Source: an uncultured Alphaproteobacteria bacterium (lineage in GTDB: Bacteria > Pseudomonadota > Alphaproteobacteria > Rickettsiales > UBA1997). Taken from it: a stretch of 40,688 nucleotides of DNA. Within the stretch, counting starts at the first letter, position 1; each line of letters begins with the position of its first letter. The DNA lies in assembly GCA_903927415.1 (NCBI GenBank), contig CAIYMZ010000119.1:1-40688 (forward strand). The letters are read 5' to 3'. Positions 1 through 40,688 of the stretch are shown one piece after another. The notes under the pieces were generated by a model. The model was not told the DNA's origin, searched no databases, and was given only the letters and a program-made list of their open reading frames with translations. The translations under genes and the position numbers were made by a program.

Positions 1-131
1 CCGCCGACTCTTCTTCTGTCATGACATTCCTCAGTGTCATTGGTGCCATATACGTTATGAAATTCGTAGCTGGGGTAAGTCATTGTTTATTACTTGTTCT
101 TCGTTTCGTCGTTCATCGTTCGTTGGTGTGA
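1..131 (+). CDS. 3' end of an unidentified ORF entering from the left edge (hydrophobic C-terminal helix)
   Basis: Frame 3 is open from the edge to TGA at 129-131 and reads ...SVMTFLSVIGAIYVMKFVAGV..., which looks like a TM helix. A second frame is also open, so support is weak. Confidence 0.2.
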   Translation, partial: ADSSSVMTFLSVIGAIYVMKFVAGVSHCLLLVLRFVVHRSLV

Positions 132-137
132 TTTGAT

Positions 138-1505
138 TCAGTGAAAATATAATTGAGCTAACACACCTGTGCGATTTATTAATCCCAACCTTTCTTCTTT
201 CCGCTCTTCAACTTCCTGATACATCGAAACCAACGGCTCATCAGAAACTTCGATTTGTAGATTTTGATTGAAGCCATTGAAGTTGGTTCTGATGCTGCGG
301 GAGTAAGCACCGAGCTGACCAATTTCGATATAATCTCCCTCGGAAATATTTTCTGGCAAATAAAACGGGCCCTTCATGGAATCAAGGGAATCGCAGGTTG
401 GACCATAAAATCCAAATGGCATTGGGATCAGAGAAAGAGGATCTTTATTTTTAATTCTGATCGCTTTGCTTGGATAAATAAATCCGGGAAAGCCGGCGTC
501 GAATAAGCCGCCGTAAGTTCCATCATTCAAGTAAAGCATATTTTTTTTGCGTGCTTCGATGCGAACTAAAAGTGAGCCGGACTCCGCAACTAAAGCACGA
601 CCAGGCTCGCACCAAATGCGACAATTTTTGTCGAGATTGAGGTGGTTGATGGCATCAAAAATTTCGTCAAAATAACTACGTAAATTTGGTGGCGTCATTC
701 CGGGATAAGATGATGGAAATCCTCCGCCAACATCAAGTACATCGAGTTTTACTTTTGACTGCTCAAGAATTTCTTTGGTGATGTTTAAAGCGTTACGATA
801 TTCTGTTGGTTCCATACATTGAGAACCAACGTGAAAGCAGATTCCAAGCCGTTTTGCAGCGTTTCTTGTTTTGCGTAAAAGCGAAATTGATTCAGATGGA
901 AGGATGCCAAATTTTCCAGATAAGTCGATGGCAGCATGAGAATTTGGGATCGATAAACGAACATGCAAACCAAGATCTTTTGCGCCATTTGTGACTTCCA
1001 AAATTTTCTTTAATTCCTCAAGTGAATCTAGTGAAAAATCACGAATTCCATGATTGAAATAAGCATCAAAAATTGCTTCTCGTGATTTAATTGGATGCAT
1101 GAAATACATCTTTACCTCATCACCGAAAAGTTCATTGATGAGCTTTATTTCTGACATTGAAGCAACGTCAAAATTCTTGATACCAGACTTGAATAAATGC
1201 TGTAGCACAGAGGTGTCAGGGTTGCTTTTCACCGAGTAAAGAATATCGCTAGCATGTTTGTTGGTGCAAAAATTCTCGAGGAAAAACTTAGCAGCGCGCT
1301 TGATGGAATTTGGGCGAATAAAATAAACAGGGAGAGAAGGCTTTAATTCAAAAACCTGATTTTCAACTGTGCTGAGATTTTTTTGTGGAGCTAGCGCTTG
1401 GAAATATTTGGGAGATTGTTTCGATCCCTTGGTACTTTTTTTGCTAAAATTTAAATAGTGAATTTTCGAGTTCACTTCTCGGTCATATTCTTGCGCTAGT
1501 TCCAT
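138..1505 (-). CDS. Group IV (alanine-racemase fold) PLP-dependent decarboxylase, ornithine-decarboxylase-like
   Basis: 455-aa ORF. It has YSVKSN (PLP lysine region), HVGSQ and DVGGGFP glycine-rich loop motifs and a CEPGR-type segment typical of eukaryote-type ODC/DapDC family enzymes. Confidence 0.8.
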   Translation of the reverse strand: MELAQEYDREVNSKIHYLNFSKKSTKGSKQSPKYFQALAPQKNLSTVENQVFELKPSLPVYFIRPNSIKRAAKFFLENFCTNKHASDILYSVKSNPDTSVLQHLFKSGIKNFDVASMSEIKLINELFGDEVKMYFMHPIKSREAIFDAYFNHGIRDFSLDSLEELKKILEVTNGAKDLGLHVRLSIPNSHAAIDLSGKFGILPSESISLLRKTRNAAKRLGICFHVGSQCMEPTEYRNALNITKEILEQSKVKLDVLDVGGGFPSSYPGMTPPNLRSYFDEIFDAINHLNLDKNCRIWCEPGRALVAESGSLLVRIEARKKNMLYLNDGTYGGLFDAGFPGFIYPSKAIRIKNKDPLSLIPMPFGFYGPTCDSLDSMKGPFYLPENISEGDYIEIGQLGAYSRSIRTNFNGFNQNLQIEVSDEPLVSMYQEVEERKEERLGLINRTGVLAQLYFH

Positions 1506-1703
1506 TTCTTTGCTGTTTATTCAAATTAAGTAAAAGAGAAAAAGACTTAATTTTTGTTTAAAAATAAAACTGTTGAGAAGCCTTGATTTTGTTGGCTTCG
1601 CGCAAGAATTTTTAAACGCAATTTCTTGAAGAGCGCGCAACGTAAAAACAAATTTTTATTTGTAAATAAAAAATCAAAAACTTTTTTAACGATTGGAAAG
1701 AGC

Positions 1704-2675
1704 TTACACAAAGCTAGAATTTTTTGAGGAATTTTTAGGCAACAAATGAGACTTGATGAGATGCTTAAAAATTTCTTCGAGATCTGGCTGCTGCGACATG
1801 ATGTCTCTGATCTGCATTTTGCTGTCTGAGATGATGCGCAAAATTTTTTCCACCTGAATTTTTTCTGGATCGTAAGTGATGGAAATTTTGTCAACAGCAA
1901 GAAGTTTGGTTTCCAGTTGCGGCAAAGCAGTAATGAAGTCAGGCCTTACCTCGCCAACAAAAGAAATGATCAACTCTTTGCTTGAAAGAAGTTTCATTAA
2001 ATTTTCTTTACGATCATGCGCGATTACTTGTCCATGATTGATGACGGCGATTTCATCGCATAATTCTTCCGCTTCTTCGAGATAGTGCGTGGTCAATAAA
2101 ATCGTGGTTCCGTCAGCATTTAATTTTTTTACGTAAGTCCAAAGTTGATTGCGCAATTCCACATCAACGCCTGCAGTAGGCTCGTCTAAAACTAAAATTT
2201 CTGGATTGTGAACGAGAGCTTTTGCGACGAGAAGGCGTCGACGCATTCCGCCCGACAAACTGCGCGGCGCGGCCTTGGCCTTATCTTGCAGGCCTAGAGC
2301 TTCGATAATTTCATCCGTTCTGCGCTGAGATTTTTTGATGCCGTAATAGCCGGCGTAAATTTCCAAAGTTTCCCTCACGTTAAAAAACGGATCGAGAATT
2401 AATTCTTGCGGCACGATGCCGATTTTAAATTTTGCTGCTTGCGGATTTTTTTCGATGTCGATGCCGGCAATTTTTACTTCACCGGAAGTTTTATTTACGA
2501 GGCCAGCAAGAATATTGATGATGGTTGATTTGCCAGCGCCGTTGGGGCCGAGGAGGCCGAAGAATGATCCTTTTTTAATTTCGAGATTGATCGATTTGAG
2601 CGCTTCTTTGCTGCTGGATTTTTTGCGATAAGTTTTGGAGAGGTTTTTTATTTCAATCGCAACGGATGACATCAA
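1704..2675 (-). CDS. ABC transporter ATP-binding protein (ABC-2/DrrA-like with C-terminal extension); no permease adjacent
   Basis: Walker A GPNGAGKST, signature LSGGMRRR, Walker B ILVLDEPT, H-loop TTHY. Confidence 0.9.
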   Translation of the reverse strand: MMSSVAIEIKNLSKTYRKKSSSKEALKSINLEIKKGSFFGLLGPNGAGKSTIINILAGLVNKTSGEVKIAGIDIEKNPQAAKFKIGIVPQELILDPFFNVRETLEIYAGYYGIKKSQRRTDEIIEALGLQDKAKAAPRSLSGGMRRRLLVAKALVHNPEILVLDEPTAGVDVELRNQLWTYVKKLNADGTTILLTTHYLEEAEELCDEIAVINHGQVIAHDRKENLMKLLSSKELIISFVGEVRPDFITALPQLETKLLAVDKISITYDPEKIQVEKILRIISDSKMQIRDIMSQQPDLEEIFKHLIKSHLLPKNSSKNSSFV

Positions 2676-2684
2676 GCTTCAAAT

Positions 2685-3005
2685 TTAGATTATCTTTTTT
2701 TCTTTCAATAATTCTGCCAATTCTCCCGACTGGAACATTTCTTTCACGATGTCGCAACCACCGATGAACTCGCCTTTGACGTAGAGTTGCGGGATTGTCG
2801 GCCAATCAGAAAAATCTTTGATGCCTTGGCGAATTTCTGCATCGCTCAAAACATCGACGTCCAAAAAATCAACTCCGAGAGTTTTTAACGCATGCGAAAC
2901 AGCGGCGGAAAATCCACATTGTGGAAAATCTTTGCTGCCCTTCATGTAGAGCACGATGTTGTTTGATGAGATGGTTTGTTGAATTTTTTCAAGAATGTTG
3001 GTCAT
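2685..3005 (-). CDS. grxD: Monothiol glutaredoxin, Grx4 family
   Basis: 106 aa with the CGFS active site and WPTIPQLYV/GGCDI motifs. Confidence 0.92.
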   Translation of the reverse strand: MTNILEKIQQTISSNNIVLYMKGSKDFPQCGFSAAVSHALKTLGVDFLDVDVLSDAEIRQGIKDFSDWPTIPQLYVKGEFIGGCDIVKEMFQSGELAELLKEKKII

Positions 3006-3016
3006 GTTTAAAATTT

Positions 3017-3247
3017 TTATTGATCTGAGGTCTTGAGTTGCATGGCATGAAGCACATCTCCAAGAATTTCTTTTAGCGCATTATTCACAAGCTTATGTTG
3101 CTCAACGCGAGTTTTTCCAGCAAAAATTTTGTCAATAATTTTCACACTGTAATGGTTGTCATCGTCGACCAAAGCAATCACTTCAATTTGCGCTTGCGGA
3201 AAATTTTCTACGAGAATTTCTTCTAATTTTTTTTTGGCAATTGGCAT
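3017..3247 (-). CDS. BolA/IbaG family protein
   Basis: 76 aa with a BolA-like ...HKLVNNALKE...LHAMQLKT C-terminal signature. It lies immediately upstream of grxD, the classic BolA-Grx pairing. Confidence 0.8.
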   Translation of the reverse strand: MPIAKKKLEEILVENFPQAQIEVIALVDDDNHYSVKIIDKIFAGKTRVEQHKLVNNALKEILGDVLHAMQLKTSDQ

Positions 3248-3258
3248 ATTTTGGACAT

Positions 3259-3292
3259 AAAAAAAGCGGACTTTTTTGGAGTCCGCTTTTTT
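3259..3292 (-). terminator. Rho-independent (bidirectional) terminator after pnp
   Basis: The stem gcggac (3266-3271) pairs with gtccgc (3281-3286) around a 9-nt loop. A-run and T-run flanks put a U-tract after the hairpin on both strands. It lies 18 nt downstream of the pnp stop. Confidence 0.7.
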
Positions 3293-3309
3293 AAATTTTA
3301 AATTAAATA

Positions 3310-5667
3310 CTAACCAAAAAATCCGCGGCGTTTTTTTGGAGCGCCGTCACGATCATCACGATCACGATTTTCACGTCTATCGCCACCGCGGTCATCACGA
3401 TCACGGCCTCCTCTTCTGTCTCCACCGCGGTCATCACGATCACGACCGCCGCCTCTTCTGTCTCCACCACGATCATCACGATCACGTCCGCCAGAACGAC
3501 GATCATCACGACCACCAGATTCTCTTTCGTCAACTATTTGAGGCTTGTTTGGCAAACGATCTGAAATGTCTTCTCCGGTAATTTGATCTACGCAACGGTA
3601 ACTCAATTTCGGACGACCTTTTTTGTCGAAGCCGATGACTTTAACTTTGACGATGTCGCCTTCATTGATGACATCTTCAACGAAATCAACGCGATATTCA
3701 GCAAGTTCAGAAATGTGAATGAATCCATCGCGATTATTTGAAACGCTAACAAAAGCCCCGGCATCGATCACTTTCACAACTGGACCTTCATAGATGTCAC
3801 CAATTTCTGGTTCAAAAGTAATTTCACGAATCATGGCGATAGCCTTCTTAACTGAGTCAGCATTGTTCGAAGAAATTTTGATGAGACCAGTGTCGTCAAT
3901 GTCGACAACTGCACCAGAAACTGAGCAGATTTCTTTGATCACCGCGCCACGTGAGCCAATAACTTCGCGAATTTTCTTTTGCGGGATAGTCATGGTTTCA
4001 ACTTTTGGAACGTTGGCATTGAGCTCTGCTCTAGGCGCGGTCATAACTTCGTCCATTTTGTCCAAGATGTGCAATCTGCCGACATTAGCTTGCTCAAGAG
4101 CGCGCTGCATGATGTCAGAAGTGATGCCGTTAATCTTGATGTCCATTTGCAAAGAAGTGATGCCTGTTCTGGTTCCAGCAACTTTGAAATCCATGTCACC
4201 GAGATGATCTTCGTCACCCATGATGTCAGACAAAATTACGTAATTGTTGCCTTCTTTGATGAGTCCCATCGCGATTCCAGAAACTGGCGCTTTGATTGGC
4301 ACGCCTGCATCCATCAATGCAAGTGAAGCGCCGCAAACTGTGGCCATTGAAGATGAACCGTTTGATTCAGTGATTTCAGAAACGATACGAGTTGAGTAAG
4401 AAAAATTTTCGGCAATTCCGGGGAATACTGGATTTAAAGCTCTCCAAGCCAATTTTCCGTGACCAATTTCACGACGTCCCGGGGCGCCCATGCGACCAGT
4501 TTCACCAACTGAGTAAGGAGGAAAATTGTAATGCAGCATGAAACTTTCTTCATGCATGCCTGGATCCAAGTTTTCGATTAATTGCTTGTCTTTGCCAGAG
4601 CCGAGAGTTGCAACAACAATGGCTTGGGTTTCGCCGCGAGTGAACAAGGCCGAACCGTGAACTTGTGGCAGAAATCCGGTTTCGATGGCGATTTGACGAA
4701 CTTGATCAGTCTTACGACCGTCGATTCTGATGCTGTTTTTCAAAACATCGTTGCGAACGATTTCTTGCGAAAGTGTTTTGAAGATTGATTTGAGTTTATT
4801 GGCGTCAACACCCGCTTCTTCATTGATGAATTTAGCTTTGATGTCGGCAGAAATTTGGTCGAGCTCACCAGAGCGAACTTGTTTAGCTTGCTTTTTGTAA
4901 GCACTGATTAAGCGGTCGCCGATGAAAGAAGTGATTTCGTTTTTGAGCGTAGAATTGTCGATTTTTACAACTTCAATTTTTTGTTTTCCTGCTGCAGATT
5001 TCAATTCATTGATCAAGTCAATTACGGGCTGGAATGCGGCGTGGCCGAAATTTACAGCTTCTAACATTTCAGCTTCAGACAATTCTTTTGCTTCAGATTC
5101 AATCATCAAAACTGATGATTGCGTTCCTGCAACAACTAGGTCTAAGCGACTGTTTTTAAGTTCTTCGGCGCTTGGATTTAAAACAAATTGGCCGTCGATG
5201 TGGCCAACTCTTGCGCCAGCAACAGCTTCCGAGAATGGAGCTTCAGAAATTGCTAGAGCTGCAGAAGCGGCAATGAGAGCAACAACGTCAGGAGTAGAGC
5301 TCGCATCGTAAGAAAGTACGGTGCAAACGACGTTAACTTCATTGTAAAAATTTGATGGGAAAAGCGGACGGATCGGACGATCGATCAAACGAGAGGTGAG
5401 CGTTGCAGCGTCAGATGGCTTAGTTTCGCGCTTAAAAAATCCACCAGGAATTTTTCCAGCAGCGTAAGATTTTTCGAGATAGTTAACGGTGAGTGGGAAA
5501 AAATCCGCACCTTCAGCAGCTTTATTTGCGACAGTTACGGCACAAAGAATTGTGGTATTGCCATATTTTGCGACCACTGATCCGCTTGCTTGGCGCGCGA
5601 TCTTGCCAGTTTCCAGAGATAGAATTTTTCCATTCCAGTTAATTTCTTTTTTTACAACATTGAACAT
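3310..5667 (-). CDS. pnp: Polyribonucleotide nucleotidyltransferase (PNPase) with an unusual ~75-aa Arg/Gly/Asp repeat tail
   Basis: 785 aa. It has two RNase PH domains, then KH (IGSRGAVIKEI-type) and S1 (GDIYEGPVVKVIDAGAFV) domains, and follows rpsO in the canonical order. Confidence 0.97.
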   Translation of the reverse strand: MFNVVKKEINWNGKILSLETGKIARQASGSVVAKYGNTTILCAVTVANKAAEGADFFPLTVNYLEKSYAAGKIPGGFFKRETKPSDAATLTSRLIDRPIRPLFPSNFYNEVNVVCTVLSYDASSTPDVVALIAASAALAISEAPFSEAVAGARVGHIDGQFVLNPSAEELKNSRLDLVVAGTQSSVLMIESEAKELSEAEMLEAVNFGHAAFQPVIDLINELKSAAGKQKIEVVKIDNSTLKNEITSFIGDRLISAYKKQAKQVRSGELDQISADIKAKFINEEAGVDANKLKSIFKTLSQEIVRNDVLKNSIRIDGRKTDQVRQIAIETGFLPQVHGSALFTRGETQAIVVATLGSGKDKQLIENLDPGMHEESFMLHYNFPPYSVGETGRMGAPGRREIGHGKLAWRALNPVFPGIAENFSYSTRIVSEITESNGSSSMATVCGASLALMDAGVPIKAPVSGIAMGLIKEGNNYVILSDIMGDEDHLGDMDFKVAGTRTGITSLQMDIKINGITSDIMQRALEQANVGRLHILDKMDEVMTAPRAELNANVPKVETMTIPQKKIREVIGSRGAVIKEICSVSGAVVDIDDTGLIKISSNNADSVKKAIAMIREITFEPEIGDIYEGPVVKVIDAGAFVSVSNNRDGFIHISELAEYRVDFVEDVINEGDIVKVKVIGFDKKGRPKLSYRCVDQITGEDISDRLPNKPQIVDERESGGRDDRRSGGRDRDDRGGDRRGGGRDRDDRGGDRRGGRDRDDRGGDRRENRDRDDRDGAPKKRRGFFG

Positions 5668-5717
5668 AGTTTCAGCTTTTGATTAGTAGGGTTGGGTTAG
5701 TGAAAGAACCGGTGATT

Positions 5718-5987
5718 TTATTTTCTGATATCGAGTTTTTTGATGAGATTTTCGTAACGCTCGGTGGATTGAGCTTTCAAGTAGTCAAGCAAACTTCTTC
5801 TTTTGCTGACCAAGATCAACAATCCTCTTCTCGAAGAAAAATCGCTTTTATGAATTTTTAAATGCTCGGTTAAATTGTTAATTTGCTTAGTGATGACTGC
5901 ACATTGAACCTCAACTGAACCAGTATCTTTTTTGTCTTGAGCAAATTCTTGAATGATTTCTTTTTTTGATTTTTGGAAAAATGACAT
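5718..5987 (-). CDS. rpsO: 30S ribosomal protein S15
   Basis: 89 aa with TGSVEVQCA...LTEHLK.HKKD..SRRGLL signature; rpsO-pnp synteny. Confidence 0.95.
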   Translation of the reverse strand: MSFFQKSKKEIIQEFAQDKKDTGSVEVQCAVITKQINNLTEHLKIHKSDFSSRRGLLILVSKRRSLLDYLKAQSTERYENLIKKLDIRK

Positions 5988-6008
5988 TTTTAAAGTTTTT
6001 GAAAAACA

Positions 6009-6034
6009 GTCATCCTGAGCTTGTCGAAGGACGA
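6009..6034. repeat. Half copy of the gtca(c/t)cctgagc(c/t)tgtcgaagg palindromic-element family
   Basis: gtcatcctgagcttgtcgaaggacga matches one arm of the full palindrome at 11236-11307. No matching second arm is nearby. Confidence 0.6.
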
Positions 6035-6082
6035 TAACAATTTGATATTCATGCTTAAAGACAGCTCTGCATGAGTTAAGAC

Positions 6083-6817
6083 TTACAATTTTGAACTGAG
6101 ATTTTTGAGACTATCCGGCAGTGAAAGCAGCGAGCCATCAGAAAAACGGCCGCCATAAGTAGCTACGAGTTTTAAGTCGTCAAGAAAAATTCTTTTTTCG
6201 TAAAAAAAATTCCCGACTTGCAAACGAGTGAGAACAGAAACGAATCCACAAACTCCAGATTTTTTGCAAATGTCACGTGCCAAGGAGCGAATGTAGGTGC
6301 CCTTGCCGCACTCTACTTCAAACTCAGCAAATTCCACAGAATTTGAAATTAATTTTATCGAAAAAATCTCAACTTCGCGTGGCGGCATTTCAAACTGCAC
6401 ATTCTTGCGAGCCAATTCGTAAGCGCGTCGGCCATTAATTTTTATCGCCGAAAATCGCGACGGAGTTTGTTTGATTTTGCCGATAAAAAATGGCAAAGCC
6501 GAAATTATTTCTGCTGTTGATGGCCTCACGAAGCTAGATTCTACAACCTTTCCCTCTGCATCGTCAGTGTCACGAAATTCACCGAAAGCGATGCGGAAAA
6601 AATATTTTTTTCGCGCGCCCATTAGCGCCTCGGAAGTTTTTGTCGCTTTGTTTAACGCAACAGGAAGGATTCCAGAAGCAAGTGGATCAAGCGTTCCACC
6701 ATGTCCAACTTTTTTTGCACCAGTAATTCTTTTTATAATCGCAACAACTTTTGCGGAGGAAAATCCGAGCGGTTTATCGATGTTAAGCCAGATGTTTTGA
6801 TCGGAGAAATTCATCAA
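6083..6817 (-). CDS. truB: tRNA pseudouridine(55) synthase (short form, apparently without PUA domain)
   Basis: 244 aa with the GHGGTLDPLASGILPV catalytic-Asp motif and GTYIRSLARD; lies upstream of rpsO-pnp. Confidence 0.9.
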   Translation of the reverse strand: MMNFSDQNIWLNIDKPLGFSSAKVVAIIKRITGAKKVGHGGTLDPLASGILPVALNKATKTSEALMGARKKYFFRIAFGEFRDTDDAEGKVVESSFVRPSTAEIISALPFFIGKIKQTPSRFSAIKINGRRAYELARKNVQFEMPPREVEIFSIKLISNSVEFAEFEVECGKGTYIRSLARDICKKSGVCGFVSVLTRLQVGNFFYEKRIFLDDLKLVATYGGRFSDGSLLSLPDSLKNLSSKL

Positions 6818-6962
6818 AAATTAAATTGAACTCAGAGTGTTCTAAGGATTTTGAGTGATGGCGGTGATTTCTTTGACGGCTTGAGGAGGGAGTGTATTTT
6901 TAATACGTGACCGACGAAAGGCGGCAAAAAATCGCCGATAGAGCTCAAAAGCCGACGAGCAT

Positions 6963-7850
6963 TTAAGCAGTGTTGGCACCAGAAATAATATCAATCAGCT
7001 CTTTCGTGATGTTTGCTTGGCGCGTGCGATTATAGACCAGTGTTAAATTTTTGATCATTTTGCCGGCATTAGTGCTGGCCGCTTCCATTGCTGCCATTCT
7101 TGCGCCTTGTTCAGACGCACTGTTTTCGAGAAGATTGTTGTAAAGTTGAATGGTTAGATTTTTTGGCAAAAGTTCAGATAAAATTTCTTCTTCACCAGGC
7201 TCGTAACTCATTGGCGATTCAAAATTTGCTGAATTTTTATCAAAAGAAATTTGTGCTGGAATTAGCTGTTTGCAAATTTGCTCCTGCGCGATTGCTGATT
7301 TGAATTTGCTGTAAATCACCTCACAAATATCAAACTGATTTTGGTCGAAAAGTGCGGTGATTTTTCCGGCCAAATCTTGAGCAATTTTGTAATCAACAAC
7401 ACCACGAAAAACTCCAAAAACATGATCAACCACTTGCTTGCCATAAGTTGATCTGAGCTGATCATAAGCCTTACGACCAACGCAAAAAATTTTTACATCA
7501 CGACCCTGAAAAACTAATTCATTGATGCGCTGCTTGGCGAATTTAACAGTGGCACTATTCAAGCCTCCACAGAGACCTCGATCGGAAGAAAAAATTACCA
7601 ACAAATGGGTTTCGGCTTTGCCTTTGCCCGTAAGCAGTGGAAATTTTTCATTAAAGTTTTCGCGCACCGCAATGTTTGAAGCAAGTTCTGCAACCATCTC
7701 ATGAATTTTGTCAGCATATGGACGCGAAGATTCAACCGCATGCTTGGCTTTTTTCAAACGTGAAGCTGCCACCATCTTCATGGCCTTGGTCATCTTCTGA
7801 GTTGATTTGACCGATTTAATTCTGGTTTTGAGAGTTTTGAGATTCGCCAT
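6963..7850 (-). CDS. atpG: F0F1 ATP synthase subunit gamma
   Basis: 295 aa with N-terminal LK.RI.SVKST.KMTKAMKMVAA and C-terminal ITKEL.DIISGA signatures. Confidence 0.95.
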   Translation of the reverse strand: MANLKTLKTRIKSVKSTQKMTKAMKMVAASRLKKAKHAVESSRPYADKIHEMVAELASNIAVRENFNEKFPLLTGKGKAETHLLVIFSSDRGLCGGLNSATVKFAKQRINELVFQGRDVKIFCVGRKAYDQLRSTYGKQVVDHVFGVFRGVVDYKIAQDLAGKITALFDQNQFDICEVIYSKFKSAIAQEQICKQLIPAQISFDKNSANFESPMSYEPGEEEILSELLPKNLTIQLYNNLLENSASEQGARMAAMEAASTNAGKMIKNLTLVYNRTRQANITKELIDIISGANTA

Positions 7851-7937
7851 AATTAAAAATGCTTACGCATTTTTAGAAAAAGTTGAATTGCTACGGAATT
7901 GCTACGCGCGAAGTAAATTCGCGCATCCGCAATGAAA

Positions 7938-9548
7938 TTATTTATTTTTGTTATGAGGTATGCTGTCAGTCAATCCGGCATGCTCAAAATGAGCAGATGG
8001 GGCGTGATTTAGAAAGATCGCCAAAAATTCTTCGATGAGTTTTTTGAGCTTAGTTTCAGTCTCGTCAGTAATTTTTTGCTCCTTCTTGATTGAAGCTAAA
8101 ATTTCTGGATGAGAGGCGTGAAGTTTGCGTAAAAATTCTTTTTCAAATTTAACAACTTCCTTTGCTGGAACCTTGTCTAAGTAGCCTTTAACGCCAACAT
8201 AAATCGAGGCAACTTGCTCCTCAAAGCCCATCGGCGAATATTGATTTTGCTTCAAAAGTTCAGTTAGTTTGCGACCCTTATCGAGCAATTTTTGCGTTGC
8301 GGCATCAAGATCAGAACCAAATTGGGCAAAGGCTTCAAGTTCACGAAACTGCGCCAAATCAAGCTTGATCGTGCCCGCAACTTGTTTCATCGCTTTTGTT
8401 TGGGCAGCAGAACCAACGCGCGACACAGATAGACCAACATTCACCGCTGGTTTGATGCCTTTGTAGAAAAGTTCAGTTTCCAAGAAAATTTGTCCGTCAG
8501 TGATTGAAATCACATTGGTTGGAATGTAGGCCGAAACGTCACCCGCTTGAGTTTCAATAATTGGCAATGCAGTCAGAGAGCCGCCGCCCATTGCATCCGA
8601 CATTTTCGCAGCCCGTTCGAGCAAGCGTGAGTGAACGTAAAAAACGTCTCCGGGGTAGGCTTCACGTCCTGGTGGACGACGAAGAAGGAGTGACATTTCG
8701 CGATAAGCTACAGCGTGCTTACTCAAATCGTCGTAAGCAATCACGGCATGCATGCCGTTGTCACGGAAAAATTCTCCGATGGTACAGCCAGTGTAAGGCG
8801 CAAAAAATTGTAACGCAGCTGCCTCGGACGCAGTTGCAGAAACTATGGTGGTATATTTCATCGCGCCGGCGTCTTCCAAAGTTTTAACGATTTGTGCTAC
8901 AGTCGAGCGCTTTTGACCAATTGCAACATAGATACAGTAAAGTTTTTTCTTCTCGTCACTTTCTTCGTGAGCCTTGGCCTGATTGATAAAAGCATCGAGA
9001 ACAATTGCGGTTTTTCCGGTTTGACGATCGCCAATAATCAATTCACGTTGACCACGTCCGATTGGAATCAAGCTATCGATCGCTTTAATTCCGGTTTGCA
9101 TCGGCTCACTAACTGATTGACGAGCAACGATTCCGGGAGCTTTGATTTCTACGCGACGATATTCGACATTTTGCAAAGCGCCTTTTCCATCGATTGGATT
9201 TCCAAGCGCATCAACCACACGTCCGAGCAATCCTTTGCCAACTGGAACTTCAACAATTTTTCCAGTTCTTTTGACGTTGGAGCCTTCTTTAATTTTTTGC
9301 GAATCACCGAAAATTACGATACCGACATTATCCGTTTCGAGGTTCAGCGCCATGCCTTTAACGCCGCCATGGGATCCAGTTTCAAACTCAACAAGCTCTC
9401 CGACCTGCACATTATCCAAGCCATAAACTTTGGCGATACCGTCACCAACTTTTACAACTTCACCGACCTCTTTGAGCTCGGCAGAACTATGAAAATTTTC
9501 GACTGTTTTTTGGAGAATAGTGGAAAATTCTTCGACTCTAAATTCCAT
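7938..9548 (-). CDS. atpA: F0F1 ATP synthase subunit alpha (about 25-aa C-terminal extension)
   Basis: 536 aa with Walker A GDRQTGKT and alpha-subunit signature [21 protein letters not shown]. Confidence 0.97.
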
Positions 9549-9577
9549 GGCTGATTGATTTTTGATTAATTAAAAAA

Positions 9578-10126
9578 TTATTTAACTGCCGCGAGACATG
9601 ATTTTTTGATCTTCTCAAGCTGATTCTTTAGACTGGCGTCGATGACTTCTGAACCAACTCTGACTTGAAATCCACCCAAAATGTTCTCTTTGATTGATTC
9701 TCTGATGATCACAGTTTTGTCAGAATATTTTTTGGCAATAAGAGCTCTGATGCGATCAATCTGCTCTTTCTCTATCTTGACTGCAGTAGTCACCTCAACT
9801 TCCAAAATATTTTTTTGAAACTTCACCAAACGCGAAAATTCTTCGTAAATTTCTGGAAACAAATTCAGCCTTCTATTGCGAACGATTGAGGCAAAAAAGT
9901 TTGATGTTAAAGCGCCAAGTCCAAATTTTTGCGTAACTTCTGTGATGATCCTTACCAAATCATTTTTTGCGATCACCGGATTTTTTAGTTCATGCGCAAA
10001 GCTGGTGGAAAAATTTTGTTTAAAAACGTCAAGCTCTGCGACTGTTTTATCAACAGAATTATTTTTTCGAGCTGCTACAAACAAGGCTTTAGCATAATTT
10101 TTGGCAACGACAGAGACTCTGGGCAT
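9578..10126 (-). CDS. atpH: F0F1 ATP synthase subunit delta (OSCP)
   Basis: 182 aa starting ...VAKNYAKALF..., ending in a GGF.VRVGS.V.D.S...L motif, and positioned upstream of atpA. Confidence 0.9.
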   Translation of the reverse strand: MPRVSVVAKNYAKALFVAARKNNSVDKTVAELDVFKQNFSTSFAHELKNPVIAKNDLVRIITEVTQKFGLGALTSNFFASIVRNRRLNLFPEIYEEFSRLVKFQKNILEVEVTTAVKIEKEQIDRIRALIAKKYSDKTVIIRESIKENILGGFQVRVGSEVIDASLKNQLEKIKKSCLAAVK

Positions 10127-10269
10127 TAGTGTATTTTTTAAATTTCAGAAATTTGCGAAAACGAGACATCAATTGAGGCGCGGCAAGGTATTTTTGGTAA
10201 AATAAAATGCAAGAATTCTGTCTAAAATTTTGCTAGCGAGACAACAAAAAAGAGTCTCGTATCTACTTT

Positions 10270-11208
10270 TTATTTTTTCAATTTTGAATTCAAAAACGCG
10301 TAATTCAAAATTTTGTAACACAATTTTGCAGCTAAAAAATCGCAAGAGTGCAGAGCTTTTACTGGCGCCAATTCCACCACATCCGCCCCAACAATATTCG
10401 AAATTTTGCTAGCTTCGCGAATGATGTCGAGCGCGTCTTCCCACATTACACCACCGGGTTCGGGCGTGCCTGTTGCTTGCATTAAACTCGAATCAAATCC
10501 ATCCAAATCGAAAGTTAAAAAAACCGGCCGACCTTTGAGCACAGCGACGATTTTTTTCGCGTCCCAATTTCTGCGATCCTTGCCGAAGTGAATGGTGATG
10601 CGGTGGCGATTGGCCTCGAGGTAAGGAATTTCGCTCGCCGAAATATTGCGAATGCCGCAAGAAATTAAGGTTGAAATCGGATTGTCCATCACGCGGCGCA
10701 GCGCAGCGGCGTGGGAATAATGCTCGCCGTCAAAACCGTCGCGCAGATCGGCGTGAGCGTCAAAATGCAAAATCGCAAGGTCAGGATATTTTTTGATAAA
10801 AGGCCGAATCGAGCCTGCGGTGATTGAATGCTCGCCGCCAAGAATCAGCGGAAATTTTCCCGCATCCAAAATTTTCTGCGTAATTTTTTCGAGCTGCTTC
10901 AGAGATTTTGCGACCGATGTGCGATCAATTTTCGGTTCTTTCAAAGTGGCGACGCCGTATTTGCGAAATGGTTCAAACCAAAATTCTTCGTCGAAAAGTT
11001 CAACTTGTTGCGAAGCTTTAATAATCGCCGCCGGCCCGTTTTTCGTGCCTCCGCCGTAGCTCACAGATTTTTCCAAACCGAAGGGAACAACGACAACTTT
11101 TGCTTGATCGGGAGATTTTAAATATTTTTCTTCAATGCCAAGAAAGCCGGATTTTTGGGGGAGGAATTCGAGGGTGGAGAGGGGATTTTGGAGAATTTTT
11201 TTTGCCAT
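10270..11208 (-). CDS. speB: Ureohydrolase family protein, agmatinase-like
   Basis: 312 aa with Mn-binding motifs GGEHS, HFDAHADL, DLDGFD and SCDFLAAK-type C-terminus. Agmatinase versus another ureohydrolase cannot be decided from sequence alone. Confidence 0.8.
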   Translation of the reverse strand: MAKKILQNPLSTLEFLPQKSGFLGIEEKYLKSPDQAKVVVVPFGLEKSVSYGGGTKNGPAAIIKASQQVELFDEEFWFEPFRKYGVATLKEPKIDRTSVAKSLKQLEKITQKILDAGKFPLILGGEHSITAGSIRPFIKKYPDLAILHFDAHADLRDGFDGEHYSHAAALRRVMDNPISTLISCGIRNISASEIPYLEANRHRITIHFGKDRRNWDAKKIVAVLKGRPVFLTFDLDGFDSSLMQATGTPEPGGVMWEDALDIIREASKISNIVGADVVELAPVKALHSCDFLAAKLCYKILNYAFLNSKLKK

Positions 11209-11235
11209 TTTTTTGATCGTTAATTAAAACTTAAT

Positions 11236-11307
11236 GTCACCCTGAGCCTGTCGAAGGGTGATTCAGGATGTGCGGCTCGAATCACCCTTCGACAGGCTCA
11301 GGGTAAC
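11236..11307. repeat. Intergenic palindromic element (gtcaccctgagcctgtcgaagggtgattc family)
   Basis: The arm gtcaccctgagcctgtcgaagggtgattc and its near-perfect inverted copy gaatcacccttcgacaggctcagggtaac flank a 14-nt centre. It lies between speB and purK. Confidence 0.85.
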
Positions 11308-11332
11308 ATTGGGAGAGGGTTGATATGAAAAT

Positions 11333-12571
11333 TTATTTCAACAAATTCACATGCCCCATTTTCCTCCCCGCGGCAATTTTTTCCTTGCCGTAAAGATGAA
11401 TTTTCGCACGCGGATTTTTGTAAAATTTTTCGAGATTTTTCACCTCGTCGCCGATCAAATTTTTCATCCGACCTTCAGAATGAAACTCGGTTGAACCCAG
11501 CGGCAAGCCAGTAATCGCACGGATCAATTGCTCGAATTGCGAAGTGACGCAAGCATCCATTGAAAAATGTCCCGAATTGTGCGGCCTAGGGGCAAGCTCA
11601 TTCACGAGCAACTCGTCACCAATCACAAAAAATTCCACCGCCAAAATTCCGACCAAATCCAGCTTCTCGACAATTTTTTTAGCAATCGCCTGCGCCTTTA
11701 TTTGCAAGGCTTTGCTGATTTTCGCTGGATAAATACTTTCGTCCAAAATTCCGTTTTTGTGGATGTTGGTGAGAGGTGCGTAAGTTTTGATTTCAGAATT
11801 TTTCGAGCGCGCCACCAACACCGAAATTTCGGAATCAAACGGACAGAATTTTTCGAGGATTAATTCTGGACCCCGCAACAAGTGCGGGGTGACAAGTTGG
11901 GAGTGCGGGGTGACAAGTTGGGAGTGCGGGGTGACACCGAGCGTGAGTTGTGTCACCCCGCACTCCCAACTTGTCACCCCGCACTCCCAACTTGTCACCC
12001 CGCACTCCCAACTTGTCACCCCGCACTTGTTGCGGGGTCCATCGACCAACTGACTCCAAACTTTTTGCACCTCCGCAACCTTCGTCAAAACAAACTGCCC
12101 CTTGCCGTCGTAACCCATTGTCGCGGTTTTCAGAATCGCTTTCCCAAATTTTTTCAGATTTTTTTGCAGATCTTCAAGGCTAAAAATCTCCGCATAATCC
12201 GCCGTTTTCACCCCAATCGAATTAAGAAAATTTTTCTCCAAAATTCGGTGCTGCGTAATTTTTAAAACTTCCGCCCGCGGAAAAAATGAAACCTGCGAAG
12301 CCACGTAATCCACCGTTTCAAACGGAATATTTTCAAATTCAAAAGTTGCAACATCGACCAAATCCGCAAATTTTTTCAGCGCTTTTTTGTCGGAATATTT
12401 TGCCAAAATTGTTTGATTGGTGACAGAACTTGCTGGCGAATTTTTTTGATCGGTAAAAATAACAGTGCGAAATCCCATCGCCTGCGCCGCGAAACAGGCC
12501 ATGCGTCCGAGCTGTCCGCCGCCGATAATTCCCAAGGTTTTAATTGGGGTTTTTATTTTGAAATTTTTCAC
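11333..12571 (-). CDS. purK: 5-(carboxyamino)imidazole ribonucleotide synthase (PurK) carrying an in-frame repeat insertion
   Basis: ATP-grasp PurK motifs are present: LGIIGGGQLGRM, GYDGKGQ, ELAPRPHNSGH, KMGHV. The long ORF runs to 12664 but would overlap rlmE. GTG at 12571 precedes KNFKIKTPIKTLGIIGGG and gives a normal N-terminus. Confidence 0.9.
   Translation of the reverse strand: MKNFKIKTPIKTLGIIGGGQLGRMACFAAQAMGFRTVIFTDQKNSPASSVTNQTILAKYSDKKALKKFADLVDVATFEFENIPFETVDYVASQVSFFPRAEVLKITQHRILEKNFLNSIGVKTADYAEIFSLEDLQKNLKKFGKAILKTATMGYDGKGQFVLTKVAEVQKVWSQLVDGPRNKCGVTSWECGVTSWECGVTSWECGVTQLTLGVTPHSQLVTPHSQLVTPHLLRGPELILEKFCPFDSEISVLVARSKNSEIKTYAPLTNIHKNGILDESIYPAKISKALQIKAQAIAKKIVEKLDLVGILAVEFFVIGDELLVNELAPRPHNSGHFSMDACVTSQFEQLIRAITGLPLGSTEFHSEGRMKNLIGDEVKNLEKFYKNPRAKIHLYGKEKIAAGRKMGHVNLLK
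11868..12040. repeat. Family A composite palindromic element inside purK
   Basis: The terminal hairpin units are ggaccccgcaacaagtgcggggtgac and gtcaccccgcacttgttgcggggtcc. They enclose 2 forward and 3 inverted copies of the 21-bp unit aagttgggagtgcggggtgac around a 16-nt centre. Confidence 0.95.
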
Positions 12572-12643
12572 GAATTTTGATTTCTTGCTTAGAATGGAAA
12601 GGTGCGGGAAGCTAGGAACCGCCTCAACTTTTTCAACAAATTT

Positions 12644-13417
12644 ATGCCGCAAAAATTTCAGCAATTAAAAAAAGCCAAACGCTTAAAAAAATCTTCGCAA
12701 AAATGGTTGTTGCGGCAGGTGAATGATCCATTTGTTGAGAAGGCGAAGATCGAGGGCTGGAGGTCGCGCGCGGCGTTTAAAATTATTGAAATCGATCAGA
12801 AATTTAAAATTTTTAAGCCGGGGAAAGTTGTGGTGGATTTGGGTGCGGCACCTGGCGGTTGGTCGCAATACGCTGTCACAAAAGTTGGCGAGGGAAATGT
12901 GGTTGGGATCGATCTTTTGGAAATCGATTCGATTCCCGGCGTGACTTTTTTGCAGCAGGATTTTTTGGCGGAAGACGCAGCGGAAAAAATAATTTCCGAG
13001 ATCAAAAATCGCCGACGCAAATTCAATGCCAATTCAACGATGGAGTCATCGCAGATGCGTGACCTCCCCCTTATCAAGGGGGCTGGGGGGATGGTTAACA
13101 TTGTCCTCTCTGACATGGCCGCGAACACCACGGGAGATCACCAAACTGACCATATGCGAATCATTGCGCTGCTCGAAGAAGCGTTAATTTTGGCAGAAAA
13201 AATTTTGAAAGAAGGCGGAGTTTTTGTCGGAAAAATTTTTCAGGGCGGAAGCTCGAATGAGATTTTGAAGAGACTGCGGGAAAGTTTTTCTGTCGTAAAA
13301 TATTTTAAACCTGACTCGTCACGGAAGGATTCGAGCGAAACTTATTTGGTGGCGGTGGGATTCAAATCTAAGAATTTTGCGGCGGAAATTCGGAAGGAAA
13401 TTTTGCGGAAAAGTTGA
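12644..13417 (+). CDS. rlmE: 23S rRNA (uridine2552-2'-O)-methyltransferase RlmE/FtsJ with in-frame repeat insertion
   Basis: Motifs WLLRQVNDPFV, GWRSRAAFK, VVDLGAAPGGWSQ, LSDMAANTTG. The ATG at 12644 (MPQKF...) is preferred over 12602, which overlaps purK. Confidence 0.9.
   Translation: MPQKFQQLKKAKRLKKSSQKWLLRQVNDPFVEKAKIEGWRSRAAFKIIEIDQKFKIFKPGKVVVDLGAAPGGWSQYAVTKVGEGNVVGIDLLEIDSIPGVTFLQQDFLAEDAAEKIISEIKNRRRKFNANSTMESSQMRDLPLIKGAGGMVNIVLSDMAANTTGDHQTDHMRIIALLEEALILAEKILKEGGVFVGKIFQGGSSNEILKRLRESFSVVKYFKPDSSRKDSSETYLVAVGFKSKNFAAEIRKEILRKS
13045..13096 (+). repeat. Family B double-hairpin element inside rlmE
   Basis: gtcatcgcagatgcgtgacctcccccttatcaagggggctggggggatggtt aligns with the copies at 21825-21883 and 23082-23132 (both inverted). 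Confidence 0.85.
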
Positions 13418-13465
13418 ATTGTTCGCTTAAGCGAACAATTGGCAAAAAACTTCGCGGTGGATTTT

Positions 13466-14446
13466 TTACCCAACATTCCCACCCGAAATCACCACCAGAA
13501 TTTTCTGATTTTTTTTCTCTGAATTTTTTTTCAAATACTGCACCACGCCAGCAATCGCTAGCGCTGAAGTTGGTTCAATTTTTTGCTGAAATTCTTCCGC
13601 TAATTTTTTTTGCCAGAAAAAAATTTCTTCTTCGCTGATTTCTAAAATTCCTGCGAGCTGTTTAACGTAGCCAAAGCAACGCTCGGAAATGGCTAGAGTC
13701 CTAGCTCCATCAGCAATCGTGTTTGGCGTGTCTTCGAAATGAAAAATTTTTCCCTCGCGCAGAGAAATCGCTACGTCATTGGCACTCAAGGGTTCGCAAC
13801 CAAAAATTTTTGCTGCTGGTGAGAATTTTTGCGCCGCTAAAAAACTTCCGACCACCAATCCTCCGCCGCCGCAAGGTGTGAAAATTGCGCTGACCTTTAT
13901 CCCCTTGGTGCCAATTTCCGAAAGCGCCTCGAAGGTTGCAGTGCCTTGCCCGCAGATCACATCTTCACCGCTGGAAGGGTGAATAAAAAAATAGCCTTCT
14001 TTTTGTTTTTCTTCGGCCATCCGATTCACTTCCGATCTTTTTTCCAGCAACACAACTTCCGCGCCCAAATTTTTTACCGCCGCAATTTTGAACGGCGAAG
14101 CGTTTTTGATCATGTAAATCAGCGCCGGAATTCCGAATTTTTTGCAGGCAAAAGCAATTGCAGTTGCGTGATTTCCTGAGCTCTGCACCACAATTTTTTC
14201 CGGAAATTTTCCGTGCTTTTCTTTGTAAGTTAAAATGGCGTTGAATGCCCCGCGAGCCTTGAAAGAACCGGCCTCTTGCTGATTGTCCATTTTAAAAAAA
14301 ACTTCAGCGCCGAGCTCTTCGTTTAATTTTTTGCTGGAAATAACGGGCGTATTTTTGATGTGATTTTTGATGCGGAAATGTGCGGCAGAAATGTCGTCGG
14401 AAGTTAGATTTTTTTGCATGGGTTTTGGAGGTGGCAATAGTGCCAT
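13466..14446 (-). CDS. PLP-dependent threonine/serine dehydratase family protein (serine-racemase-like)
   Basis: 326 aa with the SFKARGA PLP-lysine motif, the SSGNHA and GGGGL glycine loops, and no ACT regulatory domain. Confidence 0.85.
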   Translation of the reverse strand: MALLPPPKPMQKNLTSDDISAAHFRIKNHIKNTPVISSKKLNEELGAEVFFKMDNQQEAGSFKARGAFNAILTYKEKHGKFPEKIVVQSSGNHATAIAFACKKFGIPALIYMIKNASPFKIAAVKNLGAEVVLLEKRSEVNRMAEEKQKEGYFFIHPSSGEDVICGQGTATFEALSEIGTKGIKVSAIFTPCGGGGLVVGSFLAAQKFSPAAKIFGCEPLSANDVAISLREGKIFHFEDTPNTIADGARTLAISERCFGYVKQLAGILEISEEEIFFWQKKLAEEFQQKIEPTSALAIAGVVQYLKKNSEKKNQKILVVISGGNVG

Positions 14447-14554
14447 AACTAAACAGTAAAATTATTAATCGTTGTCTAACATGATTAGAGAAGGCAAAAC
14501 TTCAAATTCCACAAAATGTCAAAAATTTAATAACAAGTTTCAAGGAGTTTATGT

Positions 14555-16888
14555 ATGCCAAAAGACATGAGAGGCGTTAGCGATAGACAAATGCGTAGGC
14601 AAGCTAGCCACATTGACGAAAGACGAGCTAGTCGCGAAGATAGAATAATAAGAGAAGCTGCTAACGCTTTTGCTAAGCAGCTTCAGAGTGCTGCAAGCAT
14701 AGATTACAAAGATTATAACGATCCGAAAAATTTCGTAGAAGCTTGGCATGATTTTGAAGAATTTTTTTCAGCGTCAGCAACTTCCGAGAAAAGCAGGGGA
14801 CGACGAGCCTCACTTTCTACAGGAACTGGTTCAAGCAGAAAACGTCTAGGAGCATTTCTGCTGGCACTGACAGTTCTCGAACTTGTTACCAGCACAAGCG
14901 CTAATATTTTTCAGCGAAACTTCGAAAATGATTCGCTTGGTAGCATTGGTAGTGATGGACCTGAAAGGCATGGTAATTTACGCGGAACGGTGGGAGATAA
15001 GAGCGAAAGAAGTGATGGTTACGCCGTTGCAACGGCGCACACAATGCCTGCGCCAGTTGCTATGCCAGCTACACCAGCTATGCCACCTGTTCCGAGAGAC
15101 TCTCTCGGAGAAATGGGGCGCGTCGACACTTTTCCATCAAAAAGACGTGCAAGAGAAGAATCTGCTAAGAGGAGAGTTCAATCGTATACGGATGAGGAAC
15201 TAACGCAGAGAGAAGGATTGAAGGTAGCTCTCGGTAAAAAAGTTAACGAATTTAGAAGGAAGCGCCCGAGCGAAAAAATTCCTATTGCCACTCTAGCAAA
15301 AGAAGCTGGGTTTCGTACCTACAATGAGGAGGGGAGCGATTATTATTCTGACATGGTGAATTTAGGATTTGTCTCGTTCGATGATATGGATTTAAGGAAC
15401 GCTGATTTTAAAGACACTGGACTTAGCGATGTGTCATTTAATCGATGCTCTTTGGTCAAGGCTGATTTTAGAGGAGCAACATTATTTAATAATAAGTTTA
15501 ATCAATGCGATTTGTCTCAAGCTAATCTTTCCAGTAATGAAGAAGATTCTTATGCTAGCATTTACCTCACCGATTCTAACTGCAATAGAGCAACTTTTGA
15601 AGGACTTGGAGGTGAAGTTTTGGTTGGATCTACACCAATAGGTGGATCAGATTTCAGAGACACAAATTGGAAAAACGCCGATATCACTCTCCTAGTAACA
15701 AATGTAGCAAATTCTTACCCCCAGTCATTGCCTGATGATGCCGAGCACAGGCCAGATTTTGAAGGCGCTTCTTGGGATGGTGCTAAACTTACATGCGAGA
15801 TGTCATTTTCTTCACGTCCAAATGCCTTAGCAAGAAACTTGCATTTTGACAAGGCGTCTCAGGTTACCAGCGTTACTTACCCTAAAGGCCTCAGTTATTA
15901 TGGGCGGATGGGTGCGTGGGGCGATGGCATGGAGGAAACAACGCATCCTTTAAACGGGGAAAGAGTAATTCACGATGATGCTCTTACTTCTGGCGCCGTT
16001 GTTGTTGGAGCTTCATCGGGTAATGAGACTGGTTTGATTGGCTTAAAAAGTGATCCCGCCTTGTGTGAAAGCATTGAAAGCGTTCCAAGCACAACTTTTG
16101 ACTCATCAACTGGACGAGATATAGCGGGATCGCATACGCTACATCCTTCCGGCATATCACAACCTCAACTAGGAGCTTTTGCTGGCGCTCTATCCAAGTT
16201 ATTCGAAAAATTGGAGGTTAATGCTGACATAATTAATCTCGATGCCTTGAAATCAGAGTTGGCGAATTCTGCAACTACTCCAGAAAGAGCTGCTGAAATT
16301 AATAAAGTTTTAGAACATTTTACTAAAGAATTGGGTAGCGATGAGACTTTGACTGACATAGAAAATATTTGTGGTGGCGGTGGTGGTCGTGACCCACTCT
16401 ACCTTGCTCCAGCGGTATTTCCAGCAGAGCCGGGAGCAATATCAACTCTTGTGGTAAGCGACGATGTAAAAAAATTTTTTCGCACATTTTTTGCCAGAAT
16501 TGGGTTTGCCTCTGATAGGCTTGATAAGGTCATCGATAATGGCGATGCTCAGAGAGTGCTCCAAGCAATTTACGGCAAAAGAGAAAAAGGTGAAGAATCA
16601 GCGACCGCTACGGGCGCTGGTCCAGGCGCTGGTCCGTCGGCAGAAACCCCTTCTTCGTCAGGAACAAATATTGGAGCTATAGTCGGTGGAATAGCGGGCG
16701 GAGTAGCGCTTATGATGATATGTTGCTGTGTAGCATGTTGCCGTGGCAACGATCAGAATCGTAGACGGCAACCTGATGGCGTAGGAGCCGGTGATGCTGC
16801 AGCAAATCCAGCTGCCCCAGGTACGACTGTGGCCGGAACAGCTGCTCATGTAGTAGCTGTCCCCAATAACCCGCTAACTATAGTTTAG
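14555..16888 (+). CDS. Large hypothetical protein with pentapeptide repeats and a Cys-rich C-terminal TM helix (effector/surface-protein candidate)
   Basis: 777-aa ORF with an AAGGAG SD at 14542-14547, 7 nt before the ATG. Pentapeptide repeats LRNADFKDTGLSDVSFNRCSLVKADFRGATLFNNKFNQCDLSQANLS lie at about 15380-15680. Hydrophobic segments are LGAFLLALTVLELV and IVGGIAGGVALMMICCCVACC. Confidence 0.75.
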   Translation: MPKDMRGVSDRQMRRQASHIDERRASREDRIIREAANAFAKQLQSAASIDYKDYNDPKNFVEAWHDFEEFFSASATSEKSRGRRASLSTGTGSSRKRLGAFLLALTVLELVTSTSANIFQRNFENDSLGSIGSDGPERHGNLRGTVGDKSERSDGYAVATAHTMPAPVAMPATPAMPPVPRDSLGEMGRVDTFPSKRRAREESAKRRVQSYTDEELTQREGLKVALGKKVNEFRRKRPSEKIPIATLAKEAGFRTYNEEGSDYYSDMVNLGFVSFDDMDLRNADFKDTGLSDVSFNRCSLVKADFRGATLFNNKFNQCDLSQANLSSNEEDSYASIYLTDSNCNRATFEGLGGEVLVGSTPIGGSDFRDTNWKNADITLLVTNVANSYPQSLPDDAEHRPDFEGASWDGAKLTCEMSFSSRPNALARNLHFDKASQVTSVTYPKGLSYYGRMGAWGDGMEETTHPLNGERVIHDDALTSGAVVVGASSGNETGLIGLKSDPALCESIESVPSTTFDSSTGRDIAGSHTLHPSGISQPQLGAFAGALSKLFEKLEVNADIINLDALKSELANSATTPERAAEINKVLEHFTKELGSDETLTDIENICGGGGGRDPLYLAPAVFPAEPGAISTLVVSDDVKKFFRTFFARIGFASDRLDKVIDNGDAQRVLQAIYGKREKGEESATATGAGPGAGPSAETPSSSGTNIGAIVGGIAGGVALMMICCCVACCRGNDQNRRRQPDGVGAGDAAANPAAPGTTVAGTAAHVVAVPNNPLTIV

Positions 16889-16925
16889 CCGTATTTCTTA
16901 AAAAGCTGCTTTAAAAAACTTCAGC

Positions 16926-16977
16926 GCCGAGGATCTCAGGGGTTCAGACTCAAAGCTGGACTCCTGAGATCCTCGGC
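16926..16977. repeat. Perfect 15-bp-arm palindrome downstream of the pentapeptide ORF
   Basis: gccgaggatctcagg (16926-16940) and cctgagatcctcggc (16963-16977) flank a 22-nt loop. No U-tract follows, so it is not a canonical terminator. Confidence 0.8.
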
Positions 16978-17051
16978 CTTACAGGCCAAGGATGACGAGA
17001 GAGGCGGCCTTCGCACCGATGACAAAACTTTTTAACATTTATTCAATCAAC

Positions 17052-18335
17052 ATGTCCAAAAAATCTTACAAAAAAACACACATCGAAAAGCACAAATTAC
17101 ATCCCGAAACGCAAATGATGTCCTACGGCTACGATCCCTTCATGTCAGAGGGCGCGGTGAAGCCTCCGGTTTTTTTGACTTCGACTTTTGCTTTTAAAAC
17201 AGCCGAAGACGGCGCCGAATTTTTTGACGTTGCTAGTGGCAGAAAACCAACTCCGAAAGGCAGCGTCGGCGGTTTGATCTACAGCCGCTTCAATCACCCC
17301 AATCTCGAAATCATTGAAGATCGTATTGCGCTTTTGGAAGGCGGCGAAATGTGCAATGTTTTTTCCAGCGGAATGGCGGCGATTAGTGCGATTTTTTTGG
17401 CCTTACTCAAGCCGAAAGATGTGCTCGTGCATTCCTTCCCGATCTATGGCGGCACTGAGTCCATCATCCACAAAGCGCTAAAAAATTGGGATGTTAATTC
17501 CGTCGAATTTAGTGACGGGCTCGAACAAAATTCGATTGAAATCGCGCTCGAAAAAGCAGCAAAAATTGGTCACGTTGGAATGTTATTCATCGAAACTCCC
17601 GCCAATCCCACCAACGCCTTAACCGACTTTTCCAAAGTAAAAAACGCCGTCGACAAGTTTGAAAAAAAACACGGCTACCGCGTCGTCACCGCTTGCGACA
17701 ACACTTTGCTTGGTCCCATTTTTCAAAAACCACTGGCGCACGGAATTGATTTGAGTTGCTACTCGCTGACGAAATATGTCGGCGGCCATTCTGATCTCGT
17801 CGCCGGCGCTGTAATCGGCAAAAAAGAATTAATGGACAAAGTGCGCGGAATCAGGAATGCCTTCGGTTCGCAGCTCGATCCTCATTCATCTTGGATGATC
17901 GGCCGCTCGCTTGAAACTTTATTTTTGCGCATGAAACGCGCCGAAGAATCAGCGCTCGAAATCACCGCTTGGATGAAAAAAACTTTTCCAAAAACAAAAA
18001 TTTTTCACCCGAAATACATCGTAAACAAAGAATATCAAAACACCTTCAAGCGGCAATGCACGGGCTATGGCAGCACTTTCGCTTTTGAAATTGAGGGCGG
18101 CAGAAAAAAAGCATTTAAGCTGATTAACGCGCTGACGATTTTTAAATCTGCGGTGAGTTTGGGCGGAACTGAATCGCTGGTTTGTCATCCGGCTTCAACG
18201 ACTCACTCGGGCATTCCAGAAAATTTGCGCAAAGAATTTGGGATTTCGGAGGGGTTAATTCGACTGTCGATTGGAATAGAAAATCCGAAAGATTTGATCG
18301 CGGATTTAAACGCTGCGTTTACTCGTATTTTCTAA
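17052..18335 (+). CDS. Cys/Met-metabolism PLP-dependent enzyme (cystathionine gamma-synthase / methionine gamma-lyase family)
   Basis: [19 protein letters not shown]-lysine motif plus YSRFNHPN and GGTESL motifs. The start at MSKKSYKK (17052) is preferred over the ORF start at 16992, which lies inside repeat-derived sequence. Confidence 0.85.
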
Positions 18336-18738
18336 AAAGCTGCGAGGGATCTTTGAAGGCTTTGAACTCAAGCGCATTGCCGCTCGGATCGAGAAAAAAC
18401 ATTGTCGCTTGCTCGCCGATTTTTCCTTGGAAACGGATGTAAGGCTCGATCACAAATTTGATTTTCGCCGCGCGTAATTTTTCGGCGAATTCGTGCCAGT
18501 GATTCCATTCGAGCACGACGCCGAAATGCGGAACTGGAACTTCTTTCCCGTCCACTTCATTCGCAATCACTTCACTTTTTTGCGGACGAAGATGAGTGAC
18601 GAATTGATGCCCAAAAAAATTCCAGTCGATCCATTGCTCATTTGAACGACCTTCTTCGAGTCCAAGAAATTCGCCGTAGAATTGGCGAGCGGATTTTAGA
18701 TCATTAACGGGAACCGCGAGGTGGAAGGGCTGGAGCAT
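18319..18738 (-). CDS. VOC (glyoxalase/bleomycin-resistance/dioxygenase) family protein
   Basis: 139 aa starting [13 protein letters not shown]...LG, with paired beta-alpha-beta-beta-beta style motifs. Its start overlaps the RidA stop (TAATG). Confidence 0.7.
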
Positions 18739-19202
18739 TATTTTATCTCAAAAATCGCATCAACTTCAACGGAAACGCCGAAAGGAAGTGAGCCTGATCC
18801 GACTGCTGCCCGCGCGTGTTTTCCAGCGTCGCCAAAAACCTCGGCGATTAAATCGGAAGCGCCATTGGCAACTGCGGGATGATCTTTAAAATTGGCGTCG
18901 CCATTCACAAAAATTCCGAGTTTGATGCAGCGAGTCACGCGATCCAAATTTCCGTCGCAGGCGACTTTGAGTTGGGCGAGGATGTTGATGGCGCAAAGTC
19001 TGGCGGCCTTCTTTGCGTCATCGGCGGAAATTTCTGATCCGACTTTTCCGATGAATTGGAGTTTGCCTGATTCAAGCGGAAGCTGGCCGGAGATGAAAAC
19101 GACATTGCCGGATTTTACGAAGCCGACATAGTTGGCGACAGGCGCGGCTGGGGTTGGGAGGGTGATTCCGAGGGTGGTTAGTTTCGATTCGTAGTTGGAC
19201 AT
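18738..19202 (-). CDS. RidA/YjgF family reactive-intermediate deaminase
   Basis: The 154-aa version starts at MSNYESK (19202). GQLP, ARAAVGV-type and VEVDAIF C-terminal motifs are present. The 24 extra N-terminal codons of the ORF track are translated family A repeat. Confidence 0.85.
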
Positions 19203-19232
19203 TTTTTCTCCGTTTTTAAGTTTTGAGTAAAT

Positions 19233-19394
19233 GGACCCCGCAACAAGTGCGGGGTGACACCCTACGTGCAACAAGTGCGGGGTGACACCCTACGTGCAAC
19301 AAGTGCGGGGTGACACCCTACGTGCAACAAGTGCGGGGTGACAAAGCCGAAAGATTTTTTTCAGATTTGTCACCCCGCACTTGTTGCGGGGTCC
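19233..19394. repeat. Family A palindromic element, intergenic copy with 28-bp tandem array
   Basis: It has the same termini as the purK copy. The interior is 4x caacaagtgcggggtgac spaced by 3x accctacgtg, then a 26-nt AT-rich loop and a single inverted terminal unit. Confidence 0.95.
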
Positions 19395-19399
19395 AGAAT

Positions 19400-20398
19400 T
19401 TATTTGCCCGAAATCCCTAGTTTTTCAAACAATTTCCGATCCCGCTCCATCTCTGGATTGCCCGTAGTCAGTAATTTTTCGCCGTAAAAAATGGAATTGG
19501 CTCCGGCCAAGAAACACAAGGCTTGCGTCTGTTCGCTCATCTCCTCTCTTCCCGCCGACAAGCGCACAACGGATTGCGGCATCATGATTCGCGCCACCGC
19601 AATCGTACGAATAAATTCAAATTGATCGAGCGGCTCAACATTTTCGAGCGGCGTGCCTTTGACTTTGACCAACATGTTGATCGGAACTGACTGCGGATGT
19701 TTCGGCAAATTTGCGAGCACGATTAACATTTTGGCGCGGTCGATTCGCATTTCGCCCATTCCGACAATTCCGCCCGAACACACGTTCAGCCCAGCTTCGC
19801 GGACATTTTTTAGCGTGTTCAAACGATCTTCAAAATTTCTGGTAGAAATAATTTCGGAGTAAAATTCCGGCGAGGAGTCGATGTTGTGGTTGTAATAATC
19901 GAGCCCCGCATGTTTGAGGCGCTTGCTTTGCGAGTCGGTCAACATTCCGAGAGTCATGCAGGTTTCGAGGCCGCATTTTTTTACCGCGTCAACGATTTCA
20001 CAAACTTTCTCAACATCGCGCTCATTTAAATTTCTCCAAGCCGCACCCATGCAAAACCTTGAAGCGCCTGCTTTTTTAGCCTCATTTGCCGCATCCAAAA
20101 TTTTAGAAATTTCCAGCAAAGATTCTTTTTCGAGGCCAGTGTTGTAATGCGCGGATTGTGGGCAATATTTGCAATTCTCCGGACAAGAACCTGTTTTGAT
20201 GCTTAGAAGCGTGCTGATCTGCACGGCATTGGGATTGTGATTGGCGCGATGAATTTCGGCGGCTTTGAAAATGAGATCAGAAAAAGGCAGGGCGAAAAGT
20301 TGGAGAATTTCTTCGACAATGAAATCGTGGCGGAGATTAGGCGTAAGGCGGTAGGCGGTAGGCGATAGATGGTTGGTGGTTTCGTGAATTTCTTTCAT
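19400..20398 (-). CDS. bioB: Biotin synthase
   Basis: Radical-SAM [11 protein letters not shown] cluster motif and BioB motifs ([20 protein letters not shown]). The start at MKEIHE (20398) lies just after the stop of the upstream gene. Confidence 0.93.
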
Positions 20399-20399
20399 T

Positions 20400-21443
20400 T
20401 TATTTCCAAATAATGAGACATTTGAACAGCTCGCCCATTTGATCGGGGGCAATTAAACGGTCAATGGCAGAATTCTCCGACGGTGGTAAAATTTTTCTTC
20501 GCTCTTCGATACCGAGCGAAATTAAAAATTCGCGCTGGGTGATAAGCGAAGAATTTAATCCAAAATTTTTGGCAATTTTTTCGAGGGCGGAGAAATCGAC
20601 GTGGGCAGTGATGTCGCAATTTTTTTCAAAGATCGAAACTTTTTGATATTTTTTTACCGCTTGCAATGTGTTGGCAAACTCAGTTTTGGCGTAACCGTAA
20701 TCAAAATTAATTGCGATTCCGCCGTGATTTTTCAAGGCTTCGCAGAGTTGTGACATAAAATTTTTTGCGGCGGAGCTGTGTTCGAAAACAGCGCCGAAAG
20801 GCACATTTTCTTTTACTTCACTTTCAACAAATTGGTGAATTTCTGGATTGAAATTCGCAGTGACGAATTTGCCGGAATCAATCAAACGCTCGCACCAACC
20901 GATGTCGGTTTTGACGAATTGGTCGATGGGGAAGCAGTCGAAGAGTTCGTTGGAGATGAAAAAAAGTTGTCGGTTGTCGGTTATCGGCTGCCTGACAAAC
21001 TCCCTAGCGCTGGACGGGGTTACAAACCCCGTCTTGCTTAAATCTTCAGACAAAAATCCATCAAAATTTTCATGCCAATTCACCGCAAAATCTTTCAACT
21101 TTTCCCGCTGAATTTTTTTTAACACTTCGTTGATTTCAATAATGTGAAACGTTGTGCGCTCAAGAAAATCAATCGCTTGCGGATTTTTTTTCTCCGCTAA
21201 TTTTTTTACCGCGGATAAAATATCGAAAAATAAAGTTCCCTTTCCCGCGCCCATTTCGACGAGGGAGATTTTAGATTTTTTTGTCGAAGAAATTTGCAAA
21301 ATATACGCCGCGATCAATTCACCAAAAACCTGAGAAATTTCCGGAGCGGTAATAAAATCATCGAGAGGATTGCGAGTGCGATAATAGCCAGAGGCTGGAT
21401 GGAAGAGGGCGTGAGAGGTGAAGTGGGAGATTTTCATATTCAA
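20400..21443 (-). CDS. Class I SAM-dependent methyltransferase, MidA/NDUFAF7 (DUF185) family
   Basis: 347 aa with [16 protein letters not shown] and [11 protein letters not shown] motifs and SNELFDCFP. Confidence 0.8.
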
Positions 21444-21445
21444 TT

Positions 21446-21524
21446 ATTTCGTCATTGCGAGCGCAGCGAGGCAATCCAGAAATGCGCCACCTGGATTGCT
21501 TCGCTGCGCTCGCAATGACGAAAT
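21446..21524. repeat. Intergenic palindromic element (gtcattgcgagcgcagcgaggcaatccag family)
   Basis: atttcgtcattgcgagcgcagcgaggcaatccag and its inverted copy ctggattgcttcgctgcgctcgcaatgacgaaat flank an 11-nt centre. Confidence 0.9.
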
Positions 21525-21543
21525 AAAGTGGAGCAGATAAAAT

Positions 21544-22242
21544 TCACGGCCGCCAATTTAAAAAGTTTTTGAGTAATTTTAATCCCGCCTCGCCACTTTT
21601 CTCGGGATGAAATTGCGCACCGAAAATATTTTCCTTCGCCACAATCGCGGTGAGTTTTTCGCCATATTCTACTTGGGCTAAAACATTATTTTCATTTTGA
21701 CAGATGAAGTGAAAAGAGTTGGCAAAGTAAAAATGTTCGCCGTCTTTGATGTCTTTTAAAACCGCATGTTTATTGGGCTTCACGATGATGTTATTCCAAC
21801 CCATATGCGGGATTTTTAACTTAAAACCACCTCCCATCCCCCTAGATAGGGGGAGGTCACGCTGCGCTGCGCTGCGCGATGACATTTGTTCTGAATTAGC
21901 TCCGATTTTTTCGACATGGCCATTGATAAAACAAAGCCCCTGATGCTCACCATTTTCATATCCCACCGACGCCAAAACTTGCATGCCAACACAAATTCCG
22001 AGGAAAGGTTTTTTCTCGGTTAAAACTTGTTTTCTTAATTCTGGCAGCAGCCCTTCAATTGATTTTAAGCCTTCAACACAATCACCGAAAGCACCTACTC
22101 CTGGAAGGATTAAATGATTTGCAGATTTGAGATCAGCGGGATTATTTGAGACCAAAATTTCATCATCCCCTTTGAGCAAAAACAGGGCATTTAAAACAGA
22201 TTCAACATTGCCCGCACCGTAATCGATAACGACTATTTTCAT
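21544..22242 (-). CDS. hisH: Imidazole glycerol phosphate synthase glutamine amidotransferase subunit with in-frame repeat insertion
   Basis: Motifs MKIVVIDYGAGN, LPGVGAFG, GICVGMQ (catalytic Cys), PHMGWN, QFHPEKS. Confidence 0.9.
   Translation of the reverse strand: MKIVVIDYGAGNVESVLNALFLLKGDDEILVSNNPADLKSANHLILPGVGAFGDCVEGLKSIEGLLPELRKQVLTEKKPFLGICVGMQVLASVGYENGEHQGLCFINGHVEKIGANSEQMSSRSAAQRDLPLSRGMGGGFKLKIPHMGWNNIIVKPNKHAVLKDIKDGEHFYFANSFHFICQNENNVLAQVEYGEKLTAIVAKENIFGAQFHPEKSGEAGLKLLKNFLNWRP
21825..21883 (-). repeat. Family B double-hairpin element inside hisH
   Basis: The reverse complement gtcatcgcgcagcgcagcgcagcgtgacctccccctatctagggggatgggaggtggtt aligns with the rlmE copy. Confidence 0.85.
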
Positions 22243-22694
22243 GCGTGGCGCGGTTTTAATTTCATCATTTTGCGGTGAAGTTTTGGATTCAGAATTGAGT
22301 CGTCAAAATCGTCTGCACTCAGCTTTTGATCGGCTTCAAGATTTTTAATAAAACGCAATTTAGCGCTGGCACAATCATCGCCAAAAACCAATCCAACAAA
22401 TTCATAATTTTTCTTCTTGAGATGCTCGCAGAGCCAGTAATTGGCGTTGAGCGCAATGATGAAGATGAAAGCGATTTCTAGAGAAATTTTGTCGAAATCG
22501 GAAGAAATTTTACTAAAAGAAACGAAGGCAACATTGATCAACAGGATCATCAAAAACTCTTTCCACATCTTGTAGTAAAGAAACCACAGCCCGCTAAAAA
22601 AAAATGCTGCCCAAGAAAATCCTTCCTTGAGCAGCACAACGTCTTCGATTTTTCCGGCGGAATTTTTTTTAATTAAGGCGTTGAAAATTTTCAT
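22239..22694 (-). CDS. DUF2628-type small membrane protein
   Basis: 151 aa. VVLLKEGFSWAAFFFSGLWFLYYKMW resembles the DUF2628 core as I remember it from alphaproteobacterial his loci. Confidence 0.6.
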   Translation of the reverse strand: MKIFNALIKKNSAGKIEDVVLLKEGFSWAAFFFSGLWFLYYKMWKEFLMILLINVAFVSFSKISSDFDKISLEIAFIFIIALNANYWLCEHLKKKNYEFVGLVFGDDCASAKLRFIKNLEADQKLSADDFDDSILNPKLHRKMMKLKPRHA

Positions 22695-23053
22695 TACGCT
22701 TTCAAGGCAGCTTTAACTTTTTCAACAATCTTCGCAAAAGTTTCCGGCTCTCTTGTCGCAAGGTCGGAGAGGACTTTGCGATCGAGATCAATATGCGCAG
22801 CTTTTAAACCGCTGATAAATTTTGAATAGATCAAGCCATGCTCGCGAACTGCGGCATTGATGCGCTGAATCCACAATGCACGAAAATCACGTTTTTTAAC
22901 ACGACGATCGCGATAGGCGTAGCGCAACGCTTTTTCAACTTTTTGGATGGCAACGCGGAAGCAATTTTTTGCACGGCCACGATAGCCTTTTGCCATTTTT
23001 AGAATTTTTTTGTGGCGAGCTTTTTTAGTAACGCCTCTTTTTACACGACTCAT
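22694..23053 (-). CDS. rplT: 50S ribosomal protein L20
   Basis: 119 aa starting [27 protein letters not shown]. Confidence 0.97.
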
Positions 23054-23081
23054 TTTTTTCTCCGAAAAAATTATTTTTTAA

Positions 23082-23132
23082 ATCATCCTCCCATCCTCCT
23101 TGATAAGGAGGGAGTCACGCTAACGCGATGAC
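23082..23132 (-). repeat. Family B element, intergenic copy between rpmI and rplT
   Basis: The reverse complement gtcatcgcgttagcgtgactccctccttatcaaggaggatgggaggatgat aligns with the rlmE and hisH copies. Confidence 0.8.
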
Positions 23133-23180
23133 GGGTGACTCGAAATTTGGTTCGAGATGGGGATGTTGAACTGAATTGAA

Positions 23181-23384
23181 TTAACGATTATAAGGCATTT
23201 TATGCTTTAAAATGCTAGCCGCATGACCTTCAGAAAGAACCGCACTTTTGCGCAATTTGCGGATTCGGCTTTGACTTTTTCTGTCAAGATTGTGCCTTTT
23301 TCCGGCTTGTTTATGGACGATCTTCCCCGTCCCAGTAACCTTGAATCGCTTCTTGGCGCTACTGTTTGTTTTCATTTTCGGCAT
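23181..23384 (-). CDS. rpmI: 50S ribosomal protein L35
   Basis: 67 aa starting MPKMKTNSSAKKRFKVTGTGKI; upstream of rplT. Confidence 0.95.
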   Translation of the reverse strand: MPKMKTNSSAKKRFKVTGTGKIVHKQAGKRHNLDRKSQSRIRKLRKSAVLSEGHAASILKHKMPYNR

Positions 23385-23626
23385 ATCATTTTTTAATTAA
23401 GATTGATGAGCAGATCGGAAGGTAGAAAGCCTGAACCTAAAGACCAGATGCCACAGATTTCGTGAGAAATCGCAGCGAAAATCCGACTAGACGAAGGATT
23501 AAAAGCGAGATTGAAAAGTCCGCCGTCGCTAAAGCTATGGCGGACAGACCTTAGCTCTAACGATCTCCGCCTGACAGTCCCGCCCTTTGGGCTGGCCTGC
23601 CGGCCGAAGCTCGCAAGAGCGAAGGC

Positions 23627-23703
23627 TGGTGGGATCAGTAGGACTCGAACCTACGACCAAGACGTTATGAGCATCCTGCTCTAACCAACTGAGCTATGAT
23701 CCC
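23627..23703 (-). tRNA. tRNA with CAT anticodon (elongator Met or lysidine-modified Ile2), CCA encoded
   Basis: The reverse complement folds by hand into a cloverleaf: GGGATCA TA GCTC AGTTGGTTA GAGC A GGATG CTCATAA CGTCT TGGTC GTAGG TTCGAGT CCTAC TGATCCC A CCA. The G1-C72 pair excludes an initiator tRNA. Confidence 0.9.
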
Positions 23704-23886
23704 GTAAAAAAATTCCATCTGAGCAAGCTCAGTTAGTTAGCAAAAAAATTATTTCTTGTCGCGCTACGCGTCGACGGGAACTGAGCTATGATCCCGTAAA
23801 CAAATTCCATCCGAGCAAGCTCAGTTGGTGGTTAAGATTTTATTTCTTGTCGCGCTACGCGTCGACTGGAACTGAGCTATGATCCC
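23687..23886. repeat. About 91-bp tandem repeat (2.2 copies) that includes the first 17 nt of the tRNA gene
   Basis: aactgagctatgatccc occurs at 23687, 23779 and 23870. The sequences between them are about 85-90 percent identical by eye (..gtaaa.aaattccatc.gagcaagctcagtt....tatttcttgtcgcgctacgcgtcgac.gg). Confidence 0.9.
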
Positions 23887-23964
23887 AAAGTGCAGAAATT
23901 CCTTTTGAGCCGCAGCCCAAAAGGGCGGCGCAACTTATTTGCGGCTTAGCTTTTTGCAAGAGAA

Positions 23965-24516
23965 TTATCCCTTCACCTTCGCAACCCCAACCAGCGCCGG
24001 ACGAATCAAGCGATCAGCGATTGAATATCCCGCTTGCACAACTTGCACCACCAACCCTTCTTCCGCCTCGCTTTCAACTTGTGCAATGGCTTCGTGAAAA
24101 TTGTGATCGAACTTTTGGTTAAGCGGAAAAATTCTTTTCACCTGATTTTTTTCCAAAACTTTTAGCAGCTCTTTTTCCGTCATCGCGATTGCATCGGCGT
24201 AATTTTTTATTGCCGGATTTTTTTCGATTTCAGCTTTCGGCGCATTTTCACTGGCAAGGAAAAAATTTTCTGCGACCACAACCAAATCGCCAACAAAATT
24301 AGAAATTGCAAATTTCGCCGATTTTTCAATTTCTTCACGCGACCTTCTTCGGACATTATCCAGCTCGGCAAAACAACGTAAAATTTTATCGTTCAGTTCC
24401 GAATTTTTTTGCTCGAGTTCAGCAATTTTTTCTTCAGCAGGATTTTTTATTTCTTCCGCAATCTCTTCCCGCACCTCTTCTTGTTGCTCCAATTTATTTT
24501 CCTGATTTTCTGACAT
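23965..24516 (-). CDS. grpE: Nucleotide exchange factor GrpE
   Basis: 183 aa with an acidic coiled-coil N-terminus, a LR..AE..N.RRR motif and a C-terminal beta domain ending GY...DR.IRPA.V.V. Confidence 0.93.
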   Translation of the reverse strand: MSENQENKLEQQEEVREEIAEEIKNPAEEKIAELEQKNSELNDKILRCFAELDNVRRRSREEIEKSAKFAISNFVGDLVVVAENFFLASENAPKAEIEKNPAIKNYADAIAMTEKELLKVLEKNQVKRIFPLNQKFDHNFHEAIAQVESEAEEGLVVQVVQAGYSIADRLIRPALVGVAKVKG

Positions 24517-24655
24517 TCTTTCCTCATTTTTTTAAAAAATTAAACAGATGTTCAAATTAGAAATCGCTCCCCGCGATTTCAATAGAGAGATTGCTTTCGC
24601 AAATTTTATTTTTAGTTTTCGCGCCCTTCACTTCTTCAATTCACTTCAAATCATC

Positions 24656-25291
24656 ATGTCAGATAAAATTCTCGATCAGGCCAATTACCTCGTTCCAATG
24701 GTGGTTGAGCAAACCGCTAAAGGTGAGAGATCTTTCGACATTTATTCGCGCCTTTTGAAGGAAAGAATCATTTTTTTATCCGGCCCAGTTAACGACCAAG
24801 TCTCGTCCCTCATCGTTGCGCAGCTTTTGTTCTTGGAATCGGAAGATCCAAAAAAAGATATTTATTTTTACATCAATTCGCCGGGAGGCATTGTCACCTC
24901 TGGCCTCGCGATGTATGACACCATGCAATATATCCGTCCAGACGTTGCCACGCTTTGCATCGGGCAAGCGGCTTCAATGGGCTCACTGCTTCTCACCGCT
25001 GGCGCGCCGAAAAAAAGATTTTGCCTGCCAAACTCGCGCATCATGATCCACCAACCCTCCGGCGGATATCAAGGCCAAGCAACTGACATCGAAATTCACG
25101 CCCAAGAAACTCTGAGCTTGAAAAAAAGATTAAACGAAATTTACGCCAAACATACCGGCCAAAAGGTTGCGGTGATTGAAAAAGCAATGGATCGCGACAA
25201 TTTCATGTCGCCAGAAAAAGCGAAGGAATTCGGATTGATCGACGAGGTGATCGAAAAAAGGCCTGAAAAAGACGAAAAAAATAATTTTTAA
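24656..25291 (+). CDS. clpP: ATP-dependent Clp protease proteolytic subunit
   Basis: Starts at [20 protein letters not shown]. Catalytic Ser lies in [11 protein letters not shown] and catalytic His in IMIHQPSGG. The 36 upstream codons of the ORF track look non-coding. Confidence 0.95.
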
Positions 25292-25308
25292 CCCCACGTT
25301 ATTGGGGT
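25291..25308 (+). terminator. Hairpin/attenuator between clpP and clpX
   Basis: acccca cgttat tggggt forms a 6-bp stem right after the clpP stop, followed by taatttta. The U-tract is weak. Confidence 0.35.
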
Positions 25309-25401
25309 AATTTTAATAAAACATCGTTGCGGATGTGGCGATTCACTCGCCGCGAAGCAACTCAACTTTACTAAATTTGCGAAGCAAATTTAAACCAAAT
25401 C

Positions 25402-26709
25402 ATGACAAAAAAACACGGTGACGAAAAAGAATTATCCTGCTCATTTTGTGGCAAAACTCAACATGAGGTTAAAAAGCTAATTGCCGGGCCTACTGCGTTG
25501 ATTTGCAACGAATGTATCGGCATCAGCATGGACATTTTGCGCGAAGAACAAAAAAAATCTCCACTCACCAAAACCGATGGCAGTAAGCCAACTCCGAAAG
25601 ACATCATCAAAATTTTGGACGAATATGTCGTCGGCCAAAAGCATGCCAAAAAAGTTTTGGCCGTCGCGGTTTACAATCACTACAAGCGCATCGACTCCAT
25701 GAGCAGCATGGTTGGGGATTCGGTCGAACTCAACAAATCCAATATCTTGATGATTGGACCCACAGGCTGCGGCAAAACTTTGCTCGCACAAACTTTGGCA
25801 AAAATTCTGGATGTACCCTTTACCATGGCTGATGCCACCTCACTCACCGAGGCCGGCTATGTTGGTGACGATGTTGAAAACATCATCGCGCGACTTTTGC
25901 AATCGGCAAATTTCGACATCGAAAAAACTCAGCGCGGGATTGTTTACATAGACGAGATCGATAAAATCGCTCGCAAATCTGAAGACAATACTCGCCGAGA
26001 TATTTCTGGCGAAGGCGTGCAGCAAGGCTTGTTAAAAATTATCGAGGGCACGGTCGCATCGGTTCCAACTCAGCCGGGAAGAAAAACCGCACAGCAGGAG
26101 TATGTCCAGGTCGACACTCGCAATATCCTCTTCATTTGCGCTGGCGCATTTTCTGGTTTGGAAAAAATTATCGTTGCCCGCGGATCCGGTTCAACTATGG
26201 GCTTCGGCGCCGATGTTCGCGCCAAGGATGATCTCGGTCGCAAAGATATTTTTAACGGCGTTGAGTCTGAAGATTTAATTAAATTCGGATTAATTCCTGA
26301 AATTGTCGGAAGGCTTCCGATCGTTGCTCCTCTTGAAGGATTGACAGAAGAAGATCTGATCAGAATTTTATCTGAACCAAAAAATTCCATCGTCAAACAA
26401 TATCAAAAACTTTTTGATCTCGACAAAGTTGAATTGAGTTTTGAAGAAAACGCCTTGAAAGAAATTGCTAAACGCGCCCTTGACCGCAAAACTGGTGCCC
26501 GCGGTCTTCGCGCCATTGCTGAAAATATTTTGCTCGACACGATGTTTGAAATTCCATCACAAAAAAATGTTAAATCAGCTCATATCACTAAAGAAGTTCT
26601 GACTAAAGGCGAGAAGTTAAAAATTACTAATCTCAGCGAAAAAGAAGTTGAAGAGCGTGACGGAAAAAAAGCGATTGCGATTGTGAAACAGAAAGAAGCG
26701 GTTGGATAA
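25402..26709 (+). CDS. clpX: ATP-dependent Clp protease ATP-binding subunit ClpX
   Basis: N-terminal zinc finger CSFCGK...CNEC, Walker A GPTGCGKT, Walker [10 protein letters not shown], and the GARGLR sensor motif. Confidence 0.97.
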
Positions 26710-26720
26710 TTTATTTACGA

Positions 26721-26978
26721 TCAAAAACTCTCCACTATCCTCACCTCCAGCGCATGCAGCCCCTTCCCAAACTCCTCTTTCAGTAGCTGATTGATCTTCC
26801 GATGCGCTGCGATTTTACTCATCCCACCCAACTCCTCCGCCCCAATCACAATCGCGAAATGCGTTTCGCCACTTCCATCATCTCCTAAATGCCCAGCATG
26901 AAGCTGTGAATTATTTTTCACTTCCAAAAATCTCGGCCGCAAATTTTCTCGCAAATTTTCTTCGATTCTTTTTTTCAT
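26721..26978 (-). CDS. BolA family protein (second paralog)
   Basis: 85 aa with SQLHAGH...THF.IVI....F.GMS.I..HR.I..LL.EE...GLHAL. Confidence 0.75.
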   Translation of the reverse strand: MKKRIEENLRENLRPRFLEVKNNSQLHAGHLGDDGSGETHFAIVIGAEELGGMSKIAAHRKINQLLKEEFGKGLHALEVRIVESF

Positions 26979-27230
26979 CTGTTCAAAATTCTGTTAATAA
27001 TTTGTTAAAAAAACCTCACTTATTCACCAAAGAATTTTTTCTCAAAAACTTATTATTTTTTTCCACATTTTTTTAACATATTTTCCTATTGTTAAAAAGT
27101 TTTTTTAAGAAAAATTTAATTGTTAGTAAATGGTTTAAGCCCTGTATTTTCAACTATCTAGACTGTTAATAAAATTGTGAAAAAATTTTAATTAAGAAAT
27201 TCACAGCACTAATAAATTCATCTAAAATAA
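26979..27230. other. Candidate chromosomal replication origin (alphaproteobacterial hemE-linked type) and divergent promoter region
   Basis: This is a 252-bp very AT-rich spacer directly upstream of hemE. TTAA-N7-TTAA sites lie at 26994-27008 and 27105-27119. DnaA-box-like 9-mers are TTATTCACC (27020-27028), TTTTCCACA (27059-27067) and TGTGAAAAA (27176-27184). TGTTA(A/G) occurs 5 times. Confidence 0.45.
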
Positions 27231-28256
27231 ATGAGTAAATTAATTAATACTCTTCTTAAAAAAGAGAGTTTCGAATCACCGCCGATTTGGATCATGCGTC
27301 AAGCTGGAAGATATTTACCAGAATATCGCGAAGTGCGTTCAAACGTAAAAAATTTTCTCGAGCTTTGTTACTCACCAAAACTTGCAAGCGAAGTCACATT
27401 GCAGCCAATCCGTCGATTTGATTTTGACGCTGCGATTATTTTTTCCGACATTCTTGTAATCCCAGACGCGCTCGGCGTGAAAGTCGAATTCGTAAAAAAT
27501 GAAGGACCGAAGCTCGGAAAATTTGAATTGTCGCAGCTTAAAACAAATCGCATCGCATCGCATTTAAATCCAGTTTTCGAAGCGCTAGCGCTCACAAAAT
27601 CAAAACTTGATCCCTCGAAGGCTTTAATCGGTTTTTCCGGCGCTCCGTGGACTTTAGCCTGCTACATGATCGAAGGTGGTGGATCAAAAAATTTTGAACT
27701 AACGCGTCAAACTGCAATCCAAAATGAAGATTTTTTTTCACAGCTGATTAAAATTTTAACTCAAAGCGTGACCGAATATTTATCGTTGCAAATCAAGGCT
27801 GGAGCGGATTGCGTCAAGTTGTTCGATTCTTGGGCGGGAGTTTTACCATCGCAGCAATTGCAAAAATGGGTGATTGAACCAACTAAAAAAATCGTCACTG
27901 AAATAAAAAAACTTCACCCAGAAATTCCGGTAATTTGCTTCCCACGTGGTATCGGAATGAATTACAAAACATTCTCACGAAGCGTTATGCCTCACGGTTT
28001 GGCAATCGATCAAACAATCGAAAAAAATTGGGCTAAAAAAAATCTCGGACAAGTGCTGCAAGGAAATCTCGACAATTTTCTTCTCGCTTTTGGCACAAAA
28101 AAACAAATCGAAAAAGAAGTTTTGGAAATTTTGGAGATATTTAGAAACCAACCATTCATCTTCAATCTCGGTCATGGAATTTTGCCGGAAACGCCGATTG
28201 AGAATGTGGAGTTGGTGGTAAAACTAATAAAACAAAAAAGGAGAAATTATGTCTAG
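27231..28256 (+). CDS. hemE: Uroporphyrinogen decarboxylase
   Basis: 341 aa with the PPIWIMRQAGRYLPEYR signature and the DSWAG and GHGI motifs. Confidence 0.95.
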   Translation: MSKLINTLLKKESFESPPIWIMRQAGRYLPEYREVRSNVKNFLELCYSPKLASEVTLQPIRRFDFDAAIIFSDILVIPDALGVKVEFVKNEGPKLGKFELSQLKTNRIASHLNPVFEALALTKSKLDPSKALIGFSGAPWTLACYMIEGGGSKNFELTRQTAIQNEDFFSQLIKILTQSVTEYLSLQIKAGADCVKLFDSWAGVLPSQQLQKWVIEPTKKIVTEIKKLHPEIPVICFPRGIGMNYKTFSRSVMPHGLAIDQTIEKNWAKKNLGQVLQGNLDNFLLAFGTKKQIEKEVLEILEIFRNQPFIFNLGHGILPETPIENVELVVKLIKQKRRNYV

Positions 28257-29976
28257 AGTTCAAGTTCAAACACAGCATCAACATCAAGACCAAATAACTC
28301 CAATAGCAGTAAGTTTTGAATATGCGGCAAATGGAAGACATAAATTTCCAGAGCAAGTGGGTGGAAGTTTTTATGAGGGCGGTCATCTGGATAATAAATT
28401 TAAAAAATTAGCCCAACAGGATAGAAATTGGTTTCATAGATTCGCAAGTGCCAGTGGAAATATACCAAATGCGCAGAAAGTTGAAGGATTAGAGGTAATT
28501 GAAGAGATTAGAAAAACGGACCCAGAAAAACTGAAAGAAGCATTGGGACAAAAAGATAAGTTTGGTTGGAAGCCAATGCATTATGCGGCATGGTGTGGAA
28601 GTGACTCGGCATTGGAATCATTGGTGAGTGCGAGTGGCGAAGTTTCTGATCAAGATATGGGAAATATGCTCTTTTTAGCGATGGCAAATAACAGAGCGGC
28701 TGCAAATTTTAAAAAATTAACCGAAATTTGCGCAAGGTCTGGGAGACATCCGGAAGAATATTTTTTTACTGACGGAAGTTTACCGGAAGAGTTGGCTGGA
28801 GCTGGTCTTGGTGGAGCTGCTGTCGTTAGAGGTGGCGGAGCTGCTGCTGGAGGTGGTGGTGAAGGAGCTGCTGCTGGCGGAAGATTAGTTTGTACTAAAA
28901 ATTTATTAGATATAGCGGCGGAATATGGCAATGTGGAGGTCATGGAATTTCTTTTAAATAGAGGAAGATTGTCGATCGATGGAATGACTGATGTTCCAGT
29001 TGTGGATCAAAGACATTCAAAGCCTATGGACGAAAACAATCCAAAAATGATCCGAGGAAAATTTTCAAGCTTCGATAAAAGCCCGCTATATCTAGCAACT
29101 AAAGGGCTTCATGTTGAGGCTGTAAGATTTTTAATTGCAAAAATTGAAGAGAGAAATGGGGGAGAGGCTGTAGAAAGATACGTTGCTCAAAGGATGCACG
29201 ATAGAAGTGATTTTGGAAATGGTGGAGACATAGTAAGTCTAGCTGCACTAGCTGCCAGAGAAGGATTAAAATGGTGGAATAATGTTGACGAAGAACATTC
29301 GTCGCATGACAAAAAAACTCGCGATCAATTTAAGGAAAATGCAAAGGAAGGATTTTTTGATCCGGCTGGGTATCATTATGCTCGATTTAGCCCAGAGGGT
29401 GCGACCGAAACAGCGAGAGTTTTACTGCATGTTGCAACGCCAGAGATTACAATTTTTCCGTTTTTATATCCAAAGGAGGAGGTGATAAGGGAATGTGTCA
29501 TCCCAGAGAGAGTCGAGGCCTATCGAATGCCAATACTCATGGAGGCGTTATTTGCTACGGCTAATTCTTCTCCACTTACCAAGTTCAAGTTAAGTCGTGA
29601 TCGTGAGCCATATCCAAACATTCAGTTATTGGCGGAATTGCTTCAAATAAAACCAGAGAAAGAAAAATCCCTATCAGACATTGCGCTACTTGCAGTTTTA
29701 ACAGCAATACCAGGCATGGATACTGACGATGAAAGAGCTGTGCGGGCAATCGAAGAAGTGATAAATGACAACAATACTCTCAAAGATTTTACCCCAGAGT
29801 TTCGGGGACGTGTTCGCGACGATATAGCAAAATATGCGAAAGCGCAGATCGAAAAAATAAGATCCGAAGGTGGCGGAGCTGCTGCCGTTGCTCCATCAGG
29901 AGAAGTTGCGGCTGCAGGAGGTGCTGTGCTTGATGATGGAGGTGTAGAACAAGTAGGGAAAGACGGAAGAAGTTAA
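28249..29976 (+). CDS. Ankyrin-repeat protein with Gly/Ala-rich tracts (effector candidate)
   Basis: 575 aa with an AAGGAG SD at 28238-28243; the ATG overlaps the hemE stop (ATGTCTAG). ANK-like units are GWKPMHYAAWCGSDSALESLV, LLDIAAEYGNVEVMEFLLNRG and SPLYLATKGLHVEAVRFLI. Low-complexity tracts are GGAAVVRGGGAAAGGGGEGAAAGG and GGGAAAVAP..AAAGGA. Confidence 0.8.
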   Translation: MSRVQVQTQHQHQDQITPIAVSFEYAANGRHKFPEQVGGSFYEGGHLDNKFKKLAQQDRNWFHRFASASGNIPNAQKVEGLEVIEEIRKTDPEKLKEALGQKDKFGWKPMHYAAWCGSDSALESLVSASGEVSDQDMGNMLFLAMANNRAAANFKKLTEICARSGRHPEEYFFTDGSLPEELAGAGLGGAAVVRGGGAAAGGGGEGAAAGGRLVCTKNLLDIAAEYGNVEVMEFLLNRGRLSIDGMTDVPVVDQRHSKPMDENNPKMIRGKFSSFDKSPLYLATKGLHVEAVRFLIAKIEERNGGEAVERYVAQRMHDRSDFGNGGDIVSLAALAAREGLKWWNNVDEEHSSHDKKTRDQFKENAKEGFFDPAGYHYARFSPEGATETARVLLHVATPEITIFPFLYPKEEVIRECVIPERVEAYRMPILMEALFATANSSPLTKFKLSRDREPYPNIQLLAELLQIKPEKEKSLSDIALLAVLTAIPGMDTDDERAVRAIEEVINDNNTLKDFTPEFRGRVRDDIAKYAKAQIEKIRSEGGGAAAVAPSGEVAAAGGAVLDDGGVEQVGKDGRS

Positions 29977-29979
29977 ATC

Positions 29980-30711
29980 TTAAAAGTTTTGACTTGTGAG
30001 CGACGCCACCGCATCCACAGTCCCAATGTGAAAATATTTCCCCGCAAGTTCGACACCTTTAATCCGATGAACCAACCCACCCTCACCCACAGCTGATTTG
30101 TAAAAATGCGACATTGAAAAACACTTTTCCGGCGCGCGCTCTAAAATTTTCGGATTAATAATTTGCAGCCCAACAAAAACGTGGCTCATTGCGCAATCGG
30201 GAAAACGAAAAAGTTGATCGCCGTGCAAATTAAAATCCCCGCCGCCGTGAATATTTCCTTCATAGCCAAAATAATCTGTGGTTTTTTTTAGGCCTAAAAG
30301 AATGTCGCAAGCGCTTGCGTCCCAAGCATTGCAGAGAAGTTCAATGTCAGAAATTGCACCGACATCTTGCCACAAAACATCGCCGTTGATTGTCAGCAGC
30401 GGTTCGGTGGGATCGAATTTTTTTTTCGCAAAAACTAATCCGCCGCCAGTTTCAATTTTTTCCACTTCGCGCGAAAAAATAATTTTTGGATTGTTCAGTT
30501 TTTTGATGTGCGTTTCGAGCTGCTCGGCGAGATAAAATCCGTTAATAATAATTTTTTTGATCGAGGAAATTTGGTCTAATTTTTCGATCGTGTAATCGAT
30601 GATTGCCTTGTTTTTTATTTTAACGAGCGGCTTGGGGATCGAGTCGGTGAGCGGTCTCATGCGCTCTCCGCGTCCGGCGGCGAAAATGAAAGATTGGGTG
30701 ATTTTGGTCAT
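29980..30711 (-). CDS. Sugar-phosphate nucleotidyltransferase (MurU/GlmU-N-like)
   Basis: 243 aa with the FIFAAGRGERMRPLTDSIPKPLV N-terminal signature. Confidence 0.8.
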   Translation of the reverse strand: MTKITQSFIFAAGRGERMRPLTDSIPKPLVKIKNKAIIDYTIEKLDQISSIKKIIINGFYLAEQLETHIKKLNNPKIIFSREVEKIETGGGLVFAKKKFDPTEPLLTINGDVLWQDVGAISDIELLCNAWDASACDILLGLKKTTDYFGYEGNIHGGGDFNLHGDQLFRFPDCAMSHVFVGLQIINPKILERAPEKCFSMSHFYKSAVGEGGLVHRIKGVELAGKYFHIGTVDAVASLTSQNF

Positions 30712-30728
30712 ATTTTTGTTTGTTTTTT

Positions 30729-30817
30729 CTTGTCATTCCCGCGAAGGCGGGAATCCAGAATGTTAAAACGAGATTCTATTTAGCTTTCTGGATTCCCGCC
30801 TTCGCGGGAATGACAAG
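30729..30817. repeat. Intergenic palindromic element (gtcattcccgcgaaggcgggaatccaga family)
   Basis: cttgtcattcccgcgaaggcgggaatccagaa (30729-30760) and its perfect inverted copy (30786-30817) flank a 25-nt centre. Each arm contains its own cccgc gaag gcggg hairpin. Confidence 0.9.
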
Positions 30818-30988
30818 TGGAGAGTGCGGAGCGCTTAAGTAATAAAATTTAAATAATTTTCCCGATTAATAATTTTATATTTAGCCTCAGGATAGCTTTC
30901 TAACCACTACTGTCACTGTTGTTTCCGGCATTAAATGCCAAAAAACATCGAGTTCCCCACCGACTCACGGCTTTACAACAAAGCTCGA

Positions 30989-31792
30989 TCAAGATTGGCG
31001 ACATAGATATGAAATTTTTTTCAACGGATTTTTGATTGAATAAAAGGCTAGAAAAAAATCTAAATTTAGATGGATTTTATTCAGGTAGAAACGCATCAGA
31101 TTTTTTTGGTTAAGCTCGTATGGATGAATGTAGATCACCGGCTTCACCCGCTCATTTTCCAATTTCTTGAATAAAACTTTTTGCAGCAATAGCGGCAAAA
31201 CGCGCAAATAAAACCCTCCGCTAAAAGGAACGCCGCATTTTGGTAAAGGAATTTCAGTAATATTTCCAAATTTTGTTTCCACTTCAAACGGCAATTTTTT
31301 ATCTTCACTTTGACCATACATGTAAGTTTTAAACGGCATGTATGAGGATGAAAATGAATAGCCATTTTTTGCCAAAATTTCGTAGTAAGAATTTTCAAAA
31401 GGCATCGACCAGCTAGCAGCTCTGTAACCTCCAATCTCCCTCCCAGTCAAATCTTCAAGTATTGTTTTTGCTTTAACGATTGATTGCTCCCACTCATCTA
31501 AACTGATTTTATAAACCAAGCGATGGTCGAAACCATGTGAAGCAATTTCAAAATCAGCGTCACTTAATTTTTTAATAATCTTCGGATATTTTTGAGCGAA
31601 GCTTCCCAGCACAAAACAGGTCGATTTCATTTTTAACTTAGCACAGAACTCAATCCAATTGTCGATCATCTTCTCGTAATCCACATCACTAAAATCCGGT
31701 CTTGGCAATAAATTAAAATTACTGTCGAGCAATTCCTCTACATCAAGAGTGAGCCAAATTTTATTTTCTTCGTAAACCGAACTTACCGTCAT
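30989..31792 (-). CDS. Polysaccharide deacetylase (CE4-like)
   Basis: 267 aa with LTLDVEE (Asp motif 1) and ASHGFDH (His-His motif 2). Its ATG overlaps the stop of the upstream GMC gene (ATGA). Confidence 0.8.
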   Translation of the reverse strand: MTVSSVYEENKIWLTLDVEELLDSNFNLLPRPDFSDVDYEKMIDNWIEFCAKLKMKSTCFVLGSFAQKYPKIIKKLSDADFEIASHGFDHRLVYKISLDEWEQSIVKAKTILEDLTGREIGGYRAASWSMPFENSYYEILAKNGYSFSSSYMPFKTYMYGQSEDKKLPFEVETKFGNITEIPLPKCGVPFSGGFYLRVLPLLLQKVLFKKLENERVKPVIYIHPYELNQKNLMRFYLNKIHLNLDFFLAFYSIKNPLKKISYLCRQS

Positions 31793-33397
31793 AAATTTTT
31801 CTCTTTGATTGCAGAGATCAAATTTTTAGCAATGCGATCTGCATTAGCCATTATTGTAAAACTGTGTGGCTTGGCTGGAAGAGTCGTGAGCGCAGCACCA
31901 TCAACTACGTAAATTCCTAGCATTGCCGCCACTTCACCATCCTTGGTTAATTCGTATTTTTTTGTTGGATTCTCTCTCATTTTTAAAGTTGCCGCGTAGT
32001 GAATATCTTCACCTAACTCGGTTAATTTAAAACTTCCCGGCAGCATAAATGCACCATAGAACATCATAGTTTTTGTTAGGCGTTTTTTTATATCTTTGAC
32101 GACATCAAGAATGCCATCTTGGTAAGCACCATTAATTTGCATTTTTCCGGCAGAATTAATTTTTATTTTACTCGCCGAATAATCACCGCTTAAAAAACAA
32201 TTTCCTAAAATCATTGATGGCTGTAGCGCCAAAATGATCTTTCTTGCAGCCGGATAGGAGAAAGGAACATGATGAATATATTCCGAAGACAATATCGCAT
32301 CAGCAGGAAAAAGACTGGCTAGCGCGTAATTTTGTGGTTTTTTTTGTTAGCAATCACTAAGGAAATTTGTCCGGTGGAAAGCACTTTATTTTCTACTTTT
32401 GATCCCAAACGCTCCGGCATAAAAAATGCAAATCCCGCAGCAGGATTGGTCACCAGATCAATCTCTTGATCGTAAATTTTTAAAGCATCCAGAACCAGTC
32501 TGGTCGTAGCAATCGCACCTAACGCTAGAATTATTTTTTTTCCCGAAAATTTTACTCTTGTCGAATTTTTCTCATCCTCACCACTTAGCTCGTATAAACC
32601 ATCAACACCACTTTCCAATTTATCAATAAACACACTGCTGATATAGTAAAAATTGGGATATTTTTTTAGCTTCTCTAAATCAAATCTTGCCGAATAAATT
32701 GATTTGTTGGCACAACCCCAAACACATAGGCCAGAATAGCTACAAGCTTCTCTTTCTTCTTTTTTTCACTCAAAACCGCAATTCTATTGCGACCAATTTT
32801 AATATCGTTGCTATTGGCAAATTGAGGATTTTTTTGGTAACGATTTAATATTTTTTTTGCGTTACAATTAATCTCCGTAGCACTCTGTAATTCAATTCCA
32901 TTGCCATGAAATTCAGAAACATCATCATTTTTAACGCCGCTGACTCCGATACGCTTTGCCACATCTTGGTAAGATTTTTCCAGATCAGATTTTGTGATTG
33001 GAAATTTTTCTAAATCCACTTCATCAAAACATCCAACCCCCGCACCCCAAGCATTAGAAAGACCCCCAGCAGCAAGTGATCCCGATAAAATAAAGTTATT
33101 AGTCTCTGGCTGATATTTTTCGTGGTAGTCGGCAAAAATATATTTATTGGTTACTGCACGTAACTTGGGAGAAGAGGATGAAATTTTTTCCCAATCATCA
33201 AGATTATCAAAAATAGGATTCGACTCAGATTTAGTGCGCAAATCAAAATAAGTGGAGCCTTTCTTGAGTGAATTTTTTTGTTCATTGCCGAAATCAATCA
33301 TCACAACTTTTAACCCAGCTTCGATAAGAGGGAATGCAGCTGAAACTCCAGAATGACCACTGCCAACAATGATTACATCTTGATTAAATATGGTCAT
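31789..33397 (-). pseudogene. GMC-family FAD oxidoreductase split into three ORFs by two frameshifts at poly-A tracts
   Basis: The N-terminal piece has IIVGSGHSGVSAAFPLIEAGLKVVMIDFG (the FAD GxGxxG motif). The C-terminal piece has a GMC-like ...VVDGAALTTLPAKPHSFTIMANADRIA. The three frames join at A7 (32760-32766) and A8 (32338-32345) to give about 536 aa. Confidence 0.8.
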
Positions 33398-34641
33398 GCG
33401 GCGGATTTTAAATTACGCAGAAACTTTGTGATGATGCCCATAAAAATTAGCAGAAACTCAAACGACATCATCAAGACAATCTTCAGCGTCGCTTTAACTA
33501 ATCCGATTTCTTTGAATGGAATAAACTGTGACGAAGCTTTGGAATCGCTTTCAGCAATTATCAAAGCCAGTTTCAGACGTCGATCCAATTCATTTTTATT
33601 TGCAAATTTTTGTAAAAAAATTGGGCTGCGCGGATCAATCAATCGTAGTAAAACCGGACAGCTTAAATATATTTTAGAAATTCGCAGCGGCCCTGCTGAA
33701 GTCATTGCTTTGACATATTTTTTAGCAAAAAATTTATTATGTTTTGCGCCAGAAACATATTGCATCAGTGCTTTTCCCTCAAGAAGTAATCTCTTTCTTG
33801 ATACTAATTCACCACTCTGAAGACCATCCTTTAAATTTCTTAGATTAAAATTCTCATCAACTTTCATAACTCGCAAAGCCAGCAATCCATTGACACGCTC
33901 AGGATCAATAATTTTGATAAAACCTGCAAAACGTAAAAATAAATGTGGCAAAGGAATTAAAATTAAATGTCGCCAAAATTTGTACCACGCCAAATTTTGT
34001 AAAAATTCTGTAATCGCAATCGGATTTCTTTGTGCAATATTATGTTGAGATTTTGTTTGACCGCTGATCACCAAGCTCAGTAATACCTTGCTCAAATCTT
34101 CAACATGAACCGGCTGAACATAAATCTTTGGTAAGAATTCCGGCAAGATTGGCAAGATTTTTGCCAATTTACAAAAAGTACCGAAAAGCGCGTGCTCCTC
34201 TTCGCCATAAACCAATCCAGGACGCACAACAATGCCGTTATTTTTCAACACCTCTTCTTCAAGCAGATATTTTCTGTACCCGTAATTAGTTGGGGAATTT
34301 TTCGATGCGGATTGACTGGAAATAAAAATGAAATTTTTTATTCCATTTTTTTGCACCTCCTCCAGCAAATTTTTTAAAGCGAACAATTCGAGATCGATGA
34401 CTTTCTGATTCGATATTTGTGAATTAGTAACCGTAGCAAGATGTATTAGTGCATCCACCATTTCGAAAGAACGAGAATCTGGAATAGAATCAAGATCGTA
34501 GTGAAAAAAATTTAAACCATTTTTATCACAACATGCCGCTTTATTTCTGACTAAAGCGTTAACCTTAAAACCTTGCTGTAAAGCTGATTTTACTAGAGAT
34601 TTTCCGATATAACCATTAGCGCCAGTGATGGCTATTTTCAT
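33394..34641 (-). CDS. Extended SDR (NAD-dependent epimerase/dehydratase/reductase fold) with about 120-aa C-terminal extension ending in a hydrophobic helix
   Basis: MKIAITGANGYIGKSL Rossmann motif, a YGYRK (YxxxK) catalytic motif, and the C-terminal LKIVLMMSFEFLLIFMGIITKF. Confidence 0.75.
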   Translation of the reverse strand: MKIAITGANGYIGKSLVKSALQQGFKVNALVRNKAACCDKNGLNFFHYDLDSIPDSRSFEMVDALIHLATVTNSQISNQKVIDLELFALKNLLEEVQKNGIKNFIFISSQSASKNSPTNYGYRKYLLEEEVLKNNGIVVRPGLVYGEEEHALFGTFCKLAKILPILPEFLPKIYVQPVHVEDLSKVLLSLVISGQTKSQHNIAQRNPIAITEFLQNLAWYKFWRHLILIPLPHLFLRFAGFIKIIDPERVNGLLALRVMKVDENFNLRNLKDGLQSGELVSRKRLLLEGKALMQYVSGAKHNKFFAKKYVKAMTSAGPLRISKIYLSCPVLLRLIDPRSPIFLQKFANKNELDRRLKLALIIAESDSKASSQFIPFKEIGLVKATLKIVLMMSFEFLLIFMGIITKFLRNLKSAA

Positions 34642-34941
34642 TTTTTTGAATCTTTGAACACAACGTAACGAACTAATAAAAAGCTAACTCCTACACAAGA
34701 AATATCTGATAAAATTTTTGCCAGCCATTCTTCAGAAAACTTCGACAAAACGATTAAGATCAAAGATCCCAGCGCCATATTTACAAATAACATTGCGACA
34801 TAGCGAAAAATTTCACCCAATATTTATGCAATTGGATAAAACAAGGTGCACACCAATTTTTGCGATCAACATAAAAGTTGAAAACTCTAAAGCGTAAGCT
34901 GCGACTTGGACCAAATTGTAGCGCACAAATTTTGCCAACAT
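34638..34941 (-). pseudogene. GtrA-like small membrane protein, interrupted by a 1-nt frameshift
   Basis: The N-terminal half, MLAKFVRYNLVQVAAYALEFSTFMLIAKIGVHLVLSNCINIG*, runs from 34941 to 34813. The C-terminal half (ORF 34638-34820) reads ..GEIFRYVAMLFVNMALGSLILIVLSKF...LLVRYVVF. Deleting one G of the GGG run (34816-34818) fuses them into about 100 aa. Confidence 0.65.
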
Positions 34942-35750
34942 TACTTTCGCCTTAGAACAATAATATGATGCAGAGCAAAAATTTTTAACATTGGAGTCAG
35001 GCAGAATTCCAGTAATTTTATTGGACCCTCAGCACGTCTCGGCACCAAGGTTTTAAAATTAAGACCACCCGACAAAAGATATCTTAAGTAATTGGTTAAA
35101 GGCCTTTGATAGACTATCTCTAGCTCTTTAAAATTTTTTTTAAAAATCTTCCGATCGCGCTCAAAAATTATGTAGCTAAGGGCCTGATTTGGCTTGTCAT
35201 TTTCAGCAATATTCCATTCTCCATTCTTGTTAAAATCTTCTGCGGAAAATAAATGCTTAAACAGAAAACTTGCCACAAGCCCGTAATAAGGCTCAATCAA
35301 AATTGCAACTCCCCCAGATGCTAGTACGCGTTCTAACTCATTAAAAAATTTTGATGGCTCAGGAAAATGATGGAAACAATTTTGTCCGTAAATCGCTCTA
35401 ACGCTGCCAGAATCAACGTCCATATTTAATGCATCTAACACTCTATCTAAATGATCAGCTTCAACAATATCTGTTGCTAAAACCTGCGGATAAGAATTTT
35501 TTATCGGATAAACACCAGCTCCAAGTTCAATGGAAATACCTTGGGCATTAATCGAATATTGTTGATCAAGATTTTTGATTTCGTGATGAAATTCTTCAAA
35601 AACATGTCTTAAAATTGGTTTACGATTCAGAGCCTGCTTGTGTAGAGTCAATCGGTTCAAGGCATTGGGATTAAGATTCATCATTCCTTTTTCACACAAG
35701 CTGTCGCGTAACCAATTCAAAAGTTTTATTATTTTAAGATCTCTTTTCAT
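34941..35750 (-). CDS. Class I SAM-dependent methyltransferase
   Basis: 269 aa with SIELGAGVYP (motif I) and a Methyltransf_11-like post-I/II region ...CFHHFPEPSKFFNELERVLASGGVAILIEP. Confidence 0.75.
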   Translation of the reverse strand: MKRDLKIIKLLNWLRDSLCEKGMMNLNPNALNRLTLHKQALNRKPILRHVFEEFHHEIKNLDQQYSINAQGISIELGAGVYPIKNSYPQVLATDIVEADHLDRVLDALNMDVDSGSVRAIYGQNCFHHFPEPSKFFNELERVLASGGVAILIEPYYGLVASFLFKHLFSAEDFNKNGEWNIAENDKPNQALSYIIFERDRKIFKKNFKELEIVYQRPLTNYLRYLLSGGLNFKTLVPRRAEGPIKLLEFCLTPMLKIFALHHIIVLRRK

Positions 35751-36714
35751 CTAGATGGATTAGTAGCGGCGTTTGTGGAGTAATTGTAACGTCGTAATTG
35801 ATGAAAGATAAAATTAGCTGCATACCTAAAATAATTGGAAGAGTAGCAATCATCACCACGCCGCTTGAGGAAAATCTATTGTGATAAGCAGATTCTATCC
35901 AGGCGCTGGCCCCATAAATTGCGCCAAAAGATGTCGCCGCCACTCCTACAACCAAACAAACTGAAGCAAAGGAGAAGTCTTTGATGTAGTAGTTGTAAGC
36001 TATGCGCTTCAACGTATTGCGTAAATGCTTGGATAAAAATGGCATGACGATTTTTTTGATCGAGAGATTGCTAACTTCGCTGCCGTAATTTGCCTTCATC
36101 GGCACATCGACTACCACAGCACGAATGATGTTTAAACGAAACAAAATATCTGATTCGAAGAAATATCTTCCGTCGATCTTGTCCAAAGCCATACATTTTA
36201 TGACGTCAGTATGTATTGCGGTGTATCCATTGGTTGGGTCAAAAACATTCCAATAGCCTGAAGAAAGTTTGGTCAAGAATGATAAAATCGCATTGCCAAT
36301 CAAGCGCACGCGAGGCATTGACATCACGTCATCCGGATTAAAGAAGCGATTTCCCTTGGTGTAGTCAGCTCTTCTTTTAATGATTGGAGCAACAAACTGA
36401 TGAATTAATTTTGGATCCATTTGGCCATCGCCATCCACCTTCACCACAATATCAATTTCATCTTTGATGGCCTCTTTATAGCCCCGCATTGTGGCACCGC
36501 CAACGCCAAGATTTTTTTCGTTGTAGATTACGCGAACCCTTTCATCTCGACAGTTTTCTTCTACGTATTTCCCGGATTCATTCGGACAGCAATCGTCAAC
36601 CACATAAATCATACTCACCTCGCTACCAATCTCTTTGATTACGCCCAAAATATGAGATTTAACTTTGTAGCAGGGAATAATAACGCCAATTTTTTCTTTG
36701 GGTTTTGCAGTCAT
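35734..36714 (-). CDS. Family 2 glycosyltransferase with two C-terminal TM helices (GtrB/ArnC/polyprenyl-phosphate sugar synthase type)
   Basis: VIIPCYKV, VVDDCCPNESG and VKVDGDGQMDP (DxD) motifs, plus C-terminal helices FASVCLVVGVAATSFGAIYGASAWI and VVMIATLPIILGMQLILSFI. Confidence 0.85.
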   Translation of the reverse strand: MTAKPKEKIGVIIPCYKVKSHILGVIKEIGSEVSMIYVVDDCCPNESGKYVEENCRDERVRVIYNEKNLGVGGATMRGYKEAIKDEIDIVVKVDGDGQMDPKLIHQFVAPIIKRRADYTKGNRFFNPDDVMSMPRVRLIGNAILSFLTKLSSGYWNVFDPTNGYTAIHTDVIKCMALDKIDGRYFFESDILFRLNIIRAVVVDVPMKANYGSEVSNLSIKKIVMPFLSKHLRNTLKRIAYNYYIKDFSFASVCLVVGVAATSFGAIYGASAWIESAYHNRFSSSGVVMIATLPIILGMQLILSFINYDVTITPQTPLLIHLDEKRS

Positions 36715-36719
36715 AAAAA

Positions 36720-37793
36720 TTAAAAATAATCGATGTCACTTAGAGTGAGATGCAGCGCAGTTTCTTGCTCCATCGCCATTAAGGAAGGATTATTGGCGTG
36801 AACAAAAATTGGAGTCGCGTGCGGCAAAAACTTGTCCGGCACTCCGACAAAAGGAAGGCCAAGAAATTTTTTACTAAGTTTTGTGCGCGGATTTAATAGC
36901 GTAAAAATAATATCAGCATCAGACAACATCGCTTTTTTTATGAGCAAGCAACGCAATGCAAAAGCCCGAAGCTTTGATAATTCATCATTCAGCAAAAAAT
37001 CCATAATCACAAAAAAACTGCAACCACTCAATTCAAGCTGTCGCCACACAATATAACCAAAATATTTTTCCTGCCCGTACACATGCGATACGCCGGCTTT
37101 CCACAAGGGGGCATCGCGGAATCGCCATTGTAATATTTCTTGATTGCGCACCGTCAAAAAATTATTTTTCTGACATTCTTTCTGACAGAATTCGTCGAAA
37201 TCTTGCGGACATTTTTCGCTTAAATTTACCGGGATAAATTTTCTGACCAAGTAAAGAAATGCCTCGAGAGTAAGTCGATATGGCGCGCCCATTAACTTTA
37301 AAAAAATATTTCTCAGATAAAATTTTTCCGGAAATAACTTACCTAATTTTAAAGGCAGTCCGAATCCTTGAAGAGAAAATGGATTGGAAAATCGCAGAAT
37401 CTTTTTGTAAATATTTTCAGTTTTCTCGTTTGAGGAATGAAAAATGACGTCGAAATCTTTAGCCTCTTTAATCGCCAAAGTCAGAGATAAAAAATTGCTC
37501 ACTGGCCTTCTGTAGCTTGGATGGACAAGGGCATCGGTAACAAAGGCCGCTTTGATTTTTTTGTCAGAGAGCTGAAATGTTCTTGGCTGAAGAATTGTAC
37601 GGCCGACTATTTTATCGCCGTCTTTTAGATGAAGAGCGGTCGATGCCCCAAACGGACCATTCAAATGCTTCCAGTTTAAGTGATCTTTCGATGTAACCGC
37701 TGGTAAATCGCCATATTCAACGCGAGATAATTTTGCAAATTCAGCAATAATTTCAGGACTAAATTTTTCGGATACGATATTGCATTTGCTCAT
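36720..37793 (-). CDS. GNAT-fold (two-lobed, FemAB/CelD-like) acyltransferase
   Basis: 357 aa. The N-terminal lobe, ...KIVGRTILQPRTFQL...AAFVTDALVHPSYRR, resembles an acyl-CoA/ACP N-acyltransferase core. The assignment rests on fold-level resemblance only. Confidence 0.5.
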   Translation of the reverse strand: MSKCNIVSEKFSPEIIAEFAKLSRVEYGDLPAVTSKDHLNWKHLNGPFGASTALHLKDGDKIVGRTILQPRTFQLSDKKIKAAFVTDALVHPSYRRPVSNFLSLTLAIKEAKDFDVIFHSSNEKTENIYKKILRFSNPFSLQGFGLPLKLGKLFPEKFYLRNIFLKLMGAPYRLTLEAFLYLVRKFIPVNLSEKCPQDFDEFCQKECQKNNFLTVRNQEILQWRFRDAPLWKAGVSHVYGQEKYFGYIVWRQLELSGCSFFVIMDFLLNDELSKLRAFALRCLLIKKAMLSDADIIFTLLNPRTKLSKKFLGLPFVGVPDKFLPHATPIFVHANNPSLMAMEQETALHLTLSDIDYF

Positions 37794-37803
37794 TTGAGAC
37801 CAA

Positions 37804-38040
37804 CTAAATGAGAGAATTCTTTTTTAATAAATTCAGAATTTTTTCTACCGAATCCGCCAAAGCCATTTCTTGAATTTGCGCTATTTTTCCTGCGAATAGT
37901 TTATCAAGAGCAACTAGAATACCCAACTGTCCCAACGAATCCCAGTTCTCAACATTTTCAGAAGAGCTGTCTTTTGTAATTGATCCTTGCGGAGCTTTAA
38001 GTGCGATTTCAATTTCTGTCAAAATCTTTTCTGCGTTCAT
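37804..38040 (-). CDS. Acyl carrier protein
   Basis: 78 aa with the DSLG phosphopantetheine-attachment motif (NVENWDSLGQLGILVAL). Confidence 0.8.
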   Translation of the reverse strand: MNAEKILTEIEIALKAPQGSITKDSSSENVENWDSLGQLGILVALDKLFAGKIAQIQEMALADSVEKILNLLKKNSLI

Positions 38041-38059
38041 TTTAAATCCCTTAAAAATT

Positions 38060-38776
38060 TTAATTATGTGCCATGTAAATATCGGTAGACCAAATCATCA
38101 TTCCAAATTTTTCAGAAAAACTGATGTCGTTTTTTTCACGCAATTCACGCAGTAACGCCGCATGTTGGTACATCTCTTTGGGCAAAGGCCACTCTGCTCT
38201 GCTCAGCATTCTTACTGTTTTAAAATTGTCCTGTGCCGCAGCAATGATTTTATCGATATTGGATAAAGAAATTACCGGAAAAAATATTTTTCCGCCTTCA
38301 TTTAAATAGTTTGGAGCTTCATTTAAAACCTGCGTCACCAAGGCCACGCCATCGAAACCGGCATCGCATGGGACGCCAGTAAACCACGGAGAAATTTCTG
38401 CGACCGCTTTGGCAACTCCCGAAATATCATTAACAATATAATCAAATTTCTCACCCTGCCACGGCTCAAATACTGATCCGCATTTAGCCACAATGTCGCA
38501 AGAATATTTGGCGGCATTTTTTTTGGCGCACTCAACAGCTGACTGACTCAAGTCTGAAGCACAAAGCGCACCTTTTACTAAACCAAGTTTGCTTAATGCC
38601 AAACCTGTAACGCCAATTCCACAGCCCAAATCCAATAATTTTCCAGGCTGATTCAAATGTTCGTGAACTGACTGAACCAATTCATTTGTAGTGCCAGTTG
38701 GCGTAAAAGCTCCTTCGCGAACTTTTAAAACCAATTCCTGATCTGAAGCGAATTTGAAAGTGAATGATTTTTCCAT
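38060..38776 (-). CDS. HemK/PrmC-fold SAM-dependent methyltransferase lacking the NPPY motif
   Basis: GAFTPTGTT and LLDLGCGIGVTGLAL (motif I) are present. FDYIVNDISGV sits where HemK-type enzymes have ..NPPY. Confidence 0.65.
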   Translation of the reverse strand: MEKSFTFKFASDQELVLKVREGAFTPTGTTNELVQSVHEHLNQPGKLLDLGCGIGVTGLALSKLGLVKGALCASDLSQSAVECAKKNAAKYSCDIVAKCGSVFEPWQGEKFDYIVNDISGVAKAVAEISPWFTGVPCDAGFDGVALVTQVLNEAPNYLNEGGKIFFPVISLSNIDKIIAAAQDNFKTVRMLSRAEWPLPKEMYQHAALLRELREKNDISFSEKFGMMIWSTDIYMAHN

Positions 38777-38779
38777 TTT

Positions 38780-39469
38780 TTAAATGCCGCCATCAATGTT
38801 AATTACGCTACCATTGGTATATTCGGACTTCATCAGAAACTCAATGGCATCGACGATGTTAGTAGGGTTACCAAGCTCTTTCGAGGGAATTTCTTCGAGA
38901 ATTTTTTTACGATTTTTTTCGTCTAAAGTTTCGATTAATCCGGTGCTAAAATATCCAAGCGCGATCACATTTGAAGTGATTCCGAAGCGAGCATATTCAC
39001 GAGAAAGGACGCGCGACATTCCTAAAAGTCCGGTTTTAGCAGCTGAGTAGGCAATGGTTCCCGGCGCGCCACGCAAGCCAGCGACCGAGGAAAGGTGAAT
39101 CACTCTGCCCCATTTCTGCTCAATCATTTTTAATAGCAATTCCCGCGTCAGTAAAAAATTTCCGCGCAAATTGACATCCATAACAGCGTCCCAACTATCA
39201 ATGCTAAATTGTGCTGCAATCCCATCAATGCTAAGTGCGGCGCCGTGAATTAAGGTAATTCTTTGCGAGGTTTCTTTAAGTGTAGTGCAGAAATTTTTTA
39301 CTTCTTCTTCCGAAGATAGATTAACGTTATGCCAAGAAATTTTTTTATCAGAAATTTTGGGAGCCTTAGAATTATAAAGCGCTACGACATCATCTAATCT
39401 TGTTAGTAATGGCAGAATATCTTTTCCAATTCCGCCGGAAGCGCCAGTTAAAATAATCATATTGTCCAA
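38780..39469 (-). CDS. Classical SDR, 3-oxoacyl-ACP reductase (FabG)-like
   Basis: TGASGGIGK cofactor motif, the SSVAG...YSAAK catalytic Ser-Tyr-Lys, and NVIALG. Confidence 0.85.
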   Translation of the reverse strand: MDNMIILTGASGGIGKDILPLLTRLDDVVALYNSKAPKISDKKISWHNVNLSSEEEVKNFCTTLKETSQRITLIHGAALSIDGIAAQFSIDSWDAVMDVNLRGNFLLTRELLLKMIEQKWGRVIHLSSVAGLRGAPGTIAYSAAKTGLLGMSRVLSREYARFGITSNVIALGYFSTGLIETLDEKNRKKILEEIPSKELGNPTNIVDAIEFLMKSEYTNGSVINIDGGI

Positions 39470-40422
39470 TTAATAAGAGTTGCACCCCAGGAGAATCCTA
39501 CACCAAAACCAACCACCATCACCTTGTCACCTTTTTTGAGACGGCCTTGCGAACTAGCATCTTGCAACGCAATTGGAATGGTGGCCGAGACTGTATTGCC
39601 GATTGATTCGTAATTTGTAAAAACTTTTTTGCGATCGAGTTTTAGCTGATCAATGAGTGCTTCAATCACAATTTTACTAGCTTGATGAAAGATCACCAAA
39701 TCAATGTCTTCGAGAGTTAAAGAGGCTTTGGCAAGAAGATTGTTAATGCTTTGCGGAACCACTCTCATCGTAAATAAAAAGACACTACCGCCCTGCATTT
39801 CAAGAGTTTTATCTTTTACAATAAGGCTACCAGATCCCGATCCATCGGTGCCAAACTCAAATGGACCAATTGAGTTTCCTTCACTTTTTTCTACCAAAAT
39901 TGCTGCAGCGCCATCGCTGAAGATCGGACGACAAGTGCGATCATTTTTAGAAATATATTTGGTGTAGGTATCTGAGCATAAAATCAGGCCTTTTTTAACA
40001 ACTCCTGATTCGATTAAACTGCCCGCAATACTTAGCGCATAAACAAATCCCGAACAGCCGAGATTCACATCAAATGCCATACAATTTGTGGAAAGACCGA
40101 AGCGATTTTGGAGAATGCACGCCGTAGTTGGTAAAGCGTAAGCTGGGGATTGCGTGACTAAAATTAACAAGTCTATTTTTTGTGAATTAATTTGTTTAAA
40201 TATTTTCATTCCAGCTTCGTAAGCTAGGTCGGAAGCAGTTTCATCCGGCGCAGAAATATAGCGCGTTACAATGCCGGTTTTCTCAAAAATTTTTGGCATA
40301 TCCCAATCAGGATTGTCCGCTTTTAATACTTCCACAGACTCCGCTTTTGCTGGCAAATGATAAGCAATTGCGCTTATTTTGATTTTCATAAATTCAATAT
40401 TTTCAATAAGAACATCATTCAT
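39457..40422 (-). CDS. 3-oxoacyl-ACP synthase III (FabH-like KAS III)
   Basis: The Cys-His-Asn triad is present in NLGCSGF, FHQAS and GNTVSATIP. The start may instead be the internal MKIKISAIAYHLP (ATG at 40389). Confidence 0.85.
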   Translation of the reverse strand: MNDVLIENIEFMKIKISAIAYHLPAKAESVEVLKADNPDWDMPKIFEKTGIVTRYISAPDETASDLAYEAGMKIFKQINSQKIDLLILVTQSPAYALPTTACILQNRFGLSTNCMAFDVNLGCSGFVYALSIAGSLIESGVVKKGLILCSDTYTKYISKNDRTCRPIFSDGAAAILVEKSEGNSIGPFEFGTDGSGSGSLIVKDKTLEMQGGSVFLFTMRVVPQSINNLLAKASLTLEDIDLVIFHQASKIVIEALIDQLKLDRKKVFTNYESIGNTVSATIPIALQDASSQGRLKKGDKVMVVGFGVGFSWGATLINWTI

Positions 40423-40425
40423 CGC

Positions 40426-40688
40426 ATGCCGATCCTGAATAAAATTTTATTTCTTAAGAAGATATCTCTCTCCTATTTTAGCCTTATCTTGCTTGGTATT
40501 TATGGAATCTTTTACGTTGGAAACGCACTGTCTCCATCATCTTACGGGGTATTTTTAGAAAGAATCGGAGCAAAATCCGAGGGATTGGTATGGGGAACTC
40601 CTCGATCGATTCGCAGCGATGAGTGGGGTGTTCACACGCCATTGATACAGGTTGCCGTCAATAATAATTTTGAACGCTACAATAAAAC
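40426..40688 (+). CDS. 5' part of an integral membrane protein running off the window (candidate GT-C type glycosyltransferase)
   Basis: Hand translation gives MPILNKILFLKKISLSYFSLILLGIYGIFYVGNALSPSSYGVFLERIGAKSEGLVWGTPRSIRSDEWGVHTPLIQ... The frame is open to the end of the window. It has a basic N-terminus, one TM helix, then a loop with an acidic SDEW motif. Confidence 0.5.
   Translation, partial: MPILNKILFLKKISLSYFSLILLGIYGIFYVGNALSPSSYGVFLERIGAKSEGLVWGTPRSIRSDEWGVHTPLIQVAVNNNFERYNK

Follow-up and report, generated by a model that had tools for sequence, protein, structure and literature searches.

A palindrome of 173 bp lies in frame inside purK in a stretch of 40,688 nucleotides from an uncultured alphaproteobacterium, which was analyzed as a whole and is called the window here. 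It is probably a non-autonomous repeat of the SRM/NTS superfamily, living in the manner of the Rickettsia palindromic elements (RPEs) and with the history in purK that we propose below. Repeats of this family occur in many copies, some of them in frame within protein genes, the purK copy exists in several alleles that differ in unit number and orientation, and in related genomes SRMs stand beside ssnA-like genes, which encode candidate cognate nucleases.

The palindrome and its host gene

The host of the palindrome is listed as a 443-aa ORF on the reverse strand (11333 to 12664), within which the purK coding sequence (N5-carboxyaminoimidazole ribonucleotide synthase) takes positions 11333 to 12571. 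A start at GTG 12571 is consistent with the N-termini of two related proteins, P0001 and P0002, and gives 412 aa including an insert of 58 aa. PurK structures in the PDB match the protein with E=6e-85 in two stretches, and its homologues carry the Pfam families PF22660, PF02222 and PF17769 (ATP-grasp/PurK_C). The solved PurKs align with residues 5–170 and 232–411 of the query and have only 4 residues opposite the gap of about 61 aa. The original prediction, that the palindrome adds 58 residues to a protein of otherwise about 354 aa, turned out to be correct, as the net length is 174 nt or 58 codons when one flanking T/A is counted and 412 minus 58 leaves 354. It had also asked whether an alignment with PurK orthologues would place the insert in a surface loop, and in the AF2 model residues 178–240 (pLDDT <50) are predicted to form a poorly ordered loop between helix 165–177 and strand 239–243. 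The alignment supports the view that the palindrome came into PurK as an insertion.

By repeat finding and TRF the palindrome (11868 to 12040) resolves into two outward-facing SRM hairpins, inner arrays of 5'-half-SRMs and a non-palindromic centre of 12 nt. The composite structure first described here, namely ggaccccgcaacaagtgcggggtgac followed by 2 copies of aagttgggagtgcggggtgac, the centre accgagcgtgagttgt, and 3 copies of gtcaccccgcactcccaactt followed by gtcaccccgcacttgttgcggggtcc, was found again. Both termini match the published degenerate SRM pattern, the left one as TGTCACCCCGCACTTGTTGCGGGGTCCAG on the reverse strand (11866 to 11894) and the right one as TGTCACCCCGCACTTGTTGCGGGGTCCAT on the forward strand (12014 to 12042). 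Inside them lie, both given for the forward strand, a left array with 2.7 copies of the 21-bp unit AGTGCGGGGTGACAAGTTGGG, each of 7 codons (11881 to 11936; TRF and repeat finding), and a right array with 3.7 copies of the 21-bp unit TGTCACCCCGCACTCCCAACT (11951 to 12027; TRF). The 12 nt between the arms, cgagcgtgagtt (11938 to 11949), read QLTLG in the window PurK. The arms as delimited by repeat finding (11867–11936 and 11972–12041) are 70 nt long with a complementarity of 100%, and the units of both 21-bp arrays match each other to 100% in TRF; the unit numbers, 2 versus 3, were taken from a short-read assembly across a palindrome that is perfect and contains tandem repeats. As claimed before, the palindrome is open in 4 of 6 frames, because frames 0 and 2 are stop-free on either strand.

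The 12-mer GTCACCCCGCAC was counted 12 times in the window with 0.05 expected, and the 26-mer terminus 4 times with 0 expected. The element folds with –175.1 kcal/mol as RNA (z=–21.5) and with –105.1 kcal/mol as DNA (z=–21.3). At gathering thresholds Rfam returned one tRNA and nothing else; several dozen miRNA-precursor and other long-hairpin models matched on both strands at permissive E-values, but these lay far below the thresholds and were dismissed as generic to a perfect hairpin. A literature search for the exact hairpin sequence on either strand found no paper, and one with TGTCATTGCGAG gave unrelated primer matches only.

SRM termini and the GIY-YIG nuclease SsnA

Small GIY-YIG nucleases, SsnA, bind SRMs and cut them when they are ssDNA and not when they are dsDNA or RNA (Chenal et al., Nat Commun 2025, PMC11893778); cleavage takes place 5' of the GTCA side, at a distance of a few nt (PMC11893778). 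The motif is a semi-palindromic hairpin that takes its orientation from the non-palindromic flanks, with GTCA upstream and a C directly after the palindrome, and it has been searched for with the pattern HGTCWYN(0-2)YYVSBRHN(0-5)WNVSBRGN(0-2)RNCYNB (PMC11893778). The ssnA-type gene encodes a single-domain GIY-YIG protein of about 95 aa (cd10448) and is typically flanked by the motif, and the Neisseria Transformation Sequence (NTS), a subset of dRS3, has a published role in transformation (PMC11893778). The biology of SsnA demonstrated so far is only the restriction of transforming ssDNA in Neisseria, and transposition of SRMs has never been demonstrated (PMC11893778).

In the window this pattern gave 6 matches versus 0.04 in 100 dinucleotide shuffles, and the six are both termini of the purK element, both termini of a copy at 19.2 kb and a canonical NTS-like pair. 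The purK-element terminus, TGTCAC-CCCGCA-CTTGT-TGCGGG-GTCCA, forms a hairpin with oriented SRM flanks, and to judge from these sequences the termini of the palindrome are members of the SRM/NTS family. They share with it the frame GTCA[Y] – stem – loop – stem – [R]TCYRG; the motif recurs in many MAGs, and in related genomes an ssnA-like gene is flanked by it. They differ from NTS in the stem-loop, which is CCCCGCA/CTTGT in the purK element and TTCCCGCG/AAR in NTS, and in that two outward-facing motifs with half-motif arrays make up the unit, which lies in frame inside a conserved enzyme. Only 2% of the NTS in N. meningitidis 8013 lie within genes, and coding insertions are not discussed for them (PMC11893778).

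The second copy of the family (19231 to 19396) is intergenic and lies between the start of a RidA/YjgF-like ORF and the stop of a bioB-like one, both identified by synteny with a Pfam-annotated contig. Its 28-nt termini are identical to those of the purK element, only one of its arms has an array (3.7 copies of a 28-bp unit), and none of the six frames is free of stops. A third SRM doublet (30731 to 30815), found by the SRM pattern and also intergenic, is the canonical NTS-like TGTCATTCCCGCGAAGGCGGGAATCCAG, an inward-facing pair with a 29-nt spacer. The exact 26-nt terminus is present in at least 93 stretches from 26 species-level MAGs, and 646 kb of such loci contain 164 SRM matches, 125 of them of the same subtype as the purK terminus. 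With these copies the purK element is a dispersed repeat and not unique.

No ssnA-like gene was found within the 40.7-kb window. In three related MAGs (L085, with the gene at 2256–2540, L055 and L070) an ORF of about 95 aa with the GIY-YIG domain PF01541 is bracketed on both sides by purK-type SRMs, and the nearest PDB relatives of this type of GIY-YIG protein are the UPF0213 members BH0048 and EF2693. Among 80 independent GIY-YIG loci, TGTCA followed by a perfect hairpin has a density of 1.46/kb up to 300 nt from the GIY-YIG gene versus 0.09/kb elsewhere, and in 52 of the 80 this frame brackets the ssnA-like gene, with stems that differ from locus to locus. Typically TGTCAT-hairpin-ATCCAG stands at –30 to –60 and is mirrored by its inverse at +30 to +50, and the association over the 80 loci agrees with that described by Chenal et al. 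in 2025 (PMC11893778). Around 80 distant GIY-YIG genes the exact motif of the window shows no enrichment (2 near versus 8 far), which by itself looks like a failed association; a structure-aware scan showed that each of these genes has its own stem variant within the same frame. Clustering of the ORFs that recur within 400 nt of the motifs at 93 loci left the small GIY-YIG protein as the sole plausible mobilizing enzyme; a literature search for GIY-YIG paired with REPIN, REP, MITE or COG2827 found nothing relevant. If the SRM reading is true, the complete genome would be expected to have ssnA at least once with TGTCACCCCGCACTTGTTGCGGGGTCC on its flanks, and copies of the repeat in the tens to hundreds.

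Alleles of purK and in-frame copies in other genes

An empty site is found in the PurK of P0008/L094, which is 88% identical to the window PurK, and a dozen more PurKs are also free of the insert, while filled alleles carry inserts of 22, 23, 47, 51 and 58 aa. In P0001, the closest relative, the centre reads PSVSC, the orientation opposite to QLTLG in the window, as read from the protein sequence, and the arms have 1 and 3 units. The unit number varies between close relatives, and this fits the slippage that had been suggested from the unequal arms. The copy in L095 is truncated and lacks the right terminus. L096/P0005 carry a different palindromic doublet, which was tried as an SRM and does not match the pattern; in two clades an SRM element occupies the same PurK loop, and in a third clade this other palindrome does. 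Neither a target-site duplication nor a clean empty-site junction was found at the window copies or the purK alleles, and what separates the empty allele (…caa gtc aag tca cag aaa tta…) from its filled counterpart is a short replacement rather than a simple insertion.

L093 has the same base as the window at 54 of 54 terminus positions, versus 76.5% identity in the remaining purK, which suggests that the termini are constrained at the DNA level. In a crude NJ tree L093 groups with the empty-site PurKs despite its element at the same site; a single ancient insertion does not fit this tree, and the history of the site is therefore not that of one simple insertion. Nor is there support for a recent transfer of the whole region, as the 30-nt flanks are only about 63% and the 300-nt flanks 77% identical, the latter being the gene average. 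A homologous segment in orthologues from unrelated bacteria had been named as an observation that would speak against an inserted element, and this is partly the case: L093 is another species (about 77% nucleotide identity in purK) and does have the element, but it is a relative, and the unrelated PurKs are without insert.

Besides PurK in the window and in L093, copies lie in frame in a PabB-like gene (L011), in comEC (L059) and twice in an ABC ATPase gene (L067), so that the RPE-like behaviour proposed at the outset is seen in further proteins. These coding copies are under frame constraint: their arrays have periods of 21, 21, 24, 21, 21 and 21, those of non-coding copies have 28, 23, 24, 53, 22, 41 and 28, and 4 of 6 frames are open in the purK copy versus 0 of 6 in the intergenic one. 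SRMs are thus not only intergenic recombination marks, as they can become parts of proteins and bring a hairpin of –175 kcal/mol into an mRNA. For annotation this means that many 'lineage-specific insertions' and odd short ORFs of alphaproteobacterial MAGs (…GPRNKCGVT…, …CHPALVAGS…, …VIPAKAGIQ…) may be translations of SRMs. No NCBIfam model matched the insert peptides in either open frame (E≤1) or the translations of other SRM doublets (E≤10). No RPE-domain model was hit because no model was hit at all, which agrees with the earlier impression that the family is unrelated to the RPE consensus, although as a weak test made without a nucleotide consensus.

Proposed history and competing explanations

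The element consists of two copies of one SRM hairpin, inverted and outward-facing, with tandem arrays of the 5'-half-motif between them. In the history that we favour, such an element would have entered PurK in an ancestor of the window clade, at the loop that follows the final helix of the ATP-grasp lid region and precedes the next strand. Three features would have let it persist: two of the three frames of each strand are free of stop codons within the motif, the net length amounts to whole codons, and additional disordered residues are tolerated at this loop. From then on the arrays may have grown and shrunk by slippage in steps of 21 bp (7 codons), the centre may have flipped through recombination between the arms, and copies may have decayed by deletion. 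We infer that cutting of ssDNA at the hairpins by Ssn, be it in replication, repair or transformation, spreads or maintains the repeats. To our knowledge no mechanism is known that would move an outward-facing SRM unit, and in this the purK element differs from the published ssnA layout, where the motifs of NTS-ssnA-NTS face inward (PMC11893778).

A selected function in the host is an unlikely explanation of the element, and one that is compatible with an SRM repeat. The palindrome could serve as a mark for Ssn-dependent recombination or transformation, as NTS do in Neisseria with their published role (PMC11893778), as a throttle on purK through the extreme mRNA hairpin (–175 kcal/mol) or as a useful peptide loop. 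Its termini are perfectly conserved against 76.5% identity in the flanks, and the same loop is filled in two clades, while a third has another palindrome there. On the other hand, the inside of the element differs freely in sequence, length and orientation, a terminus is missing from one allele, the close relative P0008 does well without an insert, the insert peptide is predicted to be disordered, and identical elements sit in unrelated genes and between genes.

RPEs, which Ogata et al. reportedly described in 2000, are said to lie in frame in protein genes, and we know of no machinery or enzyme that has been named for their mobilization since then. The purK family resembles them as dispersed palindromic repeats of 60–340 bp that are inserted in frame into housekeeping proteins whose ORF stays open, with the insert in a loop. 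It differs from them in its hosts, which are uncultured alphaproteobacterial MAGs and not Rickettsia, and in that Ssn can be put forward as a candidate cognate enzyme. No paper linking RPEs to GIY-YIG proteins was found in the literature searched, and our analysis joins the RPE and the Ssn/SRM literatures, which do not cite each other there. It is conceivable, if doubtful, that RPE-type in-frame insertions in Rickettsiales-like bacteria are in general a footprint of the SRM/Ssn system, with hairpin cutting driving spread, inversion and array growth and with the PurK loop targeted via GTCAC-like microhomology rather than through selection alone; such a microhomology is present in the empty purK allele (…aaGTCACag…). 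The purK locus makes a testable case: the motif can be named, and so can a candidate enzyme in a sister genome, a gene of an essential pathway occurs in empty, filled, flipped and truncated alleles, and array growth is visibly constrained by the reading frame.

A classical MITE, that is a deletion derivative of a DDE-transposase IS moved as dsDNA by cut-and-paste via the 28-nt terminal inverted repeats, would also be short and dispersed in many copies with perfect terminal inverted repeats, and each of the two window copies stands between T and A (T…A). We consider it quite improbable, as the repeats come with no target-site duplication at the window copies or the purK alleles, the T/A on either side is part of the SRM consensus TCCA(G/T), and no transposase recurs beside the motif in 646 kb of loci. 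Stems that differ between loci within fixed flanks indicate a ssDNA-hairpin motif, unlike the inverted repeats of DDE elements.

REPs are typically extragenic. The REP/BIME/REPIN–RAYT systems share with SRMs the recognition of a ssDNA hairpin with a short oriented flank and doublets in both orientations, and the analogy to REP–RAYT, a single-copy enzyme gene bracketed by its own repeats, has been drawn by the Ssn authors themselves (PMC11893778). Mobilization of the purK element by a RAYT (Y1 HUH transposase of the IS200/IS605 type) would follow the same logic of a single gene flanked by its repeats, and the hairpin repeats do occur as inverted doublets, which form long hairpins, and in both relative orientations like BIMEs. 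It is nevertheless very unlikely: RAYTs combine the HUH Y1 fold with a GTAG flank and Ssn combines GIY-YIG with GTCA, and here the conserved flank is (T)GTCA(C), the motif-flanked gene encodes a GIY-YIG nuclease, and ORF clustering within 400 nt of the motifs at 93 loci gave no Y1-transposase cluster among the recurrent neighbours.

The Neisseria intergenic mosaic elements (NIMEs) consist of repeat units that have dRS3 at their borders; Correia elements are small elements with terminal inverted repeats. The former resemble the SRM repeats as mosaic arrays of short units bounded by a dRS3/NTS hairpin core, the latter as small inverted-repeat elements abundant in one lineage. Both are intergenic, in contrast to the purK element, and neither is known to have in-frame arrays with a 21-bp period; Correia elements also differ in their TA duplications and termini.

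That the palindrome is an artefact absent from the organism, a chimera or fold-back formed during amplification or in de Bruijn assembly, is hardly credible even though perfect palindromes with tandem repeats assemble poorly, as the insert is found at the same site in independent NCBI, ENA, JGI and Logan assemblies with differing inner structures, the same termini recur in 26 MAGs, and the reading frame is kept every time.

Structure of the purK element and its insertion

The sequence at 11868–12040 agrees exactly, on re-reading, with the original prediction of a composite palindrome lying in frame inside purK. A repeat search gave two arms of 70 nt each (11867–11936 and 11972–12041) with 100% complementarity, and Tandem Repeats Finder detected the 21-bp unit at 100% matches, 2.7 times on the left side and 3.7 times on the right side, counts that are sensitive to assembly within a perfect palindrome. 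In the window the core 12-mer was counted 12 times (0.05 expected) and the 26-nt terminus four times (0 expected). We could also confirm that the element is open in four of six frames, as two frames per strand are free of stops. Folding gave −175.1 kcal/mol for RNA (z = −21.5) and −105.1 kcal/mol for DNA.

The element is contained in a 443-aa ORF (11333..12664, minus strand), whose product from the GTG at 12571 has 412 aa and is PurK, with matches to PDB PurK chains (E = 6e-85) and homologues carrying PF22660, PF02222 and PF17769. Solved PurK sequences cover residues 5–170 and 232–411 of this protein, the gap of about 61 aa facing only four residues, and the net insert amounts to 174 nt or 58 codons. 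As judged by sequence comparison, the palindrome is an insertion into purK. In an AlphaFold2 model built on the alignment of the protein with 20 relatives (mean pLDDT 66, used for placement of the insert only), residues 178–240 show a pLDDT below 50 and are located between a helix (165–177) and a strand (239–243).

Relation to Ssn-related motifs

When motif-adjacent ORFs from the various loci were clustered and element-encoded peptides and syntenic housekeeping neighbours set aside, the sole recurrent candidate for a mobilising enzyme was a GIY-YIG protein (PF01541) of about 95 aa, present in three MAGs with family hairpins on both sides of its ORF. We compared 80 independent loci encoding its relatives. 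These 80 loci showed no enrichment of the exact window motif; the 250 nt on each side of the GIY-YIG genes very often contain a common hairpin frame, TGTCA[T/C]-stem-loop-stem-[A/G]TCCAG, with differing stems. TGTCA plus a perfect hairpin has a density of 1.46/kb up to 300 nt from the gene compared to 0.09/kb elsewhere (52 of the 80 loci), and the layout is stereotyped, forward at −30 to −60 and inverted at +30 to +50.

Such a system of hairpin and GIY-YIG nuclease has been described by Chenal et al. 2025 (Nat Commun 16:2388, PMC11893778), with hairpins known as Neisseria Transformation Sequences (NTS) and the general class as Ssn-related motifs (SRM). SsnA is a small GIY-YIG nuclease that binds the motif solely as ssDNA and cuts a few nt upstream, the usual gene arrangement being NTS-ssnA-NTS. 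In N. meningitidis it restricts transforming ssDNA, Rickettsia and Wolbachia are among the genomes with more than 300 SRMs, and an IS-like architecture was raised as a hypothesis only (Chenal et al. 2025).

The published degenerate SRM pattern has six matches in the window compared to 0.04 in shuffles, four of them being the termini of the elements at 11868–12040 and 19231–19396 and two the pair at 30731–30815. Within 300 nt of the gene the pattern is present at 40 of the 80 GIY-YIG loci, in 17 on both sides. Its match to the pattern, the frame of its hairpins and the enrichment within the window assign the purK element to the SRM family, and in related genomes this element family is associated with an ssnA-like gene. 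As the two SRMs of the purK element point outward, Ssn would be predicted to cut (5' of GTCA, on either strand) within the element, in the arrays of the 5' half motif. Rickettsia palindromic elements (RPE) show the same behaviour as the purK element, and an assignment to them was not made, as the translated insert matched no NCBIfam RPE-domain model. Membership in REP/RAYT was rejected since the flank is wrong and the recurrent enzyme beside the motif is a different one.

Allelic series at the PurK loop

The loop carrying the insert varies between the aligned proteins. No insert is present in P0008 (88% identical), P0009–P0014, P0017, P0031, P0045 and P0079, where it reads …W[PA]Q-[AV]K[ST]QK-LILEKF. 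Inserts of the same family have 58 aa in the window protein, 51 in P0001, 23 in P0002, 22 in P0004 and 47 in P0007, and P0003 (DNA in locus L095) carries a family copy without the right terminus. In P0005 and P0006 this loop contains a palindromic doublet of another kind (DNA in L096) with no match to the SRM pattern, and in P0050 a further, unrelated insert of about 40 aa. The doublet of P0005 (L096, 1472–1607) and P0006 reads GTAGGGGCTGGCCTTGTGCTAGCCCGCCTGCGACCACAAGGGTCTCCCC, translated VGAGLVLARLRPQGSP, and starts with a REP-like GTAG. In P0045 an insert is present elsewhere, at a second site.

P0001 is the nearest relative, being 97% identical outside the insert, and its insert reads …SWECGVT-PSVSC-(VTPHSQL)x3…, the opposite-strand translation of the window element. 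It has 1+3 units compared to 3+2 in the window, P0001 being read as protein and unit numbers being assembly-sensitive. Thus, the centre appears flipped and the unit number changed between near-identical PurKs. Ongoing slippage, originally proposed from the unequal arms, is supported by this change in unit number, with the inversion in addition.

The locus L093 (Alphaproteobacteria bacterium RIFCSPLOWO2_01_FULL_40_26) is syntenic to 8–12.5 kb of the window at about 80% identity. A family element occupies exactly the same position in the L093 purK, built there on another inner unit, GCTTGTCACCCCGCACTTGTT (4.1 copies). This element might be a second insertion at a preferred site or might derive from an old transfer. 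The terminus bases of the two are identical (54/54) compared to 815/1066 (76.5%) for the remaining purK, the similarity of the element flanks is not above the gene average, and the L093 PurK clusters with empty-site proteins, apart from the window clade, in a crude NJ tree that excludes the insert columns.

The empty allele in L094 reads …caa gtc aag tca cag aaa tta…, from which the filled allele differs by a small replacement. No target duplication was seen at the element, and a classical MITE was rejected for the same lack of duplication. GTCAC is present in the empty site and may or may not be relevant to insertion. In L094 a HigB/HigA-type toxin-antitoxin pair (PF05015, PF01381; 2110–2769) separates rlmE/ftsJ from purK, which in the window are neighbours without this pair between them.

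We propose that hairpin extrusion together with cutting or stalling at the predicted Ssn sites would lead to slippage between short direct repeats, giving rise to arrays, and that recombination between the arms would flip the centre. An example of such repeats might be CTTGT, which in the units of L093 and L067 is located before GTCAC and again in the loop, 21 nt apart.

Dispersal, in-frame copies and other repeats

A second family copy (19231–19396) occupies the space between two ORFs, one RidA/YjgF-like with its start towards the copy, the other biotin-synthase-like with its stop towards it. Its 28-nt termini are identical to those of the purK element, it has a 28-bp inner unit in a single arm, and all six frames contain stops. 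At least 93 stretches from 26 species-representative MAGs contain the exact 26-mer terminus, copy numbers being lower bounds; among the matches listed most are labelled Alphaproteobacteria or Rickettsiales, with a locus GC of 38 to 65%. All genomes compared here are metagenome assemblies. Two layouts recur, the outward-facing one of the window (GGACC-hairpin-GTGACA … TGTCAC-hairpin-GGTCC) and an inward-facing one (TGTCAC-hairpin-GGTCCAG, a 30–90-nt spacer, CTGGACC-hairpin-GTGACA), and tandem arrays of half hairpins are in every case on the GTGACA side.

The third doublet (30731–30815) is intergenic, inward-facing with a 29-nt spacer and of the canonical Neisseria-NTS type TGTCATTCCCGCGAAGGCGGGAATCCAG, showing that two SRM subfamilies coexist in one genome. 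On its 3' side …agtggagagtgcggagcg… is similar to the purK array unit. Six high-GC alphaproteobacterial MAG loci (L016, L024, L040, L044, L045 and L049) share an inward-facing element of about 100 nt (e.g., L044 7195–7290) in which a conserved spacer of about 30 nt (…gttccaaactcaggc…) lies between SRMs of two kinds, CCCCGCACTTGTTGCGGGG and CCCCGGAATAAATCCGGGG, so that one unit combines two hairpin specificities.

Long ORFs span 6 of the 19 outward-facing elements counted in the window and the retrieved loci, the in-frame hosts being PurK (twice), a chorismate-binding PabB-like enzyme (L011), ComEC (L059, with a minimal 63-nt element) and a single ABC ATPase that contains two elements (L067). 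The two open frames are both in use, GPRNKCGVT… in PurK and WTPQQVRGDK…CHPALVAGS in the other hosts. The array periods are 21, 21, 24, 21, 21 and 21 in coding copies compared to 28, 23, 24, 53, 22, 41 and 28 in non-coding ones, and the host genes are therefore under selection for frame. In the ATPase ORF (L067, 5008–6843) the elements add 126 and 147 nt net, both in frame, share one 21-bp unit in 4 and 5 copies, and are located in the N-terminal ATPase region and directly before the second ABC_tran domain.

Chenal et al. 2025 (PMC11893778) report NTS as seldom located within genes and mention neither coding insertions nor RPEs. New compared to that work are the outward-facing doublet with half-motif arrays, the recurrent in-frame insertion into conserved enzymes, where a 3n constraint is visible, the natural allelic series at a single PurK loop and the explicit bridge between SRM and the RPE phenomenon; the literature searched contained no paper joining 'Rickettsia palindromic' and 'GIY-YIG'.

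Two further repeats are present in the window. In the region 23627–23886, a tRNA-Met (CAT; 23627–23703, minus strand) precedes a 91-nt tandem repeat (2.2 copies, 89% matches). Every repeat copy begins anew with the initial ~18 nt of this tRNA (aactgagctatgatcccg), resulting in three successive tRNA 5' ends that may have been left by integrations or excisions there. The other, at 3353–3492, is a 39/42-nt tandem repeat of about three copies with 85–88% matches, rich in TCACGATCA/CCTCC.

Follow-up and report, generated by a model that had tools for sequence, protein, structure and literature searches.

Does the short spacer between a bolA-like gene and hemE hold the chromosomal origin of an uncultured, Rickettsiales-labelled freshwater alphaproteobacterium? 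The question arises at positions 26,979 to 27,230 of a 40,688-nucleotide stretch of DNA, which was analyzed as a whole and is called the window below. Origins linked to hemE have been established experimentally in Caulobacter and predicted in Rickettsia (hemE/COG1806), Wolbachia, Ehrlichia and Anaplasma (COG1253/hemE), with hemE as the constant partner and a second flank that changes through rearrangement (PMC1914354). The criteria for such an origin, after Brassinga 2001 and Ioannidis 2007 (PMC1914354), were applied to the spacer. The original prediction placed an alphaproteobacterial origin of this type in the spacer. That proposal is supported by a conserved array of DnaA-box-like 9-mers upstream of hemE and by the GC skew of related genomes. 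Based on these sequence comparisons, we consider it likely that the bolA-hemE spacer is the chromosomal oriC, of the hemE-linked type.

The bolA-hemE spacer

The spacer and its boundary genes are as follows.

26721-26978, minus strand: bolA-like gene, left boundary (NCBIfam BolA, E=3.5e-11), divergent from hemE
26979-27230: candidate oriC spacer, 252 bp, 80% AT, with eleven DnaA-box-like 9-mers
27231-28256, plus strand: hemE (uroporphyrinogen decarboxylase), right boundary (TIGR01464, E=8.6e-115)

The GC content of the spacer is 0.20, compared to about 0.42 for the window. Among the 19 window spacers of at least 60 bp, it has the highest AT content, which bears out its original description as the most AT-rich long spacer, and no comparable spacer was found within the window. 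It is also the weakest 250 bp of the window in duplex stability, at -271 kcal/mol versus -301 kcal/mol for the next weakest segment. The comparison of AT content and site counts covered the 40.7-kb window and loci of up to 21 kb each. Within the 5' coding part of the bolA-like gene, we observed a perfect 12-bp tandem duplication (CGCAAATTTTCT x2, positions 26938-26961) that keeps the reading frame and lengthens the gene by four codons.

A structured RNA or leader in the spacer was ruled out by a fold z-score of +0.35, and Rfam models matched only tRNA across the whole window. The IHF consensus WATCAN5WTR was absent from the window and from 11 of 16 relatives, and no match occurred at a conserved position. 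No dnaA, the landmark of the dnaA-adjacent type of oriC (rnpA-rpmH-dnaA-dnaN-gyrB context), was found among the annotated window genes.

DnaA-box-like 9-mers in the spacer

The motifs listed in the original prediction are all present. Two exact TTAA-N7-TTAA sites lie at 26994-27008 and 27105-27119, the three near-consensus 9-mers are TTATTCACC at 27020, TTTTCCACA at 27059 and TTTTTCACA on the complement of 27176-27184, and the five TGTTA(A/G) hexamers were located at 26992, 27003, 27090, 27121 and 27164. Across the whole window, however, neither class of site is enriched over shuffled sequence. TTAA-N7-TTAA has five matches against 2.2 expected, with 9 of 100 shuffles reaching five, and TTATNCACA with at most one mismatch has 26 matches against 34 expected. 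These whole-window counts do not exceed those of shuffles and were therefore dropped as stand-alone evidence.

Counts within the spacer gave a different picture. Strict TTATNCACA has no exact match and five one-mismatch matches there, and strict TTWTNCACA has only two matches, with most boxes carrying A at position 6. The recurring unit is instead the 9-mer TGTTAAWAA (reverse complement TTWTTAACA) or TTWTYCACA. The TGTTAAWAA form, mentioned only in passing by the original prediction, proved to be the real core of the signal. The pattern TTWTNMACA, a consensus picked after the data had been viewed, matches the 252-bp spacer eight times versus 0.45 expected; none of 5000 dinucleotide shuffles of the spacer reached eight, and every other window spacer has at most one match. 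The original caveat that such motifs arise easily by chance in AT-rich DNA applies to the whole-window counts; the local cluster exceeds what shuffles of the spacer give. An unbiased k-mer count also ranked TGTTAA/TTAACA first, though with a modest excess (5 versus 0.71), and a repeat finder independently returned three double-box modules at 26992-27013, 27057-27078 (inverted) and 27164-27185. Same-orientation tandem pairs with gaps of 2-3 bp are present, and the DnaA-trio pattern (NAN x3) is uninformative in DNA that is 80% AT.

Eleven boxes are conserved upstream of hemE in related genomes

We take the decisive support for the array to be comparative, rather than a matter of single-window counts. 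A scan with the hemE protein, using one genome per species, yielded 80 loci. The closest are from lake and groundwater MAGs, most of which carry the label Rickettsiales or Alphaproteobacteria; their hemE is no more than 78% identical to that of the window. Approximately 20 relatives keep the order clpP-clpX, bolA (minus strand), spacer, hemE (plus strand). The spacer is mostly 250-300 bp long in these genomes (range 214-312 bp; 472 bp in L021), in contrast to 339-637 bp for the rpmI-grpE spacer of the same genomes. In all 26 clade relatives, the region directly 5' of hemE has the highest TTWTNMACA density per 300 bp, with 5-13 matches compared to three or fewer elsewhere in the locus (up to 21 kb per locus).

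Alignment of 17 spacers, from genomes with hemE 62-78% identical, resolved eleven orthologous boxes, B0 to B10. The boxes and the intervals between them are listed below with window coordinates; fractions refer to the aligned sequences.

26980-26988, minus strand: box B0, TTTTGAACA (plus strand TGTTCAAAA), from the alignment; relatives have TTATTAACA or TTTTTAAC
26992-27000, minus strand: box B1, TTATTAACA; TTATTAACA in 15/17 orthologous sites, TGTT.AT invariant
27003-27011, minus strand: box B2, TTTTTAACA; 2 bp from B1, B1-B2 distance 11 bp in 17/17
27020-27028, plus strand: box B3, TTATTCACC; relatives have TTATTCACA, TTATCCACT or TTATTAACA; B2-B3 distance 17 bp in 17/17
27029-27058: AT-rich B3-B4 interval of fixed length; B3-B4 distance 39 bp in 17/17
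27059-27067, plus strand: box B4, TTTTCCACA; fits strict TTWTNCACA
27070-27078, plus strand: box B5, TTTTTAACA; 2 bp from B4, B4-B5 distance 11 bp in 17/17
27090-27098, minus strand: box B6, TTTTTAACA, from the spacer alignment
27099-27120: second tract rich in AT (91%), one of the window's least stable stretches at the 30-mer scale; holds the TTAA-N7-TTAA at 27105-27119
27121-27129, minus strand: box B7, TTACTAACA (plus strand TGTTAGTAA); relatives have TTATTAACA or TTATCAACA
27130-27163: B7-B8 linker, weakly conserved, in two length classes about 10 bp apart
27164-27172, minus strand: box B8, TTATTAACA; 15/17 identical
27176-27184, minus strand: box B9, TTTTTCACA; 3 bp from B8, fits strict TTWTNCACA
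27197-27205, plus strand: box B10, AAATTCACA, the most degenerate; relatives have TTATCCACA or TAATTCACA
27186-27217, plus strand: conserved non-box blocks TTTAATTAA and CAGCNCTAATAAA (also given as CTAATAAA), just 5' of the hemE ATG, with invariant columns

A position weight matrix built from the 176 orthologous sites reads T/T/(A,T)/T/(T,C)/(A,C)/A/C/A. The classical DnaA box is TT(A/T)TNCACA, a consensus reportedly from Schaper and Messer in 1995 that a preprint also gives. Judged from the aligned sites, the box consensus of this clade, TT(A/T)T(T/C)(A/C)ACA, differs from the classical TTWTNCACA in that position 6 may also be A. TTATCCACA, TTATTCACA, TTTTCCACA and TTATTAACA replace one another at orthologous sites; at B5, for example, L003, L005 and L007 have a perfect TTATCCACA where the window has TTTTTAACA. 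With this variant allowed, the eleven DnaA-type boxes form a cluster, above a threshold of four, that is conserved and exceeds chance. Invariant columns are concentrated in the boxes (46/99, versus 15/153 outside; Fisher P=5e-11). The spacing is equally constrained: B8 and B9 lie 12 bp apart (N8) in 15/17 sequences, and the B7-B8 distance falls into classes of 42-44 or 51-53 bp, approximately one helical turn apart. Sequence, order, orientation and helical phase that are kept while hemE identity falls to 62-78% point to a defined multi-protein DNA complex as the probable occupant of the spacer.

Some conserved positions lie outside the boxes. The non-box blocks at 27186-27217 probably serve as the promoter of hemE: TTAATT (27188-27193) resembles a -35 element and TAATAA (27210-27215) a -10 element. 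A promoter scan gave matches at the consensus level only, on both strands, and several of these use box cores as -35 hexamers. Within the B3-B4 interval, block AAAAACTTATTA (27044-27055) is invariant among the 17 aligned spacers at columns 27044-27048, 27050, 27052, 27053 and 27055, and fits no DnaA, CtrA or IHF consensus. The interval as a whole (27029-27058) is a candidate unwinding element or a candidate site for another protein. The second AT-rich tract, 27099-27120, may be another unwinding element because it is among the least stable 30-mers.

The array follows hemE and not its other neighbor. hemE adjoins the array in the window and in all relatives, and the left neighbor is replaceable: katG in L008 and queD-like or SDR genes in L015 and L019 occur instead of bolA, and L009 also differs. 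In each of these four loci the array stays beside hemE. The L008 case is a catalase-peroxidase (katG-like) gene, L008:7471-9699, inserted between bolA and the array, which remained with hemE. The second boundary genes of known hemE-linked origins, COG1806/DUF299 or COG1253/CBS, are not adjacent to the spacer in the window, and COG1806 was found only at the distant loci L049 and L050. There, COG1806 (DUF299, PF03618) and aroE are followed by three or four boxes, including TTATCCACA, and then by hemE. Since L049 and L050 show the canonical arrangement, the window's clade fits the same pattern with a new left neighbor.

GC skew and gene orientation around the spacer

Analysis of GC skew, which the original prediction proposed to plot on the whole genome or contig, gave no support for an origin within the window. 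The all-site skew is -0.002 to the left of the spacer and -0.032 to the right, without a switch; the fourfold-site, orientation-corrected side coefficient is -0.01, which is no origin signal, and the cumulative curve likewise has none. The right flank contains a low-GC block of polysaccharide genes (30.9-37.8 kb) that is absent from relatives and has atypical codon-position skew, and this block probably masks any skew signal in the window. Read depth is of little help over such a distance, as the expected gradient across 20-40 kb is approximately 1-2%, below noise.

Related genomes behaved differently. In all 18 close-clade loci, fourfold-site skew corrected for orientation rises from the left side of the spacer to the right side, whereas control splits at -5 kb and +6 kb in these loci gave mixed signs. 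The 18 loci are not independent tests, because most of their left flanks are syntenic; four loci with other left flanks (L007, L009, L015 and L019) agree in raw skew counts. When all sites are counted, 12 of 14 loci combine a negative left flank with a positive right one, the flanks being only about 10 kb long, and in six of the 14 the cumulative curve reaches its minimum no more than 550 bp from the start of hemE. The polarity of the skew in relatives is that of an origin, not a terminus. A distant sub-clade (L023, L024 and L042) has the opposite sign.

The main alternative is that the spacer serves for regulation or titration and is rich in DnaA boxes for that reason, either as a DnaA-controlled divergent bolA/hemE promoter or as a reservoir resembling datA or DARS, and that the origin lies elsewhere, for example beside dnaA. 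Both promoters must fit into the spacer, and several boxes double as -35-like hexamers (TTAACA, TTCACA). The missing skew signal in the window is in keeping with this reading, as is the orientation of the right-hand genes: all 12 genes beyond hemE and the ankyrin gene would meet a rightward fork head-on. The original prediction had entered a caveat about the mostly minus-strand genes on this side. As originally stated, dnaA is absent from the window, with none among the annotated genes and no tblastn match. In relatives, a dnaA query found no tblastn match within 10 kb of hemE, and a search of the window and the 80 loci with E. coli DnaA and Caulobacter CtrA queries returned only two distant response regulators at unrelated loci. 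On the other side, eleven phased boxes with invariant spacing far exceed the need of known DnaA-regulated promoters, the skew of relatives switches at this position with origin polarity, and Caulobacter has its experimentally established hemE-linked origin at the corresponding place (PMC1914354). We therefore regard a purely regulatory or titration role as improbable.

CtrA-type sites and possible binding by other proteins

A second alternative is that the 9-mers are operators for another regulator of hemE and bolA, either CtrA (TTAA-N7-TTAAC) or a lineage-specific factor that binds TGTTAA. Most boxes contain TTAAC, the A at position 6 is unlike the classical DnaA box, and box pairs separated by 2 bp read exactly TTAA-N7-TTAAC. 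The TTAA-N7-TTAA at 26994-27008 is the exact overlap of B1 and B2 and is kept in 13/17 sequences, and B4-B5 and B8-B9 also read TTAA-N7-TTAAC in some relatives. However, the 26994 site is a by-product of the array, because two TTWTTAACA boxes set 2 bp apart necessarily read TTAA-N7-TTAAC. Where TTAA-N7-TTAA is lost at B1-B2, the change is A to G, and the resulting TTATCAACA is still a DnaA-type box. The other exact site, 27105-27119, was rejected as a conserved CtrA element, as it occurs in one of the 17 sequences, that of the window. The TTATCAACA replacements, the N8 spacing of B8-B9 and the restriction of the 27105 site to the window therefore place the constraint on the 9-mer and not on TTAA-N7-TTAA. 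Moreover, TTATCCACA, TTATTCACA and TTTTCCACA appear at orthologous positions; these have no TTAA yet fit the DnaA box. The 9-mer also lacks symmetry and is found alone as well as paired. Operators for a protein other than DnaA are thus more improbable still than a regulatory or titration region.

Both CtrA-type sites cited as evidence in the original prediction exist, but neither is independent: one coincides with a box pair, and the other is peculiar to the window. By this analysis the spacer appears to have no independently supported CtrA sites, and the involvement of CtrA is hypothetical. The box of this lineage may have shifted to TTWTTAACA such that DnaA and CtrA compete for identical base pairs at the 2-bp box pairs. 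We think this unlikely on balance, but, if true, it would equip this compact origin of 252 bp with a minimal built-in on/off switch. Such an arrangement would differ from that of Caulobacter, where the DnaA and CtrA sites are overlapping neighbors.

Finally, the whole-window counts within the range of shuffles and the modest window-only k-mer enrichment would suit motifs that match by chance in an AT-rich spacer that does no more than carry promoters, but this is extremely improbable given that no local-composition shuffle reached the observed count, that invariant columns cluster in the boxes, and that the spacing is invariant at these levels of hemE divergence.

Comparison with known origins

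The spacer, read as an origin, resembles the Caulobacter crescentus Cori in lying directly upstream of hemE, in being AT-rich with several DnaA boxes, in having TTAA-N7-TTAA sites that overlap DnaA boxes, and in placing the hemE promoter, here a probable one, inside the origin region (PMC1914354). It differs from Cori in its bolA-like neighbor in place of COG1806/DUF299, in its length (252 bp versus approximately 400 bp), in its eleven A6-variant boxes versus five, and in the absence of an IHF consensus. Its single conserved TTAA-N7-TTAA coincides fully with a box pair, unlike those of Cori, and its function is a prediction.

Similar comparisons apply to the predicted origins of Rickettsia, Wolbachia, Ehrlichia and Anaplasma (Ioannidis et al. 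2007, PMC1914354). As in those genomes, hemE is the constant boundary and the other gene is variable, AT content is above the genome average, and the call is an in silico one based on the number of sites and their conservation. The origins in that study are 383-620 bp long and have two to four DnaA boxes, scored against TTATNCACA, plus IHF sites. The array described here is shorter and denser, with eleven boxes in 226 bp and rigid phasing, and it does not pass the strict TTATNCACA and IHF criteria.

The variant box has precedents outside the alphaproteobacteria. TTATTAACA is annotated as a putative DnaA box in the origins of Mycoplasma hominis, M. mobile and M. arthritidis (PMC2751442). The mollicute boxes are the same 9-mer, which matches the E. 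coli box at 7/9 positions, and occur in AT-rich genomes, but those origins lie beside dnaA, have one or two boxes and belong to unrelated lineages. In its same-orientation pairs (B1-B2, B4-B5 and B8-B9) with adjacent AT-rich tracts, the spacer also resembles the arrays of E. coli oriC and the "basal unwinding system" of tandem boxes (PMC8287927, PMC8235120). That system combines tandem DnaA boxes at most 3 bp apart with a GC spacer and three or more DnaA-trios (PMC8287927).

Neighboring genes in the window

Several other features of the window were recorded.

28249-29976, plus strand: 575-aa ankyrin-repeat protein, with an 8-bp overlap with the hemE stop codon and GC skew of +0.26 to +0.30
30989-37793, minus strand: block with GC 0.35-0.41, encoding a deacetylase with DUF3473, an NAD-dependent epimerase, a methyltransferase, a GT2 glycosyltransferase and several ORFs without matches
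22239-22694, minus strand: 151-aa protein with a sub-threshold Erum7620/ECH_0207 match (E=1.3e-10, 41.8 bits versus a cut-off of 90)
14555-18335, plus strand: 777-aa pentapeptide-repeat protein and a Cys/Met-metabolism PLP enzyme
3310-5667, minus strand: pnp gene, with a long C-terminal tail of repeated RGG/DRDD motifs (GGRDRDDRGGDRR...) in region 5400-5667 (3' end)
3017-3247, minus strand: second small BolA-like ORF, 76 aa
2685-3005, minus strand: monothiol-type glutaredoxin gene

The ankyrin gene is missing in most relatives, in which a murU-like gene lies directly 3' of hemE, and it looks like a lineage-specific insertion beside the candidate origin. The block at 30989-37793 is non-syntenic with any relative and has atypical fourfold-site skew; it may be a horizontally acquired surface-polysaccharide island. 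The region at 14555-18335 has been inserted, in the window, between genes that lie side by side in L004, L006 and L020; of its two genes, L001 has just the one for the PLP enzyme, at its locus edge. The gene for the 151-aa protein is flanked by rplT and hisH and has conserved counterparts in relatives (37-69% identity), and the family to which it has its sub-threshold match comprises putative T1SS effectors of Ehrlichia. To our knowledge, an RGG/DRDD-repeat tail is unusual for a bacterial PNPase.

Glutaredoxin and BolA genes usually occur as a pair, and the small BolA-like ORF at 3017-3247 is directly upstream of the glutaredoxin gene. The window would therefore contain two BolA-family genes, the smaller one being assigned by its appearance. 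The second-best cluster of boxes in the window, at approximately 2920-3140, falls in and around this small ORF, and was set aside because there is no spacer there.

Discussion

The eleven 9-mers are kept in sequence, order and spacing in approximately 20 relatives, and the spacer is therefore very probably a chromosomal origin. We infer DnaA as the binder, the place of unwinding and the start of replication at the spacer. In the model that we favor, domain IV of DnaA would bind the eleven 9-mers through the consensus TT(A/T)T(T/C)(A/C)ACA, and the same-orientation pairs with gaps of 2-3 bp (B1-B2, B4-B5 and B8-B9) would allow DnaA to oligomerize side by side. A 2-bp spacing of the DnaA sites of E. 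coli oriC was reportedly described by Rozgaja et al. in 2011. The rigid distances, together with the one-turn change in the B7-B8 linker, would hold the boxes in helical phase and give rise to a defined nucleoprotein complex, which could then open the DNA at one or the other neighboring AT-rich tract (27029-27058 or 27099-27120), within the 250 bp of lowest duplex stability in the window. Most likely, the spacer belongs to a class of element that was to be expected, here in a new lineage, and is set apart by its compactness, the density of its boxes, the A6 variant, the bolA-like neighbor and the lack of an IHF consensus.

If this reading is correct, the array would provide a box-by-box description of the origin for a family-level group of uncultured freshwater alphaproteobacteria known only from fragmented MAGs. 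It could be used to anchor and orient assemblies, to estimate growth rates from coverage (peak-to-trough) in lake metagenomes, and in a future shuttle vector. The variant box also bears on how origins are detected, as strict E. coli-type scoring (TTATNCACA) combined with an IHF criterion would miss or under-score this otherwise very clear candidate origin. The A6 variant and the coincidence of box pairs with CtrA-type sites are simple hypotheses that lend themselves to work in vitro. For the biology of the group, these loci suggest that the linkage between hemE and the origin persists through several replacements of the other flank.

Follow-up and report, generated by a model that had tools for sequence, protein, structure and literature searches.

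An acyl-modified elaboration of Gtr/Arn-type three-component periplasmic glycosylation, in which an amino sugar is re-acylated with a custom acyl group, is the reading we favor, with slightly better than even confidence, for a gene cluster that is recurrent, horizontally spread, and unnamed. The cluster occupies positions 30,989 to 40,688 of the window, a 40,688-nucleotide stretch of DNA (contig CAIYMZ010000119.1) from an uncultured Rickettsiales-like alphaproteobacterium. In the literature, we found no description of such a system, and no homologous cluster was found to be assigned already to a nucleotide-sugar pathway.

Organization of the Locus

The genes of the locus are as follows.

30989..31792, minus strand: CE4 de-N-acetylase with DUF3473 (Polysacc_deac_1 8e-14, DUF3473 4e-16)
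31789..33397, minus strand: GMC-type flavoprotein pseudogene in three ORF pieces
33394..34641, minus strand: extended SDR (Epimerase/NmrA-like; its hydrophobic C-terminal extension, about 200 aa long, is conserved)
34638..34941, minus strand: GtrA-like gene, disrupted (72-nt deletion and frame change)
34941..35750, minus strand: MT2, class I methyltransferase (Methyltransf_11 domain match)
35734..36714, minus strand: polyprenyl-phosphate GT2 of the DPMS/ArnC/GtrB type (Glycos_transf_2 domain, two C-terminal TM helices)
36720..37793, minus strand: putative tandem-GNAT N-acyltransferase of an uncurated family (weak Acetyltransf_9 match, predicted fold)
37804..38040, minus strand: dedicated acyl carrier protein, ACP (ortholog profile matches PDB ACPs)
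38060..38776, minus strand: MT1, class I SAM methyltransferase of the MTS/PrmA/HemK type (MTS 1e-12, PrmA 3e-10)
38780..39469, minus strand: FabG-like 3-oxoacyl reductase, classical SDR (adh_short 2e-35)
39457..40422, minus strand: KAS III (FabH-like) condensing enzyme (ACP_syn_III and ACP_syn_III_C domains)
40426..40688, plus strand: divergent DUF7657 gene, candidate GT-C transferase (5' end, 87 codons, cut by the window end)

A preliminary description had presented the minus-strand genes as an eleven-gene coupled operon. The order it gave holds for all 11 genes, every junction in the locus spans at most 19 nt, and the start/stop overlaps are real: ATGA at 34638-34641, 33394-33397, and 31789-31792, TAATG at 34939-34943, and a 17-nt overlap at 35734-35750. 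The operon is not intact, however, as two of the 11 genes, encoding the GtrA-like protein and the GMC flavoprotein, are disrupted both in the window and in a sibling contig (L010). Two details also need revision. The 13-nt overlap at 39457-39469 depends on a TTG start, while the probable start of the FabG-like gene, the ATG at 39460, leaves a 4-nt ATGA overlap, as called in L010. The divergent membrane-protein gene was said nearly to touch the operon start, and the annotated gap is indeed 3 nt; because KAS III homologs align solely from residue 12 on, the true KAS III start may be the ATG at 40389 and the gap may be 36 nt. Scanning for promoters and terminators gave no enrichment, a result that has no bearing on co-transcription. 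The domain assignments made earlier were reproduced in Pfam/NCBIfam-type searches, weakly for the GNAT and only via an ortholog profile for the ACP.

Conservation across Related Loci

We compared the locus with about 40 related loci from several phyla. The five genes for KAS III, FabG, MT1, ACP, and GNAT form a syntenic cassette that recurs in Methylobacter, Gallionellaceae, Spirochaetota, and Omnitrophica MAGs, as well as on many contigs from metagenomes. Among the 22 loci of at least 7 kb, the FabG-like gene is syntenic in 21, MT1 sits between FabG and ACP in 17, and a DPMS-like GT2 is present in 15; the ACP gene lies immediately upstream of the GNAT gene in 24/31 loci. The pairing of a deacetylase with the acyltransferase proposed in the preliminary description is strongly conserved: a de-N-acetylase is encoded directly downstream of GNAT in 19 of the 35 non-redundant loci having downstream sequence and anywhere on the fragment in 26 of them, all such co-occurrence counts being lower bounds for the loci as sampled, given many short contigs. 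Two enzyme families, PIG-L and CE4, substitute for one another beside GNAT; the enzyme flanking the cassette is a CE4 ortholog in L007, L009, and L017 and PIG-L in most other loci. The CE4 protein of the window also matches TIGR03006 (4e-44), under the cutoff of that model.

The membrane partners vary. The flippase-type protein is GtrA, an EamA-like protein, or DUF2304, depending on the locus (L007 combines a short GT2 with DUF2304), and the large membrane partner is PMT, PMT_2, an unassigned 599-aa protein, or DUF7657. Two loci, L034 and L039, match the window in having MT2, GtrA, SDR, GMC, the five-gene cassette, and GT2, with PIG-L where the window has CE4 in L034; a third, L040, carries a window-like set with a different 192-aa gene at the MT2 position.

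The Predicted Acyl-Building Genes

KAS III passes the NF006829 model (268.9 bits, cutoff 249), displays the Cys (NLGCSGF), His (FHQAS), and Asn (IGNTVS) residues in its sequence, and has orthologs, 55-71% identical, that head the cassette in other loci. The FabG-like protein scores 172.6 bits against TIGR01830, under the equivalog cutoff of 297.75. The best PDB relatives of MT1 are HemK and PrmA, with NDIS instead of NPPY at motif IV. The ACP has no Pfam match, and its ortholog profile matches ACPs in the PDB (best 1.5e-5), with an invariant W-D-S motif among orthologs.

The five-gene cassette lacks a dehydratase, an enoyl reductase, and an elongating KAS. Its simplest output would therefore be a short 3-hydroxyacyl group (3-hydroxybutyryl being the simplest), possibly methylated, rather than a lipid chain, and the labels ‘fatty-acyl’ and ‘glycolipid’ attached to the locus earlier go too far. 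The role of MT1 in the pathway and the length of the acyl chain are guesses.

A Predicted Tandem-GNAT Acyltransferase

The GNAT protein yields a single weak, sub-threshold Pfam match (Acetyltransf_9) and no PDB match by sequence. Its AF2 model (pLDDT 88) retrieves N-myristoyltransferases (NMT) and Eis-like proteins as top Foldseek matches (E about 1e-13, TM about 0.55) at a sequence identity of 10-14%. The family comprises 128 representatives at E<=1e-30, for which the only source name found is ‘hypothetical protein’, and its alignment has an invariant C-terminal D-(L/I)-D-Y-F. Catalysis by NMT and by Eis involves the carboxylate at the C terminus.

The Proposed Glycosylation Core

The GT2 was proposed to be membrane-anchored and specific for polyprenyl phosphate, and its assignment to the DPMS/ArnC type, with two C-terminal TM helices, agrees with this. 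The 326-aa protein, which has a DGDGQ motif, is matched full length by the AglJ model and also by PpgS; its profile finds DPMS (2e-18) and three ArnC entries as best PDB relatives, and both of its hydrophobic segments, at residues 247-270 and 283-307, are C-terminal.

The divergent gene was described earlier as encoding a membrane protein. The sibling contig carries the full 609-aa protein, which matches PF24677 (DUF7657) and has an AF2 model with pLDDT 90.7. The top Foldseek matches are ArnT (best), AftD, DPY19, AftA, and ALG3, with modest fold scores (TM 0.42-0.46, E 1.7e-3) that make DUF7657 a candidate GT-C-type transferase. Its first loop has invariant R63, D65, and E66 (R-x-D-E), and DUF7657 adjoins GtrA and GT2 in L012 and in E. 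coli. No link between DUF7657 and the PMT-like partners of other loci was found by hhalign.

The recurrence of GtrA-type and GT-C partners, which serve carrier-mediated transfer, bears on whether the product is instead a free lipo-oligosaccharide or glycolipid, made in the manner of a Nod factor or biosurfactant, with no modification of a surface glycan. The enzyme logic does parallel that of NodC, NodB, NodA, NodF, NodE, NodG, and NodS; weak NCBIfam matches to NodB (2e-9), NodG (4e-41), and NodC (2e-5) were obtained, and L001 has a NodU-like carbamoyltransferase. However, the GT2 is of the DPMS/ArnC type rather than a processive NodC (23.6 bits against a cutoff of 550), and neither a NodA homolog nor a NodIJ exporter was seen, so we regard a free glycolipid product as very improbable. 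As for the acceptor in the favored carrier-mediated transfer, lipid A, the target implied earlier, is unsupported: the contexts seen in related loci, which include Wzt, an AT3-SGNH acyltransferase, and an ABC-transporter O-antigen locus of E. coli, point to a glycan of the O-antigen type.

Putative Tailoring Genes and the State of the Locus in This Genome

In L034 and L039, the gene separating GT2 from GtrA is an MT2 ortholog (46-52% identical), and MT2 is found also in L020, L037, L038, L041, and L042. Residues 226-245 and 381-408 of the extended SDR are hydrophobic segments, and its gene is paired with a GMC gene in L005, L024, L034, L039, and L040.

The GMC and GtrA-like genes, listed earlier among the genes of the operon, are both pseudogenes here. 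Tblastn with the intact 532-aa GMC ortholog of L005 covers the region in three frames, corresponding to ORF pieces at 32675-33397, 32319-32633, and 31789-32292; a frameshift near 32767 is common to the window and L010, whereas the window alone has a further 1-nt loss near 32337. A profile of intact GMC proteins gives weak matches to pyranose 2-oxidase, cellobiose and fructose dehydrogenases, and a paromomycin oxidase. The GtrA-like gene is split into ORFs 34813-34941 and 34638-34820 and carries the 72-nt deletion and frame change relative to L010, whose own copy, a weak GtrA_DPMS_TM match, is one T (T9 to T10) short of an intact 125-aa ORF. Intact GtrA orthologs occur in L034, L039, and L040.

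With GtrA and GMC inactivated, the pathway in this organism would be impaired, switched off, or dependent on substitutes, and the local locus might not make the product. That the local copy is a decaying or switched-off relic, producing no modified glycan and with intact genes merely undegraded so far, is a serious possibility to which we give a little less than even weight. Host-associated lineages accumulate pseudogenes, and this organism looks host-associated, with ankyrin and pentapeptide-repeat proteins and Rickettsiales-like ClpX relatives; one of the two GMC frameshifts, moreover, is common to an independent assembly. On the other hand, the nine remaining genes are full length relative to orthologs and, compared with the sibling contig, the intact genes have a pN/pS of 0.18 (33 synonymous and 21 nonsynonymous differences). 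The GMC and SDR genes are missing from many functional-looking relatives and are therefore optional, and the single missing T in the sibling GtrA suits ON/OFF switching as well as decay. Decay, if real, would be a matter of this one copy and would leave the nature of the system untouched.

Proposed Pathway

The biochemical steps of the pathway, all of which we infer, would run as follows. The DPMS/ArnC-like GT2, working at the inner face of the membrane, would load polyprenyl phosphate with a HexNAc taken from a nucleotide sugar, and the CE4 enzyme (PIG-L in most relatives) would strip the N-acetyl group. On the private ACP, KAS III would join malonyl-ACP to a short acyl-CoA primer, the FabG-like reductase would generate the 3-hydroxyacyl-ACP, and MT1 might methylate the acyl unit or the amine. 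The tandem-GNAT, predicted to have an NMT/Eis-like fold, would then move the acyl group onto the freed amine. Two kinds of tailoring would be optional: the membrane-anchored SDR, paired with the GMC flavoprotein, would modify the carrier-linked sugar in an epimerase-like oxidase/reductase reaction, and MT2 would add a methyl group. Finally, a GtrA-type protein would flip the carrier-linked sugar across the membrane for transfer by the candidate GT-C DUF7657 to an acceptor in the periplasm, probably a polysaccharide of the O-antigen type.

Several of these steps have precedents. ArnD (a CE4 enzyme), NaxD, and LgmC remove acyl groups from aminosugars linked to the carrier, GlcNAc-PI is deacetylated by PIG-L, and deacetylation is followed by N-acylation in NodB/NodA, LpxC/LpxD, teicoplanin Orf2*/Orf11*, and tunicamycin TunE/TunC/TunK. 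In the tunicamycin pathway, TunC has been described as a putative N-acyltransferase and TunK/L as suppliers of the acyl group (PMC6105854). In a three-component system described by Kelly et al. (PNAS 2024, PMC11127046), sequence and gene context suggest undP-ribofuranose as the substrate of an SDR epimerase.

The same enzymes could act in another order, with the HexNAc deacetylated and N-acylated as a cytoplasmic nucleotide sugar and only afterward put onto polyprenyl phosphate by the GT2 for transfer by the GT-C, or else used by a conventional cytoplasmic glycosyltransferase. The deacetylase and GNAT are soluble, having no hydrophobic segments, and LpxC acts on a UDP-sugar; yet ArnD and NaxD are also soluble or peripheral and work on carrier-linked sugars, and the PIG-L family acts on GlcNAc glycosides, not on UDP-GlcNAc. 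The gene contexts are likewise divided. L001, L009, and L040 lie among ordinary GT2/GT4 polysaccharide genes, and in L005 the genes immediately before SDR, GMC, and the cassette, on their upstream side, encode an NTP-transferase, a 4,6-dehydratase, a DegT aminotransferase, and a reductase, a set suggesting that the acyltransferase could take an NDP-aminosugar in some loci. Across phyla, however, the cassette accompanies DPMS-like GT2, flippase-type, and GT-C genes, and the accompanying SDR is membrane-anchored. We consider the nucleotide-sugar order unlikely and retain editing on the lipid carrier as the preferred reading.

Comparison with Known Systems

The lipid A aminosugar systems Arn (ArnC/ArnD/ArnE-F/ArnT), Bordetella LgmABC, and Francisella FlmF2/NaxD/FlmK have the same components as the proposed system: a GT2 that uses polyprenyl phosphate, a GT-C, a small protein of the flippase type, and a deacylase whose step precedes flipping. 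ArnD, like the deacetylase here, is a CE4 enzyme; ArnC is one of the best structural relatives of the GT2, and ArnT one of those of DUF7657. Unlike here, these systems leave the amine free and bring positive charge to lipid A; an ACP-dependent acyl cassette and an N-acyltransferase beside the deacetylase imply re-acylation, and the neighboring genes give no link to lipid A and favor O-antigen-type glycans.

The GtrABC systems of O-antigen glucosylation and the CsbB/GtcA/YfhO-type systems of Gram-positive bacteria also combine a GtrA-family protein with a GT2 whose TM helices are C-terminal and with a serotype-type GT-C that varies. In L012 and E. coli, DUF7657 is part of just such a set of three. 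Classical Gtr systems, in contrast, transfer an unmodified hexose, whereas up to eight extra sugar-editing enzymes are present here. In the three-component pentofuranose systems (PMC11127046) and mycobacterial DprE1/DprE2, redox or epimerase enzymes modify the sugar on its carrier ahead of export, and the SDR and flavoprotein pair resembles the logic of DprE1/DprE2. These systems differ in using PRPP-derived pentose donors with no deacetylation or acylation, and DprE1 is a VAO-type flavoprotein rather than GMC-like.

In Nod, LpxC/LpxD, teicoplanin, and tunicamycin biosynthesis, a CE4, PIG-L, or LpxC-type enzyme takes the N-acetyl group off a hexosamine and an acyl group is put in its place, several of the pathways drawing it from a dedicated ACP; in Nod, an N-methyl group is also added. 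None of them works within a framework of polyprenyl phosphate, flippase, and GT-C, and NodA, LpxD, and Orf11* belong to families different from that of the acyltransferase here, a predicted tandem GNAT of NMT/Eis-like fold. The tandem GNATs NMT and Eis share this predicted fold, and the family described here has a strictly conserved C-terminal end; whereas NMT and Eis transfer acyl groups from acyl-CoA onto a protein or an aminoglycoside, the GNAT of this system probably transfers them from acyl-ACP onto a sugar amine.

Gene Order and Boundaries of the Cluster

The minus-strand genes between positions 30989 and 40422 stand in the order that the preliminary description gave, all intergenic junctions are 19 nt or shorter, and the start/stop overlaps listed there are found in the sequence, apart from one. 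The FabG-like gene, credited with a 13-nt overlap, probably starts at an ATG at 39460, and the overlap is then 4 nt. Checked with Pfam and NCBIfam, the domain assignments made from sequence alone hold for eight genes, and for the acyl carrier protein (ACP) by profile.

Genes of the cluster in order, with domain assignments

Minus strand, KAS III: NF006829, 268.9 bits (cutoff 249)
Minus strand, FabG-like: classical SDR (Pfam/NCBIfam)
Minus strand, MT1: methyltransferase of the MTS/PrmA/HemK type (Pfam/NCBIfam)
Minus strand, ACP: 78-aa ORF
Minus strand, acyltransferase of 357 aa: weak Acetyltransf_9 match only
35734–36714, minus strand, GT2: Glycos_transf_2 domain
Minus strand, MT2: Methyltransf_11 methyltransferase
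Minus strand, GtrA-like: broken
Minus strand, extended SDR: Epimerase/NmrA type
Minus strand, GMC flavoprotein: broken
Minus strand, CE4 deacetylase, last gene: with DUF3473

The Cys-His-Asn triad is readable in the KAS III sequence, and the S-Y-K residues are present in the FabG-like SDR. The ACP ORF has no Pfam match; the profile of its orthologs matches ACPs in the PDB, and a W-D-S motif is invariant in the family. With KAS III, a ketoacyl reductase, and a carrier protein bearing the WDS serine motif, the FabH/FabG/ACP initiation set is complete. It is not a full elongation cycle, as FabZ, FabI, FabB, and FabF are not encoded in the cluster. The extended SDR has two hydrophobic segments (residues 226–245 and 381–408).

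A divergent gene does lie near the operon start, as described; the 4-nt spacing reported for it is less secure, since KAS III homologs align only from residue 12 and the true gap may be 36 nt. A promoter and terminator scan found sites fewer than, or no more than, those in shuffled sequence, and is thus uninformative for co-transcription. The G+C content of the cluster (0.36–0.41 over window positions 31000–40000) is below that of most of the window (about 0.40–0.50), which fits either horizontal acquisition or the usual make-up of polysaccharide loci. A MurU-like sugar-1-phosphate nucleotidyltransferase, scoring below the MurU cutoffs, is encoded on the same strand 277 nt downstream (29980–30711).

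Gene Lesions and the Sibling Contig

The cluster had been read as an eleven-gene operon, and two of the genes, encoding the GtrA-like protein and the GMC flavoprotein, are broken in the window. A near-identical sibling, the Logan contig L010 (ERR12084952), is 99.2–99.7% identical to the window here and runs past the window end. In the window, the GtrA-like gene carries a frame change and lies in two ORF pieces (34813–34941 and 34638–34820), and 72 nt are missing at position 34825 relative to L010, spanning the T tract of that contig. The L010 gene is itself out of frame in a T9 run (L010 7600–7700), where one added T yields a 125-aa ORF whose sequence matches intact orthologs. These T-tract changes could record slipped-strand ON/OFF switching followed by irreversible loss, or the L010 run could be a homopolymer assembly error. 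The GMC gene is split into three pieces in the window: a frameshift near 32767, in an A-rich run, is common to the window and L010, and a second lesion near 32337 (a 1-nt loss, CC versus CCC after an A8 run) occurs in the window only. The comparison with L010 thus identifies the lesions, at least in part, as real features of the lineage.

The nine other cluster genes are full length and differ from those of L010 by 33 synonymous and 21 nonsynonymous changes; the resulting pN/pS of 0.18 suggests that they were under selection until recently. The acyltransferase is one residue apart from the sibling protein, P0001, and an exact-protein lookup with the window sequence accordingly gave no match. 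Of the 54 coding differences scored against L010, 28 fall in the GT2 gene, whose pS is 0.075 versus 0.046 or less in adjoining genes; this suggests a recombination patch in an otherwise near-identical locus. Split genes are also seen in the related locus of a Spirochaetota MAG (L007), where KAS III (7307–8270) and the acyltransferase (10001–11078) each lie in two ORFs, which may be another instance of cassette decay or may reflect sequence errors in the MAG.

The nearest named ClpX relatives of the window come from a RIFCSPLOWO2 Alphaproteobacteria MAG and a Rickettsiales MAG (83–85%). Also encoded in the window are an ankyrin-repeat protein containing long low-complexity stretches of Gly/Ala (28249–29976), a 777-aa pentapeptide-repeat protein (14555–16888), and an NDUFAF7-like Methyltransf_28 protein (20400–21443). 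Together with the ClpX relatives, these proteins suggest a host-associated alphaproteobacterium. If the function proposed below is correct, the GtrA and GMC lesions show loss or switching of a surface-antigen modification in this probably host-associated organism.

The GT2 and Its Candidate GT-C Partner

Membrane anchoring of the GT2, predicted earlier, is borne out by two C-terminal hydrophobic segments (residues 247–270 and 283–307). The polyprenyl-phosphate specificity proposed with it agrees with the class of its matches, DPMS and ArnC: searched against the PDB with its ortholog profile, the GT2 matched dolichol-phosphate mannose synthase (E = 2e-18) and three ArnC entries (about 4e-6), and the NCBIfam AglJ model aligned to it over the full length. 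By these matches, the GT2 is a member of the polyprenyl-phosphate class. The GT2 does not belong with the processive NodC-type synthases: the NodC model scored 23.6 bits against a cutoff of 550.

As read in L010, the divergent gene codes for a polytopic protein of 609 aa whose sole match is DUF7657, a widespread and unnamed family for which literature searches found no paper. A homolog in the related locus L012 (56% identical) directly adjoins a GtrA gene and a 329-aa GT2, and so does an E. coli homolog (L014 6001–9159; NZ_AP027599.1 4231444–4234602). The neighbours of the E. coli trio are genes with ABC2_membrane (Wzm-type), Wzt_C, and fused methyltransferase/GT2 domains, and the whole has the look of an unstudied locus for O-antigen side-chain glycosylation. 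Of 5426 complete genomes, 6 have the trio; in three or more of these the match is interrupted, with an annotated ISKpn26 transposase at the site.

A fold search had been recommended for this membrane protein, and it placed the AlphaFold model (pLDDT 90.7) closest to ArnT, with modest scores (E = 1.7e-3, probability 1.0, TM 0.42–0.46), with AftD, DPY19, AftA, ALG3, and PimE next; every one of these hits is a GT-C enzyme. Such enzymes are expected to carry an acidic motif in the first loop, and the loop that follows TM1 of DUF7657 contains the invariant residues R63, D65, and E66. Profile–profile comparison with hhalign gave no signal between DUF7657 and the PMT-like GT-C partners of other loci, and searching BFVD folds for relatives like phage GtrC yielded nothing informative. 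Given the modest TM scores and the hhalign result, the predicted role of DUF7657 as the third, GT-C component is a good assignment but not a certain one.

A Tandem-GNAT Acyltransferase Family

The acyltransferase belongs to a family for which no description was found in the literature. A word-indexed search retrieved only 12 relatives; a full profile search of 1.84 billion representatives returned 128 at E ≤ 1e-30 and 650 at E ≤ 1e-10, and among the ten representatives sampled, no source name other than ‘hypothetical protein’ appeared. Searched by sequence, the PDB gave no match even at E ≤ 10. The GNAT fold assigned to it earlier is recovered by structure prediction as a tandem GNAT fold (pLDDT 88), with N-myristoyltransferases (NMT) and Eis-like acetyltransferases as the best Foldseek matches (E about 1e-13, TM about 0.55). 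In NMT and Eis, the C-terminal carboxylate participates in catalysis. The C-terminal end D-(L/I)-D-Y-F is found in all 12 aligned members of the family, a suggestive hint, by analogy, that the carboxylate may have a like role here.

Distribution and Synteny of the Acyl Cassette

A single-sequence genome scan found nothing; alignment-based scans succeeded, yielding 5 genome loci and 34 metagenome loci. Named MAGs with the system belong to Methylobacter, Gallionellaceae, Spirochaetota, Bacteroidetes, and Omnitrophica, and its presence in these as well as in the alphaproteobacterial window indicates horizontal spread. The preliminary description had suggested a search for co-occurrence, and the cassette (KAS III, FabG-like SDR, MT1, ACP, and tandem GNAT) recurs in other genomes with deacetylase, DPMS-like GT2, flippase-type, and GT-C genes. 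In 24 of 31 loci the ACP gene immediately precedes the GNAT gene, and in 19 of 35 a de-N-acetylase gene immediately follows it (26 of 35 counting any position on the fragment). Components were counted by tblastn of reference proteins onto all loci.

Components in the 22 loci of at least 7 kb

FabG: 21/22
KAS III: 18/22
MT1: 17/22
ACP: 17/22
Deacetylase: 18/22
DPMS-like GT2: 15/22, plus L007 with a short GT2 and DUF2304
GMC: 12/22
MT2: 7/22
Membrane SDR: 6/22
Recognisable GT-C: 9/22

The acyl cassette stays constant while three roles are filled by non-homologous proteins. The deacetylase is PIG-L in most loci and CE4 in the window, L007, L009, and L017; the flippase-type protein is GtrA (intact in related loci), an EamA-like protein, or DUF2304; and the large membrane transferase is PMT, PMT_2, an unassigned 599-aa protein, or DUF7657. 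Of all the evidence that the roles as such, whichever proteins fill them, are needed together, this non-orthologous replacement is the strongest. Loci L034 and L039 contain MT2, GtrA, SDR, GMC, the five-gene cassette, and GT2 as in the window, in another order, with PIG-L closing the L034 set; L040 shares this layout and its PIG-L, though a different gene, of 192 aa, occupies the MT2 position.

Some variants depart further from this plan. L037, a distant marine locus that adjoins Wzt and AT3-SGNH acyltransferase genes, keeps GNAT, GMC, MT2, GtrA, PIG-L, GT2, and PMT and lacks ACP and MT1; instead, an AMP-binding ligase and a metallo-beta-lactamase-fold hydrolase stand between its FabG-like and KAS III-like genes (11321–15029), suggesting CoA-based acyl supply to the same acyltransferase family. 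A B12-binding radical SAM gene lies between GT2 and KAS III in the Omnitrophica locus L009 (5696–7156), with a homolog after PIG-L in L044 (1240–1356), and may add a C-methylation step in some variants.

Proposed Pathway, Product, and Acceptor

We tentatively propose, at somewhat under an even chance of being right, that these loci form a widespread class of periplasmic glycosylation systems. In this class, an aminosugar linked to polyprenyl phosphate would, before export, be deacetylated and re-acylated with a beta-hydroxy, beta-methoxy, or otherwise methylated acyl group, supplied by a private KAS III/ketoreductase/methyltransferase/ACP line and transferred by a new NMT-like tandem-GNAT family, with carrier-level epimerisation by a GMC oxidase and membrane SDR as an option and delivery by GT-C enzymes that include DUF7657. 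The whole reading draws on comparative genomics and structure prediction, and the window copy appears partly inactivated.

In general terms, the GT2 would load HexNAc onto polyprenyl phosphate, and the CE4 or PIG-L enzyme would free the amine. KAS III, the reductase, and ACP would make a 3-hydroxyacyl thioester, MT1 would methylate the acyl unit or the amine, and the tandem GNAT would place the acyl group on the amine. The membrane SDR, the GMC protein, and MT2 would tailor the sugar, GtrA would flip the carrier-linked product, and the GT-C enzyme would attach it to a periplasmic acceptor. An NDP-aminosugar pathway encoded immediately upstream in L005 bears on the choice between deacetylation and acylation at the carrier level and at the level of the nucleotide sugar.

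Dehydratase, enoyl reductase, and elongating KAS are all missing from the cluster, which makes a C4–C6 3-hydroxyacyl group the most economical product. A long ‘fatty’ chain, to which housekeeping FAS enzymes could elongate it, is unlikely, and the labels ‘fatty-acyl’ and ‘glycolipid’ used initially are probably too strong for a cluster without elongation enzymes. PDB searches with MT1, MT2, and the SDR returned generic relatives only. For MT1, BioC-like methylation of a malonyl thioester, giving a disguised primer, was considered beside O- or N-methylation, and these are indistinguishable. The GMC ortholog profile gave weak matches, those to GMC proteins being sugar oxidases and dehydrogenases that include pyranose 2-oxidase and the cellobiose and fructose dehydrogenases, which would fit, by analogy, oxidase/reductase epimerisation of the DprE1/DprE2 kind.

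Wzt and AT3-SGNH genes adjoin the L037 variant, and the DUF7657 trio of E. coli lies in an O-antigen ABC-transporter locus; neither context points to lipid A. These gene neighbourhoods favour an O-antigen-type glycan as the acceptor. They, and the conserved N-acyltransferase and ACP cassette that goes with the deacetylase, leave lipid A bearing a free amine unsupported as the end point, though this evidence is indirect.

Relation to Known Systems

Parallels for an N-acetyl group being removed and the amine acylated anew exist in the Nod factor, lipid A, teicoplanin, and tunicamycin pathways; for the last of these, PMC6105854 describes the parts played by TunC and TunK. A Nod-factor reading of the cluster was rejected: the GT2 is not NodC-like, the NodB model scored 37 bits against a cutoff of 240, a tandem GNAT stands in place of NodA, and GtrA and GT-C partners are present. 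For tailoring on the carrier, Kelly et al. infer from sequence and genetic context an SDR epimerase acting on undP-ribofuranose in a three-component system, and know no other epimerase in O-antigen side-chain glycosylation systems (PMC11127046); carrier-level tailoring thus has precedent but is rare. No account of the cassette turned up in literature searches that combined GtrA, Und-P, deacetylase, ACP, N-acyl, 3-hydroxybutanoyl, and FabH.

If the proposed pathway is correct, it would offer candidate functions for three uncurated families (the tandem GNAT, DUF7657, and the SDR with a C-terminal membrane domain), account for the making of some of the unusual side branches, built from N-acyl aminosugars, that surface glycans carry, suggest a second carrier-level redox/epimerase pair analogous to DprE1/DprE2, and provide modular enzymes for glycoengineering. 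The framework of the cluster is the same as that of the Gtr/Arn systems, and its CE4 gene shares a superfamily with ArnD. What would be new is the joining of this framework to deacetylate-then-N-acylate chemistry, a pairing of which we found no earlier account. The Gtr/Arn scheme would then widen from ‘transfer a sugar’ or ‘unmask an amine’ to building a bespoke N-acyl sugar on the lipid carrier.

What the first reader, a model, noticed from the sequence alone, without database searches (positions are those of the whole stretch)
31789..33397. GMC oxidoreductase broken twice, both times on canonical -1 slippery heptamers (A_AAA_AAG and A_AAA_AAC) and both needing the same -1 / plus-one-A correction
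The three ORFs 32675-33397, 32319-32633 and 31789-32292 are consecutive pieces of one GMC flavoprotein in three frames. At the first junction the coding strand reads agt gaa aaa aag aag (A7, plus-strand T-run 32760-32766). A -1 shift there gives ...RIAVLSEKKEEREACSYSGLCVWGCANKSIYSARFDLEKL..., which continues without a stop into the second ORF. At the second junction it reads aac aaa aaa aac cac (A8, T-run 32338-32345). A -1 shift there gives ...SLVIANKKKPQNYALASLFPADAILSSEYIHH..., joining the third ORF. In the zero frame the motifs are A_AAA_AAG (the heptamer used by E. coli dnaX) and A_AAA_AAC. Possible explanations are homopolymer under-calling in the assembly, a true decaying pseudogene, phase variation, or rescue by transcriptional or ribosomal slippage. 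The last was reported for poly(A) tracts in AT-rich endosymbionts (Tamas et al. 2008, PNAS). Many other A7-A8 runs in the housekeeping genes of this window do not break their frames. That argues weakly against pure sequencing error.
Basis: partly seen in the sequence, partly recalled or inferred. Interest (0 to 1): 0.6.

Follow-up and report, generated by a model that had tools for sequence, protein, structure and literature searches.

The report
Twice-frameshifted flavoprotein gene, a recent pseudogene
A sugar-oxidase-like flavoprotein gene in an uncultured lake alphaproteobacterium is split by two single-base losses, and because near-identical unbroken and once-broken copies exist in other assemblies it looks like an ordinary accessory gene caught while decaying, not a programmed frameshift.

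Summary
The three minus-strand ORFs are colinear pieces of one ~536-aa GMC-like FAD enzyme, with one base missing at each junction.

- **The breaks are in the DNA.** An independent assembly of run X4 has the same letters across both junctions. The pieces are on record from several contigs.
- **Other allele states exist.** The same 90% protein cluster holds two intact 536-aa alleles. It also holds two 281-aa forms that start after junction 1 and read through junction 2.
- **The states are nested.** Intact, then junction 1 broken, then K461E, then the window allele with junction 2 broken plus K276E and R288K.
- **Junction 1.**
- **Junction 2.** The intact allele reads NKKNPQ, not NKKKPQ. The lost base is therefore the C (or T) after the A8 run, not an A.
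- **The slippery heptamers are not special.** There are 68 in-frame A_AAA_AAN sites in 29 intact window ORFs.
- **No frameshift stimulators.** Junction 1 has no stimulatory RNA fold, and a tRNA-Lys(CUU) is present.
- **The operon is dispensable.** It was not found in the 43 other species genomes of the genus searched.

Best reading: a recent, strain-level pseudogene (0.7). Phase variation, leaky slippage and artefact are minor rivals. Interest is low.

The parts
32759..33397 (-). Piece 1, homologous part: residues 1-213 of the flavoprotein. It carries the N-terminal FAD-binding GxGxxG motif, here GSGHSG, with P15H relative to the intact allele.
   Evidence: ORF list; Pfam FAD-binding hits at residues 7-41; alignment to homologues; 213 of 213 residues aligned to P0247 with one difference.
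32675..32758 (-). Out-of-frame tail of piece 1: 27 codons plus the TAG stop, not homologous to the family.
   Evidence: The tail KEKLVAILAYVFGVVPTNQFIRQDLI has no counterpart in the homologues.
32760..32766 (-). Junction 1: A7 run on the coding strand, forming GA_A_AAA_AAG in the zero frame. One base (A or G) is missing here or at 32759 relative to the intact alleles.
   Evidence: Sequence; the frame of piece 2 opens at 32765 directly after a TGA; intact alleles read SEKKEEREAC.
32337..32765 (-). Piece 2, homologous part: residues 212-354, including the invariant Cys triad region CSYSGLCVWGC. The annotated ORF starts at the GTG at 32633.
   Evidence: 143 of 143 residues aligned; differences K276E and R288K.
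32338..32345 (-). A8 run next to junction 2 (zero frame AAC AAA AAA AAC). By the protein evidence the run itself is probably unchanged.
32336..32337 (-). Junction 2 proper: CC, where the intact alleles (…NKKN-PQNY…) require the last base of an Asn codon plus CC of CCA. One C (or T) is missing.
   Evidence: Sequence compared with P0247, P0249, P0243 and P0248.
32319..32336 (-). Out-of-frame tail of piece 2 (HKITR plus TAG).
31789..32337 (-). Piece 3: residues 355-536, the C-terminal GMC-type domain with the HYA and MANADRI motifs. Its stop TGA at 31789-31791 overlaps the ATG of the next gene.
   Evidence: GMC_oxred_C, E=0.0033, below the cut-off; (one difference, K461E).
33394..34641 (-). Upstream gene: a 415-aa SDR/epimerase-like protein whose stop overlaps the flavoprotein start. 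It is the conserved partner of the family.
   Evidence: Pfam Epimerase; found directly upstream in 72 of 80 related loci.
30989..31792 (-). Downstream gene: a polysaccharide deacetylase (XrtA-system type, DUF3473), start-coupled to piece 3.

Best explanation
This is a real, recent pseudogene of an accessory GMC-like FAD oxidoreductase. The gene sits in a strain-specific, low-GC envelope-glycan or glycolipid operon of an uncultured freshwater alphaproteobacterium.

Two successive single-base deletions broke it:
1. One base was lost at the A-run at 32760-32766, most likely A8 to A7. This separates the FAD-binding N-terminus from the rest.
2. In a descendant lineage, one C (or T) was lost just 3' of the A8 run, at 32336-32337.

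Shown: the breaks, their positions, and the existence of intact and once-broken alleles.
Inferred: the order of events, that the losses arose by replication slippage, and that the product is lost. Any full-length protein could arise only as trace leakiness needing two independent slips.
For: - **One gene, two one-base deficits, no other lesion.**
- **The same letters in an independent assembly.** In run X4, 4 of 4 laid records had 0 other letters and 0 gaps. The 946-nt record bridges junction 2. The 178-nt record bridges junction 1 with 31 nt on its short side.
- **The pieces are on record elsewhere.** The exact 240-aa piece is on 3 contigs. The 104-aa piece is on 4 contigs (M start) plus 2 contigs (V start).
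- **Other allele states in the same cluster.** The 8-member 90% cluster holds two intact 536-aa alleles (P0247, P0249). It also holds two 281-aa forms (P0243, P0248) that begin at the first start codon after junction 1 and read through junction 2.
- **The states are nested with the substitutions and show no homoplasy**:
  - P0247 is intact.
  - P0243 is identical to P0247 over residues 257-536.
  - P0248 adds K461E.
  - The window adds K276E, R288K and the junction-2 break.
  - The window also has P15H in the GxGxxG loop.
- **The gene is dispensable in the genus.** Piece 3 was found in 1 of 44 genus genomes, G000 only. The neighbouring methyltransferase was found in 1 of 44. The DNA was found in 1 of 31 relatives. 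GC is 0.36-0.37 here against about 0.41-0.48 elsewhere in the window.
- **The assembly is not error-ridden.**
  - 74 A/T runs of 7 or more in 29 other window ORFs are in frame.
  - Broken-ORF geometry occurs at 105 of 8604 run positions (1.22%) against 392 of 40000 random positions (0.98%).
  - Among 27 other candidates with A/T runs of 8 or more, 0 split one Pfam family. 19 are ordinary gene boundaries, 7 are undetermined and 1 is an IS.
Against: - That the 281-aa forms are broken at junction 1 is inferred from their start at the internal GTG.
- Whether junction 1 lost an A or a G is open.
- Only one of the four runs laid gave contigs, at depth 2.8-5.5, and it may be the sample the MAG came from. 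Within-sample length heterogeneity was therefore not tested.
- The other three genes of the conserved module are intact in the window. This fits very recent loss, but also continued need for the pathway.
- Apart from the two shifts the gene has no stop and keeps all invariant family residues.
Confidence: 0.7

Rival explanations
1. Phase variation. The A-run at junction 1 is a contingency tract whose length flips between in-frame and out-of-frame, switching an envelope-tailoring enzyme ON and OFF in the population. Junction 2 is a later lesion that locked this lineage OFF.
For: - Both an in-frame and an out-of-frame state at junction 1 exist among alleles about 99% identical.
- The gene lies in a surface-glycan type operon, the classic place for such switches (established knowledge).
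- In X4 the contig bearing junction 1 has about half the depth of its neighbours, 2.8 against 5.5.
Against: - The junction-1 state follows the SNP background in a nested series that needs only one event.
- An A7/A8 run is not special here. The genome has 4302 A/T runs of 7 or more and this gene has 9.
- The tract lies 40% into the gene.
- A second, non-tract lesion has already accumulated.
- Low depth alone explains the contig breaks.
Confidence: 0.1
2. Functional rescue. Ribosomal -1 frameshifting on A_AAA_AAG and A_AAA_AAC, or RNA-polymerase insertion of an A in the A7 and A8 runs, restores enough full-length enzyme, so selection tolerates or maintains the gene in this form.
For: - Both junctions carry zero-frame X_XXY_YYZ heptamers.
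- A -1 reading gives the native sequence at junction 1, and the native sequence with one N to K change at junction 2.
- The rest of the gene and its three module partners are intact.
- Junction 2 has a modest downstream hairpin (z -2.0, 6 of 200 shuffles).
- Frameshifted genes rescued by slippage are reported in Buchnera and Blochmannia (passages read in PMC3017870, and PMC5009743).
Against: - Two independent slips multiply, so the yield would be tiny.
- Junction 1 has no downstream fold (z +0.83, 154 of 200 shuffles fold as well).
- I saw no AGGAGG-like upstream element when reading.
- A tRNA-Lys(CUU) exists. Recalled, not checked here: the high shiftiness of A_AAG in E. coli depends on having only tRNA-Lys(UUU). 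PMC5009743 says only that about half of bacteria have a single tRNA-Lys.
- In E. coli A_AAA_AAC is much less shifty than A_AAA_AAG (PMC5009743).
- Transcriptional insertions rise exponentially with run length, and Traverse and Ochman found no case that restored a reading frame in Buchnera (PMC5574713). The review speaks of runs of 9.
- The frameshifts are not conserved, because intact alleles exist. The 101 full-length relatives listed are 402-562 aa long.
- 68 equal heptamers sit in intact ORFs of this window.
Confidence: 0.06
3. Assembly or sequencing artefact. The true DNA has one more base at each site and the gene is intact in this organism.
For: - Both sites are at or beside homopolymers.
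- The genome is a 175-contig metagenome bin.
- Intact alleles about 99% identical exist.
- Only low-depth contigs, not raw reads, could be inspected.
Against: - A second assembler gave identical letters for run X4.
- The pieces are recorded from several contigs and sources.
- An intermediate allele exists with only junction 1 broken.
- Junction 2 is a loss in a run of 2-3 C, not in a long homopolymer.
- The window allele also differs by four substitutions, so it is a distinct haplotype.
- 74 of 74 other runs in the window are in frame. 0 of 27 other long-run candidates in the genome split a family.
Confidence: 0.05

Closest known systems
[quoted passage not shown]
   Same: - Single-base indels at or beside A runs in an otherwise intact gene.
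- A small (about 1.5 Mb), A-run-rich genome.
- Sister lineages keep the intact gene.
- Further lesions follow the first.
   Different: - The host here is an uncultured lake alphaproteobacterium at 41% GC, not an insect endosymbiont.
- The tracts are short (7-8).
- One lesion lies just outside the run.
- The gene is an accessory, probably horizontally acquired, envelope gene.
Slippage-rescued frameshifted genes (Tamas et al. 2008; Wernegreen et al. 2010; neither read here, both cited through PMC3017870 and PMC5574713)
   Same: A -1 deficit next to poly(A), with the rest of the gene intact.
   Different: - Those frameshifts lie inside the tract (the one tract length I read is 11 A's), are conserved between populations or species, and often affect essential genes.
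- Here the tracts are A7 and A8, the second lesion is a lost C or T, intact alleles coexist, two corrections are needed, and the gene is dispensable in the genus.
E. coli dnaX programmed -1 frameshift site (A_AAA_AAG with stimulators; PMC5009743 passages, stimulator details recalled)
   Same: The same heptamer, in the same phase, at junction 1.
   Different: - No stimulatory downstream fold at junction 1.
- No Shine-Dalgarno-like element seen upstream.
- A tRNA-Lys(CUU) is present.
- The site is not conserved in relatives.
GMC-type FAD sugar dehydrogenases and oxidases with solved structures (FAD-glucose dehydrogenase 6a2u_B, pyranose 2-oxidase, cellobiose dehydrogenase flavodomain)
   Same: - The family profile matches them: 6a2u_B E=5e-13, 1kdg_A 3e-12, 9fl2_A 1.5e-10.
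- An N-terminal FAD motif and a C-terminal HYA/MANADRI region are present.
- A conserved Cys cluster (C219, C225, C229 invariant in A2) lies in the stretch aligned to the glucose dehydrogenase.
   Different: - The match is distant. Pfam GMC_oxred_C is below its cut-off on the window piece, and GMC_oxred_N appears in the precomputed Pfam listing of only 1 of the 101 listed relatives.
- The substrate is unknown.
- The family sits in a conserved GT2 / methyltransferase / SDR module that I could not match to a described pathway.

Membership tests
GMC-like FAD oxidoreductase superfamily | N-terminal Rossmann FAD-binding motif GxGxxG | tested here: met
   Residues 7-41 hit Pyr_redox_2 and FAD_binding_2/3. 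G12 and G14 are invariant in A2. The window has GSGHSG.
GMC-like FAD oxidoreductase superfamily | C-terminal GMC_oxred_C domain with the conserved His region | tested here: inconclusive
   Piece 3 hits PF05199 at E=0.0033, 18.4 bits, below the 24.6 cut-off. Many relatives carry PF05199 in precomputed hits. The profile matches GMC enzymes in the PDB over positions 462-531. H467, Y468 and A469 are invariant.
Pseudogene (recent, strain-level) | Reading frame disrupted relative to intact orthologues or alleles | tested here: met
   Two -1 deficits against the 536-aa P0247 and P0249 and against full-length homologues of about 530 aa.
Pseudogene (recent, strain-level) | The lesions are in the DNA, not an assembly error | tested here: met
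   Identical letters in Logan contigs of X4 across both junctions. The pieces are recorded on several contigs. Raw reads were not seen.
Pseudogene (recent, strain-level) | Loss of expression or function of the full-length product | not testable with these tools
   No RNA or proteome data could be laid on the locus.
Programmed -1 ribosomal frameshift site | Slippery X_XXY_YYZ heptamer in the zero frame | tested here: met
   A_AAA_AAG at junction 1 and A_AAA_AAC at junction 2. However, 68 such heptamers occur in 29 intact window ORFs.
Programmed -1 ribosomal frameshift site | Stimulatory downstream RNA structure or upstream Shine-Dalgarno-like element | tested here: not met
   Junction 1 has z +0.83. 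Junction 2 has z -2.0 (6 of 200 shuffles), which is modest. No AGGAGG-like motif was seen upstream by reading.
Programmed -1 ribosomal frameshift site | The frameshift requirement is conserved among relatives | tested here: not met
   Intact near-identical alleles exist. The 101 listed relatives are 402-562 aa long. All 80 genomic loci kept matched on most of the query, at least residues 73-527.
Slippage-rescued poly(A) frameshift (endosymbiont type) | Indel inside a long A/T tract | tested here: not met
   Junction 1 is an A7 tract. At junction 2 the lost base is a C or T after the A8 run. The literature read speaks of runs of 9 and of a tract of 11 adenines, and reports an exponential dependence on run length.
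Slippage-rescued poly(A) frameshift (endosymbiont type) | The frameshift is kept across populations or species without further decay | tested here: not met
   A nested series from intact to one break to two breaks plus substitutions.
Phase-variable contingency locus | Tract-length heterogeneity that is independent of the genetic background | tested here: inconclusive
   Both states exist, but they are linked to SNPs in a nested order. Per-read data were not available.
Phase-variable contingency locus | The tract is unusual or over-represented for the genome | tested here: not met
   The genome has 4302 A/T runs of 7 or more in 1.545 Mb, and 2.6 per kb in the window's ORFs.

The most novel reading that the evidence does not exclude
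The double-frameshifted allele is not dead. Junction 1's A-run acts as a population-level ON/OFF switch, and/or leaky -1 decoding on the two A-runs still supplies a trickle of enzyme. This would tune an uncharacterised, widely conserved GT2 / methyltransferase / SDR / flavoprotein envelope-tailoring module in an uncultured, possibly host-associated freshwater alphaproteobacterium.
Probability: 0.08. Interest if true: 0.5.

Novelty: new member of a known kind. Interest (0 to 1): 0.17.

Why it matters
- **Annotation.** The three ORFs should be one pseudogene, not three genes. The 'slippery heptamer' coincidence should not be read as recoding in an A-run-rich genome.
- **A small natural example of gene erosion.** Intact, once-broken and twice-broken alleles of one accessory envelope gene coexist among lake populations.
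- **A method caution.** Representative-based searches hid the intact alleles, which showed up only in the cluster member list.
- **A by-product for others.** The conserved four-gene module around this flavoprotein family may be worth a separate look.

Tried and rejected
- **Metagenome scans.** Records near the window's genome may be left out there. The DNA of the intact and 281-aa alleles was therefore never seen.
- **Laying reads.** Runs X1, X5 and X6 gave 0 laid contigs, which the tool says can be false. Only X4 was informative. No raw reads were available, so per-read run lengths could not be counted.
- **RNA.** No RNA holder was listed, so nothing can be said about expression.
- **The 'longer' homologue search.** Its best hit was 61% identical, which at first suggested that no intact near-identical allele exists. 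That was wrong. The intact alleles sit in a cluster whose representative is the 281-aa form.
- **ORF geometry alone.** It cannot tell frameshifts from gene boundaries. I therefore added a random-position control and a Pfam check, restricted to the 27 other candidates with runs of 8 or more out of 105 candidate strand-runs. The 77 A7-run candidates were not checked by Pfam.
- **Contig ends in X4.** I considered reading them as a variant bubble at junction 1. I rejected this because the boundaries do not fit k=31 expectations and low depth explains them.
- **Tamas et al. 2008 (PMC2567471).** The paper is not held. It is cited only through other papers' passages.
- **Not run.** I did not predict the structure or a complex, because neither would discriminate between the readings.
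Full report
**What is there.** On the minus strand of the window, three ORFs (33397-32675, 32633-32319, 32292-31789) lie in three different frames.
- Read from stop to stop, the second frame opens at 32765, directly after a TGA. The third opens at 32346, directly after a TAA. The first and second frames close at 32675 and 32319.
- The only productive places for a frame change are therefore the A7 run at 32760-32766 with its next few bases, and the 28-nt stretch 32319-32346 that holds the A8 run at 32338-32345.
- A search with the third piece found 101 full-length relatives of 402-562 aa. The best is 61% identical.
- In alignment A1 the three pieces follow each other on these relatives without gap or overlap.
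- Pfam sees the N-terminal FAD-binding motif in piece 1 and a sub-threshold GMC_oxred_C match in piece 3.
- A profile of the family matches FAD-glucose dehydrogenase, cellobiose dehydrogenase and pyranose oxidase among solved structures.

**The decisive evidence: other alleles.** Exact look-up of the pieces in the protein collection showed that they belong to an 8-member 90% cluster. That cluster also holds two intact 536-aa proteins (P0247, P0249) and two 281-aa proteins (P0243, P0248).
- Against P0247 the window's pieces cover residues 1-213, 212-354 and 355-536. They differ only by P15H, K276E, R288K and K461E.
- The 281-aa forms begin with M at the GTG that is the first start codon after junction 1. 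They run through junction 2 to the normal end. I read them as broken at junction 1 and intact at junction 2. This is an inference from the start site, because I could not see their DNA.
- The states are nested. P0247 is intact, and P0249 is intact with S254N. P0243 is identical to P0247 over residues 257-536. P0248 adds K461E. The window adds K276E, R288K and the second break.
- One event per step explains everything, which is what progressive decay predicts.
- A further record, P0102, also carries the junction-1 out-of-frame tail.

**What the intact alleles say about the lesions.**
The missing base is the third base of a Lys codon (A or G). A8 to A7 is the likelier event, but this is not shown.
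- At junction 2 they read ANKKNPQNY, not ANKKKPQNY.
- In the window the Asn codon of piece 2 (32339-32337) and the Pro codon of piece 3 (32337-32335) share base 32337. The lost base is therefore the C (or T) after the A8 run, and the window has CC at 32336-32337.
- 'Both need the same plus-one-A correction' does not hold. A -1 slip on A_AAA_AAC would give a protein with N354K.

**Is it in the DNA?**
- Sixteen listed runs from 8 studies of lake or fresh water hold the stretch or part of it. Nine hold at least half of its sampled words.
- Of the four runs laid, only X4 gave contigs. All 4 records matched with 0 differences and 0 gaps.
- One 946-nt record bridges junction 2. One 178-nt record bridges junction 1 with 31 nt on its short side. 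Depths are 5.5 and 2.8.
- X4 may be the source sample, so this excludes an assembler error but not a sequencing error.
- Several points argue against a sequencing error:
  - The second lesion lies in a run of two to three C.
  - The allele is a distinct haplotype.
  - An intermediate allele exists.
  - The 74 other A/T runs of 7 or more in 29 ORFs of the window are all in frame.
- Genome-wide, broken-ORF geometry is barely more common at runs than at random positions: 105 of 8604 (1.22%) against 392 of 40000 (0.98%).
- Of the 27 other such candidates with runs of 8 or more, 0 split one Pfam family. Nineteen are plain gene boundaries, 7 are undetermined and 1 is an IS orfA/orfB junction. The 77 candidates at A7 runs were not checked this way.

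**Is it programmed or rescued?** The heptamers are real but carry little information.
- An A8 run gives A_AAA_AAN in every phase, and an A7 run in two of three.
- 68 such in-frame heptamers occur in 29 intact ORFs of this window.
- Downstream of junction 1 the RNA folds no better than shuffles (z +0.83). Downstream of junction 2 there is a modest hairpin (z -2.0, 6 of 200 shuffles).
- The genome encodes tRNA-Lys(CUU) as well as tRNA-Lys(UUU).
[quoted passage not shown] That a second tRNA-Lys lowers shifting is my recollection.
- For transcriptional slippage, Traverse and Ochman (PMC5574713; one section and passages read) report three things:
  - Insertions rise exponentially with A/T run length.
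  - G and C runs do not slip.
  - No case in Buchnera restored a reading frame.
- The Blochmannia paper (PMC3017870, passages) describes the rescued class as frameshifts inside homopolymer tracts that are conserved among populations or species without further degradation.
- Here the tracts are short, one lesion lies outside the tract, intact alleles coexist, and two independent corrections would be needed. I could not read Tamas et al. 2008 itself.

**Context.**
- The gene sits between an overlapping 415-aa SDR/epimerase-like gene and an overlapping polysaccharide deacetylase gene. They are part of a run of minus-strand genes: GT2, methyltransferases, a GNAT-like protein, FabG-like and FabH-like proteins.
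- The family occurs in 475 stretches of species-representative genomes of many phyla.
- In the 80 loci kept, the epimerase-like gene lies directly upstream in 72, the 269-aa methyltransferase in 44 and the GT2 in 38. The last two counts are limited by the 4-kb flank. It is a conserved module of unknown product.
- In this genus, neither piece 3 nor the methyltransferase was found in the 43 other species genomes searched. The DNA was not found in 30 relatives.
- The region's GC is lower than that of the rest of the window.
- The operon is therefore an accessory, probably acquired, island. That is a setting where loss of one gene is unsurprising.
- The organism is an uncultured freshwater alphaproteobacterium of about 1.5 Mb.
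- It has hints of host association (an ankyrin-repeat protein, an Ehrlichia-type family hit) and at least one more candidate pseudogene (coaBC with an in-frame TAG).

**Verdict.** This is a real, ordinary, recent pseudogene, caught at the two-lesion stage while intact and one-lesion alleles persist (confidence 0.7). Minor rivals are phase variation at junction 1 (0.10), leaky or selected slippage rescue (0.06) and artefact (0.05). Open points are the DNA of the other alleles, per-read run lengths, and any RNA or protein evidence.

Noticed in passing
G000:C106:15299-16603 (+); stop at L110:1108-1110: A coaBC-like gene (Flavoprotein + DFP domains) carries an in-frame TAG (…KNLTL*LEKNPDILEFVG…). 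The same frame runs on for 97 codons. There is also an insertion of about 40 aa in the DFP domain. It may be a nonsense pseudogene of CoA synthesis, or a strain variant or error.
   Followed up: partly
G000:C175:2827-3437 (L109), A8 run at C175:3092-3099: An IS4/5-type orfA (DUF4096) ends, and a second frame opens, at an A8 run. This is a candidate IS orfA/orfB -1 frameshift site, the one place in this genome where a programmed shift on an A run is plausible (family behaviour recalled).
   Followed up: no
window 33394-36714 and loci L003-L082: A conserved module GT2 -> 269-aa methyltransferase -> 415-aa SDR/epimerase-like -> GMC-like flavoprotein. The epimerase-like gene is upstream in 72 of 80 loci, the methyltransferase in 44 of 80 and the GT2 in 38 of 80. 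The product is unknown. In L012, L013, L026 and L049 the FabH-like, SDR and 357-aa genes are nearby too.
   Followed up: partly
P0247 residues 219-229 (window 32717-32749, minus strand): C219, C225 and C229 are invariant in the family (A2). They lie in the stretch that aligns with FAD-glucose dehydrogenase 6a2u_B. That enzyme's Cys-rich region binds an Fe-S cluster (recalled, not checked), so this family may carry one.
   Followed up: no
window 28249-29976 (+) and 22239-22694 (-): A 575-aa ankyrin-repeat protein, and a 151-aa protein that hits the Erum7620/ECH_0207 'putative T1SS effector' family (E=1.3e-10, below its cut-off). Together with the 1.5-Mb genome these hint at a host-associated lifestyle.
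   Followed up: no
window 12602-13417 (+) and 11333-12664 (-): RlmE (271 aa) and PurK (443 aa) each match their family models in two separated stretches, which implies in-frame insertions. The rlmE insertion was not examined.
   Followed up: no
P0102 (267 aa, from a 1628-nt contig): The same junction-1-broken N-terminal piece, but with 43 unrelated, signal-peptide-like residues in place of residues 1-18. This is either an assembly chimera or a rearranged copy.
   Followed up: no
window 32729-32906 in run X4: The contig that bridges junction 1 has about half the depth of its neighbours (2.8 against 5.5) and is flanked by uncovered gaps. This could be low coverage or strain heterogeneity and is not resolvable from contigs.
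   Followed up: partly
window 3310-5667 (-): PNPase is 785 aa, but the family model ends at residue 691. There is a C-terminal extension of about 95 aa, and an A7 run (3331-3337) sits just before the stop.
   Followed up: no
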